A stretch of DNA of 64,000 nt, from positions 1,237-65,236 of IMG/VR virus record IMGVR_UViG_3300009514_000018; one strand, given 5' to 3'. Origin of the DNA: a virus. The notes below the pieces were generated by a model. It did no database searches. It was not told the origin of the DNA and saw only the letters and a program-made list of their open reading frames with translations. This document shows, in pieces, positions 1 to 64,000 of the stretch. The position numbers and the translations under genes were made by a program. Position 1 is the stretch's first letter. Every line of letters starts with the position of its first letter.

Positions 1-170
1 GTCAGGTTCGTAGCCATTTTTCTTCTCCTCTCTTGCACAACCCCTATGACACAGTTTACAGACTCGGCGCCTAGTGTCCAGTCCCCATAGGCTCCTACCC
101 CTCTGATCTGCCCATTTTCCCTCTAATTCCTCCCCATATCGGCCTTTTCTCCCCCACCCCGATCTCTCGG

Positions 171-324
171 AAACCCAAGCCCAGCTTAGTCCAGAGCGAT
201 TTGTTGAAAAAAATTCAGGAGCCCTATAGAAAATTGCCATTGTTCCCTACTTTCCACCAAGTGATCCCGAAAGGCCCTTTCAGGTTGCGTACAAACCTGT
301 CTCAAACCCAAGCCCAGCTTAGTC
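171..324. repeat. 21-bp direct repeat, 2 copies
   Basis: AAACCCAAGCCCAGCTTAGTC at 171-191 and 304-324. Confidence 0.9.
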
Positions 325-480
325 TCTGGAGATCATACCGAACAGACTGGGGCTCACTTGCCTGCCCAGTCAAGCTCCCGGAAATCCAAGCCCCGCGGGA
401 GCTCTGGGATGATTACCCTTTGTCTGATCCATGTCTGTTAGCCTCGAGAATGGCCTTTCTTTCGGTAGTTTCGGGGGGGA

Positions 481-778
481 GGGGAGGGTCCCCCCGGGGG
501 AGGGTCCCCAGGGGGGAGGGTCCATGGACAGGCTCAGGCTAGTTCGGCCTTTGTACGGTTTTTTTTCAGCCGAAGTACCGAACATCAGGCATTTTGGAGG
601 GGTACACAGTATATATGCTTAACTCGGGGGGGGAGGGTCCCTTGACTGGCCTTCCCCTTGGAAAGCCAGTCCCCCCCTTAAGGGGGGACTGAAGTTTGAT
701 CATAGGCTTTGCAAGCTTTCCCGGGGGGACCGTCCCCCCGGGGGGAGGGGGGAGGAAGGGGGACGGGGGACCCTCCCC
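481..778. repeat. GGGGAGGGTCC iteron-like repeats, 4 direct and 1 inverted
   Basis: Copies at 481-491, 497-507, 513-523, 630-640 and reverse complement at 768-778. Confidence 0.85.
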
Positions 779-922
779 CCCGATCATTGTCAATGATCAA
801 CTTTCATCATTGATGAAAATAAAGCCTATGATCGATTTTCATCATTGATGAAAACTGGCCTTTCGGTAAATCGAATCCGAATATCCGAAAGGCCAGTTTT
901 CGGCCTTGACTGGCCAGTCAAG
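644..922. other. Dense palindrome/inverted-repeat cluster (candidate origin or packaging region)
   Basis: Inverted repeats at 721-741, 782-798, 802-818, 836-854, 851-866/885-900 (16-bp arms), 905-922 (18-bp perfect palindrome) and 698-710/821-833 (13-bp arms). The structure is seen directly; the function is inferred. Confidence 0.7.
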
Positions 923-1184
923 AGGGGTGGTCAAAAATGGGGGTTTTGGCCATTTTTGACCATGCCGAAAGGCATACCGAACATCGGCAAAGGGGACATC
1001 CAAAAGTTAGTTATCCGGCTTCCAAAATAAGGGGTATATTAGGCTTCCGCAGATACCGTATGATCGGGGCATTTTTGGAAATAGGATACGGGCTCCCTTT
1101 CTATGGATCGGGGCTTTTCGGAAACAGAGTAAGTATCCCCTGACGAAACCTGGTGTGATCGGAAGTGACGAATTCAGCGATGTA

Positions 1185-1213
1185 TTGACGGGAGCAGCGA
1201 GGTGCTCTAGCAT
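1185..1213 (+). promoter_or_regulatory. Sigma70-like promoter upstream of the terminase genes
   Basis: TTGACG-N17-TAGCAT, followed by an AGGAGG RBS and ATG at 1246. Confidence 0.55.
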
Positions 1214-1245
1214 GACTATGAGAGAACCAAGAACAGGAGGAAGCC

Positions 1246-1653
1246 ATGGGCCGCGTGGAAGTGCTGCCGGTGAAGGTCGAGGAGCCGGGTTACTGGAAGT
1301 CGTTGCGTCGGTTCGGTGGGGCCATCCCGCTGGATCCCCAGCAGGAGATCGCCGAGCTGATGCAAAACCTGGAGGAACTTCAATCCCTCCTCGAAACTGC
1401 CGAGACTCACAAGCAAACTATGAGTGCGATTACAGAAAAACGGAAGACGCTGAACTCCATCATCGAGGCGAAGCGGAGCATGGGAGTGATCACCGAGGAC
1501 GCCCTCCGGCTCTATCTCAACCAGGTGATGCGGGTGATCCGGACCTTCGTGAAGGACGAGCTACTCCTCAAGCGGATCTCGGACAACATTCGGAAGGTAC
1601 CCCTGGCCACGACCAAGGCCAGCACCTCCCGCCTGAGCAAGGCCGCCAAGTAG
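1246..1653 (+). CDS. Putative terminase small subunit
   Basis: Strong RBS; 135-aa helical/coiled-coil protein directly upstream of the large terminase. Assignment is positional. Confidence 0.5.
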   Translation: MGRVEVLPVKVEEPGYWKSLRRFGGAIPLDPQQEIAELMQNLEELQSLLETAETHKQTMSAITEKRKTLNSIIEAKRSMGVITEDALRLYLNQVMRVIRTFVKDELLLKRISDNIRKVPLATTKASTSRLSKAAK

Positions 1654-1680
1654 AGAAGAAGTAGAGAAGAAGTAGAGAAG
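1648..1680. repeat. 11-bp tandem repeat AAGTAGAGAAG x3
   Basis: Copies at 1648-1658, 1659-1669 and 1670-1680, spanning the stop codon and running into the purine-rich leader of terL. Confidence 0.9.
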
Positions 1681-1701
1681 AAGAAGAGAAGGAGCACTCC
1701 C

Positions 1702-3807
1702 ATGGGCAGCAACAAGCGGTATATTCACGGATCGGGAGCCCGGTACTTCCTCCGGGAGGAGGATCTCGATCCCCTCCCTTCCGAGGAGGAGAGCCCCAAC
1801 CTCGCGGCGGAGATCATGGTGACGGCGGCGGAGGGGCTGCAGGATCCCCTCCTGCTCGAGGATGGGGAAGCCGATCCGGAGTTCGACTACCTCTCGTCCG
1901 ATATGACCGACCAGGAGATCGCCCACGACGCCGTGGAGATCCTGGATGAGGGGGCCCTCCGGGAGCCCATTCTTCCTCCGGAAGAATGGATCGAGAAGAT
2001 CCACTTCGCGGGGCCGCACCAGTACGAACTCTGGCCCGGGGTGAAGGCTGACTTCGTCACCATAGTGAACCGCTTTTTGCATCGGGACACGAGCAAGAAC
2101 GAGGAGGGAAAAGAGGCGGAGGAGCCCCTGAATTTGGGCATCCTGACGGGCGGGATCGGGGCCGGGAAGACCCGATGTGCCGAGGTGGTCCTTCAGTACC
2201 TCATCTACTGGCTCCTCTGCCACGCCTCTCCGGCCAAGGCCATCGGCATGGTCGCCAGCGCCACTATCAACATCGCCATCTTCTCCACGAAGTTCGACAA
2301 GGCAAAAAAGGTGATGTACAAGCGCCTTCGGCGGTACATCGACAGCACCCCCTGGTTCAACGAAAATCACCCGCCAGATCACAACATTCGGAACTCGATG
2401 GAGTGGCCGGAAGGCATCGTTGTCGCGCCTTATCCTTCCACGGTTCAGTCCGCCATTTCGGAGGATATGTGGCTCGCGGTCCTCGATGAGGCCAACTTCT
2501 GGATCTCCAGCCCCGAGGCGGACCGGGTGGACGAGGTCTATCTCTCCCTTCGGCGAAGGATGAGTTCCCGCTTCGAGGAGTATGACGAGAGGTGGCTGAT
2601 TCTGGCCGTCTCTTCGGCCACGGATCACAACTCTTTCACCGAAAAAGTGAGGCCCGACGCGGGCATTATTCTGTCCAGATCCAAGTGGGAAGCGAAGGGC
2701 GAAACCTTCGAGGGGGAGCCCCGCTTCCTCATCGATCTCGGGAACCAGCAGGTGGCCCCCCGGATCGTCACCGACAGGAAGGACAAGATCCATGGCCGCC
2801 TCCTCCGGGTGCCCGTCCGGTTCCAGAAGTCGGCCAAGGCCGACCTGTCCAACTTCCTCCGTGAGACCTACGGTATCGGTGTGCAGACCCAGCGGCGCCT
2901 CTACGGGTCCTGGCTCCAGGGCTATCCGTGGGAGCCACCCACCTCAGAGGGGGACGAGTTCTACGTGGATCCCGATCCCGCAGCGGAGATCCCCAAGCCC
3001 CGGCTCCTCGACTCCCCCATTGGCAGGTGCATCCATGTGGACCTCGCCGTCTCGGGCGACTGGGCCGGTATCTCCTGCGGCTACGTGGAGGACACCGAGT
3101 GGAAGGAGGTAGAGGAGGGTATCATGGAGCTGGTCCCCCGGGTGGTGGCCGACTTCGTGATCCGCTGGCGCTCCAAGATCAAGGCCGAGGAGCTGCCCCT
3201 CGAGAAGGTGAGGGAGCTGATCATCTGGATCGCCCAGCATATCCCGGTCCTCCGGGTGACTTTCGACGGCTGGCAGAGCAAGGACTCTATCCAGCAACTC
3301 AACAAGCGGGGCATCGTGGCGGAGCTGCTCTCCGTGGACAGGTCCCCCGCCCCTCACCACTATCTCAAGCGCCTCCTCGCCGAGCGCCGGATCCTCGTCC
3401 CCTATTCCTCCGCCCTTGTCTCCGAGCTAATCAACCTCATCGTCAACCCTACCAACGGGAAGATCGACCACCCCAAGCGGGCCCGCGGGGAGGGGGTCAA
3501 GGGATCCAAGGATATGGCGGATGCCCTGGCCGGCATGGCCTACTCCTGTCACCAGACCCTCGAGGGCACCGCCGATGTCCTCGCCCCCGCTGATCTGGAG
3601 TTCGTCATTCTGGGTCAACCTCGAAATCGCCCAGTTGAACCTGGGAACGCCCTGGCTCAGGAGAAGCCAGGGGAGGAAGCTCCTTCTCAGAAGCCGCAGT
3701 CGTACCGGACCGTTTCCCAGAAGTCTTCGGCACAACCATTCGACGATGAGCCGCAACCGAGACGATTCTTGGGATCTCTTCACCGTTTGGTTCGTCCTGG
3801 AGGATAG
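1702..3807 (+). CDS. terL: Terminase large subunit
   Basis: Walker A GILTGGIGAGKT, Walker B LAVLDEA, nuclease motifs IHVDLA, VTFDGWQS and KDMADALAG. Confidence 0.93.
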   Translation: MGSNKRYIHGSGARYFLREEDLDPLPSEEESPNLAAEIMVTAAEGLQDPLLLEDGEADPEFDYLSSDMTDQEIAHDAVEILDEGALREPILPPEEWIEKIHFAGPHQYELWPGVKADFVTIVNRFLHRDTSKNEEGKEAEEPLNLGILTGGIGAGKTRCAEVVLQYLIYWLLCHASPAKAIGMVASATINIAIFSTKFDKAKKVMYKRLRRYIDSTPWFNENHPPDHNIRNSMEWPEGIVVAPYPSTVQSAISEDMWLAVLDEANFWISSPEADRVDEVYLSLRRRMSSRFEEYDERWLILAVSSATDHNSFTEKVRPDAGIILSRSKWEAKGETFEGEPRFLIDLGNQQVAPRIVTDRKDKIHGRLLRVPVRFQKSAKADLSNFLRETYGIGVQTQRRLYGSWLQGYPWEPPTSEGDEFYVDPDPAAEIPKPRLLDSPIGRCIHVDLAVSGDWAGISCGYVEDTEWKEVEEGIMELVPRVVADFVIRWRSKIKAEELPLEKVRELIIWIAQHIPVLRVTFDGWQSKDSIQQLNKRGIVAELLSVDRSPAPHHYLKRLLAERRILVPYSSALVSELINLIVNPTNGKIDHPKRARGEGVKGSKDMADALAGMAYSCHQTLEGTADVLAPADLEFVILGQPRNRPVEPGNALAQEKPGEEAPSQKPQSYRTVSQKSSAQPFDDEPQPRRFLGSLHRLVRPGG

Positions 3808-4165
3808 CGATCCGCCATTCTCCGCCGAAGGAGATCGATCCGTTGATGAGGGCCACGAGTTGCCTAGTCCACGCAATCCCACAACACCTCAGTCCGTTTT
3901 CCGCGAGGGTGAGGTAGTCTGTCATCCGTTTCGGGGGCAGGCAGGGGACCTCCTCCCCGACCCCCACCATGACCAGCTTCTGCTGCTGGTCTGTGAGGTA
4001 GGCCTTCCTCTCACCTAGCTTCGCGTACTCCTGATCGATCTTGTCGAGTTCGGGGTGAGCCCCGGTCTTGAGGATCTTGCGCCAGATCTCCATCTGCTTC
4101 TCGATTGCCTCGAGCTGCTCGTCGATGATGTTCTGGAGCATTAGGATGGTCTTTTCGTCTATCAT
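3605..4165 (-). CDS. Hypothetical protein with N-terminal coiled coil
   Basis: GGAGGAG RBS before ATG at 4165 (MIDEKTILMLQ...). The 3' part overlaps the terL tail antisense and is less certain. Confidence 0.5.
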   Translation of the reverse strand: MIDEKTILMLQNIIDEQLEAIEKQMEIWRKILKTGAHPELDKIDQEYAKLGERKAYLTDQQQKLVMVGVGEEVPCLPPKRMTDYLTLAENGLRCCGIAWTRQLVALINGSISFGGEWRIAILQDEPNGEEIPRIVSVAAHRRMVVPKTSGKRSGTTAASEKELPPLASPEPGRSQVQLGDFEVDPE

Positions 4166-4370
4166 GTTCTCCTCCAGGGAAAAGGTAGTAGTCCCCAGTG
4201 TGATGGACGAGCGGGAGGATGTCAATACGTATTCAGTGGAACGGTACTTTTGGGTAAAGCACTTTGGGGCGCTTTAAGCAAGCGCCCGGGCCAGTGCGGA
4301 GCCCTTCGTTATTGTGAGGAATCACTACAACGATTCTTTTGTATATATCCGTCCTGCTAGGAGGAGTCTC

Positions 4371-4901
4371 TTACCAGGCAACCCACATGCCCATGGTTGG
4401 GTCGAAGCGGAAGGTCCTGGTCTCGTAGGGAACCGTGAATACGAAGTTGGGCGCAGGGGGTCCAACCAAGCCAGGGTAGACCACTCCAGGACCACCGAGG
4501 ACATCGACGGGGTTGCTGAGGGGATCCGGGACTGTCACTACGACAGTGTTGCCCGGGGCCATGAGGGGGGTGATGTCCAGGGTTACAGCTGCTGCGGAGC
4601 CATCCAGCAAGACGTGGTAGTCACCGATCACTGCAGGCTCGATGTGAGGGGCTGGTGGAGCAGGGGGCACCACCATCCGGATGTTCTTCATCTCGGGCCC
4701 AATCTGAATCTGACTGATCTGGACGCGCTCGCCGATTGCAGTCTCGGCGCAGGTCAGGAAGGTGGCCCCGGCCATGGACTTCATCTCCATGGTCACGCGA
4801 TCGTTGGGCTCGTCGTAGGCGACTTCGAGCACGGTTGCGGAGGGACCGCCGATCTCCTCTACCTGGATTCCGTCTTCTCCAAAAACTACTTTCTTTGGCA
4901 T
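4371..4901 (-). CDS. Hypothetical protein, beta-rich and virion-like
   Basis: AGGAG RBS, phage-typical codon usage, Pro/Val/Gly-rich beta sequence. Confidence 0.7.
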   Translation of the reverse strand: MPKKVVFGEDGIQVEEIGGPSATVLEVAYDEPNDRVTMEMKSMAGATFLTCAETAIGERVQISQIQIGPEMKNIRMVVPPAPPAPHIEPAVIGDYHVLLDGSAAAVTLDITPLMAPGNTVVVTVPDPLSNPVDVLGGPGVVYPGLVGPPAPNFVFTVPYETRTFRFDPTMGMWVAW

Positions 4902-4955
4902 CTTACTTCTCCTTCTGAGAGTTGGGTTCCAGGGTCACAAGCCTCTCAGCTGGGC

Positions 4956-5249
4956 TTAGCTGGGCTCGGTGCTCCAGCCGTTGGAGTCCAGGACGCCCTC
5001 GAGGTTATTGTTGATGTAGAACTCGATGGAGTTGTCCGTCGCGTTGAACTTCACGTAGGCGGTATTCGCCGCGTTCAGGTAGACGGTCTTCTCCCCGGTT
5101 CCGGTGTCCGTACTGACGAGGTTGTTCAGCACGATGATGACACGGTTGATGAAGTTCTCCAGGAGATCCTGGTACTTCTTTACGATTCCACTGCCGTCCA
5201 GCTGGCTTCTGCCATAGACGCGCCGAGTGCGGAGCAGCTCCAAAGCCAT
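4956..5249 (-). CDS. Hypothetical protein resembling a fibre segment
   Basis: AGGAGG RBS; sequence TVYLNAANTAYVKFNATDNSIEFYINN resembles fibre beta segments. Confidence 0.7.
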   Translation of the reverse strand: MALELLRTRRVYGRSQLDGSGIVKKYQDLLENFINRVIIVLNNLVSTDTGTGEKTVYLNAANTAYVKFNATDNSIEFYINNNLEGVLDSNGWSTEPS

Positions 5250-5421
5250 GATTTCTCCTCCTTTGCAGGTGGGTCCCTTGTATCCGTTCCTATGTTGTTA
5301 TTTCTCGCACAGTTCTGGGAGGATTTCAAGCGTACCTGCCCCATGAAAGAAAAGCCAACCGTTTTTCCTTCCACAGAGAATAAAATTTATCAAAGCGTAA
5401 TAGACTATCAGTATTCTCTGA

Positions 5422-5449
5422 TTGCCTTTTGTTCCAAGCCATGTAGGAT
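5422..5449 (+). promoter_or_regulatory. Possible sigma70-like promoter
   Basis: TTGCCT-N16-TAGGAT in an AT-rich divergent intergenic region. Confidence 0.4.
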
Positions 5450-5470
5450 GAGTAGTAGAGACAGCATTTA

Positions 5471-5488
5471 TGAATATGCGCATATTCA
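5471..5488. promoter_or_regulatory. Perfect 18-bp palindrome (candidate operator)
   Basis: TGAATATGCGCATATTCA, directly before the GGAG RBS of the 5499 gene. Confidence 0.6.
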
Positions 5489-5498
5489 CGGAGTAACT

Positions 5499-6116
5499 AT
5501 GGATTACCTGGAACTTGCGAGCAAACTCAAAATTTCACAGAATATGGCTCGCAATATGCTGTCCGACAGGGGAACATCGCCGTCTTTACGGAGCCTTCCT
5601 TTTGAGGACATCAAGGAGATCTATCGGAGGGGGACGGAGCGGGAAGGTAGAACCAACTTCTCCCAGTTACGACCCGAGGAGTGGAGCAAGGTTTTCGGGC
5701 AAGAATGGGAGAAGATTCGTCGCTGTATGCGGTTAGTCGGATTAGGTCTTTACTCGGCCAAGATGCCCATCTTGGAAATTCGTGCGCTCTTTTTGTGTGA
5801 ACCGACCGAAGATGAGCCTGGCGACGTAAGTGAGCGGTTTATGGGAGTTTTCTCACACAACCTCGCCAGGGATAGATGTTACCGCCCTACCCTGGTACGC
5901 TCCAATGGTGATGGATCCTTCTCCACAATTCTGGGCCTCAATGAGACTCAGAAGTTGATGAGGGACAAAACCAAGGGGTTCAAGGCTCATGTTTCCCAGT
6001 GGGAGCGATTGGTGCCAGGGATCACCCCCTTTCTGACCAAAAGGAGGGACGGATTCTATGAAACCACTGAATACGTCGAAGTGATACGTAAGAAAATCAG
6101 GCAATCCCCTACTTGA
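5499..6116 (+). CDS. Putative DNA-binding protein (N-terminal HTH-like, C-terminal degenerate ParB-like segment)
   Basis: Likely true start at ATG 5499 with GGAG RBS, inside the tracked 4314..6116 ORF. YLELASKLKISQNMARNML is HTH-like; RPTLVRSNGDGSFSTILG loosely resembles ParB-N. Confidence 0.5.
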   Translation: MDYLELASKLKISQNMARNMLSDRGTSPSLRSLPFEDIKEIYRRGTEREGRTNFSQLRPEEWSKVFGQEWEKIRRCMRLVGLGLYSAKMPILEIRALFLCEPTEDEPGDVSERFMGVFSHNLARDRCYRPTLVRSNGDGSFSTILGLNETQKLMRDKTKGFKAHVSQWERLVPGITPFLTKRRDGFYETTEYVEVIRKKIRQSPT

Positions 6117-6164
6117 CAAGATAACACTCCGTGGTGAAGCATAGACCTGAAAAGAGAGGTTGGA

Positions 6165-6428
6165 ATGGAAGCTGTCGAGCCGGTTTACTTCTGGTGCCTT
6201 ATCTGCTCGCTCAGGACTGAGTGTGGGTCGCTTCAATGTGGTCCTTCCCGGTTTCCCAAGTTCTCCCCTCTCGAGAACTTGAGCCCCAACGTTTATTTCC
6301 TGTGTCCCCTATGCGGAGGTCCTACTGATGGCAGAAGAGAGCGGTGCAACTACTGTCGATGTGGCGAATCTGGAAGTCCGGAACCTGGGCGGGATGGATT
6401 CACCAACCGGCAAGGTAATCCGATCTAA
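6165..6428 (+). CDS. Small Cys-rich zinc-finger protein
   Basis: CLIC, CPLC and CNYC motifs; GAGG RBS; overlaps the portal start by about 100 bp. Confidence 0.4.
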   Translation: MEAVEPVYFWCLICSLRTECGSLQCGPSRFPKFSPLENLSPNVYFLCPLCGGPTDGRRERCNYCRCGESGSPEPGRDGFTNRQGNPI

Positions 6429-7926
6429 GCAGCTCCGCGATCCCTTCACCGAACTCTATCGGGAAGGGATCGTCATGGAGCCTCCCTTCGATCCTGACCT
6501 ATGGGCGGAGCTGGTCCTCATCTCCACTCGCTATAATCAGCTTCTCAGGGTCTATGCCAGGAACACGGCTGGTCTCGGGTGGAAGGTCGTTCCCACTGTG
6601 GAGATCTCCAGGAACTCTTCCGAGGAGCTGAAGAAGCAGGTAGCCACGGACATCGAAATTCTCAAGAAGTTCTATGGTTACCCCCATACTGCCGAGCAGT
6701 CACGGGTCTGGATGGAGGAGTCCTTCAGTGAGCTTCTCTTCAAGATGGCGGTGGATCGGGAGGCCATCGGCAACGGGTATCTTGAGGTCTCCAAGAACCT
6801 TCAGGGGAAGCCAGCGGGAGTGTGGCACATCCCGGGGTCTACTGTCAGGCTCAGGGCGGATCTCGAGGGTTTTGTCCAGTACTCTGCGGGTCATTCGGAG
6901 TTCGTCTACTTCAAGAACTTCGGTGACCCAAGGATCATGGACTCACGCTCTGGGGAGTTCGTTAACAAAGAGAAGGAAGAAATCCCCCTCAAGTATCATG
7001 CGAACGAGATCATCCACTTCCCTCTCTACTCTCCCATCTCGACTCACTATGGCTTCCCCAGGGGAATTGCCTCCAACCTGGCCATGACTGGTTCCAGGGC
7101 CGCGGCCTTGAGGAATTATGCTTTCTTCGATAACGACGCTGTTCCTCGAATGGCAGTCCTGGTTTCTGGCGGGTCTATTCCAGAGGCTTCCCTCCAGAGA
7201 ATGGAGGAGTACTTCGCGGCCAGGGGCAAGGGGGCTGACCTGGCTCATCGGGTGGTGGTCATCCACGCTCAGCCAGGGCAGGGGGTAGTAGCGGCGCCCA
7301 CCATCAAGCTCGAGCCTCTCACTGTCGGGAGCACTGATGATGCTTCCTTCACTACATATAGAGAGGCCAACGACAAGGAGTTGAGAGAGGCCTTCGGACT
7401 TTCCGAGCTTCACCTCGGTACCGAGGGGTCGGCCAACAGAGCAGCGGCCATGACCATTCTGCGGCTGGTCAACCAGCAGGAGTTCTTCCCTGCCATCCTG
7501 GAGTTGGAGTATCGCCTGAACGCGACCATTTCCAAGGCTCTTGGCGTTCAGACCTCGGCTCTCCAGCTTGTCAGGCCGAAGGCTACGGATCCTCTGGATG
7601 AGGCCAAAGTACTTCAGCGGGCCCTTCCTGCTGGGGCTGTCGCTCCCAGGGACTTCAGGAAGTGGATCGAGACTACGCTCGGTTTCGACTGGCCACCAAT
7701 GACTGAGCCCTGGACCGAGATTCCCTTCACCCTCCTCCTGACGCTCATCCGAGGTGAGCAGATTCAGCTCGGGGAGGCCGAGCAGATTCAAGAGTCGATG
7801 AGGGATATGGTCGATGAGTTCGATACCTCCAGCGATCAGGGGGCGGTCAAGGAGTTCATCGACGATCTGAACATCGGTCTTGAGGAGCTGAAGAATGCCA
7901 TCTCTCTCCAGTCTCAGCACAGATAA
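6328..7926 (+). CDS. Portal protein (PBSX/HK97-like)
   Basis: Motifs GNGYLEV, NEIIHF, YGFP and FFDNDAVPRMAVLVSGG; located after terL. Confidence 0.9.
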   Translation: MAEESGATTVDVANLEVRNLGGMDSPTGKVIRSKQLRDPFTELYREGIVMEPPFDPDLWAELVLISTRYNQLLRVYARNTAGLGWKVVPTVEISRNSSEELKKQVATDIEILKKFYGYPHTAEQSRVWMEESFSELLFKMAVDREAIGNGYLEVSKNLQGKPAGVWHIPGSTVRLRADLEGFVQYSAGHSEFVYFKNFGDPRIMDSRSGEFVNKEKEEIPLKYHANEIIHFPLYSPISTHYGFPRGIASNLAMTGSRAAALRNYAFFDNDAVPRMAVLVSGGSIPEASLQRMEEYFAARGKGADLAHRVVVIHAQPGQGVVAAPTIKLEPLTVGSTDDASFTTYREANDKELREAFGLSELHLGTEGSANRAAAMTILRLVNQQEFFPAILELEYRLNATISKALGVQTSALQLVRPKATDPLDEAKVLQRALPAGAVAPRDFRKWIETTLGFDWPPMTEPWTEIPFTLLLTLIRGEQIQLGEAEQIQESMRDMVDEFDTSSDQGAVKEFIDDLNIGLEELKNAISLQSQHR

Positions 7927-8308
7927 GCTGCGGCGTCGGCACGCTGCCCTCCACACAATTTACTCTTGGTTGGTCCAGGGGTTTCCCCAAGGGGACTGGG
8001 ACAAGGAGTCTTTGGCTGAAGCTCACGAGGCTTCGGCTAAGGAACTGGAGCGCCGAGGGATTCAGCACGAGTCCCCTCTGGGAGAGGGTAGGCCGGACAG
8101 GTCTTCTCACAGTCGCCATGATATCGGGGCTATGACAGACGACGAAGTTTTACATGTCCACGCCAACCTGCATAGCCTGGCCTCCAAGATTCGCCAGGGC
8201 GTTGTGGGTACTGGCTGGACCATGGAGCAGGTCATAGCGGAGCACGAAATTGTAGTTCCTGAGCTGACAGGTAGGGGCTTCGAACACAACTCACCACTTG
8301 AGGGATAG
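7895..8308 (+). CDS. Protein made of two His-rich ~58-aa repeats
   Basis: Two copies of H-x3-H...W...H...RG-x2-H-x-SPL; a third copy lies in the next gene. Confidence 0.75.
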   Translation: MPSLSSLSTDKLRRRHAALHTIYSWLVQGFPQGDWDKESLAEAHEASAKELERRGIQHESPLGEGRPDRSSHSRHDIGAMTDDEVLHVHANLHSLASKIRQGVVGTGWTMEQVIAEHEIVVPELTGRGFEHNSPLEG

Positions 8309-8310
8309 AA

Positions 8311-11300
8311 ATGACTGAAGGAGTATACGTAAGAGAGGTCCTTGCTGAACTCATCAAGAGCGGTGAGAAGACAGCTATCGTGTCTGGCTCTCCTATCAAG
8401 TGTTCTGAGGGGAAGGTCTTGGTTGGGGGTCGGAAGGCTCTTGGGATCGTAAAGCTGGGGTCTCCCGAGAAGATCAGCGGGACTGACTTTGACGAGCGAG
8501 CTGAGGCTCACATGATCTCAAAGGCTGACAAGAAGAAGCTCTGGCCGAGGAGGAAGATTCTCTTCTTCCACGAAATCGAGAGCTTCACTCCTTTTTCTGA
8601 GGAGCAGCCTGTTTCGAGCCATGGTCAGGCTGGCAACCTCATCAAGTTTTCCTTCGTGGAGGAGGGTAAGAGACATGCTGCCGTGATGCTGGATCTCGAT
8701 GGGACAGTCCGTGAGTCTACGGGGCCTGCTCCCTTTCCTTCTTCGGCGTCCGAGGTCAGACTCATCGAGGGTGTCATTCCCGCCATGATGGCTTGGCGGA
8801 GGAAGGGATATGCCCTCTTCGCTGTCAGCAACCAGGCTGGCGTAGCGAGGGGGACCATCACCGAGGAGGATTTCTGGGACACTTACAAGAGGACTCAGGA
8901 GCTTCTTGGTCCGGCAGCCTTCGATGATGTCCGGGTGGCCTTCGGTCCTGTGGAGTCTCCCGAGAGGAAGCCATACCCGACGATGGGGCTGGAGCTGGCC
9001 GCGGCCCATGATCTCTCTTTGAGGAATTCCTTCTATGTAGGTGATCGGGATGAGGATGCCGAATTCGCTGCAAACCTCAGCGTCTACTTCATTCCCTCCA
9101 GAAACCTCACTGGCTTCACTCCTCCAGATCTTGATTCCAAGCTGGTGCCCTTCCCATCCAAGCTGGTGAAGATGCAGCGGAACGAGGTCCTCGAGGACCT
9201 CAGTGACCAGGAGCTGCTCGGTGCCCACTATTATGCTCACTCCGCCTGGAACAAGCTGAAGGACGGCGGGAAGTTCGGGGACTGGACCAAGGAGGATGTG
9301 CAGACCTTCCACGACAGGATCGTCCGCGACATGGAGAGGCGTGGTATCCCCCATGACTCTCCCCTTAAGAGTCTCTCGAAGACGCCCCAGCTTCTCCGTG
9401 ATCACATTGTGGCCCACAAGAGCAACAACCAGGAGCTTCATGATCAAGCCGTGGCTGGACTCAAGGAAGCTGGTATCGAGCATCCAGGGATGTCGGAGGA
9501 CAACTCCATGGACAAGTCCTGGGTCCAGAAGGGAGGTTTCCTTCCGGTAGGTGGCTCCGGCGTCCAGAAGGGCACAGAGGTCCTCAAGGTTGAGGACATC
9601 GTTGAGAAGCTTGCTGGTCATACGGCTCACCTTCGTATGCCCTTCGTTTACCTGACCGGTGGTCTCGTGAACCGCGGGGAGACCGAGGGGGACATCGACA
9701 TTTTGCTTCGCTGCGAGGATGGGGAGCTGGGTGACAAGCTGACTCGCCTTATCCAGTGGAGAATCCTGAGATCCCTCCCCAAGGAACAGTGGGATCGGGT
9801 AGAGTTCCTCTTCGACGAGGATCATGGTCCCTTCACGAGCCACATCCCCCTCTTCGCGCTGACCCTTACTCCCTTGGAGCCCCAGGAGATCAAGATGGCT
9901 CTGGAGAAGGCCCAGGCGGAGATTAGCAAGTCGGTGAGAGTGGGCTCCTTCTTCAAGATGGTGAAGCCTATCAAGCCCGCTAAGCCAGGTCAGCGTCAGA
10001 GCCCCGAGGCCTTCTTGGAGCTATTCACCGGGGGATGGCCCTGGGAAGTCACCAAGAAGTACGATGGGGTTCACGTCCAGGTCCACAAAAGCGGCGACTC
10101 GGTGAAGATCTTCACTGAGGATGGGACGGACATCACCTCCAAGGTCCCCGGCGTGATCAAGGTTGTCAAGGAAGTTGTTCCTGGAACAGCGATTCTGGAC
10201 GCGGAGCTGGAGAAGTGGGATGGACGAACTCACATCCCGAGAGAAGAGGCAGCAGCTTTCCTCAACTCCAAGGAGGGAGACGACATCGGTGTACTCCTCA
10301 ATGTCTTTGACATGCTGCACAACGGTCAGGATCTTACTGGTCAGCCTCTCTCAGCTCGCCGGGCCCAGATGAAGAAGGTTTCCTGGCCCCAAAGCACAAT
10401 GGGCGTCCCTTCTCACTCTGCCAGGCTCAACATGGCTCCCGCCGTAGAGGTGAAGGATAAGAAGGAACTGAGCGAAGCTCTCAGCAAGATTCGGTACTTA
10501 CCTGGGTCTGAGGGTGTCGTCGCCAAGAAGCTGGACTCTACCTATCCCACTGGGAAGGATCGGACCAACGATTGGGTCAAGTTCCACAACGTCGGGGTGG
10601 TGACCGGAGCTGTCATCGAGCGAATCGAGACCAAGACCAAGGGGGTGTACAACTACCTTCATGGTCTTCGTCGTGGCGACCGTGCAGTGGTTGATCCTGT
10701 TGTCCAGGCCGGGGAGTTCAGGGTGGTTCCAGCGGGGAAGACTTTCTCCTCCGATAGAAAGTTCGAGCCCGGAGATCTCATTCCCATCGAGTTCGAGACC
10801 TTCAACTACTTCGTGCAGGACGATGGCCAGGTGAAGGTGTCCCTCTGGGCACCCCGTATTCTGGATGAGGAGCCTGCTGAGGCTCCCCACACCATCGGTG
10901 ATGCGATGAAGATTGCTGAGAAGGAGAAGATCCTTTCCAGCAAGCTTCCTGACGAAGAAGAGCAGGAAGAAGGCAAGGAAGAGGAGAAGGCTCAGGAGGA
11001 AGTGGATAAGGCCCCCGCCGAGATCTCCGAGGAGGTAGGCCTGGAGGGCGAGGATCCTGTAGCGGCCATCGTTGGGAAGGCGGCCATGGGAGTAGGCCTC
11101 TTCGGTGCCTCCGCGTCCAGAGAGGTAGAGTCTTCCATATGGAAGTCTGCTGTGGAGGTTTTCGATGGGGACGGGGTGGTCTTTTCGGTTGGGAGGGAGT
11201 ATGAGGCTAGCGGTACTGATTTCGTTCATCTGGCTGATACTCTGTCTGCTTGCAAGGGAGGCTGGGTGATCGAGGTCGGGAAGAAGCATGGTCCCTATCT

Positions 11301-13209
11301 CGACTACATGGCTCTCAAGGGAGCTGAGGTCGCCACAGAGACAGAAGAGTCCGTCTTCTTCGCCAAGGCTGGGCTGACAACAGAGTCCTTCGATTCGGGA
11401 GGGCGTCTCGCCTCTGAGCAAGGCAACCGGTTCGAGCGGCCCTGGGAGGAGCTGGGGTGGAAGAAGCCCAGCTTCAAGAGTGGTGGTGAACCAGGAACCT
11501 TCATCCACGCGAGGGTAACGGATGATCTCTTTCCTTACCTTGCCGATGCCTGGGAAGTCCTCCTTGAGTCAGGTGGAACTCCAGAGTTCTATCCCCATGT
11601 GACTATTCTCTACAAGCCCAACGAGACGGTGGAGCTGCCAAAGGATCTTCCAGCCAATGTGCAGGTGAAGCTTGAAGCCGCCCCTGACAAGTTCAGGGGC
11701 TTCGATGGAGACAATGGGATCTGGCTTCCAGTCAGGTCGCCTCAGGCTGCGGAGCTTCATGAGCGACTCGAGGAAGAAGAGGGGAAGATCTTCACTCCCC
11801 ACATCACCATCGGCTACATCGATGATCCTGATAGGGCTCTCGGTCGCATCAGAGAGATCTTCGAAGGGGTTCAGCTGGAGTGGTTAGGAGATATCTTTGC
11901 CTCCTACCGCAAGAAGTTTTTGGAGAAGGGGAGTGACCCCTACATGGACGCTCCTCCCGAAGGAGAGGGTAGGGACTACATCTTCCAGCGACACTTTAGA
12001 GGCAAGACCGAACATATCGACTTCCGGATCAAGGGGAGCAAGGGTTTCCTTATCGGTTGGACCATCGCCGATCTCATAGCCGGGGCCATCAAAGATCCCG
12101 TGGAGACGGTCGAAGAGGCCAAAGCGATCCCCCAGAGTGCCTTCAAGGTGAACCTCGATACCGGAGAGTTCGTGCGTCGTCCTCCCCGGGAGGGTCAAAA
12201 GGAGGGGGCCCGGGCTGAGATCGTGGCTCGGAGGAAGGCACCGGAACCTCTCCCTTGGATGGAGGTCGAGGGGGTGGTTCCAGCAGGGAAGGGTACGGAA
12301 GAGGGTATCTCTCCCGGGGCGACCAAGAACTTCCCTGGTGTCTTCATCATCGACGGGAAGGGGAAGCTCCACTTCGGGACCCAGAAGCCTCACTTCCATG
12401 AGTACTTCCTCGAGGACGGCCCCATCAAGGGGCGGCTCATGTTCCGACAGCTCTCCACCGAAGCTATCGAGAAGGGCTTCTTGGAGGAGGGGGTAGTCAA
12501 GGCCATGGTTACTGTCCCCTCGGAGGAGCAGGACTTCAAGAGTGAGCTGGCCTGGTTTGCTATCCAGCCGGAGGATCAGGAACCATACGTTCTCTCCAAC
12601 AGGGCGTCCAAGCAGGGATGGATTCCGTCGAAGGGAGTGTCTGCCCTTCCTCTATGGGTGAAGAGCAAGATCCCGGATGAGTTCCAGTACTGGGCGCATT
12701 CAGAGGAAAAGAAGCGTAAAGAGGTGCGTGACGCACTCAGGGAATCCATAAAGAGGGATGAAACGAAGGTTTCTTTCGAGAAAAAGGCCGAATCAGGGGA
12801 TTTCTCTATTCAGCGACAAACTTTTCGGGGTCAGACTGTAGTCAGGGAGGGCCCTTCCCTGACGAAGTGGCACTTCACTGTACGGAACGGAGAGAAGTTT
12901 CATTTCCTCGCTGAAGGACCGGATCCTTTCAAGGAATCCGAGGCTTCATTTCTCTTGACAGAGGGTTTCCCATACGACAAGATGTTCTCTGAAGGTGATG
13001 TTCCCCCTGGAAGCCCCTTAAATGACACGAAAGACACTCCTTCCTCTATCGAAGTCGTTGATCGAGGTAAGGCTACAGTCCTTATTGACAATCTCGATGC
13101 GAAGAAGGTAGAGATCAAGGGAAAGAAGATTAACGGGGTCTTTTTCTTCCGCAAGGGGGAGGGAGATATCTGGACGATGACCAGGTCGAAGGGACCGGAG
13201 GTGGAGTGA
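8311..13209 (+). CDS. 1632-aa multidomain nucleic-acid end-repair protein (ASCH-like, HAD phosphatase, nucleotidyltransferase, ATP-dependent ligase, 2H phosphodiesterase, LigD PE-like x2)
   Basis: DLDGT, SNQAG, RKP and VGDRDED (HAD-IIIA); LTGGLV..GDIDIL (Pol-beta NTase); KYDG, LDAEL, VFDML, EGVVAK and WVKF (ligase); PHVT and PHIT (2H); FQRHFRG..HIDFR..GW (LigD PE-like). Confidence 0.85.
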   Translation: MTEGVYVREVLAELIKSGEKTAIVSGSPIKCSEGKVLVGGRKALGIVKLGSPEKISGTDFDERAEAHMISKADKKKLWPRRKILFFHEIESFTPFSEEQPVSSHGQAGNLIKFSFVEEGKRHAAVMLDLDGTVRESTGPAPFPSSASEVRLIEGVIPAMMAWRRKGYALFAVSNQAGVARGTITEEDFWDTYKRTQELLGPAAFDDVRVAFGPVESPERKPYPTMGLELAAAHDLSLRNSFYVGDRDEDAEFAANLSVYFIPSRNLTGFTPPDLDSKLVPFPSKLVKMQRNEVLEDLSDQELLGAHYYAHSAWNKLKDGGKFGDWTKEDVQTFHDRIVRDMERRGIPHDSPLKSLSKTPQLLRDHIVAHKSNNQELHDQAVAGLKEAGIEHPGMSEDNSMDKSWVQKGGFLPVGGSGVQKGTEVLKVEDIVEKLAGHTAHLRMPFVYLTGGLVNRGETEGDIDILLRCEDGELGDKLTRLIQWRILRSLPKEQWDRVEFLFDEDHGPFTSHIPLFALTLTPLEPQEIKMALEKAQAEISKSVRVGSFFKMVKPIKPAKPGQRQSPEAFLELFTGGWPWEVTKKYDGVHVQVHKSGDSVKIFTEDGTDITSKVPGVIKVVKEVVPGTAILDAELEKWDGRTHIPREEAAAFLNSKEGDDIGVLLNVFDMLHNGQDLTGQPLSARRAQMKKVSWPQSTMGVPSHSARLNMAPAVEVKDKKELSEALSKIRYLPGSEGVVAKKLDSTYPTGKDRTNDWVKFHNVGVVTGAVIERIETKTKGVYNYLHGLRRGDRAVVDPVVQAGEFRVVPAGKTFSSDRKFEPGDLIPIEFETFNYFVQDDGQVKVSLWAPRILDEEPAEAPHTIGDAMKIAEKEKILSSKLPDEEEQEEGKEEEKAQEEVDKAPAEISEEVGLEGEDPVAAIVGKAAMGVGLFGASASREVESSIWKSAVEVFDGDGVVFSVGREYEASGTDFVHLADTLSACKGGWVIEVGKKHGPYLDYMALKGAEVATETEESVFFAKAGLTTESFDSGGRLASEQGNRFERPWEELGWKKPSFKSGGEPGTFIHARVTDDLFPYLADAWEVLLESGGTPEFYPHVTILYKPNETVELPKDLPANVQVKLEAAPDKFRGFDGDNGIWLPVRSPQAAELHERLEEEEGKIFTPHITIGYIDDPDRALGRIREIFEGVQLEWLGDIFASYRKKFLEKGSDPYMDAPPEGEGRDYIFQRHFRGKTEHIDFRIKGSKGFLIGWTIADLIAGAIKDPVETVEEAKAIPQSAFKVNLDTGEFVRRPPREGQKEGARAEIVARRKAPEPLPWMEVEGVVPAGKGTEEGISPGATKNFPGVFIIDGKGKLHFGTQKPHFHEYFLEDGPIKGRLMFRQLSTEAIEKGFLEEGVVKAMVTVPSEEQDFKSELAWFAIQPEDQEPYVLSNRASKQGWIPSKGVSALPLWVKSKIPDEFQYWAHSEEKKRKEVRDALRESIKRDETKVSFEKKAESGDFSIQRQTFRGQTVVREGPSLTKWHFTVRNGEKFHFLAEGPDPFKESEASFLLTEGFPYDKMFSEGDVPPGSPLNDTKDTPSSIEVVDRGKATVLIDNLDAKKVEIKGKKINGVFFFRKGEGDIWTMTRSKGPEVE

Positions 13210-14807
13210 TGAATTTGAACACTGAAACCTTCCCGGTCGAGGTCAGCTACGCTGTTCCCATTCTGAAAGCCAGCGAGAATCCCCGGACTGGAGACTGGGT
13301 CGTTGAGGGCTTTGTTGCCACAGCCGACTTAGATCTTCAGGGGGACGTGATCACCGAGAGCGGACTCAAGGAGGGGGCCGAGACGCTCAACGAAGCCAAG
13401 ACTCTCCTCTGGAACCATGACGTAAACCAGCCCATTGGAAAACTCCTCCTTGCCAAGGTGAAGGACAATGGGATCTGGGTGCGAGCCGTTGTCGATAAGA
13501 CCTCGGAGATGGGTCAGCAGGTCTGGAAGTGGGTCAAGGAAGGGATCATCTCGCGTTTCTCGATCCGGGGAGATGCACTGGCTTCGACAAAGGGGTACAT
13601 CAAGGGTAAGCTGGTCAACCTTCTGACCAAGCTTCGCCTCATCGAAGCTTCTCTTGTCACCCTCCCAGCGAATCCAAAAGCCGAAGTAATGAACTGGTAT
13701 GTGGCCAAGTCCTTTGAGGGCTACTACAGGCCTATAGAGGAATTCTTCCACCAGGAAGTGATTCCTCTCGTTTCTACGGAGACCGGATTCGAGGGGACGG
13801 TGGAGGTGGGAAAGCTGGCCGGGGATGTTGCTGAGGGCATCGAGGCCTCCCCTACCGTGTGTAAGAACAGCGACTCCAATCCCGTGGGCGTAGTGGAGGA
13901 GGTAGCCAAGATCGATGACGGCAACCTCTATCTCAAGATCCGCTACGCTTCCTCGGCCCAAGGAACCGAAGGTGGTGTCTTTGTCCGCGGGAAGATCTTG
14001 AAGTCAGGCAATAGTGAGGTCCTGGGATTCCTTCCCCGGGGCGTATGGATTCTCGACAAGGAGACAGCCATGAACAAGAACTTGGAAGGGGCCCAGGATG
14101 CCATCAAGCAGCTGTCGGCGCTCGGTGAGCAGCTGAAGGGCCTGCAGGATCAGTTCGCAAAGATGACCGAAACCATCTCCAAGCTCAAGGTGGAGGAGCC
14201 CAAGGTGGAGCAGCACGCTGGCTCGACCAAGGCTCAGATGCCTGAGGAAGAGGAGAAGGAGTGCAAGCCTCTCGAGGAGAAGGCTCAGATGCCTCCCGAG
14301 GAGAAGCCCACCGAGGAACCCTCGGTGAAGGCGACTCCCAAGGAGGAGGAGAAGCCCCCCGAGGAGCCTTCCACGATGGCCGACAAGCCCGAGGAGAAGC
14401 CCATGGAGGAGGAGAAGGCCGAATCTCCCAAGGAGGAGAAGTATCCCCTCCCCGAGCCCAAGAATAGGGACGAGGCGAAGTCCACCCTGAAGAGGGTGCT
14501 CCTTCTCGCCGCCAGGGCTCTCAGCAAGGGCCAGTACGAAGATATTGCCAAGAAGCTCGAAGGCCTCAGCGAGGCCGAGATGGAGGAGCTGAGTAAGAAC
14601 CTCCTCGAAGAGAAGAAGGACAATACCCCCGCCGCCAGTTCCGATTCGACCGCGATCCTCGAGGCCATCAAGAGCCTCCAGGAGACCATCTCGCAGGCGC
14701 CCGCCTTCCAGAAGGGTGACTCCAAGGGTGGCAGGGTCGAGAAGAAGGGTGACGAGATTCCCTGGACTTCCGGGTTGGTGTACCCCCACTTCAACCAGGA
14801 GCAGTAG
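13209..14807 (+). CDS. HK97-type prohead protease fused to a C-terminal scaffold-like region
   Basis: VEGFVAT..DLQGD, LLWNHD, FSIRG and EASLVTLPANP motifs; E/K/P-rich coiled-coil C-terminus; TGATG coupling to the upstream gene. Confidence 0.9.
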   Translation: MNLNTETFPVEVSYAVPILKASENPRTGDWVVEGFVATADLDLQGDVITESGLKEGAETLNEAKTLLWNHDVNQPIGKLLLAKVKDNGIWVRAVVDKTSEMGQQVWKWVKEGIISRFSIRGDALASTKGYIKGKLVNLLTKLRLIEASLVTLPANPKAEVMNWYVAKSFEGYYRPIEEFFHQEVIPLVSTETGFEGTVEVGKLAGDVAEGIEASPTVCKNSDSNPVGVVEEVAKIDDGNLYLKIRYASSAQGTEGGVFVRGKILKSGNSEVLGFLPRGVWILDKETAMNKNLEGAQDAIKQLSALGEQLKGLQDQFAKMTETISKLKVEEPKVEQHAGSTKAQMPEEEEKECKPLEEKAQMPPEEKPTEEPSVKATPKEEEKPPEEPSTMADKPEEKPMEEEKAESPKEEKYPLPEPKNRDEAKSTLKRVLLLAARALSKGQYEDIAKKLEGLSEAEMEELSKNLLEEKKDNTPAASSDSTAILEAIKSLQETISQAPAFQKGDSKGGRVEKKGDEIPWTSGLVYPHFNQEQ

Positions 14808-14870
14808 AGCGAAGGCCACAAAGGCTAGTTCCCGGCCAGTAAGGCCACAAGAAACCATGGAGGACAAAAC

Positions 14871-16343
14871 ATGAGCTGGATGCTGCAGAACGAACAGCGT
14901 ATCCGCAAGGCTTTGGAGGCCTTTGAGAGTGGGGCCTTCGCGCACGGTGGCGCACTGAACCCCGAGCAGGCCAAGCAGTTCCTGCGGATCATCAGAGACA
15001 ACACGGCGGCCCTCGGCGCCATTCGCCTCGAGGAGATGGATCGTCTCCAGAAGGATATCGACAAGCTCTTTATCGGGGAGCCGGTGTCCGAGCACGTTCT
15101 CGAGGGACATGGACCTCCCGCCGCCAACGAGGTTCGCAGACCCGTGTTCGCACGGGTGCAGCTGGACTGCAACAACAAGAAGATCCGTTCCGTGTGGCCT
15201 GCCACCACGGAAGCCCTGCAGACTGGTATCGAGCGGGGCCGTCAGATGGAGCAGACCCTCTTCGAGTCCGCCGTGCAGAAGGTGGGCGACGATCAGGAGT
15301 TCCTCTTCTGGCAGGGTGATACCGCCTTCGCCGGTGGGATCACCCCCGCCGCCAAGCTCCTCGAGACCACCGACGGTATCGGCAAGATCTCCAGGGGAGC
15401 CCATATTCTCGACGCCGAGGGCGCTGTGATCTCCCACGAGCTGTTCGCCGTGGCGATCCGCACCCTTCCCAAGCACGTCATCCCCAGGCCGGATCTCCGA
15501 TGGTGGATGTCCGTGAACACCGCGATCGACTGGATGTCCGTCTTCGGTGACAGGCAGACCGGTGGCGGAGATGCGGCCATCGAGGGCAGGATGATCAAGC
15601 CCTACGGTATCCCCATCTTTTCCAAGAGCTACGATGGTGTGGAGCGCTACGGCGTGCCCCACATCCCATCGGATCTCCCCCTGCCCGTGTCCACCGACAG
15701 CCCGGCCTATGCGAAGGGCGTGCTGAACGGACCCTTCACCATCGATGCGACTCCCGGCTCTCCCACCAAGAACAATCTCCTCGAGCTGCAGCTCGATGGT
15801 GTGGCGGCTAACGTCGTGATCACGTTGCCTGCGGGCGTCTGGACTGTGTCCGAGATCGCCGGGTTCGTCAATGAGGATCTGGCTGCGGATGTGAATTACG
15901 GAATCAACTACGCTCACGTCGCCTCGAACGACGGCTTCGGCCACCTGGTCTTCGAGAGCCCCACTGTGGGCGCCGCTTCCAACATCAGCCTGCATTCCAC
16001 CACTCCGGCTGGTGAGCAGGCCTACACAACCTTCGGGTTCCCCAGCCCCGGTGTGGGCCCCATCCCTGATCCCATGTCATACGATGGTGAGACGGGAGCT
16101 TCCGGTGACGCGGTGGTTTACGAGGGCAGCTGGTTCCTCCTCTCTCCCGCCAAGCTGATGATCATGGGTCTCTATACCGGCCCCGCTGGTGGCCAGAGGA
16201 AGACCGGTCTCAGGGTCTACTCCGACTTCCGTCCCGAGGAGGATACCCTCAAGCTCTTCATCTACTGGCAGACCGATGTCAAGGTGGAGAACCTGGACGC
16301 CATGGTCCGCGTGGACAACGTCCGTCAGCTCAACCTGGCCTAA
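14871..16343 (+). CDS. Major capsid protein with an inserted domain
   Basis: Follows the protease; GGAGG RBS; GALNPEQAKQFL N-terminal motif of P2/PBSX-like capsid proteins; strong codon bias. Confidence 0.88.
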   Translation: MSWMLQNEQRIRKALEAFESGAFAHGGALNPEQAKQFLRIIRDNTAALGAIRLEEMDRLQKDIDKLFIGEPVSEHVLEGHGPPAANEVRRPVFARVQLDCNNKKIRSVWPATTEALQTGIERGRQMEQTLFESAVQKVGDDQEFLFWQGDTAFAGGITPAAKLLETTDGIGKISRGAHILDAEGAVISHELFAVAIRTLPKHVIPRPDLRWWMSVNTAIDWMSVFGDRQTGGGDAAIEGRMIKPYGIPIFSKSYDGVERYGVPHIPSDLPLPVSTDSPAYAKGVLNGPFTIDATPGSPTKNNLLELQLDGVAANVVITLPAGVWTVSEIAGFVNEDLAADVNYGINYAHVASNDGFGHLVFESPTVGAASNISLHSTTPAGEQAYTTFGFPSPGVGPIPDPMSYDGETGASGDAVVYEGSWFLLSPAKLMIMGLYTGPAGGQRKTGLRVYSDFRPEEDTLKLFIYWQTDVKVENLDAMVRVDNVRQLNLA

Positions 16344-16406
16344 ACAGCCAGTTCAAGGGAGTAGAAGGGGGGGGACTCCCTGACCGTATCGTTAGGAGGA
16401 ATCACT

Positions 16407-17036
16407 ATGGCAGAGGATTATTCTTTGACCCTGACGGGTTCGATGAGCTACTCGGTTAGAGGTCCGTCATCGGGGAAGAAATACGTTTTCAAGAAGGGAG
16501 TGAAAACTCCTGTTCACCCGAGTGACTATCATTATTTCGAAGCTCTTCCTCAGCTCTTCGAGATGCATGGGCCCGGTTCCGAAGATCGAAAGGGCCGTTC
16601 CGTCGTCCCCCTGTCCCACACTACCCTCAAGAGGGAGTACACGAAGGGACAGTCCATCCCTCAGCTCGAGGCTCTGAGCAAGTTCCGCCAGCGTAAGCGG
16701 GCGGAGAAGGCTCAGGCTCGGGCTGACTTCATGAATGCGCGGAAGCAGCAGAGCAACCAGGCTACCGAGATCGAGGTTGCCGAGCTGAGGGAGAAGAACA
16801 GGCTTCTTCGTGAGCGGGAGGCCAAGCGTTTGGCGGAGGAGGCGAAGGCTGATGATGTAGCCGCCGATGCCGAGGCTAGGGCTAAGGCCAAAGCTCCATC
16901 CAAGAAGAAAGTCACCACGACGAAGACTGCTGCAACCAAAAAAAAGAAGGCCGCCCCGAAGAAGAAGGCGACCGCCACTAAGAAGGCGGCTACCACCAAA
17001 AAGGCTTCGAAGGCGAAGAAAACTGCAGCGAGCTAA
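16407..17036 (+). CDS. Head-module protein with Lys/Ala-rich histone-H1-like C-terminal tail
   Basis: C-terminus KKKVTTTKTAATKKKKAAPKKKATATKKAATTKKASKAKKTAAS. Confidence 0.75.
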   Translation: MAEDYSLTLTGSMSYSVRGPSSGKKYVFKKGVKTPVHPSDYHYFEALPQLFEMHGPGSEDRKGRSVVPLSHTTLKREYTKGQSIPQLEALSKFRQRKRAEKAQARADFMNARKQQSNQATEIEVAELREKNRLLREREAKRLAEEAKADDVAADAEARAKAKAPSKKKVTTTKTAATKKKKAAPKKKATATKKAATTKKASKAKKTAAS

Positions 17037-17048
17037 GGATGATAGAAC

Positions 17049-17984
17049 ATGGCTTACAGACCTCTACCAGACGATCGGTGGTACTCTACCCCGACGTTGA
17101 TTCGAGAGGTAGCCACCTTTCCGGCGACGGTCACCGACATGATGCTTCGAGGGGCGATCAAGTCCTTCTCGAAGGCGTTGGATGTTGTCACCTCCCAGTT
17201 TTTCTGGCCCATCGCCAATGAGATTTTCACCAGGGGTCAGCGAGACTACCTGGTGATTCACCCAACCCACGTTCCCATCATTGACGCCATATCGGTCCAG
17301 TACTCTACGAAGACAAGCAAGATGTCTGTCTTGGAGAGCGAGTGGGCCACCATCCTTAGTGCAAGTGGCGCGGAGAACTGGGTTTCTATCGATCCAAGCC
17401 TTTGGCAGATCAGGGATCGAGGGGTGTTCATGGGGATGGCCAAGTTCCCGGAGGGGTTTGGCAACATCAAGGTGAACGGGGTCTTCGGGTGGATCGAGAA
17501 CTCTCGAGGTCAGATAGAGACCGAACTGGCAGCCCCGGTGACTGCCGGAGACAACCAGATCCAGGTTGTGGATGGGAGCGCCTTCAGGAAGAGGGACATT
17601 ATCGATATCGATGGGCCTGACGATACCACTCCACTTCGAGTGATTGCTGAGGGAGTGTCCGGCAACATCATCGCCGTCGATACCATCGTAGATCCTGTGG
17701 ACGCTCCTCTAGGTTCGGCGGTGACCTCCTGGGGTCAGGTTCCAAACCTTATCGAGATCGTCCTGGGGCGTTGGTTGGTGAAGCTGTTCACCGTAGATGG
17801 GGGCGGCGGTGGGGGAGGACCTATTATCCCTCCAGGAGCGATCAAGCGGGAGCGGATCGACTCATATGAGTATGAGCGTTTCGAGCCTGATGACGATGAA
17901 ATTCAGGGAGTTGTGACAGGCGATAGCATCGCCGATCGGCTGCTTCAAGCCTTCACAGCACCTCCACATGTAGGATTTGTCTAA
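17049..17984 (+). CDS. Head-tail connector/adaptor with an inserted beta domain
   Basis: Position after the capsid gene; VNGVFGW..., IKRERIDSYEYERF C-terminus typical of adaptors. Confidence 0.65.
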   Translation: MAYRPLPDDRWYSTPTLIREVATFPATVTDMMLRGAIKSFSKALDVVTSQFFWPIANEIFTRGQRDYLVIHPTHVPIIDAISVQYSTKTSKMSVLESEWATILSASGAENWVSIDPSLWQIRDRGVFMGMAKFPEGFGNIKVNGVFGWIENSRGQIETELAAPVTAGDNQIQVVDGSAFRKRDIIDIDGPDDTTPLRVIAEGVSGNIIAVDTIVDPVDAPLGSAVTSWGQVPNLIEIVLGRWLVKLFTVDGGGGGGGPIIPPGAIKRERIDSYEYERFEPDDDEIQGVVTGDSIADRLLQAFTAPPHVGFV

Positions 17985-18283
17985 TGGCCAGAGTTATGCG
18001 ACAGAATCCTGTCTACTATGAGGTGAACGTCACCACGGACTGGCAGGAAGTGAAGTGCAACTTCATTCCCCAGGCTGTGATCATCGCCAACGTGTCCGCA
18101 GGTGCTGGGACGATCCGTTTCAAGACGCAGGATGATGGTCCCTCTGGAGATCCTGGTGGCCAGTTGATAGCCTTCAGTGCGTTGGATAAGCGCGTGATTG
18201 ACTTTGTCATCTGTGACCGGGTTCTCTTTCGGAGTGATGATCTCAACCAAGTGATCTATGTGGAATTCTGGAAGGGGCGCTGA
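17984..18283 (+). CDS. Small virion structural protein
   Basis: Translationally coupled 99-aa beta-rich ORF in the structural operon. Confidence 0.6.
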   Translation: MARVMRQNPVYYEVNVTTDWQEVKCNFIPQAVIIANVSAGAGTIRFKTQDDGPSGDPGGQLIAFSALDKRVIDFVICDRVLFRSDDLNQVIYVEFWKGR

Positions 18284-19224
18284 TGAGTGCAATCGGAAGT
18301 GCCCACATACTCGGTCCTCGAGGGACTGAGCTTCCGAGTGATGCCCCTGAAGGAGATCAGTTCTTCCATCTGCGTAAGAAGGCTTATTTCTCTCGGAGGG
18401 GAGATGCCTGGGTCCCCACTGCGTCCCTCTGTGATTCGATCCCTTTCGTCTCCGCTCCCCCTCGAATAGTGCTGGGTGAGCCTGGAGGTCGGTGGGAAGG
18501 GTGGTTTTTCAGTACCGGCTCCTGGGTGGCAGGCCTCAATGAACCGTTTCCTCTCCGTGTCTCTCATCGGGGTCAGGGCTTTGCCCTGGCTTGGCATCCC
18601 ATGGTGGAGTCCCTGGTTTCCCAGGAAATTTCTACTTCCTTTGCCAGGCCAGCTGGATCCATGGTGGGAGTTGTGGTGGGAGCGCGTACCTCTACTCAGG
18701 GTTACCTGGTAACCCTTCGGGATAATGACCTGGCGATCCTTCGAATGAAGGCGGGCAATAGGGGTTTTGGTCTTGTCGAGTCGGTGTCCATCCCCAATAG
18801 GGAAGATTTCGTCGATCGAGAAGTCACTCTGAAGGTCGAGCGGGTTGGGAAGTCTTCCCTGAAGGCCAAGGTGTGGCCAGTGGGTTTGGAGGAGCCGGAC
18901 TGGCAGCTGGAGACTCAGGATATCTCACCTTTCCAGGGAGAAGGAAAGGGCAAAGTCGGATTGGTCGTGAAGTGGGGAGAGATTGAGTTCTTGTCCTTCC
19001 AGGCGATGGAAAGGTTCCCTGACATTCCTGTTAAACACAGCATCCCGGTTAGGCCGAAGGTAAGCGTCTTTCTAGATGGTGAAGCTGCTTCCAATGTTAG
19101 TTTCAAGGTCTTGGATCCTACGACGCTGGCTTTGTGTGGCTTTCAGGTAGCGGGTAGATCAGGGGAAGTGCAGGTCAGGGCTCATCTTCCAAGCGCAAGA
19201 TCTGGAATGAGGAGGAGACCATGA
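18283..19224 (+). CDS. Putative fibre-associated protein with a ConA-like beta-sandwich segment
   Basis: Coupled ORF; N-terminal fibre-knuckle-like motif; SLKAKVWPVGLEEPDWQLE lectin-like motif. Confidence 0.55.
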   Translation: MSAIGSAHILGPRGTELPSDAPEGDQFFHLRKKAYFSRRGDAWVPTASLCDSIPFVSAPPRIVLGEPGGRWEGWFFSTGSWVAGLNEPFPLRVSHRGQGFALAWHPMVESLVSQEISTSFARPAGSMVGVVVGARTSTQGYLVTLRDNDLAILRMKAGNRGFGLVESVSIPNREDFVDREVTLKVERVGKSSLKAKVWPVGLEEPDWQLETQDISPFQGEGKGKVGLVVKWGEIEFLSFQAMERFPDIPVKHSIPVRPKVSVFLDGEAASNVSFKVLDPTTLALCGFQVAGRSGEVQVRAHLPSARSGMRRRP

Positions 19225-21665
19225 GTTCTGTCGGTGTAGATCTGACAATGCCCGCGGGCGATGCTTTCCCTCCAGATCCTATCCTGGGAGAGTTTTTCTA
19301 CCGAACTGACCACGACAAGCCCTACGTGTACACCGGAGCTGGCTGGAGCGATATCACTGCCACTGGAGGTGGGCCTCCGGCGCCTCATGCTCCTTCGCAT
19401 CAGCATGGCGGTCTCGATGAAGTTGCCGTGGCTGCTCCAGCTGCGAATGCAATACCGAAGGCTGATGGATCCGGGACACTGGATGCGTGGGTTACAACAG
19501 CCTCCGACAAGCGAGTCCGGGTTACAGTTGCGGATACGACCAGTGGGTATCTTCAAGCCAAGTTGATTACCAGCACCTCTGCGGTCAATTTCGTTGTTGC
19601 TAGCCCTGGGGGTGATGAAGCGCTTGAAGTCAACATAGATGATGCGACTGTCGCGGTGCCTGGATTGGTGGAGCTGGCAACCGATGGGGAATCGGCTCCC
19701 AATGTTGCGGTCCAAGGGAATGATTCGCGACTCAGTGATGCCAGACCACCTACAGGTGCGGCAGGAGGTGATCTGAACGGGACTTATCCCAACCCTGGGG
19801 TAGATGACGGCGCAGATGGAACCGCTATTCACGACAATATATCAGGAGAGATTGCAGCCATTCCTCCGAAGGGAGTTCCGATTGGTGGTGACTTCTTGCT
19901 GATAGAGGATAGTGGGGATGGGAACTCAAAGAAGCGCATTTTGATCAGTGCTCTTCCTGCTGGACCTGATGAGAAGGTCAAGGTTACTTCGAACGATACT
20001 ACCCCTGGGTATCTGAAGGACAAGCTGACAGCTCAACCTCCTGCAGTGACTTGGACTGAGGTGGGTGACCCCGGAGATGAAGATCTCAGACTCGATATAG
20101 CAAATGCGAGTACAGCGCAGCCCGGCCTTGTGGAGCTGGCGACTGATGGAGAGTCAGCTCCCAATGTAGTTGTTCAAGGAAACGATTCGAGACTTTCGGA
20201 TGCCAGGACACCGACGTTGCATGGGGCAACTCATACTAATGGAGTTGATGATGTAGCGGATCTGGTAGGAGACTCTGGAGCGGGTGGTGTTCACGGTCTT
20301 GTCCCAGCGCCTGCCGCAGGAGATGCTGCCGCAGGGAAATTTCTGAAGGCGGATGGTGTTTGGACTGTTCCCCCTAGTGCGACAGGACACATCTATTATG
20401 ATGCACTCGTGGCTCCGGCTGGTGGGGATTATACATCTGTGGCTGCGGCTTTCGCGGGTGGGGCTACTTCAGTCTTTGTCCGGGACGGGGTCTATAATGA
20501 AACGGCTGATATTGTCGTTCCAAACGGTGGTCGATTGACTGCCGAGAGTCCCGGGAGAGTCATCATCAACTTCGGGGGTGGCGCTTTTTCCATCACGTCG
20601 GATGGAAATGGCGGAACGAAGCAGACCGCAGGAACTATCTCGATCAACCACAACTCTTCAACTGTGAATGGGATCGGTACTTTCTTCACCAATCTCTCTC
20701 CTGGTGATTGGATCGTGGTTGACTGCTTCTACTATGAGATCGCCAGTATCACAAATGATCTGCAGCTGACTTTGACTCGTACTTATCGAGGCGTCTCATT
20801 GAGCGGTTTCTCCTACCAGGCCCACTCAATGAATGTCGGGGTCCATCTGGATGGGTTCTACGTGACCAATAGCTCGGGCCCTGGAATCTACCTCCGAGGA
20901 GTTTATGCTGCTTTCTTGAATGACATCATGGTCGTCGCCTGCGGATATGGTTACCGCATTATTGATTCAGGGGGCGTAATCCTCAATGCGGTACATAGCG
21001 CTCATTCATCAGCTGACGGAGCTGAGATAGAAGACTCTTACAATGTGTCGATGGAACAGTGCGGCATATATAACGCGGCCCAGGATGGAATCGATGTAAA
21101 GGGTTCATGTAGTGTCTTCTTCGACACCTGCAGCTTTCAGCAAAACTCCGATCATGGCGTGTACATCCTCATGTCCTCCGACAGAGTGACGCTCTCTGAC
21201 TGCATGGTAAACAGAAACGACGGTAAGGGGATTGAGACAGATCCTTCAACTTCCCAATGCTTGATGTCTGATTGCCAGATTATCGGAAATGGGGCTCAAG
21301 GAATCGATTTTGATGGTCCCTCGAATAAGGTCGAGGGTTGCTTGATCAAAGACAACGGTTCTCATGGCATCGGGCCCGGAGATGATGGCATCATCAATGC
21401 CAATATCATCGAGGATAATGCGGGTGACGGAATACGGCTCATTGATGACCCTAGGTGTGTCACTACCGGGAATCGTTGTTCCGGAAACACAGGATACGGT
21501 ATTTATTCCAATGCCGACGATAACGTCATTTCTGGTAATTACTGCGGTGGCAATGGTAGCGTTGGAGTTTTGATCGGGGGGAGTGCCAATGGGAATAATG
21601 TCCAGGGGAATCTAGGTGGATTTATAGATAACGGGGTGGGAACGATAACCACAGGGAATGGATAA
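19221..21665 (+). CDS. Fibre/spike protein with right-handed beta-helix (putative depolymerase)
   Basis: Internal duplication PGLVELATDGESAPNV.VQGNDSRLSDAR; YTSVAAAF..G lead-in; many parallel beta-helix repeats (GN.C.GN..YGI). Confidence 0.8.
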   Translation: MSSVGVDLTMPAGDAFPPDPILGEFFYRTDHDKPYVYTGAGWSDITATGGGPPAPHAPSHQHGGLDEVAVAAPAANAIPKADGSGTLDAWVTTASDKRVRVTVADTTSGYLQAKLITSTSAVNFVVASPGGDEALEVNIDDATVAVPGLVELATDGESAPNVAVQGNDSRLSDARPPTGAAGGDLNGTYPNPGVDDGADGTAIHDNISGEIAAIPPKGVPIGGDFLLIEDSGDGNSKKRILISALPAGPDEKVKVTSNDTTPGYLKDKLTAQPPAVTWTEVGDPGDEDLRLDIANASTAQPGLVELATDGESAPNVVVQGNDSRLSDARTPTLHGATHTNGVDDVADLVGDSGAGGVHGLVPAPAAGDAAAGKFLKADGVWTVPPSATGHIYYDALVAPAGGDYTSVAAAFAGGATSVFVRDGVYNETADIVVPNGGRLTAESPGRVIINFGGGAFSITSDGNGGTKQTAGTISINHNSSTVNGIGTFFTNLSPGDWIVVDCFYYEIASITNDLQLTLTRTYRGVSLSGFSYQAHSMNVGVHLDGFYVTNSSGPGIYLRGVYAAFLNDIMVVACGYGYRIIDSGGVILNAVHSAHSSADGAEIEDSYNVSMEQCGIYNAAQDGIDVKGSCSVFFDTCSFQQNSDHGVYILMSSDRVTLSDCMVNRNDGKGIETDPSTSQCLMSDCQIIGNGAQGIDFDGPSNKVEGCLIKDNGSHGIGPGDDGIINANIIEDNAGDGIRLIDDPRCVTTGNRCSGNTGYGIYSNADDNVISGNYCGGNGSVGVLIGGSANGNNVQGNLGGFIDNGVGTITTGNG

Positions 21666-22221
21666 AATGTCTGGTATCGGATTCGTTCCAGCCATATCAT
21701 TCCGGGGAACTACATTCCCTACCGGGCCCTTTCCAGGGATGCTCTTCTGGAAGGAGCCCGAGAATGATCCCTACTACTGGGATGGATCCGCCTGGCAGTC
21801 TTTTTCTCCTGGTTCTGTAGGAGCCCATGGACCTACCCACATCGAGTGGGGCTCTGATCCCATTCCTAATATCGAGGCTCTAGAGGAAGAGTACGTCTGT
21901 GATGTAGCCATCGTACCAGGTGATATCGTATACCAAGATGCTGCGAACCATGTTGACCTAGCCTCTGCCGACGATCCTAGTAAGATGCCTGCTATCGGAA
22001 TTGTAAACAGTAAGCCTGACCCAACCACAGCTAGGATTATTTCTCGAGGTTGGTACAATGGCTTGACAGGGTTGCCTGCGGGAGTGGTCTGGGTGGGTCT
22101 GAATGGGACCATTACTCAGGTTCCCCCTGAGCAGCCAGTAAGCGCGGTACTTCAGGAGTTTGGAGTAGTGAAGTCTGCTAATGAGCTTCAAGTAGCGCCT
22201 CAGCGAATCATTCTTCTCTAA
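21658..22221 (+). CDS. Structural protein with DUF2190/capsid-cement-like C-terminal domain
   Basis: PGDIVYQ..ASADD..PAIGIV..G..GLPAG pattern; paralogous to the C-terminus of 22475..24793. Confidence 0.6.
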   Translation: MDKMSGIGFVPAISFRGTTFPTGPFPGMLFWKEPENDPYYWDGSAWQSFSPGSVGAHGPTHIEWGSDPIPNIEALEEEYVCDVAIVPGDIVYQDAANHVDLASADDPSKMPAIGIVNSKPDPTTARIISRGWYNGLTGLPAGVVWVGLNGTITQVPPEQPVSAVLQEFGVVKSANELQVAPQRIILL

Positions 22222-22232
22222 GGGAGAGCATT

Positions 22233-22436
22233 ATGTCTCAGTTCAAGTACATAGGAGATTTGGCACCACAGAAGGATGGGAAGGTTCGGATCAAGTATCC
22301 CCGCTATAAGTTCAGCATCGCGGTAGCTCCCAATGAGACCTTCGAGGTCCCGAGCGAGGATACAGAGTTGATTGACTGGCTCAAGGAAGTGAAGAGCCCC
22401 TTCACTAAGGTGCCGCTCTACCAGTTTTTGGGGTAG
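22233..22436 (+). CDS. Small hypothetical protein
   Basis: GGAG RBS; 67 aa; fills the operon gap. Confidence 0.6.
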   Translation: MSQFKYIGDLAPQKDGKVRIKYPRYKFSIAVAPNETFEVPSEDTELIDWLKEVKSPFTKVPLYQFLG

Positions 22437-22474
22437 GGTTTTCTACGGTTGTTTACTTATAGGAGGATAGGAGT

Positions 22475-24793
22475 ATGTCAGTAATCCCTCTGATTGTCGA
22501 TAGTGGCCTTACTAAGAGGCTGAATCCCGCTAGCGATGTGATCAACGGCGGTGGATATGAGATCAACAGCGTGGCTCTCGCATCCACGGACCTTTCAGAC
22601 ACAGCAGAGTTGATCCGCACCAACCAGGCAGCAGCTCAGAATATCACCCCCGCCAGTGGGGATATCGAAACTCTTGTGGTCCGGGCCTCCCCAGGGATCT
22701 CCACCAAGAACGTTTTCGAGGTCCTGAATGACGGTGGTACACAGATCTTCCGGATCAACAACGACGGTGACATTACTGTTGCTGGCGGCGAGACCATCGT
22801 CGGTTCCATCACCTTCACCGACAGTATAACCTTCGGTCAGGGTGGTGACGACACCGTGACTTTTGGTGATGCCACTGTGGTAGTCCCTGAGAATGATGGT
22901 GGCGTCAATATCGGTACTGCGGCCAAGCGATTCGGAATTGTGTTCCTCGACACTCTCGGTGACTCCGGCCAGGATCTCACCGTGGCCACTAACCTCGAGT
23001 CCAATCTGAACTGGACGGTACAGGGTGGAGACGGGGCTACCGAGACTGCTGGTTACACTCTGGACGTGCGCGGCGGTGACGGCGGTGGAACAGTGGCCGG
23101 TTCTGCAGGTGCTGGTGGAGCAAGTACACTCCGTGCCGGTGATGGAGGCGATGCTTCGGGCGCTGGTACCTCGGGAGCTGGTGGTGCGCTGACTGTCCGT
23201 GGCGGTGATGCTGGTACCAACGTTGGTGGTGTTCCTGGCGCTGGTGGGGACCTGACTATTCGAGGTGGAAACGCAACGGATGCTACGATCAATGGTGGTG
23301 ACCTCTACCTGGATTCTGGATCGGGTTCCGCGCCGAACGTGTTCATTGCTGATACCAATGCTGCTGCGGTTACCATCGGTGCCAGCGGCGGCAACGAGCC
23401 TGCTGTGAGCATCTACGGTGCTGTCTCTCAGATCGGGTCGAGCAACCAGGTTTCCTTCGCAGGTAACGTAGATGCTAGCAACGGACTGGATGTGTCCGGT
23501 GCAGCTCTTACTCTCGCTTCCGGCATTCATATTACAGGCGTGGCTAACGCCAACAATCTCGGTGCTACTGGTACGGAGTGGGGCGACATCTTCATGGCTG
23601 GACCTATCCGACTGGCCGAGCACGCAGATCCGGGTCAGGTGGCTGATAAGGGATATCTCTACGCCAAGGCCGATGGGGATGATGTCGAGCTGTTCTATTT
23701 CGACGACAACTCCAACGCCGTCCAGATCACCAAGGATGGTGCAGTCAACGCAGGTGGGACCAGTTCCCTCCAGACAGCCTACGACAACGGCGCCACCATC
23801 ACGACAGCTGGTTCCGTGAACATTGCCTATACTCTCACGGCTGGGAACTTTACTGTTGGTGGTGCTGGTACCATGGACGTGAGCGCCAACGCTAACTTCA
23901 CAGGCGGGGTGGACCTCACCACCGTGGGCCAGACCATGGCGAATGATCTTGCCATCACCTTCGGTGGTGACAGCGATGTGACCGTCCAGTTCGTGTCGGC
24001 GACTCCGGCTTTCGCTGTGGTCACCAAGAACGAGGCGACCGCAGGGTCTGCCGGGATCTCGCTGACCTCGGGCAACGCTACGACCTCGGGCAATACCGGT
24101 CCCGTTTCTCTGGTTTCCGGTGATGCGACCAGTGGCAACAGCGGCGACATCAACCTGACTATCGGTTCTGCTTCCGGCACAGCGGGGAAGGTGAAGGTGT
24201 CTGGTGGTAACTTTGAGGTGGCCAGCGGGATCCATATCCTTCCTGCTGCGGATAGCACCTCCAACATCGGAACGGATACCGAGAGATTCCTCGAGGTCTT
24301 CACCGACGAGATCAACATCCCGCTCCAGGGGTTGACCATCAACAGCGTCACCGTGGGCAACACGGTGACCTCGGCCAACCTGGATACCCTGACTGATGGC
24401 TCTAACGCTGATGCCCTCCACTCGCACGCTGCAGCCTCCTCGACGCAGATCACGGCTACCCTGACTGCGGGTGAGAACCTCGTGGCCGGGGACTTCGTCT
24501 ACATCAAGGACACTGACGACAAGGCGTGGAAGGTGGATGCGGATGCCGAGGAATCAGCTCAGCTGATCGGTGTGGCAGCTGCCACCATCAACGCCGATGC
24601 CTCTGGTACCGTGGTTATGTGGGGCGTGATGACCGGCCTCTCCGGTCTGGACGCTGGCAAGAAGTATTGGGTCAGTGCCACTGCTGGGCAGATCACTTCG
24701 ACACCTCCCGCTACAGGGTATCTTTGCTTCGCTGGGTACGCCCTTTCCGCTACCAGCATGATGTTCCGTCCAGAGAGGCCCATCGGTCTCTAG
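22475..24793 (+). CDS. Gly-rich fibre protein with C-terminal cement-like domain
   Basis: GG-G-GG repeats (GGDGGGT..GAGG); strong codon bias; C-terminal AGDFVY..LIGVA..GL.AGKKYW domain. Confidence 0.8.
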   Translation: MSVIPLIVDSGLTKRLNPASDVINGGGYEINSVALASTDLSDTAELIRTNQAAAQNITPASGDIETLVVRASPGISTKNVFEVLNDGGTQIFRINNDGDITVAGGETIVGSITFTDSITFGQGGDDTVTFGDATVVVPENDGGVNIGTAAKRFGIVFLDTLGDSGQDLTVATNLESNLNWTVQGGDGATETAGYTLDVRGGDGGGTVAGSAGAGGASTLRAGDGGDASGAGTSGAGGALTVRGGDAGTNVGGVPGAGGDLTIRGGNATDATINGGDLYLDSGSGSAPNVFIADTNAAAVTIGASGGNEPAVSIYGAVSQIGSSNQVSFAGNVDASNGLDVSGAALTLASGIHITGVANANNLGATGTEWGDIFMAGPIRLAEHADPGQVADKGYLYAKADGDDVELFYFDDNSNAVQITKDGAVNAGGTSSLQTAYDNGATITTAGSVNIAYTLTAGNFTVGGAGTMDVSANANFTGGVDLTTVGQTMANDLAITFGGDSDVTVQFVSATPAFAVVTKNEATAGSAGISLTSGNATTSGNTGPVSLVSGDATSGNSGDINLTIGSASGTAGKVKVSGGNFEVASGIHILPAADSTSNIGTDTERFLEVFTDEINIPLQGLTINSVTVGNTVTSANLDTLTDGSNADALHSHAAASSTQITATLTAGENLVAGDFVYIKDTDDKAWKVDADAEESAQLIGVAAATINADASGTVVMWGVMTGLSGLDAGKKYWVSATAGQITSTPPATGYLCFAGYALSATSMMFRPERPIGL

Positions 24794-24839
24794 GCTGGAG
24801 CTAGGGGGGGAGTATTCTCTTCTTGAGGGATGAGGGACC

Positions 24840-25439
24840 ATGGCTGAGAAATCTGCTCTCACCATAGCTGATGGAGTCATCCAGGTTCCAGGTAGCTCGG
24901 ATGACCTGGTGGCGAATGCGTTTGTGCAGAGTTCGACCACCAAGTACGAGTCCATCTGGATTCCGTCTACATCCGTGCGCCTCCACAACACCTCCCCTCC
25001 TGGAGAGACTGATATTTGGTCAGGGGCATATCGGGCTCTTGCGTTCGATCCTGATACGGAAGAGTCCGTTTTTACAGAAATATTGATTCCCAGAGCTTAC
25101 GTGGAAGGCCAGGCTCTTCGAGTGGCTGTTCATGTTGTGCCAGCGGATAATGGATCAGGGGTGATTCGCTTCGGATTCGAGTACAGGAAGGCCAACATTA
25201 ACGACGCCTTCTCATCGACCTCAACGGTTTTGATGAACGTGACCATGCAGGGTATTACGGATCGACACTACCGAACATCCGACACGTATATTACCGGCTC
25301 TACAATGGATCGGAACCTGGTTCTGGCCGGGAGGCTCTACCGTGACGCGACCAGCGGAACTGACTCATATGCAAACGATGCCTATCTCCTGGGACTCGAG
25401 ATCAGGATCCCAGTAGATCGGATAGGCGCAGCTCTCTAA
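24840..25439 (+). CDS. Virion structural protein, carbohydrate-binding-like beta-sandwich
   Basis: 199-aa beta-rich ORF ending YANDAYLLGLEIRIP. Confidence 0.6.
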   Translation: MAEKSALTIADGVIQVPGSSDDLVANAFVQSSTTKYESIWIPSTSVRLHNTSPPGETDIWSGAYRALAFDPDTEESVFTEILIPRAYVEGQALRVAVHVVPADNGSGVIRFGFEYRKANINDAFSSTSTVLMNVTMQGITDRHYRTSDTYITGSTMDRNLVLAGRLYRDATSGTDSYANDAYLLGLEIRIPVDRIGAAL

Positions 25440-25455
25440 CTGACGTGGAGGAATC

Positions 25456-26028
25456 ATGACAACCAAGAAACTGAAGAAGGCTTCTCCCAAGGGAGGAGTA
25501 AAGCCTAAGACCGAGAAGAAGAGGGTGACCTTTGCCGACGAGGTCCTCAAGTACCTCGAGGAAGGAAAAGATCTTGCCTCTCTCGACCAAAAGGAGCTGC
25601 CAGCTACTCTGGCCAAATTGGTGATGGAGGACAAGGCTTCCTTGGTGAGCGTTCCAATACCGCTCCTCAATTCGGTCTACCTGGAAGTCCCGAAGCTGGA
25701 GCCCAAGAGTGAAGATCTCACGAAGATCTCCGAGCAGGATCTAGCCTCCCTTCAGGCCTTTGGTGGAAGCGCCAACACGTTGACCAGCTCTTTGGGAAGC
25801 CTGACCAAGAGGTACATGAATCTGGAGCGCCAGCAGGAGCAGATCGAGGCGGAATTGGAGAAGACTAGGGCCGAGATGGACAACATCGCCGCCCAGGCCA
25901 AGGAGGCTGATTCCGTGGTTGAGGCGTTCATGTCATTCCTCTCCTTCAAGTACATCATCTCCAGTGGCACGGTGATCTTCGAGACCGGGGAGATCCAGCG
26001 GAAAGATGCCAAGGAGAAAAAGGAATGA
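25456..26028 (+). CDS. Hypothetical coiled-coil protein
   Basis: GGAGG RBS; heptad-like segment LTKRYMNLERQQEQIEAELEKTRAEM. Confidence 0.7.
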   Translation: MTTKKLKKASPKGGVKPKTEKKRVTFADEVLKYLEEGKDLASLDQKELPATLAKLVMEDKASLVSVPIPLLNSVYLEVPKLEPKSEDLTKISEQDLASLQAFGGSANTLTSSLGSLTKRYMNLERQQEQIEAELEKTRAEMDNIAAQAKEADSVVEAFMSFLSFKYIISSGTVIFETGEIQRKDAKEKKE

Positions 26029-26441
26029 CCCTTCTTCCCCTCCGCATGAACTGGAACCAAATTCTTATTGCTCCACTTGAGTGGAACAATGCGGCGGTGG
26101 ATCCTGACTTTAGGGAGACTGTTGGGGCGAAGGTGTGGGGTACGCCAATCCAGATCAGGGCCCAAATCACCTACAAGCGTCAGGGTCTCAAGACCCGAAC
26201 CTGGACAGGTGATGGGGACGAGACCGATGGCCACCTGGTGATCAAGCAGTCTGATCTCACCAATGCGGGGATAGAGATCAAGAAGGGTGATCGGATAGTG
26301 GGGGTCATGATCCATACCGGTGCCTTCAAGGATGTGGATTACGAGATAGTGGAGACCATGGATAGGGGCCACCTCCCTGCTTCTTTGACTCTCCATGTGG
26401 CCTTTGTTGAGCGCACTGAGGAGCGAGCGTCAGTCCGATGA
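26025..26441 (+). CDS. Putative head-closure protein
   Basis: Size, position and IKKGDRIV motif typical of head-closure proteins. Confidence 0.6.
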   Translation: MTLLPLRMNWNQILIAPLEWNNAAVDPDFRETVGAKVWGTPIQIRAQITYKRQGLKTRTWTGDGDETDGHLVIKQSDLTNAGIEIKKGDRIVGVMIHTGAFKDVDYEIVETMDRGHLPASLTLHVAFVERTEERASVR

Positions 26442-27103
26442 GTGGAGACTACGGTATCGAAATACGAACTTCTGGTGGTCGGTCAGTCAAGCCTGAGCAG
26501 CTTGACTTTGCTAGGCATCCAGGTCGTGCTATCGATATGATCCAGCAGGGTACGCTTACTGCCTTTGCTAATGAGATGAAGGCCCATATCCGCAACCATA
26601 TCCAGAGCGGCGGCGTTACTCCAGCGTTGAGCTGGGTCACTACTTACACCCGCAATGCCTCTGGAATGGGTATCTCCCCACTCTATGCGACTGGGCAACT
26701 GGCCAACTCGGTGAACGTGAAGATTCTGGGGCCTTCTCTCATCGGGGTCGGTATTCCCTGGGATAAGGCTCATGTTGGCCCAACTGGGACCATTCCTATG
26801 GGACAGCTTGCCAAGATTCACCAGGAAGGTGCCACCATTATTGTGACCCCAGAAATGAAGAAGTACTTCATCTTCATGGCGAACGAAGGTAGGATGCCGA
26901 TGACGATGGCCCAAGTTGCTGTCGGCCAGGAGATTGTCATCCCTCCTCGTCCGTTCATGAATCAGGCTACCAAGGATGCACCGAAGATGGCCATGAAGTA
27001 TGCCATGGCTTCAGCATCGGTGATTAGGCAGTACCTGTTCAGTGGAGTGAACCAACTGTTCACGCCAATTGCACAGATCATGAGAGGCTTGTTCCGGTTT
27101 TAG
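26438..27103 (+). CDS. Tail completion/neck protein (HK97 gp10/Mu gpG-like)
   Basis: PLYATGQLANSV, IHQEGATI and IPPRPFM motifs. Confidence 0.75.
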   Translation: MSGDYGIEIRTSGGRSVKPEQLDFARHPGRAIDMIQQGTLTAFANEMKAHIRNHIQSGGVTPALSWVTTYTRNASGMGISPLYATGQLANSVNVKILGPSLIGVGIPWDKAHVGPTGTIPMGQLAKIHQEGATIIVTPEMKKYFIFMANEGRMPMTMAQVAVGQEIVIPPRPFMNQATKDAPKMAMKYAMASASVIRQYLFSGVNQLFTPIAQIMRGLFRF

Positions 27104-27106
27104 AAA

Positions 27107-28402
27107 ATGGCTTATTCAATTTTGAGAATAGAGGATTTCAATTACGATCCGGAAGTGCTGGCATTCATTCCGCCAGCATTGGCTCTCCGTCGTGTGGATT
27201 CCTCTGGTCGTTATAACCGACTCAGGCCTCTTCCCCCCGATGGAGGAGTCTTCTCCACCAGGATCTTCACCTGCGGCGCCATGGACATTGAGGAGGGCTG
27301 GAGGTTGGTCATTCCTGGGGCTTATCGCTGCTACCGGGTGGGAGAAGAGCTGGGGTTGCTCGAGCTTCAAATTTTCGATGGCTCCTCCTGGTGGTTCTAC
27401 AACGCGGCGACTCCTGCGTGGGAGGCCGTGGTAACCCCAGCAGCTGATTGGGGATCCGAGAGGGATACTCTCGTCAACTTCGCGTCTTACCCAGGTCGTA
27501 ATAGCCGAACTATCCAGGTCAGATGCAGGGTACTTCCCGATAGCGCCGGAAGGTGGGCTCCGAAGCCTAGCTACATGATGCTTGTCTGGCCTGTTGACCT
27601 AGAATTCGATCCTGTTGAAGATTTACTACGTTCAGTGAAGCGGAAAATCGATTCCTTGGCCTTTCCTGGAAGGTTGAAGACGATTTTGTCCTCTGCTACT
27701 GACCTTGTTCCCTTTGAGCACGGATTTACTCCACTTGCTTCGGGAAGATGGCGGGTGTACAATCTATCCGTAGATCCAAGAAGGGAAAGTGACCTATTCA
27801 GCGCTTGGGTGGATCCTAACGTCCAGCTGACCGCAGTTCAGCCCGCTGGGTCGGTGATCGAGGTCAGGTTCGAGGGGTCGGTTCAGACTTTTCTCTCCGC
27901 TGATGAGGAAGGGTACCTGAGCGCCAACCCCTCAGTAGTAGTCTTTCAGGATGGCGATGGTATGTTGGCTCGGGATGTTTCTCAGGCTGGACATGAGACA
28001 GTAATTGAAGAGGCTGGCCTGGAGACTTTCCGGAATGAGCATGTGGCGGAGACCGAGGAGATCCCTGTTAGGATCGTCGCCCAATCCAATCGCCATAAGG
28101 AGGCTCTCAACATTCTAAACAGGATCTCAGCGTGGTTCCAGAAGTACCCCAGGGTTCCCTCAGTCGGCCTTGGGGGCGAACCCGTTCAGCTGCGCTCAAT
28201 GTTGAGGCCTCCAATCAACCAAGCCAACGAGATCGGACGTGGCTTGTTTATGTATACTATGTTGCTTCGGGCCCTGCCCAAGCAATGGAACCTGAGCGCA
28301 AGTGACAACGGAAGCGATATTGAGTATGCTATGAAGGAACTTCACGTGACTCTGGGAGATCCTTCGGCAATCCTTCACGAAGTCACACTGTTGACAGGAT
28401 GA
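27107..28402 (+). CDS. Putative tail terminator with N-terminal extension
   Basis: Located directly before the sheath gene; 431 aa. Assignment is positional. Confidence 0.5.
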   Translation: MAYSILRIEDFNYDPEVLAFIPPALALRRVDSSGRYNRLRPLPPDGGVFSTRIFTCGAMDIEEGWRLVIPGAYRCYRVGEELGLLELQIFDGSSWWFYNAATPAWEAVVTPAADWGSERDTLVNFASYPGRNSRTIQVRCRVLPDSAGRWAPKPSYMMLVWPVDLEFDPVEDLLRSVKRKIDSLAFPGRLKTILSSATDLVPFEHGFTPLASGRWRVYNLSVDPRRESDLFSAWVDPNVQLTAVQPAGSVIEVRFEGSVQTFLSADEEGYLSANPSVVVFQDGDGMLARDVSQAGHETVIEEAGLETFRNEHVAETEEIPVRIVAQSNRHKEALNILNRISAWFQKYPRVPSVGLGGEPVQLRSMLRPPINQANEIGRGLFMYTMLLRALPKQWNLSASDNGSDIEYAMKELHVTLGDPSAILHEVTLLTG

Positions 28403-28413
28403 GGAGATAGATC

Positions 28414-31185
28414 ATGGTCGAAACACTGCATCCGGGAACTTATTTCACGGAGGAAGCCATTTCGGTCGCTGCCGAAGGTGTCTCAGCTTCCGTGGGAGGT
28501 TTCGTGGGGATGTCCCGCAAGGGACCCATCCACGTTTCCAAGCGCGTCACCTCCTGGGCTTCCTACAGGGAGTGGTACGGCGAGTACTTCTTCGACGCCG
28601 ACAACCCCCACCTTCCCATCGCCGTGAGGGCTTACTTCGACAACGGCGGAGCCTCGGCGTGGATCGCCAGGGCCGTCGGCGCCGGAGCTGACTGGGCCAG
28701 GCGGGCTCTCTACGATCACGGCGTTGACCCATTGTTGATCAGTAACGTGACCTTCACAGGCTGGGCCGGGAACCCTGGTCAGTGGGGCAACGAAGTGGCC
28801 GTCTGGACCACCAAGGCCCTCTCCCAGGGAGACACGGGGACAACTCTCTCCCCTCTGGATAATTCCTTGCTCCTCAAGTCGGTCACAGGCCTCGAGGTTG
28901 GTGATGTGGCCTACTTCTGGGTAGGCGCGGACTATGCTTCCGCGGTTATCCGGTCCATCTCGGGCAACACCATCAACTTCGATACTCTGGTGTGGTCCAA
29001 CGTGGGCGTCGCTTCCTTCTCCGAGCCCTTCGTGGCTACCAGCACCGTTCACAGGGCCAGGACCAGAACATCGCAGGCCGTCACCGCTGGTTCCTCTCTC
29101 ACCAGCCTCGATCTGGCCTCAGCTTCCGGGATCAAGGAAGGTGGCCATGTGATGGTGGTTCCCGCTAACGTCGCCGACGACACCGTAGAACTGATTATCT
29201 CCAGGGTGGATGGGAACACCATCTTCTTTCCCTCCACGACCTTCCCAGATGCGCTCCTTTCGGGGACGAGAGTAGTCTCTATGGAGTTCGACCTTCTGGT
29301 TTACGAGGAGGGTGTCCTCATCGAGGAGCATCGTTTCCTTTCCATGGAGTCTGGGTGCGAGGACTATATTCAGCGCCGCCTCGGGTGGAACCCTTCCTAC
29401 CCACCCCCTAGCCCCGCTGTGGCCGATGATAGCGAGAGCAGGAACATCGTGCTGCTGGATGCCAACTCCAACCACTCTGTGGGTGGGAGGGCCTTCATCC
29501 CGATGTCCAACGTTCCGACTTGGGACTTTGGCCTCGTGGCTAGCCGCTCTTTCCTCCTCACCTACGACATTGGCGCAGGTCCGGTGGCAGTAACTCCTAC
29601 ATGGTCCGGAGCCCGAGCCATCCTCCAGTCTGACTCGACCTCCAACCTCGTTTCTGGGGATCCTCCCTGGGATTCCACGGGAGTTGCTTGGGTTACGCCT
29701 AAGATCCTGGTGGTGGAGGTGAATGGAGGGATTGACCAGATCATCACCATCCAGAACACCTGGACTACCAGGGCCGAGGTACTCAACAACATCAATACTT
29801 TCATGGTGGGTGGTGCGGCTATTGAGGATCCCAATCCCGGCAAGATGAACTTCACTTCCGATACCATCGGGAACGACTCCAGTGTCGAGGTGAAGCCCGG
29901 AACGGATCCTGAGGTTCTGGATCTCCTGGGCTATACCGTTCCCATGGGTCACTTCGAAGCCGGTCACGATTTCGCCGATTCCAGGGCTGTGACCTCGACA
30001 GAGGTGGACGCTGTCATTCAGGCCGCTACTGGCCCCGGTAATGTCGAGCTGGATTACACGGTCTCCCCTCCTCAGCTGCTCATGTCCACTGCGTCGCCGA
30101 CCTGGGGTATGAACGTCGCTGACAACGGCGGTGATGACCTCGCCAGCTCGGTCTTCGGCTTCAGTCCCCTCTCCACCTGGGTGTGGGGTTCTGCCCTGTC
30201 TACCAAGATTTGGCTCTCTCTGCCCAGGCCTGTTCGTAAGGCCTATTTCGATAACGGCCTCGACGGAGCCGAGCCTGGCCCCGGTACTGGCGCCGAGACC
30301 TACATCGGGGACGTGTCTCCCGACTCGGGTCTCCAACTCTTCAACAACGTTGAAGAGGTGTCCTTCTTCTCCATCCCTGGGGCTGTGGGATCCTCCTCGC
30401 TGTTGCCCACCACCATGCAGGCAGCTTCTGACTGGGCTGACTCCAGGGCCAACCTGGTGTACATCAGCGCTGTTCCCCTGGATCGGGATCTGCCGGATGA
30501 GGCGGCGACCTGGAGAACCTCGCTCCTCAACAGGGACTCCAGCTACATGGGGCTCTACTATCCCTACCTGAAGATCGCTCACCCTCTCTATGCTGGGCGG
30601 CTCTTCGATACGCCTCCTGACGGCTTCGTGGCTGGCGTTTACGCGGCCCAGATCTCTGCGCGAGGTCCTCACATCGCTCCGGCTAATGTGGCCCTCAAGG
30701 GTGTCCAGGATGTCTTCTATAGGACCAGCAACGCCGATGGAGATCTGCTGAACCCCATCGGCGTGAACATCGTCAAGGTGTTCCCCACCAGGGGTATCAG
30801 GATCTGGGGTGCGAGGACTCTCTGGGCTTCCGAGGATGGCCGTCACCTGGTGACCGTCAGGAATCTCCTCAACTTCGTCAAGAAGACCGGTGAGGAGGCC
30901 CTCCAGATCTTCATCTTCGAGCCCATCAACAACGACCTCTTCTTGCGCATCAGGACTACCATGCAGGATATCCTGGAGAACCTGTGGCGCTCGGGAGCCT
31001 TCCCCTCTGCCACGAAGGCCGGGGCCTACCTGGTCAAGTGTGATGCCGAGACTACACCGCCATCGGAGCAGGCGAGGAACAGGGTGTTCTGTGATGTGAC
31101 GCTCTACAATCCTGCTCGATTCGCCGAAGCAGTGGTGGTCCGTTTGGCCATCTCTTCTGGTGGCGTCAGCACTACGGAGTTGTAA
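28414..31185 (+). CDS. Tail sheath protein
   Basis: N-terminal HPGTYFTEE..SASVGGFVG..KGP; C-terminal YYPYL, PPDGFVAG, LNPIGVN, IRIWGARTL and FEPIN motifs. Confidence 0.95.
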   Translation: MVETLHPGTYFTEEAISVAAEGVSASVGGFVGMSRKGPIHVSKRVTSWASYREWYGEYFFDADNPHLPIAVRAYFDNGGASAWIARAVGAGADWARRALYDHGVDPLLISNVTFTGWAGNPGQWGNEVAVWTTKALSQGDTGTTLSPLDNSLLLKSVTGLEVGDVAYFWVGADYASAVIRSISGNTINFDTLVWSNVGVASFSEPFVATSTVHRARTRTSQAVTAGSSLTSLDLASASGIKEGGHVMVVPANVADDTVELIISRVDGNTIFFPSTTFPDALLSGTRVVSMEFDLLVYEEGVLIEEHRFLSMESGCEDYIQRRLGWNPSYPPPSPAVADDSESRNIVLLDANSNHSVGGRAFIPMSNVPTWDFGLVASRSFLLTYDIGAGPVAVTPTWSGARAILQSDSTSNLVSGDPPWDSTGVAWVTPKILVVEVNGGIDQIITIQNTWTTRAEVLNNINTFMVGGAAIEDPNPGKMNFTSDTIGNDSSVEVKPGTDPEVLDLLGYTVPMGHFEAGHDFADSRAVTSTEVDAVIQAATGPGNVELDYTVSPPQLLMSTASPTWGMNVADNGGDDLASSVFGFSPLSTWVWGSALSTKIWLSLPRPVRKAYFDNGLDGAEPGPGTGAETYIGDVSPDSGLQLFNNVEEVSFFSIPGAVGSSSLLPTTMQAASDWADSRANLVYISAVPLDRDLPDEAATWRTSLLNRDSSYMGLYYPYLKIAHPLYAGRLFDTPPDGFVAGVYAAQISARGPHIAPANVALKGVQDVFYRTSNADGDLLNPIGVNIVKVFPTRGIRIWGARTLWASEDGRHLVTVRNLLNFVKKTGEEALQIFIFEPINNDLFLRIRTTMQDILENLWRSGAFPSATKAGAYLVKCDAETTPPSEQARNRVFCDVTLYNPARFAEAVVVRLAISSGGVSTTEL

Positions 31186-31186
31186 A

Positions 31187-31705
31187 ATGGCACTTCAGCT
31201 TCCAAAGTCCAGAAGGACTGACCCCCAGGTCGCCTACTCCTTCGAGGTGTTCACCGAGGATACGACCATTCCTCGGGGAACCCTCGGGTTCAGTGAGGTC
31301 AGCGGCTTGAGATCGACGACCAACGTGATCGAGTACAAGGAGGGAACGGACAACTACGTTCGGAAGCTGCTTGGGCGCACCACCGTAGAGAACCTGACCC
31401 TCCGTCGTGGCTTGGATCTCCAGGCCTACCTTCGCCGCTGGTATGACCTCGTGCGCGAGGACATCCACTCTACGGCGAGTGGGCAGCCCTCTCCAGAGGT
31501 TCGGAAGACCCTGTACGTCAAGCAGAAGTCCAGGGGTGCCGGGCGGGATGGGGAAGAGCTGAGGACTTGGATCCTTCGCCATGCGTGGCCCTGCTCTCTG
31601 GAGGTCTCCGACTTCCGTGGTGACGCTGATGAGGCCACCATCGAGAGCCTGGAGATCTGCTACGAGATCCAGGAAGAGGACATCACGATTCTGAACGACT
31701 TGTAG
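31187..31705 (+). CDS. Tail tube protein (T4 gp19-like)
   Basis: GFSEVSGL, IEYKEG, ENLTLRRG and WP.SLEVSDF motifs; ATG at 31187 follows the sheath stop. Confidence 0.92.
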   Translation: MALQLPKSRRTDPQVAYSFEVFTEDTTIPRGTLGFSEVSGLRSTTNVIEYKEGTDNYVRKLLGRTTVENLTLRRGLDLQAYLRRWYDLVREDIHSTASGQPSPEVRKTLYVKQKSRGAGRDGEELRTWILRHAWPCSLEVSDFRGDADEATIESLEICYEIQEEDITILNDL

Positions 31706-31749
31706 CCTGAGGCTCTGGTCGATTATTCACTTGCACTTCGGGCTTCGAA

Positions 31750-31785
31750 CAGGCTGAGGAAAGATCATGGTCTTTCCTCAGCCTG
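31750..31785. other. Perfect 15-bp-arm hairpin between tube and chaperone genes
   Basis: CAGGCTGAGGAAAGA-tcatgg-TCTTTCCTCAGCCTG; no U-tract follows. Confidence 0.8.
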
Positions 31786-31809
31786 AGTTCAGGCCAGTGG
31801 AGGAGCATT

Positions 31810-32622
31810 ATGTCGAAGTATACTCACCGAACCAAGAAGCTTTCTGAATTCTCTCCCCTAGTACTTCCCATCGGGGTAGCGCACGAGGGCAGCATCGACA
31901 AGACCTGCAAGGTCAAGGGTCTGAGCGCTGGTGCCAGGAGGAATTTGTCTCTCCTGTTCGAGCGTTACAAAGGAAAGATCACCAGTGATCGCTATCATGA
32001 GCTGGTGACTGTTCTCCTCCAGGATACAGTTGTCCAGGTGGGCCCCTTTATGGCGGAAGATGGGAGACCGCTCAACACCTCCATCCTCGACGGGCTCAGT
32101 TCCATCGATCGTGAGTTTCTCGCCTGGATGGGCATCCTCAAGAACTACGAAGGCGAGAACCGCAAGCATGGAGTTCAGCTGGTGGCCTTCAAGTGTCACA
32201 GCTGCGGGAAGACGGAGAAGGTCGAGTTCGATCCCTGGATCTTGCCCTGCGTCGATGTGGATCCCGCCTCCTGGGATGTTGAGGGGCAGTCAGTGCGGTA
32301 TAGCTGCGAGTTCCAGGGTCACCAGCTGCTCGTCATGGTGCCTAGCGGTAGCATCGAGAAGTCCCTCCCTGATGAGTCAGATCTTCACGGGCGGGCCATG
32401 GATGCGCTGGTGAAGCTGGTCGTCCAGATGGGCGACAAGAAGTTTCCCCTCACCATGGAGAGTCTCTCCAAGGAGCACTTCCTGTACCAGGACCAGCTGA
32501 ACCGAGCTATCAGGTTGGATCCCAACCCTGGCATCGACACTGTCCTTCAGACGGAGTGCGACTGCGGCGAGACGATGGAGGTGGTTCTGTCCTTCATCCC
32601 CTTTCTGTTTCCAGGAATGTAA
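31810..32622 (+). CDS. Tail assembly chaperone/baseplate hub assembly-like protein with zinc motifs
   Basis: Between tube and tape measure; CHSC and CDC motifs; PGIDT..C.CGE C-terminus. Confidence 0.75.
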   Translation: MSKYTHRTKKLSEFSPLVLPIGVAHEGSIDKTCKVKGLSAGARRNLSLLFERYKGKITSDRYHELVTVLLQDTVVQVGPFMAEDGRPLNTSILDGLSSIDREFLAWMGILKNYEGENRKHGVQLVAFKCHSCGKTEKVEFDPWILPCVDVDPASWDVEGQSVRYSCEFQGHQLLVMVPSGSIEKSLPDESDLHGRAMDALVKLVVQMGDKKFPLTMESLSKEHFLYQDQLNRAIRLDPNPGIDTVLQTECDCGETMEVVLSFIPFLFPGM

Positions 32623-32797
32623 GCCTGAGGAGGTAGAGCAAGTTCGAAGGGAGTGTTTCTTGATTTCGGCGAATCATTCAACCTCTTGGGGCTTCGATCC
32701 TAGTGTGGTGATGAAGATGCCTCGCAGTGAAGTTTGGTGGTACCTGGAGGAGATGGTCAAGGTCCGGAAAGAGCTTGACGCTAGGTCGGAGAAGTAA
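32615..32797 (+). CDS. Frameshift-accessed chaperone extension (lambda gpGT/P2 E+E'-like)
   Basis: Not in the ORF track. Open +1 frame ECKPEEVEQVRRECFLISANHSTSWGFDPSVVMKMPRSEVWWYLEEMVKVRKELDARSEK* ends 3 nt before the tape measure ATG. Confidence 0.65.
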   Translation, partial: ECKPEEVEQVRRECFLISANHSTSWGFDPSVVMKMPRSEVWWYLEEMVKVRKELDARSEK

Positions 32798-32800
32798 TCG

Positions 32801-35449
32801 ATGTTCTCTACTTTTGGTCTCTATTTTGTCCTTAGAGGACAGGACTTCTTGTCCCGCCATCTTCGTGCTGCCACAGGCGAGATGAAGAAGCTGGGCAAGG
32901 AGACCAAGGTCTCCACCCAGGCCCTTGAGCGCTATGAGCTGAAGCAGCGATCTGCTGCTGCCGAGGCAGCTCGCTGGGCTATGGTCAGCTACGGGGCTCT
33001 CCGAGCCATCCACGGGGCCACCAAGGCCGCTGGTGATTACCAATACCAGATGGTCGATCTCAAGAACGTTCTGGGCACCACTACCTCACAGACCAAGGAG
33101 CTAGGGAACGTCTTCAAGGATCTCTCTGGCAAGGTGGAGTACGGAAGCACCGCTCTGGCCAAGGGTGCTACGGATCTGGCTCGTTCTGGTATGTCCATGA
33201 AGGAGATTGCCACGGCAGTTCCGGTCATGGCCGATGTCATGACCGCTGGCCAGATCGATGCCAACTCTGCTGTGTCCCTCATGGTTCAGACCATGAGGGC
33301 CTTCAATATCGAGGCTGATCAAGTCCGTAGCACGATGGACAAACTGACTTATTTGTCCATCGCTACTCCTGCCTCTCTGAAGTTCCTCTCCGAGGGTATG
33401 AAGTACACAACCCGTGCCTCTGGGCTGCTCAAGCTCTCCCTCGAAGATACCATGTCCACGGTCGGTCTCCTGTCCCCCTTCATGATGAAGGCTGGTGCCA
33501 CCTCCAGGGCCTTCTCCCAGTTCATGATGCGCGTCGTCAAGCCCTCAGGGGCTGCTGTGGAGGCCATGAAGAAGCATGGGATCGCGGTCAAGACGACCTT
33601 CAAGGATGCCGGTGGAATCGAACAGACTAGACATCCACTTGAGATCCTGAACGATGTTATTACCCAGGCTAACGAGAAGATCTCGGGCAAGGAAGCCAGG
33701 GATAAGTTCCTGGCGACTTACCTTGGTATGCGGGCTGCGGCTGTAGCCGGTCTTGAGTTCGGGGCGGCGGTGAGAGATTCCAGCGGTAAGCTTCATCGAG
33801 GAATGATTCCTGCTCTCCGGGTTCTCCAGAAGGGCCTTGCAAACGCTGATGGTCTTCTCAAGGAACACTCTGGAAACCTCCGTAGTACCTACAACGTCAG
33901 CGTAGAGCGTCTGAACGCTCAGTGGTTGGGGTTCAAGAGGACTCTTGGTGAGAAGCTCTTGCCAGTCATGTCCAAGCTTCTCGAGGTGATGTCGGGATTC
34001 CTGGAGATCCTGGAGAAGACCGATAAGATGACTGGTGGGGGTGCCTCTACCATGATGGCCTATGGCATGATGGGTATAGCAGGTGGGGCACTCATCAATA
34101 CCCTTCGGTATGCTGGGGCAGGTCTCATGGCTCTACGTGGCTGGCATGTGGAGAGGATGGCTCTTGCTGGCGCCGGTACCGGTTCGCCTGCCATGCGTAG
34201 TGCTGGTGCGGCACTTATGGGAGGATCGGGTCAAAAGAATCTTGCATCGATTTCCAGGGGAGTAGGCAGCATCGGTATGCTTCTCAAGGGAACCCTGGCA
34301 GTGGGAGTGGCTTACATTGCTGCTGAGGCCATCGCCCAGTGGTTCAGCCAGAAGGGTATCGAGGAGCAGAAAGCAGCCCGGGAGAGGGCAGGAGGAAGAG
34401 CGGCTCTTACCTCGGCAGTGATGGCTGTTTACAAGACCGGCAAGATGACCAAGGCGCAGGGTGCAGCCCTCGGTACGGGGGGGCATAGCGAGCTTATGGC
34501 GGCCATGCTGATTCGTGCCAAGGAGCTGGAGTCTAAGCTTCCTGCGAAGGGCGAGGGCAGGAGAGCGATGGCACTCCGGATGGGTGAGTCGTTCTACGAT
34601 GAGATGTCGATGTTCCACTCTGATCTCCTTCAAAAGGTCAAGGCTTCCCGTAAAGACGTAGTCGGATGGATGGCTACTATTCTCGAAGGTGATCCTGGAG
34701 GCCCTGGGCGGCCAGGGGAGCCTGGTAGGACTGCACGCGGTAAGCTTGACTACGGGACGAAGTTCACTGGCCCTCATGCAGCAGCTATGAAGGCACATGG
34801 GATGTTCTTTGAGCTGTCTATGTTGAGTGAGCAGCTAAAGCCCTATGAACAGGAGCGTTTGCGACATGCCATAATGACGGAGTGGATAGATCGCAAACGC
34901 CTGGAGATTGAAAAGAAGCGCCTTTACCTGGCTTGGGGTTCTACGGATCCTGTCACAGGAGTTAGCGATCAGGCCCAGAAAGGCTGGAAAGAGGCCAAAG
35001 ATCTCGGTGCCCCTGACTGGGTAGCCGGATTGGCCGCAGGGGGCGGGATTGCTAAGGCTCTCTTTACGTTTGTTCCGGCTGTGCTAGAGGGAATCTTTAC
35101 CAAGGGCGTTCCTCTAGCTCGTCTCAGCGAAAAGGAACTGGAGTCAGCCTATAGGGCGGAGAGTGCTATAAATCCCGAAAAGATAGCTCGATCTCTTGTA
35201 GCTGGAGGAGTCCCAGACTTTATGGGTGATTTGACACCCGAGCAGCAGAAGAATTATGCCAAGTCTCTGAAACAAACTGCTGACTCTTTTCTACTATCCA
35301 CTAATCGGTGGGAGAAGCTCTTGGCTAAGCCTCCAGAGGCTAAGTTCCAGGTACAGCTGGTGACACCGGATGGCGTCCTAACAGGTGAGGCGACCGGACA
35401 GAGCCACAGTAACACCACTGTCCAATTGACCGCGAAGGGGACAAACTGA
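32801..35449 (+). CDS. Tape measure protein (TP901-like core)
   Basis: Ala/Gly/Met-rich helical protein; LARSGMSMKEI..AVP.MAD..TAGQID core motif; canonical position. Confidence 0.92.
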   Translation: MFSTFGLYFVLRGQDFLSRHLRAATGEMKKLGKETKVSTQALERYELKQRSAAAEAARWAMVSYGALRAIHGATKAAGDYQYQMVDLKNVLGTTTSQTKELGNVFKDLSGKVEYGSTALAKGATDLARSGMSMKEIATAVPVMADVMTAGQIDANSAVSLMVQTMRAFNIEADQVRSTMDKLTYLSIATPASLKFLSEGMKYTTRASGLLKLSLEDTMSTVGLLSPFMMKAGATSRAFSQFMMRVVKPSGAAVEAMKKHGIAVKTTFKDAGGIEQTRHPLEILNDVITQANEKISGKEARDKFLATYLGMRAAAVAGLEFGAAVRDSSGKLHRGMIPALRVLQKGLANADGLLKEHSGNLRSTYNVSVERLNAQWLGFKRTLGEKLLPVMSKLLEVMSGFLEILEKTDKMTGGGASTMMAYGMMGIAGGALINTLRYAGAGLMALRGWHVERMALAGAGTGSPAMRSAGAALMGGSGQKNLASISRGVGSIGMLLKGTLAVGVAYIAAEAIAQWFSQKGIEEQKAARERAGGRAALTSAVMAVYKTGKMTKAQGAALGTGGHSELMAAMLIRAKELESKLPAKGEGRRAMALRMGESFYDEMSMFHSDLLQKVKASRKDVVGWMATILEGDPGGPGRPGEPGRTARGKLDYGTKFTGPHAAAMKAHGMFFELSMLSEQLKPYEQERLRHAIMTEWIDRKRLEIEKKRLYLAWGSTDPVTGVSDQAQKGWKEAKDLGAPDWVAGLAAGGGIAKALFTFVPAVLEGIFTKGVPLARLSEKELESAYRAESAINPEKIARSLVAGGVPDFMGDLTPEQQKNYAKSLKQTADSFLLSTNRWEKLLAKPPEAKFQVQLVTPDGVLTGEATGQSHSNTTVQLTAKGTN

Positions 35450-36120
35450 TGCCTCGACCTCAGGTAGCTACAGGTGCTCCCGCGCAGCACAAGGGTTCCA
35501 TGTACTTGCGGGATAATGACAATATTTACATGCCATTTCAGTACTTTCCCGAGACCATCAGTATCAATCGGACTCGGAACATCGATGAGAGGCCCTTACC
35601 TCTTCGGTTCGCGCCGGTGAACTTCGATGCTTCGGCCAACGCTCCAACTGTCGAATTCACTGCGCTGTTCAACTCCTTCTTCGAGGATCTGAACCGCAGT
35701 CCGTTAGGTTGGCAGAACGTCATCCTTGAGTCTGACTGGGGTCAGACCGTTCCAGCGGTGGCCATCAATGACTTAAACCAGCTTTGGCGTCCAGATATGT
35801 ACGAGGTAGATCACGTCTGGGTATTGGATCTAGGCTTTCCTGTAGCTCCTCGAGAAGTTCTTATCGAGAGTTACGAGGAGACTCATATGTTCTACGAGCA
35901 GAACACAGCTTCTCCTCGTCGCACAGAGTATACTGTCAAGGCCAGGTTCTACTATGAGCTGGATGACCCGGAACGAGAGTACAGGCAGCCTACGGTCTCC
36001 AAGAAAACTGGTCCGTTCTTGTGTCCTAATCCAGATCTCGATTCTTTGGAGGCTGCCATTGGGATGAGCCTTACTCCTAATCAGCGGACTAAGGTGGCAA
36101 AGGCACTTCAGGGAGGCTGA
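35449..36120 (+). CDS. Putative tube initiator/baseplate protein
   Basis: Follows tape measure; PFQYFPETISINR motif resembles CIS tube-initiator proteins. Confidence 0.55.
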   Translation: MPRPQVATGAPAQHKGSMYLRDNDNIYMPFQYFPETISINRTRNIDERPLPLRFAPVNFDASANAPTVEFTALFNSFFEDLNRSPLGWQNVILESDWGQTVPAVAINDLNQLWRPDMYEVDHVWVLDLGFPVAPREVLIESYEETHMFYEQNTASPRRTEYTVKARFYYELDDPEREYRQPTVSKKTGPFLCPNPDLDSLEAAIGMSLTPNQRTKVAKALQGG

Positions 36121-36121
36121 G

Positions 36122-36415
36122 ATGCGGCGATACAGAAACACAGAGTGGTTTTTGGTTCAGCGAAGTGGCGAGCCCATCAGAGCATTTCATGAGCGCTTGG
36201 ATCTTTTCACCACGAACGACTTCGATCTCAAGCGTACAAGGACGCTGCTGACTACCTCACGCCAAGATCTGGATGAAGTTTCTTATGAATTCCTGTTTGA
36301 TACAAGGAAGTGGTATGTCATCGGGGAGATCAACTGGCCTACCATTGATGACCCTCTGGACCTCCCCGATGCGAAAACAGTCTTGATTCCCTCGGCGGAG
36401 CAGGTATTCGATTAG
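36122..36415 (+). CDS. Baseplate LysM/gpX-like protein
   Basis: DLDEVSY..WYVIGEIN..DPLDLP..VLIPS pattern. Confidence 0.7.
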   Translation: MRRYRNTEWFLVQRSGEPIRAFHERLDLFTTNDFDLKRTRTLLTTSRQDLDEVSYEFLFDTRKWYVIGEINWPTIDDPLDLPDAKTVLIPSAEQVFD

Positions 36416-36423
36416 GGTAGAAG

Positions 36424-37788
36424 ATGGTTTATAGCTGGACCATATCAGTCGATGGGCAGACCTTCGAGGAGATGAATCTCCGCGACAGGGTGACTGAATT
36501 TTCGGTGTCCCACCAGGTCCCCAAGGCGGCCAAGAAAAAGAAGAAGAAAAAATCAAAGTCCAATAAGGAGACTTCTTCTGGCAGGAGGGGTGGCCATGAG
36601 GCTTCGGTAACTTTGGTCAACCATGATCAGAAATTGACCAAGTTCTTCCGTACTCTGGACAAAGTGAAGATTTGGTTGGGCCTCAACGGAGAGCAGTTTT
36701 ATCAGGGGACCTTCAGGATTACGAAGGTTAGCCACAGTGGGAATGAATCTCAGCGACCGACCGTGACCCTCAGTTTTGGCTGTAAGTCCTTCGATGCTGT
36801 TCGCCAGATGAAGACCCGGGTTTGGAATGCCCACACAGTTCTGATGGTGCTCGAGTCGATAGCTTCGGATTATGGCTGGGATCTGAGCGTCGATGAAGAC
36901 ATAGCAGCCGCCACTTCTGTGGTGAATCTCGCCAAGTCAGCCTATGTTTCTGACTGGGATTTCCTGAATCAGTTGGGAGAAGACCTCGGCGACATGGATG
37001 TTCTCCTCACTTACCCAGCGAAGGTTAAGCTGAGGGAGGAGGCTACCCCAACACTCAAGATCGTCAAGGAGCGCTACGAGGCTGCCACCTCTCCGGATGG
37101 TCGTCCCATCAAGCTTTACTACGGGCAGTATTCCGATCCCAACGGTTACTATATCCAATCCTACGAGACTTCTTCCGACGTGAAGGAGCCCAAGGCGACC
37201 AAGGGTGGAGATGTAGACAAGACCGGGGCGAAGAAGGGTGAGGAAAAGAAGGACGATACTTGGGGTCTGAAGGGGCCCCCACGATATGGTTCTACTGGGG
37301 AAGTAATCTTCGAGGAGGACCCCGCTGCTGCCGTTGAGAATTCTGATGGTAGCTCCGGGGGAGTTGCTGAGATGCAGCCCAGCGGCCCCATTTCCTCCAA
37401 GGATACTAAGAACTTGACTACCAAGGTCAATGTTGCCATCGAGAACAGCAAGAAGACCGAGTTGAACATTACTTTGGCTCATCCCATGCCGTTCCTTACT
37501 ATCCAGTCGCAGGTTGAGTTATACGGCATCCTGGGCTTTGAGGGAGTGTGGGATGTCAAGACCGTGAAGCACGGCTTCTCTGGTACAGCGTTCCTGAGAA
37601 CTGAGATGACGCTGAACAAGAAGATTGCGGGTGTTCCCAAGAAGAAGGATGACACCGGTAAGAAGCAGGATCCTAGAGAAGGGGATGACACCTGGGAGCT
37701 GAAGTTCAAGGCTAGGAGTGCTTCAGCAGTTTTTCAGAATGAGCCTCCTAGTGCTCCAAGTCCGAATGAAGTAAGGCGGACGAACTAA
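36424..37788 (+). CDS. Baseplate hub (late control D/gp27-like)
   Basis: SDWDFLNQL and WDVKTVKHGF..T.M.L motifs; canonical position. Confidence 0.75.
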   Translation: MVYSWTISVDGQTFEEMNLRDRVTEFSVSHQVPKAAKKKKKKKSKSNKETSSGRRGGHEASVTLVNHDQKLTKFFRTLDKVKIWLGLNGEQFYQGTFRITKVSHSGNESQRPTVTLSFGCKSFDAVRQMKTRVWNAHTVLMVLESIASDYGWDLSVDEDIAAATSVVNLAKSAYVSDWDFLNQLGEDLGDMDVLLTYPAKVKLREEATPTLKIVKERYEAATSPDGRPIKLYYGQYSDPNGYYIQSYETSSDVKEPKATKGGDVDKTGAKKGEEKKDDTWGLKGPPRYGSTGEVIFEEDPAAAVENSDGSSGGVAEMQPSGPISSKDTKNLTTKVNVAIENSKKTELNITLAHPMPFLTIQSQVELYGILGFEGVWDVKTVKHGFSGTAFLRTEMTLNKKIAGVPKKKDDTGKKQDPREGDDTWELKFKARSASAVFQNEPPSAPSPNEVRRTN

Positions 37789-39200
37789 TGCAGTTTGCTG
37801 GCCATTTCAAAGGTCGGGTTGTCGATGTGGAGGATCCGCTCAAGAAGGGTCGGGTGCGGGTAGAGGTACCTGCACTGGGTCCAGGGGTGGGTGAAGAAGC
37901 GTCCCCTTTCATCACGGACTGGCTGCCTGTGGAGGTAAGTCCCGGTTCTGTCAGCTCCCCTGACCTGGGAGAGACAGTCGAAGTTTCCATGGGGGCCTTT
38001 GGCCTCACGGAGAATGATGGCTCTGTGACAGGGGTCCTCCCTAGAGAAGATCTGGATGGGACTCCCCTTGTTCCCAACCCCGCCAAGGGTGTGGAAGATT
38101 ATCCCGATGATCTTGGTCTCGAGGAGATGCGAGTTGTTCCCCCTGACCAGGGCGATGACAAAGCTCCTCCTGACTTTACTCCTCCTCTCTCGGGTGACGA
38201 GGATGTGCCGAAGGGAAGTATCAACTTCCACGACACTCAGTCGCAGTACCAGGAAGATGTGGCGTGGCCCAGGACCTCTTCGCGGCAGCAGGGGTGGGTG
38301 CGCACCGAGCTAGATCCTGATGGAGGTCGGGCCAAGATTCTGGCCAGGGGTGGAAACCAGGCTGAGGTGGGGCCTTCTGGAATCACAATGAAGGGTGGCT
38401 CCCTCTCCTTTACCTCCAGAGGCCGGACTGCCTGTTTTACAGCTGGGAACAAGGGCGAAGAGGTAGGGCGCTTCCGGTTTCTCAAGGTAGGGGGTGGCGA
38501 GAAGATAGAGACCAGGAACCGGGACATCTCAGCCATCCGGCTGAAGACCAACAGCAGCGTCGAGGAGAAGACCATCCTCGTCAGCAGGACCCTTACCGTC
38601 AAGGGCTGGTCCGAGCACAATGTGGGCCTCAAGTACACCCGCTCTGTTGGGAAGGATGCGAACCTCATATGCTTCAGCGAGAATCGTGAGGTGGTCAACA
38701 AGAAGATCGAGCTGATCGGTGGTGGCCTCGCAGCAACCGCTGGCCCTGGGGTTCTGGCCTCCGATATAAAGATCGTTACTGCCGGTAACACTATTGAGAG
38801 TCTCCTGATAGGTAACCGGGATATCATTTTCTTGAACCCCCTGAATCGTCTTCGAGTGGGATACTCTTCGGTTGCTGGGGTAGCGACAGCTGGTATGCTG
38901 CCGCTCGCTGGGGCTCCACTGTTCAACGAAACTTACGGCGCTTCTTTACTGTCCCCTTTAGGGGCTCCAGGGGCTCACTACTTTAATGCTCTGGTGAAGG
39001 GGAGTTTCATCCAGTCGCTCGTCCTTACCTTGGGGGCTCTGGCCGTTGAGTTCGGGAGCCTGGCTGTCAACCTTCCCCTGGGATCCCCACAGTTCCTGGC
39101 AATCCAGACGACTCTCACTACCTTTGCGGGCATACTTCAGAGTGATCTCCTGGCTTATCCAGCGAGTTTCTATACCACGAATTCTATCGAGGCAATTTGA
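37788..39200 (+). CDS. Baseplate central spike (gp5/gpV/VgrG OB-fold)
   Basis: FKGRVVDVEDPLKKGRVRVEVP OB-fold signature. Confidence 0.85.
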   Translation: MQFAGHFKGRVVDVEDPLKKGRVRVEVPALGPGVGEEASPFITDWLPVEVSPGSVSSPDLGETVEVSMGAFGLTENDGSVTGVLPREDLDGTPLVPNPAKGVEDYPDDLGLEEMRVVPPDQGDDKAPPDFTPPLSGDEDVPKGSINFHDTQSQYQEDVAWPRTSSRQQGWVRTELDPDGGRAKILARGGNQAEVGPSGITMKGGSLSFTSRGRTACFTAGNKGEEVGRFRFLKVGGGEKIETRNRDISAIRLKTNSSVEEKTILVSRTLTVKGWSEHNVGLKYTRSVGKDANLICFSENREVVNKKIELIGGGLAATAGPGVLASDIKIVTAGNTIESLLIGNRDIIFLNPLNRLRVGYSSVAGVATAGMLPLAGAPLFNETYGASLLSPLGAPGAHYFNALVKGSFIQSLVLTLGALAVEFGSLAVNLPLGSPQFLAIQTTLTTFAGILQSDLLAYPASFYTTNSIEAI

Positions 39201-40279
39201 TGGCTACCTGGGGCGTATTAGGTCTTCCTGATGCTGACGAATTCATTGAGAAGCTTCAGGAAGCGCGTTCTCTCCTTGAGGATCTGGACGCCGGTTTCGA
39301 GGCCATCGATACCGTTCTCGAGGCTGCCCAGGGGCCGCTCGAGCTGGCTGAGGGAATCCTAAGGGTTCTCTTCGATCCTGACGCGGTGGATGTCACCCTG
39401 GGACTCCTAGCTGGAGTCGTCGAGCAGCTGTTGGCCCAGCTGTTTCAGCAGGGAGCCTGGTTCCTCCCCGTGTGGCCTCAGAATGTCCGAAGGTGGGGCG
39501 AGCCTCAGCCTCTTCTGGGGAAGAGCTTTTACAAGCCTGCCGAGGTTCCTCAGGTCATCAATGATCTCGATGCAGCCACTGACGAGATCTCTGCTTATCT
39601 CGAGGCGGCCAGGACGGATACCGGGATTCAGTACCTCACTGAAACTTTCCGAGCAGCTGTCGAGGATCCATGGGATCCTTACAAGCCCATTCTCAGTGAC
39701 AACGGCTTCGCTGGAGGAATCGTCCTGGCTGTTAGTGCTGACGATCCAGCTTCCCTGGCTCAGTCGGCGGAGCTGATCAACTTCATCTTCCAATCTCGTG
39801 AAGCTGCGGCTTTCTTTAGGTCACTGGATTTCAGCAGATTGAGTGCCATCGAGGTGAGGGAGCAGGGTATCCCTCCCGATTTCGTCAGTGTGACCATAGC
39901 GGATCTCTTCCCTCCCTTCTCGGATTACGTGAGGGCGTTGGTGGCATTTCTGGAACAGGCAGCAGGAATTGACTCGTATATCGGCAAAATCATCGATGGT
40001 ATACAGCTCGCCATCGAGATGGTGCAGTACATCCTGGGACTGGTTATCGCCATCCTCAAGTTCTTCGAGATTCTTCTCTCGATCAACTTTGCAGCGCTCA
40101 AGATCCCGGTGGAGCGAGGTGGGATACCTCGGTTCATCGAGGAGATGGAGGACGCCAACAACCAGCCGACCGGGAATTATGCGGCTGGATTTATTATCAT
40201 GGTAGGTGCGGAGGATCTGACAAGTGTCGATGCAGCATTCGAATTTCTCTCGAGAATCCTTTTCGTCGAGAGCGAATGA
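39200..40279 (+). CDS. Baseplate-region hypothetical protein, acidic and helical
   Basis: TGATG-coupled to the spike gene; 359 aa. Confidence 0.65.
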   Translation: MATWGVLGLPDADEFIEKLQEARSLLEDLDAGFEAIDTVLEAAQGPLELAEGILRVLFDPDAVDVTLGLLAGVVEQLLAQLFQQGAWFLPVWPQNVRRWGEPQPLLGKSFYKPAEVPQVINDLDAATDEISAYLEAARTDTGIQYLTETFRAAVEDPWDPYKPILSDNGFAGGIVLAVSADDPASLAQSAELINFIFQSREAAAFFRSLDFSRLSAIEVREQGIPPDFVSVTIADLFPPFSDYVRALVAFLEQAAGIDSYIGKIIDGIQLAIEMVQYILGLVIAILKFFEILLSINFAALKIPVERGGIPRFIEEMEDANNQPTGNYAAGFIIMVGAEDLTSVDAAFEFLSRILFVESE

Positions 40280-40310
40280 GGACGGTGTCATATCTTCCGT
40301 CCTGGGAGAT

Positions 40311-40622
40311 GTGTCCGAGGAAAAGGAACGTAGGCTTCAGCAGAGCCTGGCTGACCTCGAGAAGGAGAAGGATACCAAGCAGCAGGAGTACGAGCACGCT
40401 CTCTTCGAGTGGAACGAGCGGCTCCGGCAAGCTGATGAGCAGCCCTGGGCTTCTATCCTTCTCTATCTCCAGCTCCAGGGACTGAGCAACGTCCTGGAGC
40501 GCACCCAGTCTCAATATGTGAGGCTGACGGCCAGGACTAGGGCCGCCAAACTAGAGCTACTTTGGATAAGGGGAGCACGATGGATAATATCGGTACTGGA
40601 TGGGCGTTTCCTGTCCGAGTAG
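40311..40622 (+). CDS. Small coiled-coil protein
   Basis: GGAG RBS then GTG at 40311, in frame with tracked ORF 40224..40622. Confidence 0.5.
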   Translation: MSEEKERRLQQSLADLEKEKDTKQQEYEHALFEWNERLRQADEQPWASILLYLQLQGLSNVLERTQSQYVRLTARTRAAKLELLWIRGARWIISVLDGRFLSE

Positions 40623-41308
40623 AGCAGTCTGGCCGCGCCAAGGTTCAGAGTCGATCTACCAGCCCTTACGACTTCTCGGCCTTTCCTGGCGGAGCCCTTC
40701 TTTGGGTATACATGAACGATGGTATCCGTCAGGAATTCTCCATCGATCAGGGTGTCTGGTCAACGACCATGATAGTGAGCTTCCTGAGTGACCTTAACGG
40801 CGGGAGAGCCCACAACAACGAGGGTTACCTTGAGATTATTTCTGACGAGGAGATTCCTGGTAAATCCTTTATTACTATCGATGCTCCTTCGCTCGCCGAC
40901 GCTGCAGTTCCTCTCTCGCTTCCCAAAGGAACAGTCAAGGGGTATGGTCGGGGAACGATCGCATGGTCTCGCAACCCCGACTTCGAGCTGGTGACGGATG
41001 AGGAGACAAAGCAAGAGCTGGCCCAAGCCATGCTCATCCTTCTTCTCACGGCCAAGGGCGAGCTTCCCATGGTTCGGTCCTACGGTGTGGGTCTCCGGGA
41101 GCTGGTTTTCCAGCCCATCAATCCCCGGTTGTTGTCGGTCATCAGGCATCGCATAGCCAAGGAGACTCTCCGCTGGGACCCTCGGGTTTTTCCTGAGAGG
41201 ATCGACGTGGTAGGATCGGACAATAGGTTGTTTTTGGATGTGGGATTCGCGGCCAAGGATCAGCAGATCACCGGCCAGGTTCCTATTCCTTTGAAGGGAC
41301 CGGAGTAG
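40580..41308 (+). CDS. Baseplate wedge gp25/gpW-like protein with an inserted domain
   Basis: IGTGWAFP N-terminus; LLLTAKGELPMVRSYGVGL..LVF and WDPRV motifs. Confidence 0.85.
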   Translation: MDNIGTGWAFPVRVEQSGRAKVQSRSTSPYDFSAFPGGALLWVYMNDGIRQEFSIDQGVWSTTMIVSFLSDLNGGRAHNNEGYLEIISDEEIPGKSFITIDAPSLADAAVPLSLPKGTVKGYGRGTIAWSRNPDFELVTDEETKQELAQAMLILLLTAKGELPMVRSYGVGLRELVFQPINPRLLSVIRHRIAKETLRWDPRVFPERIDVVGSDNRLFLDVGFAAKDQQITGQVPIPLKGPE

Positions 41309-41312
41309 AAAG

Positions 41313-43049
41313 ATGGGACTTCCTGATGCCGTATTCACCACACTGAAGAAGGATTTCCAGTCTCTCGTCGATGAGATGCTGGATAGAATTCCTTACTTTA
41401 CTCCAGAGTGGACCGACAGGACTCTCTCGGATCCTGGCATTGCCCTCATTCACGTCTTCGCGTGGGTGCTGGATGCGTACTACTGGACGAACGAGCTTCT
41501 CCTCAACGAGGGGTTCCTCTTTACCTGCAGGAGGAGATCTTCGCTTCTCCTTCATCTCCAGCAGCTGGGAACAACCATGCTCCCACCCAATGCGGCCACT
41601 GCCAACGTGACCGTAACAGTGGAGAGTGTGGATCCAACGGTTGGTCCCGGGGTTACCTACTTGAGGAGCGGGTTTCAGCTCCAGGCTACTCTTCCTGACG
41701 ACGTGCTGATCTTCGAGATGATCGATGACTCGGTGGCTCTTCCGGGTGCGAATCAGACTGTGGACATAGCCGTGAGAGAGCAGATTACCATTGGCAGCCC
41801 CGTATCTCTGGGCAACTCGAATGGTCGTCCCTTTCAGACTTTTCTCATTCCGTCCGATAGCGTGCTCCACAACGACATCCAGCAGACCATCGAGATTCAA
41901 GTAGGGGGAGTACAGTGGACAGAGGCCAACCTTGCCTATTCCGGTCCCCTGGATCAGCACTACATGGTGCTATGGCAGGCTGACGGTCGTCCTCTTATCG
42001 TTTTCGGTGATGGCGATGCCGGAGCCATTCCTGCTCTCGGCTCCAATATCTCAGCTATCTACGCCGAGGGCGGCGGTATCAGGGGTAATAAGGCGTCAGA
42101 AGGCACTATCCTCCAGACCGTGAGCGCAGCTCCTCGGGGATACCGTCTTTCCGTTACCAATAGTGAGGGAGCTTCCGGTGGAAGTGACTGGGAGACCTTC
42201 GAGCGGGCTCGTCGAAGGGGCCCGATCTTCTGGGCCACTCAGGACCGTGCTGTCACGGCGGCAGATTATGAGGCCCTGGTCCTTTCTGTTCCTGGTGTGG
42301 CCAAGGTGAGGGCGGAGCCTTCAGGGTATTCGACAGTCATGATCTGGATTGTCCCTTCCGGTGGTGGGCAAGCTTCCTCTCTTCTCCGGGCTGTTGCTCT
42401 CTTCGCCCTCGAGGATCGCATCGGCACTGATGTGGTCTCAATGGGAACCTGGGATCCAGGTCTTGGAGATTACCGGACCGCCTACTATGCCGAGGTCGAT
42501 ATTGCCCTCAATCTCAGAGTAGAAGATCGATATTCCAGGACTCAGGTCCGCGGAGCGGTAGGGCTGGCCATCCAGAGTTGGCTTTCCATCTCCGAGAGAA
42601 ACTTTGGGGAGGTTCCCAGCGGCTACCTTTATCTTTCGGATCTCTTCGAGGTGGTGGAGGGAGTAGTAGGGGTAAACTCTGTGGATGTGGGCCGCTTCTC
42701 CCGGGCTACAGAGGTTTACTGGGATCAGAAGACCGGCGATGGGGTGGTGACTAGCATTACCCCCACTTCTTCCGCGGTGAATGAGACCTGGACGGTTACC
42801 TTTATCTCCAGCTCCTCCTTCACTGTGGCGGGGAGCCTATCAGGTGGGCAGGGGTTTGGTTTCGTGGATACAGAGTTTACTGCTGCTGACGGGCAACTGG
42901 TCATGCTGATATCTAGCGGGGCTACCTCCTACCAGAACGGAGACAACTTCTGGTTCAAGACCTCCAGAAGAGTAGGGAACATTCCGCTGGATCCCAGGGA
43001 GTTCCCCACGCTCAGGAACTTGGTGATCGCCGCAGAAGGTGGGTACTGA
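41313..43049 (+). CDS. Baseplate J-like/gp6 wedge protein (eCIS-like type)
   Basis: DFQSLVDEML.RIP..PEWTD..SDPG; VFGDG..G.IP; RAVTAADYE motifs. Confidence 0.9.
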   Translation: MGLPDAVFTTLKKDFQSLVDEMLDRIPYFTPEWTDRTLSDPGIALIHVFAWVLDAYYWTNELLLNEGFLFTCRRRSSLLLHLQQLGTTMLPPNAATANVTVTVESVDPTVGPGVTYLRSGFQLQATLPDDVLIFEMIDDSVALPGANQTVDIAVREQITIGSPVSLGNSNGRPFQTFLIPSDSVLHNDIQQTIEIQVGGVQWTEANLAYSGPLDQHYMVLWQADGRPLIVFGDGDAGAIPALGSNISAIYAEGGGIRGNKASEGTILQTVSAAPRGYRLSVTNSEGASGGSDWETFERARRRGPIFWATQDRAVTAADYEALVLSVPGVAKVRAEPSGYSTVMIWIVPSGGGQASSLLRAVALFALEDRIGTDVVSMGTWDPGLGDYRTAYYAEVDIALNLRVEDRYSRTQVRGAVGLAIQSWLSISERNFGEVPSGYLYLSDLFEVVEGVVGVNSVDVGRFSRATEVYWDQKTGDGVVTSITPTSSAVNETWTVTFISSSSFTVAGSLSGGQGFGFVDTEFTAADGQLVMLISSGATSYQNGDNFWFKTSRRVGNIPLDPREFPTLRNLVIAAEGGY

Positions 43050-43051
43050 TC

Positions 43052-44731
43052 ATGAATGACTACTGGATCTGGAAGTGGCAGGCTTCGGCCAATGGCTTGC
43101 CAGATACAGGGCGTCCCTTGAGGTGGCCCATCACTGCGATTGGGGCCCCGGTCTATGGTATCGTTGGTAATTACTTGGCTCTTGCTGCGCCCCAGGCTTC
43201 CACCTTCATAGCCTCCAAGGCGTTCCCTCAGAGCGACTGGGCGTACTACCGCAATAACATGGAAGCTCGCTTCCAGGTGTTCAACATCTCACCTTCCTTG
43301 AGCCCAAACTCCTCCGATAATACCGGGCCGGTAATTGTCTTGGACGATGGGGTCAAGAGGATCACTGTGGGACTGGTTGTGGCCTCTCGCCAGGATATCC
43401 GTGTTGACTATCTGGGCGTGTTGGGAGGCTTGAATCCCTACGACATCTCCAGTTGGTATTGGCGGCGCGAGATCGATCTGGATGGAAGGTGGCATACAGT
43501 TCAGATTAGATCTTATCCGGGTTCCTGGGTGCAGATCTATCTGAATGGCCTTCTCTGGCTGGAGATGCCCTACGCGAATCTCCCTGCCTCTACTGCCAGG
43601 GAGGTTGCTTGGGGCTATGACATCGGTAGAAGCGGCGTCGAGATGCTGTGGGATTACGTCCAGTTCTATCACGATGCCGTGGGGAGGATTCAGCCTGCCT
43701 GGTCCGTCTATGATGCTGCCCTGAAGACTTACCCTGTAGACACTTACGTAGCCTCGGCCATCTCGAGGCCCCCCTTCACTCTGTCTGCAGGGCTTGTTCC
43801 TCTCTCTCAGGTTCGATCTTTTCTGGAGCCTGTCCTGACCAACGCTGGGTGGACTGTCCTTCTCTCGGGTCCGACTGGGAGTCCAGTGACCAACGGTCCC
43901 TTCGTGGTCTATCAGCCCCCAGCTGCTTCCTTCTGGCTGTATCTGTGGTGCGAGCCGGGCGTGCTGAATGCCCTGGTCTTTGACGCCCCTTACGGCAACA
44001 TCGCTGACCTGTTCACCTTCCCTCCGCCCGTCCCTGTGACGACTCATCCACCGGTTTCGTGCCGGATGAATGAGTTCCTTCAGCCTTTTGTGACGGCGAC
44101 GGATACGTCATTTCACTTCTTCGCTTATGGGGAATCTCCGGCGACGGAGTTCGGGGGCTACCTCGAAGTGGATCTCGGAAGGACTATCTATCCGACGGTG
44201 ACGGATCCTGCTCCCGCAATGATTACGGGAGGAACGGAGTCAGCCTGGGTGGCCTTCCACCGGGGTCCAACGGGGGTGTGGTCGGAGCTGCAGCCCTCCT
44301 GGATTCTGGATCCAGGGAACATTGGTAACGGGGACGCTTCCTGGAGGTACTTGGGGCTTCTCCATACGCAGCCCAGTGAACTTACCTTCGTGACCCTGGC
44401 GGATCTCTTCGATGAGATTCTGGAGAACAACTTTCTCCCCGTTGGTGACGAGGTGATTGTTCAGACGGATGACCCCAGGAGGACCATCACCCGCTACCAG
44501 CTCTACCAATACCACTGGGGCGAAGCTGCTTCCATCCCTGGTGTTCCTGAGACCAGGTTCTTCCCTCGGAGTTCTCTCCTGACTTCGGAAGGCTTGATGG
44601 GATCGGTGATTCGTTCTTCTAATCTGAACTTCTTCATTCGGCCTCCCATGGGGCCGGAGTCTGGAATGACGTTCCCACTCTCTCACTTTGTAGGAGGTCT
44701 CTTCGATAGGGACTTGATTATCGATGGGTGA
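43052..44731 (+). CDS. Tail-associated protein with LamG/ConA-like beta-sandwich
   Basis: DGRWHTVQI..VQIYLNG motif; Trp/Tyr-rich. Confidence 0.6.
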   Translation: MNDYWIWKWQASANGLPDTGRPLRWPITAIGAPVYGIVGNYLALAAPQASTFIASKAFPQSDWAYYRNNMEARFQVFNISPSLSPNSSDNTGPVIVLDDGVKRITVGLVVASRQDIRVDYLGVLGGLNPYDISSWYWRREIDLDGRWHTVQIRSYPGSWVQIYLNGLLWLEMPYANLPASTAREVAWGYDIGRSGVEMLWDYVQFYHDAVGRIQPAWSVYDAALKTYPVDTYVASAISRPPFTLSAGLVPLSQVRSFLEPVLTNAGWTVLLSGPTGSPVTNGPFVVYQPPAASFWLYLWCEPGVLNALVFDAPYGNIADLFTFPPPVPVTTHPPVSCRMNEFLQPFVTATDTSFHFFAYGESPATEFGGYLEVDLGRTIYPTVTDPAPAMITGGTESAWVAFHRGPTGVWSELQPSWILDPGNIGNGDASWRYLGLLHTQPSELTFVTLADLFDEILENNFLPVGDEVIVQTDDPRRTITRYQLYQYHWGEAASIPGVPETRFFPRSSLLTSEGLMGSVIRSSNLNFFIRPPMGPESGMTFPLSHFVGGLFDRDLIIDG

Positions 44732-47252
44732 TATACGATTTCCATATACTTCGGCCCTGAACCTGTGGGGCCAGCTGATCACCTTCCTGGTCAGCGAGGG
44801 GTGGACCGTTCGCATGAGGAGGCTCACCACCGATCCTCTCCTTCCGGGCATCTGTATTCTCGAAGGCGGAAAGGAGTCGAAGTGGACAGCTCCTCCGGTC
44901 ATCGGTATCCACTACCTTCCCACAGCTCCCAACGGGACGATTGCCTTCCAAGCGTTCAAGCAGAGGGCTTACCTTCCCACAGGTCTCTCGGACTTCTTCG
45001 ATGATGGGAATCTCAGCTTCCGCTGGATCCTTCATCTCGAAGGGACCAACGTGGAGGATCCGGAGGAGACCGCTGCCCAGACCCTCCAGCTAAAGCCTGG
45101 GATCGGTTCCTGGGCCGTGGGAGTGGACACCTATACCTACGTCTACCAGGGTGTACCGGGAGAGCCCTATGCCTTCGAGGCCAGGATCGTTGCCTATGAT
45201 GGCTTTGTCAATGATGGGGCTGTTGGAGTAGCCATAAGGAACAACGTCAATGACCACTTCGTCCGCTTTTACGCCGAGCGCTCAGGCGGCGTCTACAGCC
45301 TCGTGGCGGACTACTCTGACGGAGTCGGCGTCTTCGTCATCAAGTCGGCTCTCATTGTGCTCAGTCCCCCGACTGACCTCTACATCGAGCAACTCGGCGG
45401 CCTCCTGCTCTTCTACTATCGCCAGAACAATGGAGCCTGGCAGCTGTTCGACTTCATCTCCTTAGATGAGAGGGTCTACTTCGATGGAGACGAGGAAGCC
45501 GGGATGTTTGCCTACTCCACGGTGGATACCTGGGAGCCTCAGTTCGGGTACTTCACCTGGCAGCGGTATTTCTATGGAGCTGGAAATCCGCTCTACTTCG
45601 CCAACATCTTCGAGATCGATCCCGCTGCGCCGGGTCAGTGTGTGGTCGCTTCCGACCAGTCGAAGTTCACTCTCTTGACCGATCCTGTCGCTGGGACAGA
45701 GGAGATTGTCCATGCCGGGGCCTTCCAGGATCACACCGATTCGAGGTTCTTCGACTCCAAGGTCTGTCTCATCAAGCCCCTCGAGAACAAGCTGGGCCTC
45801 TACGTCAGCGATATGGACGTTCCCAAGGCCAGGGAGGGTCTCAATCCCGAGCAGGCTACTGCTGCCCTGGGTCGTCCTTACGTGCGCACCACAGCTCTCT
45901 CCTGGGCCTTAGAGGATCAGCCTCAGACCAGGGATGGGAGCTTTATCCTTCATCCCCTCTTTGTGGGTGTCCAGTTCAGCGACAAGCAGTCTGCGGGTGA
46001 GACGGAGAACCTCTACATCACTGGCTCCGGAATCGGGGCTCCATCGGATTATGATTTGCTGGAATTCCAGTCCGAGCACTACCTCTACTTCGGAGGTGTG
46101 GTCTTTGGACCAGTCACTCCCATCGGTGGGGAGACCATCTACGATGCCATGCTGGTTACCTGGGTGGATCCCGGGCTCCGCTGGACCATCAACCAGCTCC
46201 TCCCCGCCACCTTCTCTGTCTACGAGGGAGCCGAGCAGCCACAGATTGTGGTGGAGTGGGGTGAGCCTCCAGCTGGTTGGGACGCCATCGATTCTCTCCG
46301 GGTGGTGAGGAAGCAGCAAGAGTATCCTCGGGATGTGGATGACGGCTTGACCGTCTACACTGGAGATGGTCTCGACGGAGGGATCTCCGATCGAGTTTTG
46401 CTGCCAGATCTCTTCTACTACTACAAGCTCTTCATCTTGAGAGATGGCTATGGCTGGGTCAGCGATGACAGCGTCCAGGGTAATGCCCTCTCCTGGCAGT
46501 CAGGTTGGGGCGAGTCGAAGATCTACAATAACCTTCCTTCGGTTTTCCGGGTCTATGATGCAATCCAGAAGTTCATCATGGAGCTGTCTCAGCGAAGTCC
46601 CGAGATTCTGAACTTTCAAGAGAATGAGCTGGCCAAGGGTTTTCTCAATCGAATGATCAAGAATTACGGCCTCGAGGTTGATCGCATCAGAGCGTTCCTC
46701 AAGGCCTTCGAGCTGTCCTGGAACCCTCTCGAGGGAAAGCTGGATTGGCTCACCCACATGGGAGGGAGGTACTTCTTTGCCCCCTTCCAGGGAGACCCGG
46801 GCATCCGGCAGCGCTTCGACTTTCTGGCGTGGCCTCACTGGCTACGCAAGAAGGGTACAGAGCTGCTCTATACCTCCATAATCGAGCAATCCCTTGGAGT
46901 AACCCCCAACATCTTGATTGGGTCGGAGAGGACGCTCTGGGCCTCGGTCTACCCCCAGTCACACACTTTCAATTTCGGGCCGACTTTCAACCCCGGCGTC
47001 GATCAAGGTAACTTCGACAAGATTGGCCACGAGGACGACCCGAACGTCTACACCCACGGGTATCGGACAGCGTATAATATCAAGGGGATTTTCGTTTACG
47101 TGACAGGAACTTTCACACCGGATCAGCTGGTGGAGGTGAAGGCGAAGCTCCGCCAGTTCACTCCCATCTCCTCGGTGATCCTGTTTCACGTCAACAACAA
47201 CCTGGTCTTCACGCTCAAGGTAGAGGAAGAAGATGGGACAGTTTACTGGTAA
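44724..47252 (+). CDS. Tail protein: lectin-like and FN3-like domains with C-terminal P2 gpI-like domain
   Basis: IVVEWGEP..RVVRKQ.EYP..DDG..YYYKLF (FN3-like); IYNNLPSVFR.., WL.HMGG and LRKKGT (tail-I-like). Confidence 0.65.
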   Translation: MGDIRFPYTSALNLWGQLITFLVSEGWTVRMRRLTTDPLLPGICILEGGKESKWTAPPVIGIHYLPTAPNGTIAFQAFKQRAYLPTGLSDFFDDGNLSFRWILHLEGTNVEDPEETAAQTLQLKPGIGSWAVGVDTYTYVYQGVPGEPYAFEARIVAYDGFVNDGAVGVAIRNNVNDHFVRFYAERSGGVYSLVADYSDGVGVFVIKSALIVLSPPTDLYIEQLGGLLLFYYRQNNGAWQLFDFISLDERVYFDGDEEAGMFAYSTVDTWEPQFGYFTWQRYFYGAGNPLYFANIFEIDPAAPGQCVVASDQSKFTLLTDPVAGTEEIVHAGAFQDHTDSRFFDSKVCLIKPLENKLGLYVSDMDVPKAREGLNPEQATAALGRPYVRTTALSWALEDQPQTRDGSFILHPLFVGVQFSDKQSAGETENLYITGSGIGAPSDYDLLEFQSEHYLYFGGVVFGPVTPIGGETIYDAMLVTWVDPGLRWTINQLLPATFSVYEGAEQPQIVVEWGEPPAGWDAIDSLRVVRKQQEYPRDVDDGLTVYTGDGLDGGISDRVLLPDLFYYYKLFILRDGYGWVSDDSVQGNALSWQSGWGESKIYNNLPSVFRVYDAIQKFIMELSQRSPEILNFQENELAKGFLNRMIKNYGLEVDRIRAFLKAFELSWNPLEGKLDWLTHMGGRYFFAPFQGDPGIRQRFDFLAWPHWLRKKGTELLYTSIIEQSLGVTPNILIGSERTLWASVYPQSHTFNFGPTFNPGVDQGNFDKIGHEDDPNVYTHGYRTAYNIKGIFVYVTGTFTPDQLVEVKAKLRQFTPISSVILFHVNNNLVFTLKVEEEDGTVYW

Positions 47253-50200
47253 TTACTCACGGAGCATGTTCAATGAGCACAAGAGGAATATAATCCTCTT
47301 GCTGCAGAAGTCCACCGATGCCAAGCCGATCCCCGTCGTAGATGCTGACACTAACGACGGCCAGTACATGAAGGTCGCCTTCATACGGCGAGCCCTTCAG
47401 GTCGCCTTCGGGAACGGGTCTCCTGACGCGATCGGCTTCAGGATCTCTCGAGCTAGCTCCACCATCAACAACTTCCAGGTGGATGGCGGGGAGGATACCA
47501 TTGAGAGTTCCGGGCGCTACTACGTGGGAGGTTACCCCTGTCTTAACGAAGACGATGTGGACTATACCTCCGGCGATGTGGGGACCCCGTCGGCACCTGG
47601 GGATGCTAGCCGGATCCACCATGTCAGCACAGCGGTTACCGTCGATACCCTCCAGGATACAGCGGGGTGCTTTGGTCCTGGTGAGCTGGTGGATCGTTTC
47701 TTGGTCCCCAATATCGATCCTGCGGCAGGGGCTTTGCCTTACCAGATCGTGGCCAACACCGCTGACACTATCACGGTCAACCTTGGCGGCAACCCCAACA
47801 TGGATACCGTTGCTTCGGCTGGGGATTACTACAGGATCAACCTGCTGACCCCAACCGGTGGTGACAGGAGAGATTTCGTCTGGCTTGACGCTTACATCGA
47901 CGAGATCGATGTGGTCGATGACCCAACCTTGAACCACAACATTGGCTCTCCCCCTAGTGGCGCCATCGAGGCTTGCCGAAGGGGAAGGCTGATCCAGAGG
48001 GTCTTCGTCAATGAGAGAGGGGATGGGCTCGATATCAAGCTCCAGGCTCTCACCGCGGATGCGGATGCAGGGGCCACGGTTCTTAACGTGACCTCTGGTA
48101 CTCCCTTCGCCAGCGACAAGGTTCTCCTGCTGGGGTGTGGTCGGAACGAGGAGAGGGTCTACGTCCAGTCGGTGGGCGTGAACACCATCACCCTCGCCGA
48201 ACCACTCGAGTGGGATCACTTCTTTGGTGACTGGATTCACCAGGTCTCCGTGCTCGACTCCGACCTCAACCGGCACTACTTCAGCCTCCTGGCTGTCGTT
48301 GATCGCCTTGACACCAACGTCAACATCACCTCGGCCATGATCACGGACTACCGGGAGCAGCACTGGGGCTCTTCGGCTGAGGTCCGGGATCTGAGGAGGG
48401 TGATAGGGGGGTCGGCAGCTGATGCGTTCACTGCCATGCAGCATGTGGTCACCCTGGGAACAGGAGTTGGCTCCTCCATAGGTGACTTTAACGTGGTGGA
48501 CTTTCCCACTGCGGAGGCCTGCTTCAACGCTGCCATCGATTCCCTCACCAGCGGAGGGGTGGTTTGGATCAAGCCTGGAACTTACACGCTGTCCAGCGGG
48601 CCTATCTTGCTAGATGACGACAACGTCCAACTCGTCGCCCAGTCCAGGATGGTTAGGATCGATGGGGCTGCTGGGAATGAGACCATTCTGGTCACAGCCG
48701 ACCGCAGTGGGATCATCAACGGCAGAATCGTTCCATCGGTAGGACAGCCAGGTATCCTCATCGAGGACATCTCCGATCTGACAATCGAGAATATCCGTGG
48801 TGATGGTACCAACGCTCCTGCGGCTCACATCAAGGTGAACAACATCTACACCCCCAACAAGGTGAAGATCAAGGGCTGCAACTTTGACAACGGTACCAAT
48901 GGTTCCGCTTACTACATCGAGTTGGAGCGGACCACCGAGTTCGCTATCGATCACTGTACCTTCAGTAATGCCGGAGGTAGCTCTTCCATCAGCATCTCCA
49001 ACGGATCTACTGTAGGCAGAGTCCGGGGTTGCGTCGTAGACAGTGGTGATTATGGTATTCACCTGAACAACGCTGCTGGGGCAGCCTGCTCCAAGATCCG
49101 AGTGCTGGACTGTGTCTTCACTGGTTTGAGCAGCCCGAGCATCTACGTGGATTCGGCTCCAGGGGCCACGGAGCTGGTCTTCCGGGGTCTCATCATCAGG
49201 ACTAGCACTGGCATCTTCATCAGCGAGGGGAATGGCATCGATATCTCCGCGATTTCGGTGATCAACCCCGTGAACTTCGGCTTGAAGTGTCAGGGTTCAG
49301 CTAGCCCGATCAATGTGCGGGGGCTGTGGATCGAGAACACTGGTGGAGTGGATGCTATTCAGTTCCTGGGCAATGTGGTTGTCCAGGGAAGTGATATCAA
49401 CGTCAGCACCTTCACCGGTGTCTCTGCTATCGATATCTCTGGAAATGTCATCGCCTCACTGAACAACGTTCGTTTGTCAACCGGACAGCGTGGGATTGTG
49501 GTCTCCTCGGCGGAGCCCTGTCACTTCGCTGACATTACCTGCTGGAACGTCTCGAAGCAGAGCATCAGACTGAGCACTGATGGTCACACGGTGGAGGGCT
49601 TCATTTCCCGCGACGCAGGAAATCCGGCAGACGCCAGCCTTGCCATCGTTGAGTCAACAGGGAATGGCAATTCCCTCTCTGGTGTCAGAGTGGAGGGTTT
49701 CGAGGGAGCCACCAATGCCGTGGCAATTCAGCTCTCTGGTATCGATTGCTCTGTCAACGACTTCTTCATCTCCAACGGATCGGGGACTACTCCCCACGGT
49801 ATCCTGACTTACACTGGGACCGGAGCCAGCATCTCCAATGGCTACATAGAGGATTTGGATGGGCGAGGTATCGGAATCGGAGCTGGTGGGAACGCCAGAA
49901 TTTCTGATGTTCGTATGGCCAGTGTTGGCCAAGCCGTTGGATTCGAAGCTGTAGCCTGTGATGGCTGGACCGACATCTCCAACATCGATGCTACTGGAGG
50001 TGTAGCAGCCGCTATTCGTCTCAATGCTGGCGGCAACATTTCCGACTCGAGCTTTACCCTCCCCAACACTTCCAACCCTGTGGTGGAGATTACTGGTGCT
50101 GCGGCTCGACTCGAGAACGTGAAGGCCAGCGGCGGCGTCACCTCCTTCAAGGTGGAAGACCAGAGCGATGTCCACTTCTACAACTGCAAGGCCGCCAACT

Positions 50201-51633
50201 TCGTGAGCTACGGCTTTGTATACACAGGGGCAACCGGCATCAGGTTCAACTCCGTGGTTCGAAACTGCGAGATCCAGGGACCTGGAGCTGGAGGTCTGGC
50301 TGGCATCTTTCTCGACAACAGCTACCGGAAGAACTCCATCGTGGGTTGCTACATCGATGGCAACGCCTCCATGCAGCATGGCGTGGATGCTCTGGACTTA
50401 GAGACTCAAGTTTCTAGCTGTAAAGTCATCAATACCACCCAGCGTGGTGTCAGGGTCAGGAAGGATGACTCCACCGTATCTGACTGCGATATCCTGGTGA
50501 CTGCTTCTGGAATGGGCATTGAGGTGGGGTCGGGTTCTGGCGTAGAGCGGAACTTCATCGTGGACTCCTGCTGGGTCAACGGTGGCCTCGAGGGAGTCTG
50601 GGTTCGAGGTGAGGCCACTATCGTTACTGGTTGCCGAATCAAGGGCTTCACGAACTTCGGCATCAACATCAACATTACCAGTCCCAACAATGAGAATGTG
50701 GTAGTGGGCGACTGCTTCATCTCTTCTTCGGCCAGCGGAGTGGGTATCTTCTCCAACGCGGCTAAGACCAACATCAGCAACGTCCACATCCAGACACCGG
50801 CTCTCGGTGGTATCCAGATCCAGGGGAACTCTTCCACGGTGGAGGCCTGTACCATCGAGGCGTCCGGTGCCGAAGGTATCGAGGTCGATGGTGCCTCCTA
50901 CGTCAATGTCTCCAACTGCCTCATCAAGGACTGCGTCGATGTTGGGATTCGGGGAACCAACACCGAGCACATTGTTATAGAGGGTAACAGGATCATCATC
51001 ACTGCAGCTGTTCCAAACCCCCAGTTTGGGATTGGCCTTGTGGGCGGGAATTCCCCCATCATCGCCAAGAACCAGATCAATGGTCTGAACCAGACCACGG
51101 CGGCCAACGGCATCAATGTCTCGAACTGCACCAGGGTTATCGCGGAGCAGAACAGAATTTCTATCTGCAACTACGGCATTCACATCGATAACGGGGACTA
51201 TTCCAAGATCTCCGAGAACAACATCGATAGTGATATCGCTGGAGCGATTCGACTCGTCAACTCTGACGTGAGCATCATCAGCAAGAACCACTCAACGCAG
51301 TCGGGTGGCGACGGTATTGACGTTGACGCTTGTGGGTTCCCCACTGTCGAGGGGAACGTCGTCGTTCGGGCTACTCTTTTGGGGCTTCGTTACCGTAACG
51401 CCGTAGGTGATGGCTTCATCATCATGAGCAACAACCAGTTCCACGACAACAGTGGCAACACCATCGTCCAGGTCAACCTGGATGGGTTCCATGGCACTAT
51501 CACGGGGAACATACTTACCTACAGTGGTGGCACCAAGGGGCAGATTACCTTCACGGTTAGCAAGACTGGGTTCTATCCTCTCGACAAGACTACGGCAATC
51601 GAGGATATCGACAACCATAACTTCTCGGTCTAG
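47233..51633 (+). CDS. Main tail fibre/spike, DUF6519-like N-terminus plus long right-handed beta-helix
   Basis: GNYSRSMFN..PVVDADTND N-terminus; FNAAIDSL..GGVVWIKPGTY lead-in; about 1000 aa of beta-helix repeats. Confidence 0.85.
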   Translation: MGQFTGNYSRSMFNEHKRNIILLLQKSTDAKPIPVVDADTNDGQYMKVAFIRRALQVAFGNGSPDAIGFRISRASSTINNFQVDGGEDTIESSGRYYVGGYPCLNEDDVDYTSGDVGTPSAPGDASRIHHVSTAVTVDTLQDTAGCFGPGELVDRFLVPNIDPAAGALPYQIVANTADTITVNLGGNPNMDTVASAGDYYRINLLTPTGGDRRDFVWLDAYIDEIDVVDDPTLNHNIGSPPSGAIEACRRGRLIQRVFVNERGDGLDIKLQALTADADAGATVLNVTSGTPFASDKVLLLGCGRNEERVYVQSVGVNTITLAEPLEWDHFFGDWIHQVSVLDSDLNRHYFSLLAVVDRLDTNVNITSAMITDYREQHWGSSAEVRDLRRVIGGSAADAFTAMQHVVTLGTGVGSSIGDFNVVDFPTAEACFNAAIDSLTSGGVVWIKPGTYTLSSGPILLDDDNVQLVAQSRMVRIDGAAGNETILVTADRSGIINGRIVPSVGQPGILIEDISDLTIENIRGDGTNAPAAHIKVNNIYTPNKVKIKGCNFDNGTNGSAYYIELERTTEFAIDHCTFSNAGGSSSISISNGSTVGRVRGCVVDSGDYGIHLNNAAGAACSKIRVLDCVFTGLSSPSIYVDSAPGATELVFRGLIIRTSTGIFISEGNGIDISAISVINPVNFGLKCQGSASPINVRGLWIENTGGVDAIQFLGNVVVQGSDINVSTFTGVSAIDISGNVIASLNNVRLSTGQRGIVVSSAEPCHFADITCWNVSKQSIRLSTDGHTVEGFISRDAGNPADASLAIVESTGNGNSLSGVRVEGFEGATNAVAIQLSGIDCSVNDFFISNGSGTTPHGILTYTGTGASISNGYIEDLDGRGIGIGAGGNARISDVRMASVGQAVGFEAVACDGWTDISNIDATGGVAAAIRLNAGGNISDSSFTLPNTSNPVVEITGAAARLENVKASGGVTSFKVEDQSDVHFYNCKAANFVSYGFVYTGATGIRFNSVVRNCEIQGPGAGGLAGIFLDNSYRKNSIVGCYIDGNASMQHGVDALDLETQVSSCKVINTTQRGVRVRKDDSTVSDCDILVTASGMGIEVGSGSGVERNFIVDSCWVNGGLEGVWVRGEATIVTGCRIKGFTNFGININITSPNNENVVVGDCFISSSASGVGIFSNAAKTNISNVHIQTPALGGIQIQGNSSTVEACTIEASGAEGIEVDGASYVNVSNCLIKDCVDVGIRGTNTEHIVIEGNRIIITAAVPNPQFGIGLVGGNSPIIAKNQINGLNQTTAANGINVSNCTRVIAEQNRISICNYGIHIDNGDYSKISENNIDSDIAGAIRLVNSDVSIISKNHSTQSGGDGIDVDACGFPTVEGNVVVRATLLGLRYRNAVGDGFIIMSNNQFHDNSGNTIVQVNLDGFHGTITGNILTYSGGTKGQITFTVSKTGFYPLDKTTAIEDIDNHNFSV

Positions 51634-52268
51634 ATCTCTTCCTTGGGGGCCCAGGCAGGCATAGTCCACTTCATCAGCCAGCAGATATCCCTCAACATGG
51701 GCTCCACATAGTGGCTCCCCTTGAACCTGACCAGGCCTTCCTCGGTGATGGTGCAGAAGCCCTTCCACCAGGTCTTCTTGGGGGCGTTGGTTGTTTTGGT
51801 GACTGCTCCATCGGTGCTGAACATGTAGTTTGCTCTGACCGTTCCGTCGTCAAACCAGGCCTTGAAACAGATATGATCTGGGGTCTCCTCTGGACACCAT
51901 ATGCGGATGTGGACGAAGTCTATCTCGCATCGGAGGTACTTCTTGTTCTCGATCAGGTTGTGGTGCCGAATCCAGGTGGCAGCTTCGGAGATCAGCTCGT
52001 CGGTGGCGGTGATATGCTGCATCTGCTTGCTCACCGCCTCCATGGAGTTCACGGCGTGGGCTTTCAGGGCCCAGTTGTCTTCCGGTCCATCGCGGTAGAT
52101 GATTTCGCTGATCTTCCACCTCCCCTGGGCCAAGCTCCTGCCAACCACCCGATCACCTACCTCGAAGGGGCACTCGGTGTTGGCGATGGCCTTCTCGAGA
52201 AGATGGACTTCTACCAAGGCGTTCTCCCTTTGCTGGTGGAGCTTCTTCAACTCCTCTGCGTTACCCAT
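51630..52268 (-). CDS. Hypothetical protein
   Basis: GGAAG-rich RBS; 212 aa; last gene of the - strand arm. Confidence 0.7.
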   Translation of the reverse strand: MGNAEELKKLHQQRENALVEVHLLEKAIANTECPFEVGDRVVGRSLAQGRWKISEIIYRDGPEDNWALKAHAVNSMEAVSKQMQHITATDELISEAATWIRHHNLIENKKYLRCEIDFVHIRIWCPEETPDHICFKAWFDDGTVRANYMFSTDGAVTKTTNAPKKTWWKGFCTITEEGLVRFKGSHYVEPMLRDICWLMKWTMPAWAPKEEI

Positions 52269-52605
52269 CCTTCTTCCTTCCTTTCAGCCTGTGCATCGGG
52301 TTGGCCGACTTGATCTCGAAGCCGCCCTTCACCTTGGTGTAGATGAAGGGATCCTGAGCGAGCTTGATGATGTTCTGGTCGAGGATGTTGGATCGGCCCG
52401 TGGCAAAGGCATTGAGGTCGAAGGGGATGAAGAGCGTCTGCTCCGGGCTGTTCCGCATGTGGTAGGCCAGGGCAACGGCCATCATGAACACTTCCACCGG
52501 CTGCTCATAGACTGCAGTGGCTTTGGGATCCTTCTTGGGCCCGGGATCGGCCCTGACATCGGGCCCGAGATTAAGTTGCACTTCCTTTTTCTTCTTCTCG
52601 TTCAT
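52261..52605 (-). CDS. Hypothetical protein
   Basis: Likely start MNEKKKK at 52605 with GGAG RBS, inside tracked ORF 52261..52788. Confidence 0.65.
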   Translation of the reverse strand: MNEKKKKEVQLNLGPDVRADPGPKKDPKATAVYEQPVEVFMMAVALAYHMRNSPEQTLFIPFDLNAFATGRSNILDQNIIKLAQDPFIYTKVKGGFEIKSANPMHRLKGRKKDG

Positions 52606-53401
52606 CGTCGCTCCAATTCTGAGCCAGGATATCAGGGGTGTCCTTGCGGACTCCACAGGATACCGACTGGACGGTTGAGGTGGTATGGATGGTGTGCCTC
52701 CCGAACAACTCCCGGGCCGCTGGGACATCGGCGTTGGAGAGGAGGGCCTTGATCCCCCTTTCTCCCAGCCTGGTGAAGATCTTGGCAAGCTTCTCCTGCT
52801 CCTCTAGGGGGAAGTCTCCCTTGGTGTAAGAGGAGAAGCTATCTTCCTTCCTGGGCAGGTAGGGAGGATCGAAGTAGGCGAAGTCTCCGGGAGCAGGCTT
52901 GATGCCAGTGAAGGGGCCCGAGTTCAGCTCCACGTTCTCGAGAGCCTTGGCCACGGCATGGATGTTCTCCGGATCGCACCAGCTGGGGTTGGTGTACTTG
53001 CCGAAGGGGACGTTGAATTCGCCCTTCTTGTTGACCCTCCACAGCCCATTGTAGCAGGTCTTGTTGAGGAAGATCGTCCTGGCCGCCCACCTGATGACCC
53101 CATGTTCTTCCCTCTTCCAGCCTCGCACCTCGTAGTAGGTGTCCTTGTCATATTTGAAGAGATCACTGTTCAGAAGTTCAATGAGTTCTTCTGGCCAGTT
53201 CTTCACCGCATACCAGCACTGGACGAGGTCCGGGTTGGTGTCCGAGAGGACCGCTCTCTTGAAGCGTCCATGGAGGGCGAAGAAGACGGCTCCGCTGCCC
53301 AGGAAGGGCTCCCAGTAGGTGTCGAAAGACTTGGGGGCCTTGGAGGCGATCCACTCGGCGGAGCGTCGCTTTCCGCCCACCCACTTTAAAAAAGGGTACA
53401 T
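52571..53401 (-). CDS. dam: DNA adenine methyltransferase, D12/Dam family
   Basis: PFLKWVGGK, EPFLGSGAVFF, LSDTNPDL, NKTCYNGLWRVN..FNVPFG and YFDPPY motifs. Confidence 0.95.
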   Translation of the reverse strand: MYPFLKWVGGKRRSAEWIASKAPKSFDTYWEPFLGSGAVFFALHGRFKRAVLSDTNPDLVQCWYAVKNWPEELIELLNSDLFKYDKDTYYEVRGWKREEHGVIRWAARTIFLNKTCYNGLWRVNKKGEFNVPFGKYTNPSWCDPENIHAVAKALENVELNSGPFTGIKPAPGDFAYFDPPYLPRKEDSFSSYTKGDFPLEEQEKLAKIFTRLGERGIKALLSNADVPAARELFGRHTIHTTSTVQSVSCGVRKDTPDILAQNWSDDEREEEKGSAT

Positions 53402-53402
53402 C

Positions 53403-53648
53403 TTATGCTAAACCTTTTTCTTTTGCCCGCACCAAGATTTGATCTGCTATTTTCTTTTTACGAGGGAGATACCTCTGCGCGGAGGAATAGATAATGCGAT
53501 GAATCGTTGCGAGCTTCTTGAAGCCTGAAATTCTCAATGATCCTATTCTTGGATCTACGCGCTTTTCTAGAGATCTCGCTGGTGTCAGGGACAGTTGTGT
53601 AAGCGAGGCTAATTCTGATCGGAGTCTTTCTAAGAAGGGCTTAGCCAT
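53403..53648 (-). CDS. Small basic hypothetical protein
   Basis: GGAGG RBS before ATG at 53648; lower-GC codon usage. Confidence 0.45.
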   Translation of the reverse strand: MAKPFLERLRSELASLTQLSLTPARSLEKRVDPRIGSLRISGFKKLATIHRIIYSSAQRYLPRKKKIADQILVRAKEKGLA

Positions 53649-54129
53649 GTGGCCCTCCATAGCGGATTGTGGCTATGGCGCAGGGGAAGACCAGGAGGTG
53701 CAGGAGGCCGCCCCTTCCCCGGATCCACTTCTCGCCATCGGCCTCGTAGATGGCGCTCACCGCCTCGTCAGCCGGGGCGCTGATGTCGATCTTGATGCCC
53801 GCTCCCGACTTGAGGGCGATAGTCATCCTGGTGTACTCCTTGGTCTCGCCCCAGTTGGCGGCAGCGGAGGTCCAGTCTGCATGGCCGGTCTCAGGATCCA
53901 CGTTGTGGTCTTTGTACTGTTGCTGAATCTCGAGATCAACAGCAACGATGGCCTCCCACAGGTCCGTGAAGATAAACACGTCCTCCGATACTCGGGTAGG
54001 ATCGATGTTGGGGACGATGACGATCCTCTCTGGAGAGAACAGAATCTTACCGGGATGAGTGGTGCTCTCCACTGAGGTAGCCCTGTTCTCCCCCATGATT
54101 TGATATGCGTACTTCTTCTTCTTGCTCAT
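53641..54129 (-). CDS. Hypothetical protein
   Basis: GAGG RBS; typical codon usage; 162 aa. Confidence 0.75.
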   Translation of the reverse strand: MSKKKKYAYQIMGENRATSVESTTHPGKILFSPERIVIVPNIDPTRVSEDVFIFTDLWEAIVAVDLEIQQQYKDHNVDPETGHADWTSAAANWGETKEYTRMTIALKSGAGIKIDISAPADEAVSAIYEADGEKWIRGRGGLLHLLVFPCAIATIRYGGPHG

Positions 54130-54135
54130 GATTCC

Positions 54136-54390
54136 TCACATCGCAACGAATAGCTGCTCCACCGTTACCCCGCCTTTCAGGCAGATGATGCAGGCGAAGC
54201 CGATGATGAAGATGCCCAAGATGACCCAGTACCAGTGGGGCAGGTTCCGTGGGTGAAGTCTGGGTAGCTCTTCATAGTTGGGGTTTGGCTCCTTGCAAAG
54301 GATGCTCAGGATTGCGCGGCCCAGAAGAAATGCTCCAAGGATCCCTATGATGTTTCCTGGTACGACTAGGCTAAGATCCCATCCGCTCAT
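54136..54390 (-). CDS. Small two-transmembrane protein
   Basis: ATG at 54390 coupled to the upstream stop; two hydrophobic segments (IIGILGAFLLG.., WVILGIFIIGFACII). Confidence 0.6.
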   Translation of the reverse strand: MSGWDLSLVVPGNIIGILGAFLLGRAILSILCKEPNPNYEELPRLHPRNLPHWYWVILGIFIIGFACIICLKGGVTVEQLFVAM

Positions 54391-54725
54391 CAGTATGTGT
54401 CCTCCTTCATATCGTTGACGATCTCGTCCAGCTTCTTCTCGAAGATGGAGAGGACATCGTCCAGCTCGGCCAGGGATAGCTCTACGGCCAGGCGCTGACC
54501 CTTCCGCATCTCCTCGATGGAGTTCTCCACAGGGATCTCCACGGAGGTGGTGACCCTGATGGACTGGTAGCTCCTCGACAGGGTGGCCGTGAGGCCTCCC
54601 GTGCTCCTGGCTACCTCGCCCTTGATGACCCTGGGCTTGGAGTAGTGCCGGTGAAAGTCGGCCATGCCATTGGCCACGCTGGACTCTACCTGTGTATCCA
54701 CGGTGATGTTCTCTTTCTTGCCCAT
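54390..54725 (-). CDS. Hypothetical protein
   Basis: GAGGA RBS; 111 aa; typical codon usage. Confidence 0.75.
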   Translation of the reverse strand: MGKKENITVDTQVESSVANGMADFHRHYSKPRVIKGEVARSTGGLTATLSRSYQSIRVTTSVEIPVENSIEEMRKGQRLAVELSLAELDDVLSIFEKKLDEIVNDMKEDTY

Positions 54726-54737
54726 GTGATTCCTCCT

Positions 54738-54956
54738 CTATACCCAGCGCTTGGGCGGCTTGGGTACGTCTTTCGAGGAACAAGGCCTACCACAGGACTC
54801 CAGGTAATCCTGGATGGACTGGTGGTAGCTCGTTCCTGAAATGATTCGTTTCATCGGTTCTCCACACTCCGGGCACTCCACGGTTTCGTCTCGGTTTTTT
54901 ACGAGAATGTCCTCGGCGATGCCGTGCTCGGCGCACTCGAAGTCAAACAGTATCAT
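54738..54956 (-). CDS. FmdB-family zinc-ribbon protein
   Basis: FDFECAEHG..ECPECG..MKRIIS pattern. Confidence 0.8.
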   Translation of the reverse strand: MILFDFECAEHGIAEDILVKNRDETVECPECGEPMKRIISGTSYHQSIQDYLESCGRPCSSKDVPKPPKRWV

Positions 54957-55467
54957 CTATCACCTCCCAGTTCTCGAGTGCCCAGAAGCCGATGCAGATG
55001 GCCGCGGCCTCATCTTCGGAGCGGATCTTCTTGCCAAGCCTGTCCGAGGCCATCCACATGGAATGCTCCTTTATTTGGGGACTCGTAGCGTTGCCTATTC
55101 CCAGGATATATTTCCACTGGGAAGCAGCGACCTCCAGCACAGGGATGCGCTGTCCCCTCTCTTTCGCAAGGGCGTGGACCGCGTAGATCCAGCCCATCTT
55201 CTCACGGACCAAGGTTTCGAAGGCCTTGAAGTTGTACTTCATGAAGAGCTTCTCGATAATCACCGTCCTTGGCTGAAGCTCCCGCAGGATCTTCGAAGCT
55301 TTACAGAACAGGTCGTACTCATCGACCATGGTGAACCATCCTGAGGTATCGGGGATCCTGGAGCAGAACCTGGCATAGCCCGTGTCCTGTCCTGGATCGA
55401 TGGTTACTACGGGAAACCTTATCCTATGTACAGTCTTCTTAGTCCTGCCAGACTTTTTCTTTACCAT
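54943..55467 (-). CDS. RuvC-like Holliday junction resolvase
   Basis: VTIDPG..TGYA, VIIEK, ASQWK and DEAAAI motifs. Confidence 0.75.
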   Translation of the reverse strand: MVKKKSGRTKKTVHRIRFPVVTIDPGQDTGYARFCSRIPDTSGWFTMVDEYDLFCKASKILRELQPRTVIIEKLFMKYNFKAFETLVREKMGWIYAVHALAKERGQRIPVLEVAASQWKYILGIGNATSPQIKEHSMWMASDRLGKKIRSEDEAAAICIGFWALENWEVIDDTV

Positions 55468-55502
55468 ATTTCCAGAACTCCCTTTATTTCTTCAGGCCGT
55501 TC

Positions 55503-55820
55503 TTATGCTACCAGGTGCTCACAGAAGAAGAGCGCATGGGCGCTACAGAACCTTGGCCGCATGAAGTAAATACATGGCCCTCCGAAGCGCTTGGGGTAGG
55601 AGCATCGGGAGGGCAAGTCGTAGTCTATGTGAACGCCATCGATCTCTCCATCGGGCAGAAGGATCAGAGCCTGACCTTTCCACCGGATGCTAGGGCCGAA
55701 CTCGGTCATCACAGGACCAAGCTCCCCCTGGTCAGGGCCCGGGAGGTTTATCACAAGGGTCCTTTCGGTCATGTGATAGACCCAGCTCCACTGTAGAGCT
55801 TCTTCAAACGGCGAGAACAT
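55503..55820 (-). CDS. Hypothetical protein
   Basis: Coupled to the helicase stop; fills the operon gap. Confidence 0.5.
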   Translation of the reverse strand: MFSPFEEALQWSWVYHMTERTLVINLPGPDQGELGPVMTEFGPSIRWKGQALILLPDGEIDGVHIDYDLPSRCSYPKRFGGPCIYFMRPRFCSAHALFFCEHLVA

Positions 55821-57115
55821 CAGAGGGCGAAGACCTCCTTGATTAGATCCCGGGTGCTGTCGATGATTCGTCTCAGCTTCGCTGCCAGCATGGAGTGACG
55901 GTCTTGGAGCACGATGACGATGACGTGCTTCTTCCCCTCCACCACCCGCTGGACCCTGCCCAGGAGCTGCCTGAACTCTCTGCCCGAGTAGGAGTATACT
56001 CCTGTGACGATGAGTGTGTCCAGGTCAACTCGGTTGAAGCCCCGGCCCAGCAGGTTGGTGGCGAAGATGATCTGCTTTGAGAAGTCCCTGTCCTTCTCCT
56101 TCACCTTGGAGTGGGCGAGGGAAGACTCCAGCTTCATCTCCTGGGCCAGCCTATGGTACCACTCGGCCTGATCGATCCTCTCGCAGAGGACGAAGACCTT
56201 CCTGTCCTTGGCCGTGGCCTTCCTGATGTACTCGAAGACCAGTTTCTGCTTGGCGGGGTGCATGGAAGCCGCGGTGATCTCCCTGGCGATGGGGGCAGAG
56301 GGGTTCAGGAAGATACCAGTTGCCTTCACCCACAGGTTTGGCTTCACCGAATCGGGCATCTGGGTGTTCTCGTAGATGGGGGGACCAATGTGGAGATCCC
56401 CAAGGATGTCCATCTTGTCCTCCCTGTGCTTCGTCGCTGTCAGGCCCACCCGCTCCGTGTTGAGGGCGGGGAAGGCCTTGGAGAGCTGTACGGCGTTGGC
56501 TACGTCGATCTCGTCGTAGACGGTGACCCCGAACTGCTCGTAGAACCCCTCCGGGAGGGGATGAAGTGCGATCTGCTGGTAAGTGGTCACCGACAGGTGT
56601 TCTGCTGCCTCCCAGTTCTTGGAGGTGATCTTCTTGGCTCCGCCCTTCCCGTTGAAGACGTTGTTGAAGTACTCCACCCACTGGCCCACCAAGGTCTTCG
56701 TGGGAACCAGGACCAGAGCCCGCTGTCCTCGCTTGGCGAGGTAGAGGAGGGTGAGGATGGACTTCCCGCTCCCGCAGGGGAGGATGATGGTACCCTCCTT
56801 CTTCTCCTCGAGGACCTTGAGGGGCATGATCTGGTGGGGCCGGGGAGTCCAGGTAGTCTTGGGCCACTTCACCGGGACGGACTGGTACTCGGGCTCTTTC
56901 TCGAAGCGAGAGTTTCCGAAGTTCCGGGGCACCAGGAATACGCCCTCTCCCCGCTCCCAGGCCTGAATCAGCTGGGGAGCGTTTCCCGTTGGGTAGCCCA
57001 GTCTCTCGAGCTTGGTATGCTGGGGGTTCTTCCAGGTGAGATGTTGACGGAGCTTCTCGTAGCTCTCCGTCGTCATCTCCGCGAATGGTATCTCTTTCCA
57101 GCCCGTAGTCTTCAT
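55820..57115 (-). CDS. Superfamily 2 helicase (UvsW/XPB-like)
   Basis: ILPCGSGKS, VYDEID, GLTAT, LLGRGFN and QLLGRVQR motifs. Confidence 0.9.
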   Translation of the reverse strand: MKTTGWKEIPFAEMTTESYEKLRQHLTWKNPQHTKLERLGYPTGNAPQLIQAWERGEGVFLVPRNFGNSRFEKEPEYQSVPVKWPKTTWTPRPHQIMPLKVLEEKKEGTIILPCGSGKSILTLLYLAKRGQRALVLVPTKTLVGQWVEYFNNVFNGKGGAKKITSKNWEAAEHLSVTTYQQIALHPLPEGFYEQFGVTVYDEIDVANAVQLSKAFPALNTERVGLTATKHREDKMDILGDLHIGPPIYENTQMPDSVKPNLWVKATGIFLNPSAPIAREITAASMHPAKQKLVFEYIRKATAKDRKVFVLCERIDQAEWYHRLAQEMKLESSLAHSKVKEKDRDFSKQIIFATNLLGRGFNRVDLDTLIVTGVYSYSGREFRQLLGRVQRVVEGKKHVIVIVLQDRHSMLAAKLRRIIDSTRDLIKEVFAL

Positions 57116-57152
57116 CCCTCTCTCCTCAGACGCTGCTGATCATGTACCTATA

Positions 57153-57181
57153 GTTATACCCCACAGTATGTGCATAGTCAA
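57153..57181 (-). promoter_or_regulatory. Near-consensus sigma70 promoter for the helicase operon
   Basis: On the - strand TTGACT (57181-57176), 17-nt spacer, TATAAC (57158-57153). Confidence 0.75.
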
Positions 57182-57411
57182 GGGAGTTTTCGCCCAAACC
57201 GACGAAAAAGGTTCCCCACGATCACCCGGCGTCCGCAGATCTCGCAGTTCCCAGCAGCGAAAAGTTCAAGGAATCCAGGTCTACGGCTAGCGCACTCCCA
57301 GCAGAGAAGAATGGATCGCTTTCTGATCCAACAGGTGAAGCAGTCCTCTCCACACCACTTCTTCTCTACTGGACAGAAGATTTTCTCTAGCGACCAAAGG
57401 CCTCGAAGCAT
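57178..57411 (-). CDS. Small Cys-rich protein
   Basis: CFTC, CWEC and CEIC motifs; fills the gap between genes. Confidence 0.45.
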   Translation of the reverse strand: MLRGLWSLEKIFCPVEKKWCGEDCFTCWIRKRSILLCWECASRRPGFLELFAAGNCEICGRRVIVGNLFRRFGRKLP

Positions 57412-58364
57412 CGTTTTATCACCACAGGGTTACACTCACTGCAGAGGAGCTGGCAGCGCTGCTTCTCCATCCAGTTCTGGACCTCGGGCTGGTGGGAGTT
57501 GAAGCGGAACTTCTTCTCCAGGATCTTCACCATCTCGTCCACTCCTTCCACCTGACTCTGGATGGGGGGAGGAGGATGCTCGGCGGGGACCACATTCTCG
57601 AACTTCTCGGCCTGAGGGCCCACGCTGGCCGGTGTCTTCTTCAGCTCCTCGTGGTGGACCAAGATTCCCTCCCGGAGGAGCTTCAGGGAGATTCCCTTGG
57701 TCTTGATCTGGATCTGATGGACCTTGACGTACTCCAAGATCTCATCCCGTTTCATGCCCTTCAGCTTCCCCTCGAGGCTGTCGGAGTCCACCTTCTCGAC
57801 CTTCTTCTTGTTAGCCTTCTTCTTCTTTTCCTCCTTCTCCGGCTCCGGTGGAGGATCGGGTTCAGGCTTCGGCTTGGCAGTCCCACTGGTGAGCGGCCAG
57901 GGCTTAGGTCCTTTGGAGACAGCAGTTCTCAGGGGGGTCAGCGCGGAGAGGGGGGCATCGAGGTTGGGCGCATCAGCCTTCTGTACCGCCTCAGCTGGCT
58001 CCTCTTGGACTTTCTCCTCCTTGGTGGGCTCCTCGGTCGTCTTGGGCTCCTCAGGGGGCTCAGGAGGCGCCTCGGAGGGGAGGAAGGTGTTCTCCATGAC
58101 TCCCCACAGCGTTCCGGGAGAGATGGGTCCCCTGAAGGTGGCGAGGGTTTTCAATACCAGCTTCTGGAGCCGAGGATCCAGGGAGGCGAAGACATCGGTC
58201 CACCTGTCTTCCGTGATCTCCGGCTCGGACTCCTCCTGCCAGTCGTCTAGCTCCTGGAAGATGGCGTCGGCGGCTCCTCGGAGGGTCACTCCGAGGAGGT
58301 AGAACTGGTTCTCGGTATCGGTTCGTACTCTCGTTTTCGACTTATTGAATTGACTGAAATCCAT
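57387..58364 (-). CDS. Hypothetical protein with Pro/Glu/Lys-rich linker and C-terminal Cys cluster
   Basis: AAGGAG RBS; 325 aa. Confidence 0.75.
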   Translation of the reverse strand: MDFSQFNKSKTRVRTDTENQFYLLGVTLRGAADAIFQELDDWQEESEPEITEDRWTDVFASLDPRLQKLVLKTLATFRGPISPGTLWGVMENTFLPSEAPPEPPEEPKTTEEPTKEEKVQEEPAEAVQKADAPNLDAPLSALTPLRTAVSKGPKPWPLTSGTAKPKPEPDPPPEPEKEEKKKKANKKKVEKVDSDSLEGKLKGMKRDEILEYVKVHQIQIKTKGISLKLLREGILVHHEELKKTPASVGPQAEKFENVVPAEHPPPPIQSQVEGVDEMVKILEKKFRFNSHQPEVQNWMEKQRCQLLCSECNPVVIKRCFEAFGR

Positions 58365-58366
58365 GG

Positions 58367-58783
58367 CTACTCCTTCACCCTGATGGTAATCTCCCGGCTG
58401 AGGACCTCCTTCCCGGCCATGAAGCCATCGCAGAGGCCGGAGTAGAGATCGATCTCCGCCTCAAGGATGGCCAGCTGCTCGACCAGATCGGCGTTCTCTG
58501 ACTTCACGATGCGCTCCACATGGGCGAAACTCTTCCCCTCCTGAACCTGCCGCATGCGAACCTCGTTCTTGAAGCCTACCTTGGTGGTCTTCAGCTCGGC
58601 TCGCTTCTTTGCCAGGGCCTGGCAGGTCCACCGGAACATTTCGGTGAATTGGAAGAGTAGGCTTCTGATTTTGGCCATGGGGAGGATCGTGGGATCGGGG
58701 GGCAGCTGGAGCTGCTTGTTCTTGGGCTCCAGCACCCAGGGGAGACCCTTGGTCTGCTCCTTGAGATCATCAAAAGCGCTCAT
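58367..58783 (-). CDS. Coiled-coil protein, possibly UvsY-like recombination mediator
   Basis: Helical 138 aa ending KEVLSREITIR; lies in a RecA/helicase cluster. UvsY likeness is tentative. Confidence 0.45.
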   Translation of the reverse strand: MSAFDDLKEQTKGLPWVLEPKNKQLQLPPDPTILPMAKIRSLLFQFTEMFRWTCQALAKKRAELKTTKVGFKNEVRMRQVQEGKSFAHVERIVKSENADLVEQLAILEAEIDLYSGLCDGFMAGKEVLSREITIRVKE

Positions 58784-58796
58784 TGTGTGACTCCTT

Positions 58797-59540
58797 CTAA
58801 GTTTCTATAGCACCGCAACACCAGACGAAGGGGCAGATCTTGCAGTGGTAGTCCTTCTTGCTGGCAGGGGGGATCTGCCTCATCTTGGCCGCTACCCTGA
58901 TGGACTCGAGGACGCTGGCGGCCTTGTCCTTGGCAGCGGGTAGCCAGCCTTCGTAGCCCATGGAAACCGGGCTCTCGAATTCCTTGGCCTGGCCGCTGTC
59001 CTGGTTGATGTAGAGGATGGAGGCGGAGGAGTAGCCCAGAGCATGGGCGTAACCCCCCACCTGGAGCTTAGCGCTAGGGAAGGGCTGCTTCAGATCCTTG
59101 AACAGATCGTGCCGGGTGGACTTGATCTCCAGGAGGAAAGGTCCATCACAGTGGGAGTGGAGGATCCCATCGAGGTATCCGAACACTCCCTTCCGGCTGA
59201 TGTGGATTTCAGTGCTGAACTCGCTACCCAGCTTCTCGGCGTAGACCTCGATGAGGGCTTGGGTCATGGCGTGGGTGTTGTGACCCATCTGAAAGCGCAG
59301 CCACTGTTTCATCTGGATGGGTTGCTTCTTTCGCTCCATCTTGATGAACTCGAAGTAGACTCTCCGCCGACAGCCTCCCAGGGTGGAGGGTGCCACTGTC
59401 TCCTCGGGACGACGGACGATCTCCTTCATGCGGCTATCGTCTGGCTGGACGATCTCGCCCATCCGCTGCTTGACGCGATCCTCGAAGGCCCGGTTCAGGC
59501 CAGCTTCCTTGGAGGCTTCATAGTACCACTCCTTGAACAT
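58797..59540 (-). CDS. Cas4-like PD-(D/E)XK exonuclease
   Basis: PSTLGGC, GYLDGIL, LLEIKS, QVGGYA and C-x2-CPF-x2-CC motifs; likely start ATG 59540 with GAGGTG RBS. Confidence 0.85.
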   Translation of the reverse strand: MFKEWYYEASKEAGLNRAFEDRVKQRMGEIVQPDDSRMKEIVRRPEETVAPSTLGGCRRRVYFEFIKMERKKQPIQMKQWLRFQMGHNTHAMTQALIEVYAEKLGSEFSTEIHISRKGVFGYLDGILHSHCDGPFLLEIKSTRHDLFKDLKQPFPSAKLQVGGYAHALGYSSASILYINQDSGQAKEFESPVSMGYEGWLPAAKDKAASVLESIRVAAKMRQIPPASKKDYHCKICPFVWCCGAIET

Positions 59541-59541
59541 G

Positions 59542-60009
59542 TCACACCTCGAAAATCTGTCTGAAGACTCTGACGGGAACGGTGGCCACCTTCCGCACTC
59601 CAATGGTGTGATAGAAGACCCAGTCGCCTCCATAGGGTACGTTACCCCGAGTCACAGTGAGGCGCTTGCCTCTCTGTGCCTGGGGCTCGGGGAGGATAAG
59701 CCCATCAGGTCTGTTGAGGCGGTAGGTCAGCTGGGCCATGGTGACGGTGATGATGTCGGGGAGGTTGGGATCCTCGGACTCGGTGGCAGCCACGACCAGC
59801 CAGTCCAGGGCCCTGTGCTTTCCCTCTGCTCTGATCTTCTCGATGATGGGGGCGGTGACGAGGACCTGCTTCTTTCCGGTCTTCACCTCGATGGCGAAGG
59901 TGTCCGTGTGGCCGTCCCCAGGGTTCCACCAGTGCTTCCCAGAATCCTGATGATGCTTTCCTCCCAGCATCTCCACCACCTTCTTCTCCAACTCCTGCCA
60001 CTTCTTCAT
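59542..60009 (-). CDS. Hjc-like PD-(D/E)XK endonuclease/resolvase
   Basis: ELEKKVVEMLGG..SG..GD..FAIEVKT motif. Confidence 0.7.
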   Translation of the reverse strand: MKKWQELEKKVVEMLGGKHHQDSGKHWWNPGDGHTDTFAIEVKTGKKQVLVTAPIIEKIRAEGKHRALDWLVVAATESEDPNLPDIITVTMAQLTYRLNRPDGLILPEPQAQRGKRLTVTRGNVPYGGDWVFYHTIGVRKVATVPVRVFRQIFEV

Positions 60010-61178
60010 CAGAAAAACTCCCTTACCTTGGCCTCTATATCGTAAAGAATGGCTGGATCATCTTCGAGGAGCCGGAGGAACTGGGCCTTCCCGTGGTACT
60101 TCTGGTTGTCGTAAATGATCCAGGATCCGGCCTGTTCGACCACACCATGGAGGGAGGCCAAGGCAAGGACTTCTAGTCCGCGATCTATCTCCCCAGCTCG
60201 CTTGCCCTCCCAGTCCTCGGTGTAGAGGAGGTAGTCTCCATAACGACCTTCCGGGGCGATCTGGCAGGAGGTGGTCTTGATGGAGATCTCCCTGCCATAG
60301 GTCTTCTGGGTGGGGAACTTTCCGGCGCTGACGGCCTTGCTCTTGAAGAGGACATCAGCTCGCTGGAGGTACTTCAGAGCCCAGCCTCCCAGGGCGTCCG
60401 GGGGCAACGACATGGTGGCGATGCGGTCCCTGAGCTGGTTGATGATGACGATGGCGCAGGAGTTGCTCCCTCCGGTATCCTCCTTCGTCACCGCTCCGGT
60501 AGCAGGATCGAACTTCAGGCCATAGCCGGAGTAGATCCGCTCCACGAGGCGGGTGTTCATCCCTGCCTTCCTCAACCTCATTTCCCCATCGGTCATCTCC
60601 TTCTTGAGCAGCTCCTGAGGGGTGAGGGAGGAAATGGAGTCGATGACCAGGAGATCCAGGCCACCGGAGCGGAATAGCCTCAAAGCTATCTCCAGCAGCT
60701 CCTCGGCCCGAGATCCCTCAATGAAGAGGAATTGCTCCGGGTCGATGGTATCTCCCCCCAGTTGGGCCATGATATCGTCAGCCCGGTCCTTCTCATCTGG
60801 ACCTGGGGGAAGGGCGAGGCCCAGCTTCCTGGCCCAGGGGCGGGAAAAATCCTCCCCTTTGAGCCACGCAGCGGTTCCTCCCTGAGCGAGGATGTTGGCC
60901 ACGGTGGTGATGCAGGCAGAGGTCTTCCCCGAATTGTCGTAGCCCTTGAACTGGACCGCTCTCCCCTGGAGAAGCCCTCCGCCCAGCAGATAGTCCAGGG
61001 TCAGGGATCCGGTGCTCCACCTCTCCTCGAGGCTCCGGGCCTTGTCGGCGGTGGTTATCACGCCGGAGCCAAACTCCTTCTGGAGGGGCTTGAGGATGGA
61101 GCCCAAGATCTTTCGCTTGTCGAGCTTGGTGGCGGGATCCACTACCTGCTCTTCCTTCTTTTTTTCTTTCTTGGGCAT
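60009..61178 (-). CDS. recA: RecA/UvsX-like recombinase
   Basis: STGSLTLDYLLGGGL, GYDNSGKT, LLVIDS, IINQLR and GGWALKY motifs. Confidence 0.93.
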   Translation of the reverse strand: MPKKEKKKEEQVVDPATKLDKRKILGSILKPLQKEFGSGVITTADKARSLEERWSTGSLTLDYLLGGGLLQGRAVQFKGYDNSGKTSACITTVANILAQGGTAAWLKGEDFSRPWARKLGLALPPGPDEKDRADDIMAQLGGDTIDPEQFLFIEGSRAEELLEIALRLFRSGGLDLLVIDSISSLTPQELLKKEMTDGEMRLRKAGMNTRLVERIYSGYGLKFDPATGAVTKEDTGGSNSCAIVIINQLRDRIATMSLPPDALGGWALKYLQRADVLFKSKAVSAGKFPTQKTYGREISIKTTSCQIAPEGRYGDYLLYTEDWEGKRAGEIDRGLEVLALASLHGVVEQAGSWIIYDNQKYHGKAQFLRLLEDDPAILYDIEAKVREFF

Positions 61179-61190
61179 AATGCCCTCCTT

Positions 61191-61517
61191 CTAGTTTTCT
61201 TGGCGGACCTCGAATCTCCGCCACCCGGCTTTCCTCGTTTCCAAGATGGTTCTGTACCTGGTGCCATCAGGAGCCACCCAGAGCCGCTTGGCGCCGCAGA
61301 GCCTGCATTTTCTCTTTCCCGCCCAGGTGTGCTTCGGCTTGGGATCCTCTGGGCACTGTTCCCCCAGCTTCAAGTAGGTGGCGCAGACGTAGCGGGTCTG
61401 GTCGTCCTCCTTGTAGGTGGCCAGTCTTCCACAAGGCATACACATCCCCATACCGCAGGGCCAGATCGAGGCCTTCTTGCTGTAGTAGGCTTTCTCGGCG
61501 GTGAGGGGTCTAGTCAT
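61191..61517 (-). CDS. Small zinc-binding protein
   Basis: GAAGG RBS before ATG at 61517; CMPC and CRLC motifs. Confidence 0.55.
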   Translation of the reverse strand: MTRPLTAEKAYYSKKASIWPCGMGMCMPCGRLATYKEDDQTRYVCATYLKLGEQCPEDPKPKHTWAGKRKCRLCGAKRLWVAPDGTRYRTILETRKAGWRRFEVRQEN

Positions 61518-63393
61518 CCTTCGCCTCCTTCCAGGACTTGCCCACGGCAGGCTCGGCCTCGAGGGGAATGGAGAGGTCCCGCTTGAAGGGGTGCTCCATG
61601 AGGTGCTGGATGATGGGGACGGCCTTCTCGGCGTTCTCCTCGGGGATCTCGAAGATGATCTCATCATGGATCTGGAGGAGCATCTTCGCCCCCAGCTCCT
61701 TTAGCTTCTTGTCCCGATCGATCTTGATCATGGCCGCCGTCAGGATGTCAGCAGCAGAACCCTGGACGCGGGCGTTGAAAGCTTGACGCTGTGCTCTCCC
61801 CTTCTTGGCGGGATCCCAGCTCATGATGTCGGGGAGGCGTCTCTTCCGCCCTCCAATGGTCTCCACGAAGCCGTTCATACGGCAGAACTCGTGGACCTGC
61901 TTCAGGTAGAGGGACATGACGGGGAAGCGCCGGAAGTACTCATCCATGAGCTGCCTGGCCTCCTTGACGGAGATACCGAGCTGATCGGCCAGGGACTGGG
62001 GACCCATCCCGTAGAGGATGCCGAAGTTGAGGGTCTTGCCCTTATTTCTCAGATCGGAGTGAAGCTCCTTCACCTCCGCCACGGAGCAGTCCAGGTGGAA
62101 CATCTCCTTGGTCACGCCGGAGTGGACATCGTGACCACCCTTGATGATCTCCATAAGGATGGGATCCTGGGAAATCTCGGCCACGATGCGATACTCCAGC
62201 TGGCCGAAGTCGGCTCCCACGATGGAGTCCTGCTCCTCGCAGATGAAGGCCTTCCTGATGCCCCACTCGCTCTCTCTGGCAGGAACGTTTTGGAGGTTCG
62301 GATTGGAGCTAGAGAGTCTCCCGGTGACGGCTCCATAGATACGGAAGGTGGTGTGGATCCGCCCCCACGGTTTGATCATCTCCTTGTAGTTCTCGCAGTA
62401 GCTGCGGAGCTTCACCAGCTCACCACGCTCGACCATCAGCTTCGCCACGGGATGATCCATCTTCTTGAGGGCCTTGGCGGCCACTGAGGGAATCTCCTCC
62501 AGGTAGACATCGCCGTGTTCGGGGCAGGTGTAGTCGTAGCGCTTGGTAGCCTTCTTTCCGCACTTCTTGCACTTCTTGGTGTCGGTGGCGAGGGTGGCCT
62601 TGAGCTTGAGTTGACCGAAGAGGACCTGAGCCTTCTGGTCGGGGGAGTCGAGGTTGATGGCCTTGCCTACCAGCTCGAAGATGTCTCCTTCCATCTGAAG
62701 GATCTTCTCGCTCATCTTCCTGGCGGACTTGTCCAGGTAGGATTCGTCCATCTTGATGCCCCGGCGCTCCATCTTCCAGAGGACCACCTGGAAGGGAATG
62801 AGGTACTCGTAGAGGAAGTCCAGGAGGGACTTGTCCCCCTGCCAGCTCTCCTTGGCGAGAGCGTTCTGGAGGTACTCGGCCACACCGAAGGTGGCCAGGG
62901 CGTCCTCTGCTGCGTACTCGCAGAACTCCTCTTTGAAGGCGTGATAGAGGTAGGCCGTGTTGTTCTCGTAAACGATGAGATCCTTCAGTTCATAGTGCAG
63001 GTAGTCTATGGACATGGTCTTCAGGCCATGGCGCCCCTGGCGGTTCTCGTCCAGGAGGGCATCGGCCACTATCACGTCCATCATGAGGCCGCTCATTCCC
63101 ATGCCCTCGTTCGCCAGCATGTGCATGTCGAACTTCGCGTTGGCGAGGAGCTTGGGCTTGTCGGACTCGATCCAACGCTTCAGGCCCTGGATGGCGGGAA
63201 GATCCACCACCACCGGGAGGGCCCAGGCGGGGTTGTAGAGCGAGACGAGCAGGACGTTCCCGGTTCCTACCGGAGACTCCTTGACCGGATTTATCCCTGC
63301 CGTCTCCGTGTCGATGGCGGTCGGGTAGGGCGAGGCCAAGAGGTCATCCGAGACTCTCTCAGCCCCTTCTCTCGTGTCGATCAGGGTGTACAT
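61510..63393 (-). CDS. polA: Family A DNA polymerase (3'-5' exonuclease plus polymerase)
   Basis: IDTET, NAKFD and YAAED (exo); ADFGQLEYR, KTLNFGILYG and QIHDE (motifs A, B, C). Confidence 0.96.
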   Translation of the reverse strand: MYTLIDTREGAERVSDDLLASPYPTAIDTETAGINPVKESPVGTGNVLLVSLYNPAWALPVVVDLPAIQGLKRWIESDKPKLLANAKFDMHMLANEGMGMSGLMMDVIVADALLDENRQGRHGLKTMSIDYLHYELKDLIVYENNTAYLYHAFKEEFCEYAAEDALATFGVAEYLQNALAKESWQGDKSLLDFLYEYLIPFQVVLWKMERRGIKMDESYLDKSARKMSEKILQMEGDIFELVGKAINLDSPDQKAQVLFGQLKLKATLATDTKKCKKCGKKATKRYDYTCPEHGDVYLEEIPSVAAKALKKMDHPVAKLMVERGELVKLRSYCENYKEMIKPWGRIHTTFRIYGAVTGRLSSSNPNLQNVPARESEWGIRKAFICEEQDSIVGADFGQLEYRIVAEISQDPILMEIIKGGHDVHSGVTKEMFHLDCSVAEVKELHSDLRNKGKTLNFGILYGMGPQSLADQLGISVKEARQLMDEYFRRFPVMSLYLKQVHEFCRMNGFVETIGGRKRRLPDIMSWDPAKKGRAQRQAFNARVQGSAADILTAAMIKIDRDKKLKELGAKMLLQIHDEIIFEIPEENAEKAVPIIQHLMEHPFKRDLSIPLEAEPAVGKSWKEAKDD

Positions 63394-63397
63394 GGGA

Positions 63398-64000
63398 TCA
63401 CCAGACGGGTTCGTTCTGATTCTGGGTCCTGGAAGCTTCCTGTCCAGCGGGCAGCTGCTTGGCCTCGCTCGCGCCGGGGAGTATGGCCTGCTCGTACTGT
63501 TCCTTGGTGATGCCCAGCCTGGAAAGCACCTCCTCGGGAGACTTCTTGATCGCCTCTGGGATGTTGAGGGGATCGAACTGGTGGGCCTTGTGGGGAGGCT
63601 CTACTCCATCCAGCCAGAAGGAGTAGGAGGTCCTGCCAGTCCTCTTGACCTTCCAGTAGCCGTCGCTCAGCTCGGCCTGTCGTGGGTCATCACAAGAGTT
63701 GCAGATAAAGGTGGTCTCTGGCTCCACGATGTTCTCGCAGGAGGAGCATTTGTGCTTCACGGCGGTGGGAGGCAGAACTCCCTCGTGACTCGTACCGCAT
63801 TCGGGGCAGTTCCAGCCGTGGGGAGCGAGCTTGCCGCCGCATTTGCAGAACTGGCCGATGTTCTGGGCCTGCTCGAGGATGAGACCGGTCAGCTCGATGG
63901 AGGTCTCCCAGTAGACCTGGCCGATTAGCTCGGGCTGGGAACTCTTGCAGTGGGGGCAGATTCCCTGGTCGGCGAGGCAGGCCTCAACCCTGGTCTTCTG
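63398..64000 (-). CDS. Multi-zinc-finger protein, 5'-truncated by the window edge; possibly gp32-like SSB
   Basis: The reading frame of tracked ORF 63398..63760 stays open to 64000 and adds CPHC, CKCG and CPEC to CSSC and CNSC. Confidence 0.7.
   Translation of the reverse strand, partial: QKTRVEACLADQGICPHCKSSQPELIGQVYWETSIELTGLILEQAQNIGQFCKCGGKLAPHGWNCPECGTSHEGVLPPTAVKHKCSSCENIVEPETTFICNSCDDPRQAELSDGYWKVKRTGRTSYSFWLDGVEPPHKAHQFDPLNIPEAIKKSPEEVLSRLGITKEQYEQAILPGASEAKQLPAGQEASRTQNQNEPVW

Follow-up and report, generated by a model that had tools for sequence, protein, structure and literature searches.

The gene at positions 8311–13209 of a viral DNA stretch encodes a 1632-aa protein that has at least eight domains in one chain and is positioned in the head module. 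The stretch, referred to here as the window, is 64,000 nucleotides long and covers positions 1,237 to 65,236 of IMG/VR record IMGVR_UViG_3300009514_000018; the full record is 75 kb and ~57% complete. The protein belongs to a family whose core is an ATP-dependent DNA ligase and a pair of LigD-type 3'-phosphoesterase (PE) folds. It is proposed to be loaded into the capsid and to enter the host with the genome, acting as a multi-enzyme for the healing and sealing of DNA breaks, a reading that stands about an even chance of being correct. Fusion to a capsid protease in one of every three sampled relatives makes it probable that the protein is housed in the virus head. Encapsidation, enzymatic activity, and DNA as the substrate are predictions from sequence, and the breaks may come from virion-DNA damage, host nucleases, or the genome's own ends.

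The ORF is on the forward strand and is uninterrupted, with no internal stops, as the first-pass annotation had it. "Polyprotein", the term used there, would imply processing of the chain and is a candidate label only. The motif positions given there were all correct (DLDGT at nt 8692, KYDG at 10057, and EGVVAK at 10510), and further motifs are found at nt 9658 (GG-x10-DID), 11596 (HVT), 11800 (HIT), and 11986 (QRH-x6-HIDFR). The position between portal and protease genes, also claimed there, agrees with Pfam and PHROGs matches on both sides (Table 1). The start of the S78 protease gene overlaps the stop of the 1632-aa ORF in a TGATG junction. "MuF slot", the label first given to this location, does not hold for this virus, since the Pfam model at a loose threshold finds no MuF domain in the protein or elsewhere in the record. 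The models LigD_N, ASCH, NTP_transf_2, AAA_33, Thg1, and Ku likewise gave zero matches in the record at loose thresholds.

A 137-aa ORF stops 2 nt ahead of the ATG of the 1632-aa protein. It is a paralogue of residues 294–353 of that protein (BLASTP E 2e-11 and 9e-10), and a syntenic ORF of 133–134 aa is found in related loci L005–L007. Over most of the protein, an assembly chimera of separate genes, which would have undone the original reading, is unlikely because relatives P0002 and P0003, assembled independently, are colinear with it at 44–50% identity. The exception is an insert at residues 880–1206.

Table 1. Features of the locus in window coordinates, with the evidence behind each assignment.
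Feature	Residues	Position	Strand	Basis
Portal gene, marking the upstream side of the slot		6328..7926	+	PF04860 E 2.1e-20; phrog_12 E 2.6e-30
137-aa ORF, two tandem ~58-aa His-rich helical hairpins		7895..8308	+	BLASTP, own-genome search
ASCH/PUA-like domain	1-115	8311..8655	+	Family profile, Atlas clusters
HAD-IIIA phosphatase (PNK3P / GmhB / HisB-N type)	121-262	8671..9096	+	TIGR01662, PF08645, motifs
His-rich helical hairpin repeats	285-410	9163..9540	+	Helices in predicted model
Probable minimal Pol-beta-superfamily nucleotidyltransferase	411-545	9541..9945	+	GG-x10-DID motif
ATP-dependent DNA ligase adenylyltransferase domain	546-760	9946..10590	+	PF01068, profile
Conserved post-ligase region, candidate OB domain	761-880	10591..10950	+	Conservation in relatives
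Acidic linker and ~130-aa domain	881-1055	10951..11475	+	Composition, comparison with P0002/P0003
2H phosphoesterase	1056-1206	11476..11928	+	PF13563, HxT motifs
First LigD-PE-like domain with insertions, then helical linker	1207-1490	11929..12780	+	Profile A3, model
Second LigD-PE fold, degenerate	1491-1632 + stop	12781..13209	+	VIA-align
Prohead protease (S78) gene		13206..14807	+	PF04586 E 3e-10; phrog_80 E 1.3e-18

The family delimited by the PE pair comprises at least 865 clusters (50% identity, E ≤ 1e-3), with 313 clusters at E ≤ 1e-30. The domain combination had not been recognized as a described one in the first-pass annotation; as one member of this family, the 1632-aa protein is not unique. 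Public databases label members at most "DNA ligase", and no description of the PE-pair family was found in the literature searched. Domains were counted in the 1632-aa protein and its 151 best-scoring relatives, giving 152 proteins compared. The same ligase co-occurs with the PE pair in 85 of the 151 relatives, and a Dam methylase is present in 30 of the 152 proteins. What is unusual in the 1632-aa protein is confined to the HAD domain (3 of 152) and to an insert, at this position, of the 2H domain and an unassigned one.

Published work takes fusion to MuF, portal, or capsid-processing peptidase domains to indicate that a protein is packaged in the head (PMC9503650, PMC5512222). An XkdF-type prohead protease is fused in 52 of the 152 proteins, and it lies C-terminal to the PE pair in all 51 that were placed by direct phmmer. 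This arrangement matches the gene order in the window, where the 1632-aa ORF is followed by the overlapping protease gene. Loci were searched with a 12-sequence alignment, used in place of the over-diverse alignment A1, and 80 viral loci were obtained. Upstream neighbors (59 loci) include MuF (16), Mu-type portal (8), and Phage_portal (5) genes; downstream neighbors (64 loci) include S78 protease (10), XkdF protease (7), and capsid protein (~8) genes. A survey of the same slot in related phages had been suggested in the first-pass annotation, and across the 80 loci the portal/MuF-to-protease/capsid slot is found repeatedly in viruses that are divergent and whose portals are of three different families. 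The homologue in ANMV-1 likewise sits after a portal gene. Two observations count against packaging: the 1632-aa protein is itself not fused to a protease, and its record lacks a MuF domain.

The protein could instead be an unpackaged replication or repair ligase of the cytoplasm, equipped with end-cleaning accessories and merely encoded in a late operon. The phage encodes PolA, RecA, a helicase, and a nuclease, and the 1632-aa protein holds the sole ligase domain of the record, with no separate ligase in the available 75 kb. As the only ligase of a record that is ~57% complete, it may have a cytoplasmic replication or repair role. A second ligase may, however, lie beyond the available sequence, and the early module would be the expected place for a replication ligase. 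The recurrence of the slot beside three portal families and the physical fusion of a third of the compared proteins to the prohead protease also argue against a purely cytoplasmic enzyme, which is considered unlikely.

The head-module linkage and the protease fusions fit equally with action at the portal or procapsid in the producer cell. There the protein would seal or trim nicks during packaging, or process genome ends, rather than act after injection. Nicked DNA is a poor packaging substrate in some phages, which favors such a role. The linkage and fusions do not distinguish it from delivery by injection, but the Dam methylases and 2H domains that accompany the family's core are similar to proteins predicted to be injected (PMC5512222, PMC9503650). 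Action confined to the producer cell is improbable.

Delivery with the genome has published parallels in the polyvalent proteins (Iyer et al. 2017, PMC5512222; 2022, PMC9503650), which are likewise large, multidomain, and encoded beside portal/MuF genes. These head-packaged phage proteins are predicted to be packaged and injected, and 2H, Nudix, methylase, and Pol-beta nucleotidyltransferase domains have been described in them together with fusions to capsid-processing peptidases (PMC5512222, PMC9503650). ATP-dependent DNA ligase and LigD PE are not named among their components, and their 2H domains were never seen with RNA ligases (PMC5512222). In contrast, the present family is defined by its ligase-PE core, and the 1632-aa protein has no MuF domain.

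During T4 assembly the internal head proteins Alt and IPI enter the prohead, and they are later injected. The predicted co-expression of the 1632-aa protein with the prohead protease would match this mode of loading. Unlike Alt and IPI, the 1632-aa protein has no identified capsid-targeting sequence.

For the C-terminal PE pair, an AlphaFold2 model of the last 433 aa has a mean pLDDT of 89.7. Foldseek against the PDB returned LigD PE structures as all of the top 7 matches (E 2.8e-5 to 1.5e-3), and the top 5 matches of the Swiss-Prot fold search were all LigD. The first PE matches the N-terminal PE of Pseudomonas aeruginosa LigD in the latter search. Profile A3, which represents this domain, matches the LigD PE sequences 3p4h (E 3e-5) and 3p43 (E 2.9e-4) over a span that includes the catalytic motif. 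The His-His-Asp-Arg set of the first PE (H1228, H1235, D1237, R1239) is invariant in 53 sequences and aligns with the 3p4h/3p43 motif (H42, H48, D50, and R52 in P. aeruginosa LigD). Also family-invariant are G1231, T1251, K1309, W1316, and G1336. The second-shell residues of P. aeruginosa LigD are His84 and Tyr88. In the profile alignment, EDH..Y of 3p4h pairs with KAPEP..W of the family, so that the His falls opposite a Glu and the Tyr opposite a Trp.

The second PE aligns with 3p43, 3p4h, and 3n9b in VIA-align (Z 15.6, 14.8, and 13.0; rmsd 2.0–2.8 Å). The best alignment (Z 15.6, rmsd 2.0 Å) covers 117 of 124 residues on 1493–1629, which correspond to model residues 294–430. The motif columns of this copy have neither the His nor the Asp. 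A LigD-like PE followed by a second, degenerate copy is what the first-pass annotation had described, and the profile matches, the folds, and the catalytic residues kept in one copy and missing from the other all agree with it. Pfam LigD_N (PF13298) has no match in the record even at E 10. The same model reaches 18.6 bits on relative P0004 against a cut-off of 31.1, and it matches 2 of 27 long relatives at E ≤ 0.001 (best E 2.5e-5).

The ligase domain matches DNA-ligase families only. PF01068 (DNA_ligase_A_M) spans residues 580–758 with an E-value of 5.9e-23 and 82.1 bits, against a Pfam cut-off of 26.2. The ligase profile matches human Lig1 and archaeal ligases at E ~1e-20, and the domain is closer to these than to LigD. 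An ATP-dependent ligase had been read from the motifs, and these are in place: KYDG with K583 as the adenylylated Lys, LDAELE, and EGVVAK. Conserved positions in the ligase alignment (50 sequences) are K38, D40, G41, E87, E89, E189, G190, K194, and K212. Motif V is VKFH, in which the second Lys is replaced by His throughout the family. As to the ligase OB fold that was also proposed, residues 761–880 are conserved in 71 of 151 relatives, but PF04679 has no match to this region and its alignment with the motif VI region of Lig1 is non-significant. The region is probably the OB domain of the ligase, a weak assignment.

Bacterial LigD, the NHEJ protein with POL, PE, and LIG domains, similarly joins an ATP-dependent DNA ligase, a PE, and a nucleotide-adding domain in one chain. 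The His-His-Asp-Arg set of the first PE is shared with LigD and with stand-alone PE proteins of archaea (3n9b, 3n9d, 3p43, 3p4h, 5dmp). Several features set the 1632-aa protein apart from LigD. Its ligase is nearer Lig1 and archaeal ligases, and a putative small Pol-beta-type domain takes the place of the primase-polymerase (AEP) domain, which Pfam does not find in the protein. The PE fold is duplicated, with long inserts in the first copy and no catalytic site in the second. No Ku is detected by Pfam in the 75-kb record, and the gene is viral and located in a head module.

Family profile A8 matches PDB 1wk2/2dp9 (hypothetical protein) with E 1.4e-6 over 110 residues, and Atlas clusters in which 15–18% of members carry ASCH (PF04266) score 0.94 with the N-terminus. 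Both results support the ASCH/PUA-like N-terminus that had been suggested, though PF04266 itself has no match to the protein. The ASCH-like domain is found in 22 of 151 relatives.

The adjacent domain was identified from the outset as a HAD-IIIA phosphatase, and it scores above the cut-offs of both TIGR01662 (HAD-SF-IIIA; 51 bits vs. 44.6) and PF08645 (PNK3P; 24 vs. 22). Motifs I–IV are intact (DLDGT 128, SNQ 173, RKP 219, and GDRDED 244). The substrate is uncertain because the best scores are to the histidinol and heptose (sugar-phosphate) phosphatase subfamilies, each below its own cut-off. Yeast Tpp1 and plant ZDP are DNA 3'-phosphatases that have no kinase. A HAD-IIIA domain without a kinase would similarly suit nicks that bear a 3'-phosphate and a 5'-phosphate.

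The His-rich hairpin region is present in 30 of 151 relatives. PF03013 (Pyr_excise) matches it below cut-off (E 0.0016, 19.2 bits vs. 23), and a DenV-like glycosylase was dropped as an identity for this region, as nothing else supported it.

The nucleotidyltransferase region is found alongside the PE pair in 51 of 151 relatives. Its GG-x10-DID motif lies at residues 450–463, and across 52 sequences G450, D461, and D463 show little or no variation. The region has weak matches to PF14792 (E 0.035) and, on the motif, to TdT (E 0.25), and PF01909 has no match. A model of the hairpins together with this region (pLDDT 78.6) has no significant PDB match (best Foldseek E 0.28). Foldseek listed MNT and other putative nucleotidyltransferases at non-significant scores. 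A wide VIA-align search gave generic helical hairpins only (Z ≤ 7.2), and the AFDB clusters search gave mostly unnamed members of its own family. The Pol-beta nucleotidyltransferase claimed earlier stands on its conserved motif but not on Pfam or fold searches, and residues 411–545 are probably a member of this superfamily at the level of the motif.

The insert has two halves, and residues 881–1055 form the first of them, missing from P0002 and P0003. The linker at 881–925 is 40% Asp and Glu. Residues ~926–1055 have no detectable relative in Pfam, the Atlas, or the family comparison, and an Atlas look-up of residues 905–1065 gave zero matches. The second half is a 2H phosphodiesterase, as originally named. 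PF13563 (2H) exceeds its cut-off of 27 bits with the whole protein (30 bits) as well as with the isolated piece (36.7 bits, E 5.2e-9), and both HxT motifs are present (HVT, H1096; HIT, H1164). PHROGs give the 1632-aa protein only a weak "RNA ligase" match, which falls on this domain. A 2H domain occurs in 10 of the 152 proteins compared, and in the 9 relatives it lies elsewhere in the chain.

Destruction of immune signals could be the main role of the protein, with an Acb1-like 2H domain degrading cyclic oligonucleotides and the other domains secondary. Such a role is predicted for head-associated 2H domains (PMC5512222, PMC9503650), and the intact HxT pair and weak matches to Acb1 (E 0.006) and 2H-SAK (E 0.027) are consistent with it. 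Both matches are below Pfam cut-offs, however, the domain is present in few of the compared proteins, and the conserved ligase and PE core is left unexplained. This explanation is given little probability.

The heal-then-seal logic of T4 Pnkp and Rnl1/Rnl2, which pairs a DxDxT (HAD) 3'-phosphatase with a ligase, is also seen in the 1632-aa protein. The first-pass annotation drew the analogy with tRNA repair by Pnkp and Rnl1, and the protein might by extension repair RNA and counter anticodon nucleases. The 2H and PNK3P-like HAD domains would fit, as would the ASCH-like domain, which may bind RNA, and a Thg1-like gene lies nearby in a related virus. The 5'-kinase is absent, however: no Walker A motif occurs in the protein, and AAA_33 finds no match in the record. 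The ligase is of the DNA-ligase family and not of Rnl or RtcB type, HAD and 2H domains are each rare in a family whose core is ligase and PE, and the gene is in the head module rather than among early genes. The analogy fails on the missing kinase and the type of ligase, and RNA repair is very improbable. DNA is preferred over RNA as the substrate because the ligase is of a DNA family, methylases co-occur, and neither a Walker A motif in the protein nor an AAA_33 kinase in the record was found.

In the preferred reading, a capsid-loaded enzyme that heals and seals DNA breaks, the 1632-aa protein would be made alongside the head proteins and loaded into the procapsid. Up to three predicted end cleaners (the HAD-IIIA 3'-phosphatase, the 2H phosphodiesterase, and the first LigD-type PE) would leave a 3'-OH, with the 2H domain dealing with cyclic or 2'-5' ends. 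The small nucleotidyltransferase may add a nucleotide, and the ATP-dependent DNA ligase would close nicks bearing a 5'-phosphate. The second PE fold, without a catalytic site, and the ASCH-like domain are probably nucleic-acid binders.

A broader proposal, tentative and somewhat short of an even chance, is that a capsid-borne, self-contained DNA break-repair machine is carried by many tailed phages and perhaps by archaeal tailed viruses as well. It would be built from a ligase, a nucleotidyltransferase, and 3'-end cleaners of the LigD and other types, in many cases together with a methylase. Such a machine would be loaded by way of the prohead protease and released with the genome, and it would repair virion DNA that was harmed in the environment or cleaved during entry. 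Base-excision repair enzymes are known from the virions of some large eukaryotic viruses. If the proposal is true, the capsid-borne machine would be the phage counterpart of these enzymes, and the 1632-aa protein, which would combine three distinct chemistries for 3'-end cleaning, would be its most elaborate form among the proteins compared. If the 1632-aa protein is packaged and active, phages would import enzymes of their own for sealing DNA and cleaning its ends. This would bear on how virions survive environmental DNA damage, how restriction or nicking defenses are resisted, and how a linear genome becomes closed once inside the host. The 1632-aa member indicates that the accessory slots of the family accept HAD and 2H end-healing domains, and compact chains of ligase, PE, and phosphatase are potentially useful enzymes.

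One peptide pattern, scanned against the genome collection, matched three MAG contigs only, a result that is a poor guide to host range. An archaeal host, suggested by the ANMV-1 match, was set aside because the RecA encoded in the window is of bacterial type and a PolA and a capsid protein resembling XkdG are also encoded there.

The large ORF runs uninterrupted through 1632 codons on a 75-kb IMG/VR record with an estimated completeness of ~57%. Its motifs are DLDGT (8692), KYDG (10057), EGVVAK (10510), HVT (11596), and HIT (11800), and every motif position given in the first-pass annotation is correct. The junction sequences show a 2-nt gap between the stop of the preceding 137-aa ORF and the large ORF. 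The stop of the large ORF overlaps the start of the S78 protease gene (TGATG), which suggests that the two are translationally coupled. The conserved 600-aa ORF upstream of the portal gave no match in Pfam and PHROG searches; 581-599-aa ORFs occupy the equivalent place in three viral loci with relatives of the large ORF (L005-L007).

Positions of features in the window
Feature	Window position	Strand
Large terminase	1702-3804	
Conserved 600-aa ORF between terminase and portal	4314-6113	
Portal	6328-7923	
137-aa ORF	7895-8305	
Large ORF, 1632 aa	8311-13209	+
S78 prohead protease	13206-14804	
XkdG-like capsid protein	14871-16340	
Stand-alone Dam methylase	52571-53398	minus
SF2 helicase	55820-57112	minus
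PD-(D/E)XK nuclease (weak match)	58797-59630	minus
Bacterial-type RecA	60009-61175	minus
Family A DNA polymerase with 3'-5' exonuclease	61510-63390	minus

The last 433 residues of the large protein have no Pfam match. Relatives were collected, 53 were aligned, and the segment was folded as one piece, giving a model with a mean pLDDT of 89.7. Its best seven PDB matches are all LigD phosphoesterase (PE) structures, and its best five Swiss-Prot matches are all LigD. The strongest VIA-align match covers residues 1493-1629 (Z 15.6, rmsd 2.0 A), a second PE domain that lacks catalytic residues. In the first PE domain (residues 1207-1421), H1228, H1235, D1237, and R1239 are invariant across the family, and its profile has sequence matches to the archaeal PE proteins 3p4h and 3p43 that span the catalytic motif. 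The earlier reading of a PE domain followed by a degenerate copy thus holds; the first copy, the active-looking one, has diverged and contains long inserts.

The ATP-dependent DNA ligase is a database match at residues 580-758 (E 5.9e-23), and a profile built from the family finds human Lig1 and ligases of archaea with E about 1e-20. Family-wide, ligase motif V reads VKFH (window 10576-10587, residues 756-759), with His in place of the second Lys of classical ATP-dependent ligases. The 2H phosphoesterase (residues ~1056-1206) has two HxT motifs and database-level support, and residues 926-1055 have no match in Pfam, Atlas, or family searches. The core is predicted to work like LigD. However, the large protein has no AEP polymerase domain and no Pfam LigD_N match, Ku was not found in the 75-kb record, and the ligase resembles Lig1-type enzymes more closely; by these sequence features, the protein does not count as a LigD.

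An ASCH/PUA-like domain probably occupies the N-terminal 115 residues, as judged from a profile match to PDB 1wk2/2dp9 and from Atlas clusters in which part of the members carry ASCH. A HAD-IIIA phosphatase follows at residues 124-260 (TIGR01662 and PF08645, both above cut-off), with motifs I-IV all intact. Residues 285-410 form His-rich helical hairpins, and the 137-aa ORF consists of two tandem copies of this hairpin (E 2e-11). In AFDB clusters, similar hairpins match small stand-alone proteins and part of a DNA methylase; the 137-aa ORF might serve in docking or targeting. The Pol-beta nucleotidyltransferase is a candidate assignment: a conserved GG-x10-DID motif and matches below threshold favor it, but fold searches gave no confirmation.

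Searches recovered the PE pair from 865 clusters at 50% identity, 313 of them at E<=1e-30; the proteins that carry it range from 335 to 2337 aa. When the 151 best-scoring relatives were searched with pieces of the large protein, 85 had a ligase of its type, 71 the region after the ligase, 51 the nucleotidyltransferase, 30 the His hairpins, and 22 the ASCH-like domain. Iterative searches across 152 proteins, the large protein included, found an XkdF-type prohead protease in 52, Dam methylase in 30, 2H in 10, HAD in three, and the insert without detectable relatives (residues 926-1055) in the large protein only. The large protein is unusual within its family in its HAD phosphatase and in the insert of an unassigned domain plus 2H between ligase and PE pair. 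Pfam searches of 27 long relatives agree with these tallies and add inteins, Nudix, metallo-beta-lactamase, and C5-methylase domains. In several long relatives (among P0006-P0152), inteins and LAGLIDADG homing endonucleases lie inside the polyenzyme.

The genomic position recurs in relatives. The close relatives P0002 and P0003 (44-50% identity, without the insert) lie in the same order as in the window, from portal through a small ORF and the large ORF to the next head gene. P0004 has no ligase; it has a MuF gene upstream and, as its downstream gene, one encoding a Dam-ligase-XkdF protease fusion. A related virus (locus L008) divides the domains in another way: a 1140-aa protein (10001-13423) combines AdoMet decarboxylase-like, ASCH-like, and nucleotidyltransferase domains with the PE pair, and after it comes a 782-aa protein (13420-15765) in which Dam methylase, DNA ligase, and XkdF protease are fused. 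In the ANMV-1 virus (L001, KP703175.1), the homologue annotated "ATP-dependent DNA ligase" adjoins and follows a "MutT-like phage hydrolase" (1913-3190, AJP62005.1) that matches portal family PF06381 (E 3.2e-22) and is probably the portal. Across 80 IMG/VR loci, upstream neighbors included MuF (16/59) and portals (13/59), and downstream neighbors included prohead proteases (17/64) and capsid proteins. A direct phmmer search placed 51 fusions, and in every one the protease is C-terminal to the PE pair, the same order as the overlapping genes in the window. The 141-kb contig carrying P0003 also encodes a Thg1-like 3'-5' nucleotidyltransferase (L005:2914-3696, minus strand), located ~6 kb upstream of its head module; no counterpart was found in the window's 75-kb record.

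Head-module linkage and fusion to the protease in relatives suggest that the large protein is loaded into the procapsid, an argument also applied to other head-associated enzymes (PMC5512222, PMC9503650). The main rival reading has the large protein act in the cytoplasm as a ligase for repair or replication: it holds the only ligase in the record, and PolA, RecA, helicase, and nuclease are encoded elsewhere in it. The large protein is best grouped, as a variant, with the multidomain phage proteins already described as head-associated. PMC5512222 notes that the 2H domains of polyvalent proteins had never been observed together with RNA ligases. The proteins of that paper are listed with neither ligase nor PE domains, and no description of a head-module ligase-PE family was found in the literature searched. 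In the proposed mechanism, blocked 3' ends would be healed by up to three routes, a nucleotide possibly added, and the break then sealed by the ligase domain. The breaks could be virion-DNA damage, host nuclease cuts, or the genome's own ends.

No Walker A motif occurs in the large protein and no AAA_33-type kinase in the 75-kb record (~57% complete), so 5'-OH ends, such as anticodon-nuclease cuts, would not be sealable by the large protein alone. The absence of a kinase, a ligase that belongs to the DNA-ligase family, and methylases as frequent partners point to DNA as the substrate and away from T4 Pnkp/Rnl1-style tRNA repair.

A replication and recombination module occupies window 51630-63393 on the minus strand. 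The bacterial-type RecA and the XkdG-like capsid suggest a bacterial host; a single-peptide-pattern scan placed relatives on three MAG contigs binned to bacteria and to archaea. An 814-aa protein (window 19221-21662) contains a right-handed beta-helix (PF13229, E 8.9e-28) and matches tail-fibre PHROGs; it is probably a depolymerase-type fibre.

Follow-up and report, generated by a model that had tools for sequence, protein, structure and literature searches.

Lysine motifs at the domain junctions of a giant phage multi-enzyme protein as candidate processing sites for the neighbouring HK97-type head protease

A locus in the 64,000-nucleotide stretch of DNA analysed here (the window; positions 1,237 to 65,236 of IMG/VR virus record IMGVR_UViG_3300009514_000018) raises the question of whether a very large multi-enzyme protein encoded among phage head genes is cut into separate enzymes by the head maturation protease. 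The locus comes from an uncultured phage, and all of the features described are on the forward (+) strand. The gene for the giant protein, identified by its open reading frame and translation, is at positions 8311–13209 and codes for 1,632 residues (~180-kDa). It is followed by a gene (13209–14807) coding for an S78 prohead protease (about residues 1–170) fused to an acidic coiled scaffold, which is located between the portal gene (6328–7926) and the major capsid gene (14871–16343; phrog_1623, 3.4e-40), whose product is XkdG-like and carries a large insertion. The enzyme array and the protease are separate chains in this phage, encoded by adjoining genes. The TGA of the giant gene overlaps the probable protease ATG at 13209 (TGATG; start context read from the sequence), and there is a GGAGG Shine-Dalgarno sequence 8 nt upstream of this ATG; through this arrangement the two genes are translationally coupled. 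The array is placed between portal and protease both here and in all related loci, and is thus among virion and late genes, and the protease gene is directly after the giant gene in every related locus having downstream DNA.

The giant protein contains at least seven domains as determined by Pfam, PDB sequence matches, AlphaFold and Foldseek. The order is an N-terminal domain, an HAD/PNK-type 3'-phosphatase, His-rich helical repeats, a small nucleotidyltransferase, an ATP-dependent ligase with an OB domain, an acidic linker, an unknown domain, a 2H phosphoesterase, and a tandem LigD-3'-phosphoesterase-like module. The Pfam matches are PF08645, PF01068 and PF13563, and the PDB sequence matches are to DNA ligases and HAD phosphatases. 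The model of the C-terminal module has a pLDDT above 90, and Foldseek matches it to the LigD phosphoesterase structures 3n9d, 3p43, 3n9b, 3p4h, 2lj6 and 5dmp with a probability of 1.00 (target TM-score 0.56–0.81). The metal-binding and catalytic motif of the LigD 3'-phosphoesterase superfamily is His...His-x-Asp-x-Arg. A comparable pattern here, Q-x-H-x-R-G-x3-H-x-D-x-R, is invariant across the four close homologues, and its H, R and G are near-invariant among 144 family members; the two His are spaced one residue further apart than in Pseudomonas LigD. By its modelled fold the module belongs to this superfamily, and it may have the corresponding activity. Pfam and PHROG searches of the giant protein gave no match to a known capsid-targeting domain, whether MuF, portal-binding or of another kind, or to an embedded MPTase-type peptidase.

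The protease matches PF04586 (residues 58–162; 40.9 bits against a gathering cut-off of 21) and phrog_80, head maturation protease (1.8e-18). BLASTP pairs WNH(71)D of the protease with FNH(65)K of HK97 gp4, and its RFS(119)I with GMS(114)V; H65 and S114 are the catalytic His and Ser of gp4. On these alignments it is an HK97-type S78 enzyme, with a predicted specificity for Lys. HK97 gp4 (MEROPS/Pfam S78) and gp5 resemble the present proteins in Pfam family, in the aligned His and Ser, in the location of the gene between portal and capsid, and in a Lys 10–12 residues past the PAN strand in both proteases. A preliminary description of this DNA had taken the HK97 protease to cut after Lys, in agreement with its published cut site, K103/S104 (PMC10275583), and the HK97 delta domain, which is degraded, has six K-[AS] dipeptides in 103 residues. 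The motifs that it placed on either side of the protease domain are both present, and the two differ in what they appear to be. VAKS (13701–13712; K168/S169, with a slash here and below marking the candidate bond) closes the protease core 12 residues past the PAN strand; its Lys is kept in all relatives, with S, L, Q, S, S, A and A as followers, and the HK97 gp4 counterpart is PAN-x10-K/S. ILKA, ahead of the core (13260–13271), also has a conserved Lys position, with a variable follower (A, A, F, H and H in relatives, and EIK/F in HK97), and the equivalent strand in the protease fusions reads hPhhK, then T/A/S/V/K. ILKA thus looks more like part of a structural strand than a K-[ASG] site.

Several sites are present in the scaffold (14229–14717), including TK/AQMP and EEK/AQMP (at the start of a Glu/Pro-rich stretch), EEEK/A, and FQK/G near the C-terminus. 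In the related locus L003, K/AQLP is kept and RK/S is in place of QK/G. EKAQ occurs three times in the giant protein and scaffold, and six 4-mers, all located in stretches rich in Glu and Lys, are seen at least three times in these two proteins compared with 1.3 in shuffles. By tblastn the capsid protein matches genes for capsid proteins and XkdG in phages of Bacillus, Clostridium and Streptomyces. The motif IRKA, said to open it, is indeed present at residues 11–14 (IRK/A; 14901–14912) and is a candidate site at which a short propeptide may be cleaved off. This Lys is conserved in nine diverse capsids, 13–16 residues before a GG.L..EQ motif, and is followed by Ala or Val: IRK/A in the window, L003 and L007, LEK/A in L004, LLK/A in L010 and L011, IEK/A in B83, VNK/A in Clostridium phage C2, IEK/V and LEK/V in Streptomyces phages, and LAK/A in RcMenchie. 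The residue ahead of the Lys varies (E, R, N, A or L).

Within the giant protein, K-[A/S/G] motifs had been reported at six positions close to domain borders. All of the motifs listed for the giant protein, protease, scaffold and capsid were found, and five of the six giant-protein positions are inter-domain according to Pfam, AlphaFold and homologue alignment; the exception is the IEKG and VVKA pair, which is in an intradomain loop. At the junction of the helical repeats and the nucleotidyltransferase (residues 400–421; 9508–9573) there are three sites, MDK/S, WVQK/G and GVQK/G, in or beside a segment with pLDDT<50 (residues 390–420; AlphaFold). WV[QE]KG is present in both close homologues, and because the local identity there is 56–64% its conservation is not specific to Lys. 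The nucleotidyltransferase/ligase junction (residues 529–541; 9895–9933) contains MALEK/A and EISK/S (the LEKA and ISKS motifs, residues 530–541, nt 9898–9933), and AlphaFold gives pLDDT<50 for residues 503–546. K540, followed by S, S, G and G, is invariant in four of four homologues at a local identity of only 12–40%; EKA, AKA or TKA precedes the ligase in relatives, and in many relatives the nucleotidyltransferase domain ends ...EM..[EA]K[QA]. The acidic linker past the ligase OB domain (residues 876–946; 10936–11148), which has low pLDDT, contains EEEK/A and VDK/A, with IWK/S (K945) at its end. K945 is just ahead of the first strand of the next domain, and K945-S is aligned with LK/S and LK/A in both homologues at a local identity of 8–12%. 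At the junction of the 2H domain and the phosphoesterase module (residues 1203–1208; 11917–11934) FLEK/GS is followed by DPYMD (LEKG, residues 1204–1207, nt 11920–11931), and K1206 is 2–3 residues ahead of a rise in AlphaFold pLDDT from about 62 to above 90. The coil between the module halves (residues 1489–1493; 12775–12789) contains FEKK/A between a helix and a strand, with pLDDT about 83–94; K-G and K-A are present there in P0006 and P0007, and the site is not conserved family-wide (K 32, D 19, N 18 and A 17 of 145). IEK/G and VVK/A (residues 1385–1398; 12463–12504) are in a loop insert within the first phosphoesterase-like domain, a 10-residue block of pLDDT 53 in surroundings above 90, and this is not a domain boundary. 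Two of the sites on the list are inserts specific to this lineage: the IEKG and VVKA loop is missing from P0006 and P0007, and EEKA and VDKA (residues 890–901) are in an acidic insert that has no counterpart in either.

K-[ASG] is found 39 times in the whole giant protein, compared with 29.6 +/- 4.5 by shuffling (p 0.027; this and the other enrichment p-values are exploratory, the motif having been picked after the sequence was read). The excess comes entirely from the C-terminal phosphoesterase module, which is folded (17 vs 8.6, p 0.002), with none in residues 1–1208 (22 vs 20.7), and [EA]K[AQGS] has no overall enrichment in the giant protein (6 vs 5.7). With so many K-[ASG] dipeptides in a folded module, the motif is not enough to mark a site, and as defined it is too loose. 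Nor does A/S/G hold as a rule for P1': Gln is the commonest follower before the module, and K-R is common after it. Nine of the 15 K-[ASG] sites in residues 1–905 are in segments with pLDDT<50 that make up 23.6% of the residues (binomial p 0.003), noting that low pLDDT is in part a matter of shallow alignment, and Lys is followed by A, S or G in 43% of cases in these segments compared with 11.5% in the confident domains (Fisher p 0.005). The E-, R- and D-[ASG] control dipeptides in residues 1–905 have no such bias. The overall excess therefore sits in the folded module and not in linkers, with some signal remaining as the bias towards flexible segments in residues 1–905. Six of about 13 junction sites are conserved in both close homologues, compared with one of 26 intradomain sites (Fisher p 0.003), and in low-identity contexts among three close homologues the retention of K dipeptides is not above that of G, L, P or A controls.

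The C-terminal module defines a family of at least 600 protein clusters (50% identity). Half of the relatives (73 of 152 family representatives) have an XkdF-type prohead protease at the C-terminus of the same chain, in-frame, and Pfam confirmed a C-terminal protease (S78_2) in seven of seven fusions tested. With so many fused to the protease, placement of the arrays in the prohead and their release by cutting are likely. Among the 152 representatives, 74 of 118 residues (63%) aligned three positions before the Asp-Pro start of the module are Lys, with E or A ahead of it, then Q (53), A (22) or K (16), then x-D-P. [EA]K[AQGS] is 9-fold enriched at this position relative to the rest of the family proteins, and the Lys occurs across at least five unrelated upstream domain types. 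It is mostly missing from proteins that begin with the module, and so does not seem to be needed for folding. Past the module, in the variable linker, EK (43 vs 13.4, p 1e-10) and KA (33 vs 13.2) are the top enriched dipeptides, with the representatives being related to one another such that p-values overstate their independence. The EKR sequences among the post-module K-R dipeptides derive in part from the first strand of the fused protease itself (EKRLVTG), to which a part of the EK/KV signal also belongs. Family-wide, the parts of the proteins outside the module show no enrichment of K-G (observed/expected 0.92) or K-S (0.89). Lys is conserved family-wide at two junctions, as (E/A)-K-(A/Q), and at the capsid N-terminus, as K-A/V.

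We propose that the giant protein is a polyvalent, head-associated array of enzymes that heal and seal nucleic-acid ends, co-made with the S78 protease-scaffold and probably built into the procapsid. The protease, which may prefer Lys at P1 as HK97 gp4 does, would probably cut exposed junctions with E, A or a hydrophobic residue before the Lys and A, Q, G or S after it, the best candidates being K540 (and/or K533), K945, K1206 and perhaps K407. The same protease would trim the capsid N-terminus at K13/A14, degrade the scaffold, and free itself at K168/S169, after which the separated enzymes would exit together with the DNA. Cutting of the junction Lys motifs by the head protease inside the capsid is plausible on the sequence evidence, with about an even chance of being correct; that the giant protein is in the virion, that each of the cuts is made and that the enzymes are ejected is what we infer.

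An alternative explanation is that the motifs reflect composition and ordinary domain caps, with the giant protein packaged or acting uncut and the conserved Lys being structural or catalytic. Outside the folded module neither K-[ASG] nor [EA]K[AQGS] has an overall enrichment, EK[QA]xDP is at a fixed place in the module profile and could simply be an N-terminal cap belonging to the module, the Lys ahead of the protease core is part of a strand and its follower varies, low-identity contexts retain control dipeptides as often as K-[ASG], and the N4 virion RNA polymerase is a precedent for a giant protein packaged uncut (PMC5512222). However, the pre-module Lys is outside the confident fold and is mostly absent where there is no preceding domain, EK and KA are enriched in a linker that is variable in both length and sequence, and the shift of K-[ASG] into flexible segments is seen against clean controls. 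Moreover, in half of the family the protease is tethered to a cargo of more than 1,000 residues and would be expected to free itself, and we consider this explanation rather unlikely.

Head processing could also be real and occur at unlisted sites, either with another P1 or only in the acidic linker or near the termini, with the Lys motifs being coincidental. S78 specificity is documented only by HK97 K103/S104, we found no published specificity for XkdF-type proteases, Glu is the P1 residue for other head proteases (T4, phiKZ, SPN3US; PMC10052503), and the junction linkers are Glu-rich. This nonetheless seems improbable given that the best conserved residue of the pre-module linker is Lys (K 74 vs E 30 at the preceding position) and that the capsid Lys does not change across nine lineages, in contrast to the residue preceding it. 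It is very improbable that the giant protein is a non-virion protein, such as a late cytoplasmic repair or anti-defence enzyme whose gene is merely within the head module, for which head-protease processing would be irrelevant. Although known capsid-targeting domains (MuF, portal-binding or other) were not detected and the array is unfused to the protease in this phage, its portal-protease position is conserved in all related loci, 73 of 152 relatives are fused in-frame to a prohead protease, and the giant gene is translationally coupled to the protease gene.

Several known systems are close to this one. In HK97 the scaffold domain that is cut is part of the capsid protein, and there is no enzyme cargo. 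Here it is the protease that carries the scaffold, the XkdG-like capsid has only a short leader, and the proposed substrates include a 180-kDa enzyme array. Protease and scaffold are in one polypeptide, self-cleaving in the procapsid, in the herpesvirus assemblin-scaffold, P2 gpO, lambda gpC/Nu3 and PBSX XkdF; protease and scaffold are likewise one chain here, with self-cleavage predicted, but none of the others has upstream nucleic-acid enzyme arrays. T4 Alt and IPI-III (cut by gp21 at L/I-x-E), phiKZ gp175 and SPN3US gp245 (A-x-E) are cut by the head protease (PMC10052503, PMC9026906), and are prohead-loaded cargo cut by the capsid-maturing protease at a short motif common to capsid and scaffold. 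Those proteases are of the T4 type (S77) and cut after Glu, and the cargo proteins are separate gene products with leaders, whereas the protease here is of the S78/XkdF type, the motif is based on Lys, the cargo is a multi-enzyme chain that is often joined to the protease, and the cuts are predicted. The polyvalent proteins described by Iyer, Burroughs, Anand, de Souza and Aravind in 2017 have two to fifteen disparate domains per polypeptide (PMC5512222), and are similar to the giant protein in having unrelated enzyme domains in one chain, a head-gene location, and architectures that are highly variable between relatives. Their release by peptidases was proposed, through embedded zincin-like (MPTase) and other peptidases, with anchoring via MuF or portal (PMC5512222); in contrast, the prohead serine protease itself is here both the anchor and the candidate releasing enzyme, for a cargo that forms an end-healing/sealing kit. 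The main text of that study has no mention of DNA ligase, S78 or XkdF, and reports that 2H domains of polyvalent proteins are never seen with RNA ligases (PMC5512222).

If the junction cuts are real, the specificity of an HK97-type protease would set how a repair-enzyme kit (3'-phosphatase, nucleotidyltransferase, ligase, 2H enzyme and LigD-type phosphoesterases) is loaded and then released as separate enzymes, and the idea of processed ejection proteins in T4, phiKZ and SPN3US would extend to the far more common S78/XkdF proteases. Virion enzymes in their mature form could then also be predicted by rule from the sequences of hundreds of uncultured phages, and pre-made end-repair would be suggested as a counter to host nucleases that attack incoming DNA or tRNA by nicking or cutting. 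More tentatively, and at somewhat less than an even chance, a Lys-directed code of (E/A)-K then A/Q/S/G, read by S78/XkdF proteases, may organise an undescribed polyprotein class (at least 600 clusters) in which end-repair enzymes, methylases and other counter-defence enzymes would be loaded by protease fusion or coupling, cut at junctions, and injected with the genome. Relatives have other domains swapped in: Dam and C5 methylases, AdoMet decarboxylase, inteins and ligases. L004 has a separate weak MuF gene and, downstream of its giant gene, a Dam methylase-ligase-protease fusion.

The gene for the giant 1,632-residue protein (8311-13209, + strand) belongs to the head module. Ahead of it come the terminase large subunit (1702-3807), the portal (6328-7926) and the gene for a 137-residue protein (7895-8308); behind it follow an S78 prohead protease that carries an acidic scaffold in the same chain (13209-14807) and the capsid gene, whose product is XkdG-like (14871-16343). 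Comparison with Pfam and with PDB sequences places a HAD/PNK-type 3'-phosphatase at residues ~121-275 of the giant protein, an ATP-dependent ligase at ~550-870 and a 2H phosphoesterase at ~1126-1187; nothing in PHROGs matched the protein. In an AlphaFold model of residues 1-905 the HAD and ligase-OB domains are confident, with pLDDT below 50 in segments between confident domains (97-120, 276-289, 390-420, 503-546 and 878-895). A model of residues 880-1632, using a 71-sequence alignment, has pLDDT above 90 across ~1209-1629, and Foldseek matches this C-terminal tandem module to LigD 3'-phosphoesterase structures (probability 1.00). The His/Asp/Arg motif of the module is invariant among the close homologues. 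Modelling of residues 906-1208 is poor, since this region is present in few relatives. The terminase-portal gap (3807-6328) has a sole ORF of 600 residues with a GTG start (4314-6116), and the translation of its first half appears non-protein-like.

The preliminary description proposed that K-[A/S/G] motifs at the domain borders of the giant protein are cut sites for the neighbouring protease, and the strongest evidence bearing on this is the pattern in the wider family sharing the C-terminal module. A profile of the module recovers 1,295 representatives at 50% clustering (601 below 1e-30), in proteins of 335-2,241 residues in which the position of the module varies. Of the 118 residues aligned three positions upstream of the D-P-[YLF] start of the module, 74 are Lys; E or A stands before it, and Q (53), A (22) or K (16) comes next. 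This Lys recurs with five or more unrelated types of upstream domain and is mostly absent from proteins that start at the module. The 15 residues ahead of the module are ~9-fold enriched in the motif [EA]K[AQGS] and the 25 residues behind it ~3.5-fold, whereas K-[ASG] as originally defined is just ~1.8-fold enriched. An unbiased k-mer comparison of the post-module linker puts EK at the top (43 vs 13.4, p 1e-10), with KA in fourth place (33 vs 13.2). Nearly every linker leading from the module to a ligase has EKA, AKA, TKA or EKQ, in agreement with MALEK/A ahead of the ligase in the window protein. In the family, K-A reaches just 1.13 times its expectation outside the module, with K-G and K-S under 1; with Q the commonest residue after the pre-module Lys, the proposed rule of A, S or G at P1' does not hold. 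In family representative P0033, residues 396-738 are an intein with a LAGLIDADG endonuclease (Pfam PF14890, PF03161) in the ligase part of the polyprotein.

All of the motifs originally listed are present at their reported positions, and five of the six positions in the giant protein are true junctions. The exception is IEKG/VVKA (residues 1385-1398), a loop insert within the first phosphoesterase-like domain. The acidic sequence around EEKA/VDKA (within 876-946) is an insert lacking in homologues, and FEKKA (1489-1493) was rejected as a family-wide junction because its position is not conserved across the family. ILKA was downgraded as a cut site flanking the protease domain, as its Lys occupies a conserved place in a strand and the next residue varies (A, A, F, H, H and F). 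The weak elements of the proposal are the P1' rule, ILKA, FEKKA and both insert sites.

There are 39 K-[ASG] dipeptides in the giant protein compared to 29.6 +/- 4.5 expected, and the whole of this apparent excess is due to the folded module (window 11935-13209, residues 1209-1632), where 17 occur for 8.6 expected (p 0.002), K-G turns making up many of these; residues 1-1208 have 22 vs 20.7. The count of the narrower [EA]K[AQGS] matches expectation (6 vs 5.7), and we therefore do not regard global enrichment as evidence for a code. In residues 1-905 the distribution of sites is shifted, nine of the fifteen being in the pLDDT<50 segments, which account for 23.6% of residues (p 0.003, exploratory). 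In the same region A, S or G comes after 43% of the Lys residues in these segments and after 11.5% of those in confidently modelled domains (Fisher p 0.005, exploratory), and E-, R- and D-[ASG] and K-[other] controls have no comparable bias. The capsid and portal proteins are slightly poor in K-[ASG], a deficit that is not significant.

Only three relatives (P0006, P0007 and P0008) are of similar length and related over much of the chain, and the genes for all three have a portal gene on one side and a protease gene on the other. Both P0006 and P0007 retain K-[ASGQ] at 402, 407, 540, 945 and 1492, and by eye also at 1206, where the aligner split a gap. Only one of ~26 sites inside domains is kept (junction-vs-domain Fisher p 0.003 for P0006 and P0007). 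However, control dipeptides (G, L, P or A followed by A/S/G) are retained about as often in low-identity contexts among the three homologues, so K-[ASG] retention alone is not specific and we set it aside.

The main rival explanation, that the Lys residues are domain caps and the giant protein stays whole, appears rather improbable to us, at perhaps a little over one chance in four. Cleavage after Lys has a precedent in the HK97 protease, and the K-S cut cited in the preliminary description is confirmed by sequence and the literature as K103/S104 (PMC10275583); we found nothing usable in the literature on S78 or XkdF cleavage specificity beyond HK97. Processing of ejection proteins by a head protease is established for T4-type proteases, which cut after Glu (PMC10052503). 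For polyvalent proteins, Iyer et al. 2017 (PMC5512222) describe release by zincin-like peptidases embedded in them, and note that 2H domains were never seen with RNA ligases; the terms 'DNA ligase', 'serine peptidase' and 'S78' are absent from the main text of that paper, and 'prohead protease' is in its reference list alone.

A protease connection is evident among the relatives. An XkdF-type (S78_2) protease domain is at the extreme C-terminus of 73 of the 152 family representatives, right after the module or after the module plus a ligase, and Pfam confirmed the fusion in all seven tested. The protease gene is immediately next in all loci with downstream DNA, and in the related locus L004 the gene following the giant gene encodes a Dam methylase-ligase-protease fusion. 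The gene split in the window is exactly within the module-protease linker. The fusions in relatives, together with the adjacent protease gene, would place the arrays in the prohead and make their proteolytic release likely. The likeliest explanation, to which we give about even chances, is that the array is loaded together with the protease-scaffold and that exposed junctions would then be cleaved on the C-terminal side of Lys, with K540 and/or K533, K945 and K1206 as the best candidates. We rejected the idea that a programmed frameshift fuses the giant protein with the protease, because the overlap frames differ between the window and related loci L001, L003 and L004, and the window has a plain TGATG overlap (giant-gene TGA with protease ATG) with GGAGG 8 nt upstream.

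Lys positions are also conserved in the neighbouring head proteins. The capsid IRK/A is a conserved position: nine diverse XkdG-like capsids have a Lys 13-16 residues before a GG.L..EQ motif, and the residue after it is Ala (7) or Val (2). These include capsids of cultured Bacillus, Clostridium, Streptomyces and Rhodobacter phages; the search of deposited phages was by tblastn, as a word-based search matched the query alone. All relatives, and HK97 gp4 too, retain the VAK/S Lys following the PAN strand of the protease, with S, A, L or Q as the next residue; K/AQ[ML]P starts the acidic stretch of the scaffold in the window and L003. At 490 residues the window capsid is longer than its cultured XkdG-like relatives (~310-330); the surplus is an insertion (15620-16070, capsid residues ~250-400) that L003 and L007 also have and L004 lacks. 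Scaffolds in four related loci (L010:9206-10462, L011:1966-3261, L013:9558-12002 and L015:9588-12008) have Tyr-Pro repeat runs (YPYPYPYP, GYPYGYPY), and the L013 and L015 protease-scaffold proteins (806-814 residues) have a second large domain beyond them.

In L004 the protease strand E-[IV]-S-L-V-x-x-P-A-N is at the start of the scaffold ORF, after the S78_2 domain (15765-15870, compared with L016:1277-1380 and L017:1214-1330). In Bacillus phage B83 and Clostridium phage C2 the XkdF-like protein has the same strand at its N-terminus, and in Rhodobacter phage RcMenchie the strand opens the ORF following the protease. Its shifting place suggests a permuted or split fold in XkdF-type enzymes.

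The window is a section of a single viral contig of 75,191 bp that also encodes a family A DNA polymerase, a bacterial-type RecA and Dam, from which a bacterial host is likely. Together with the use of Shine-Dalgarno sites, these make an archaeal host, an idea arising from a match to ANMV-1 virus, unlikely. ANMV-1, a virus of archaeal ANME-1 (L006:3200-5800, KP703175.1), is the sole deposited phage or virus genome with the phosphoesterase module; the gene is annotated just as an ATP-dependent DNA ligase, with a MutT-like hydrolase gene upstream and a 1,166-residue ORF downstream.
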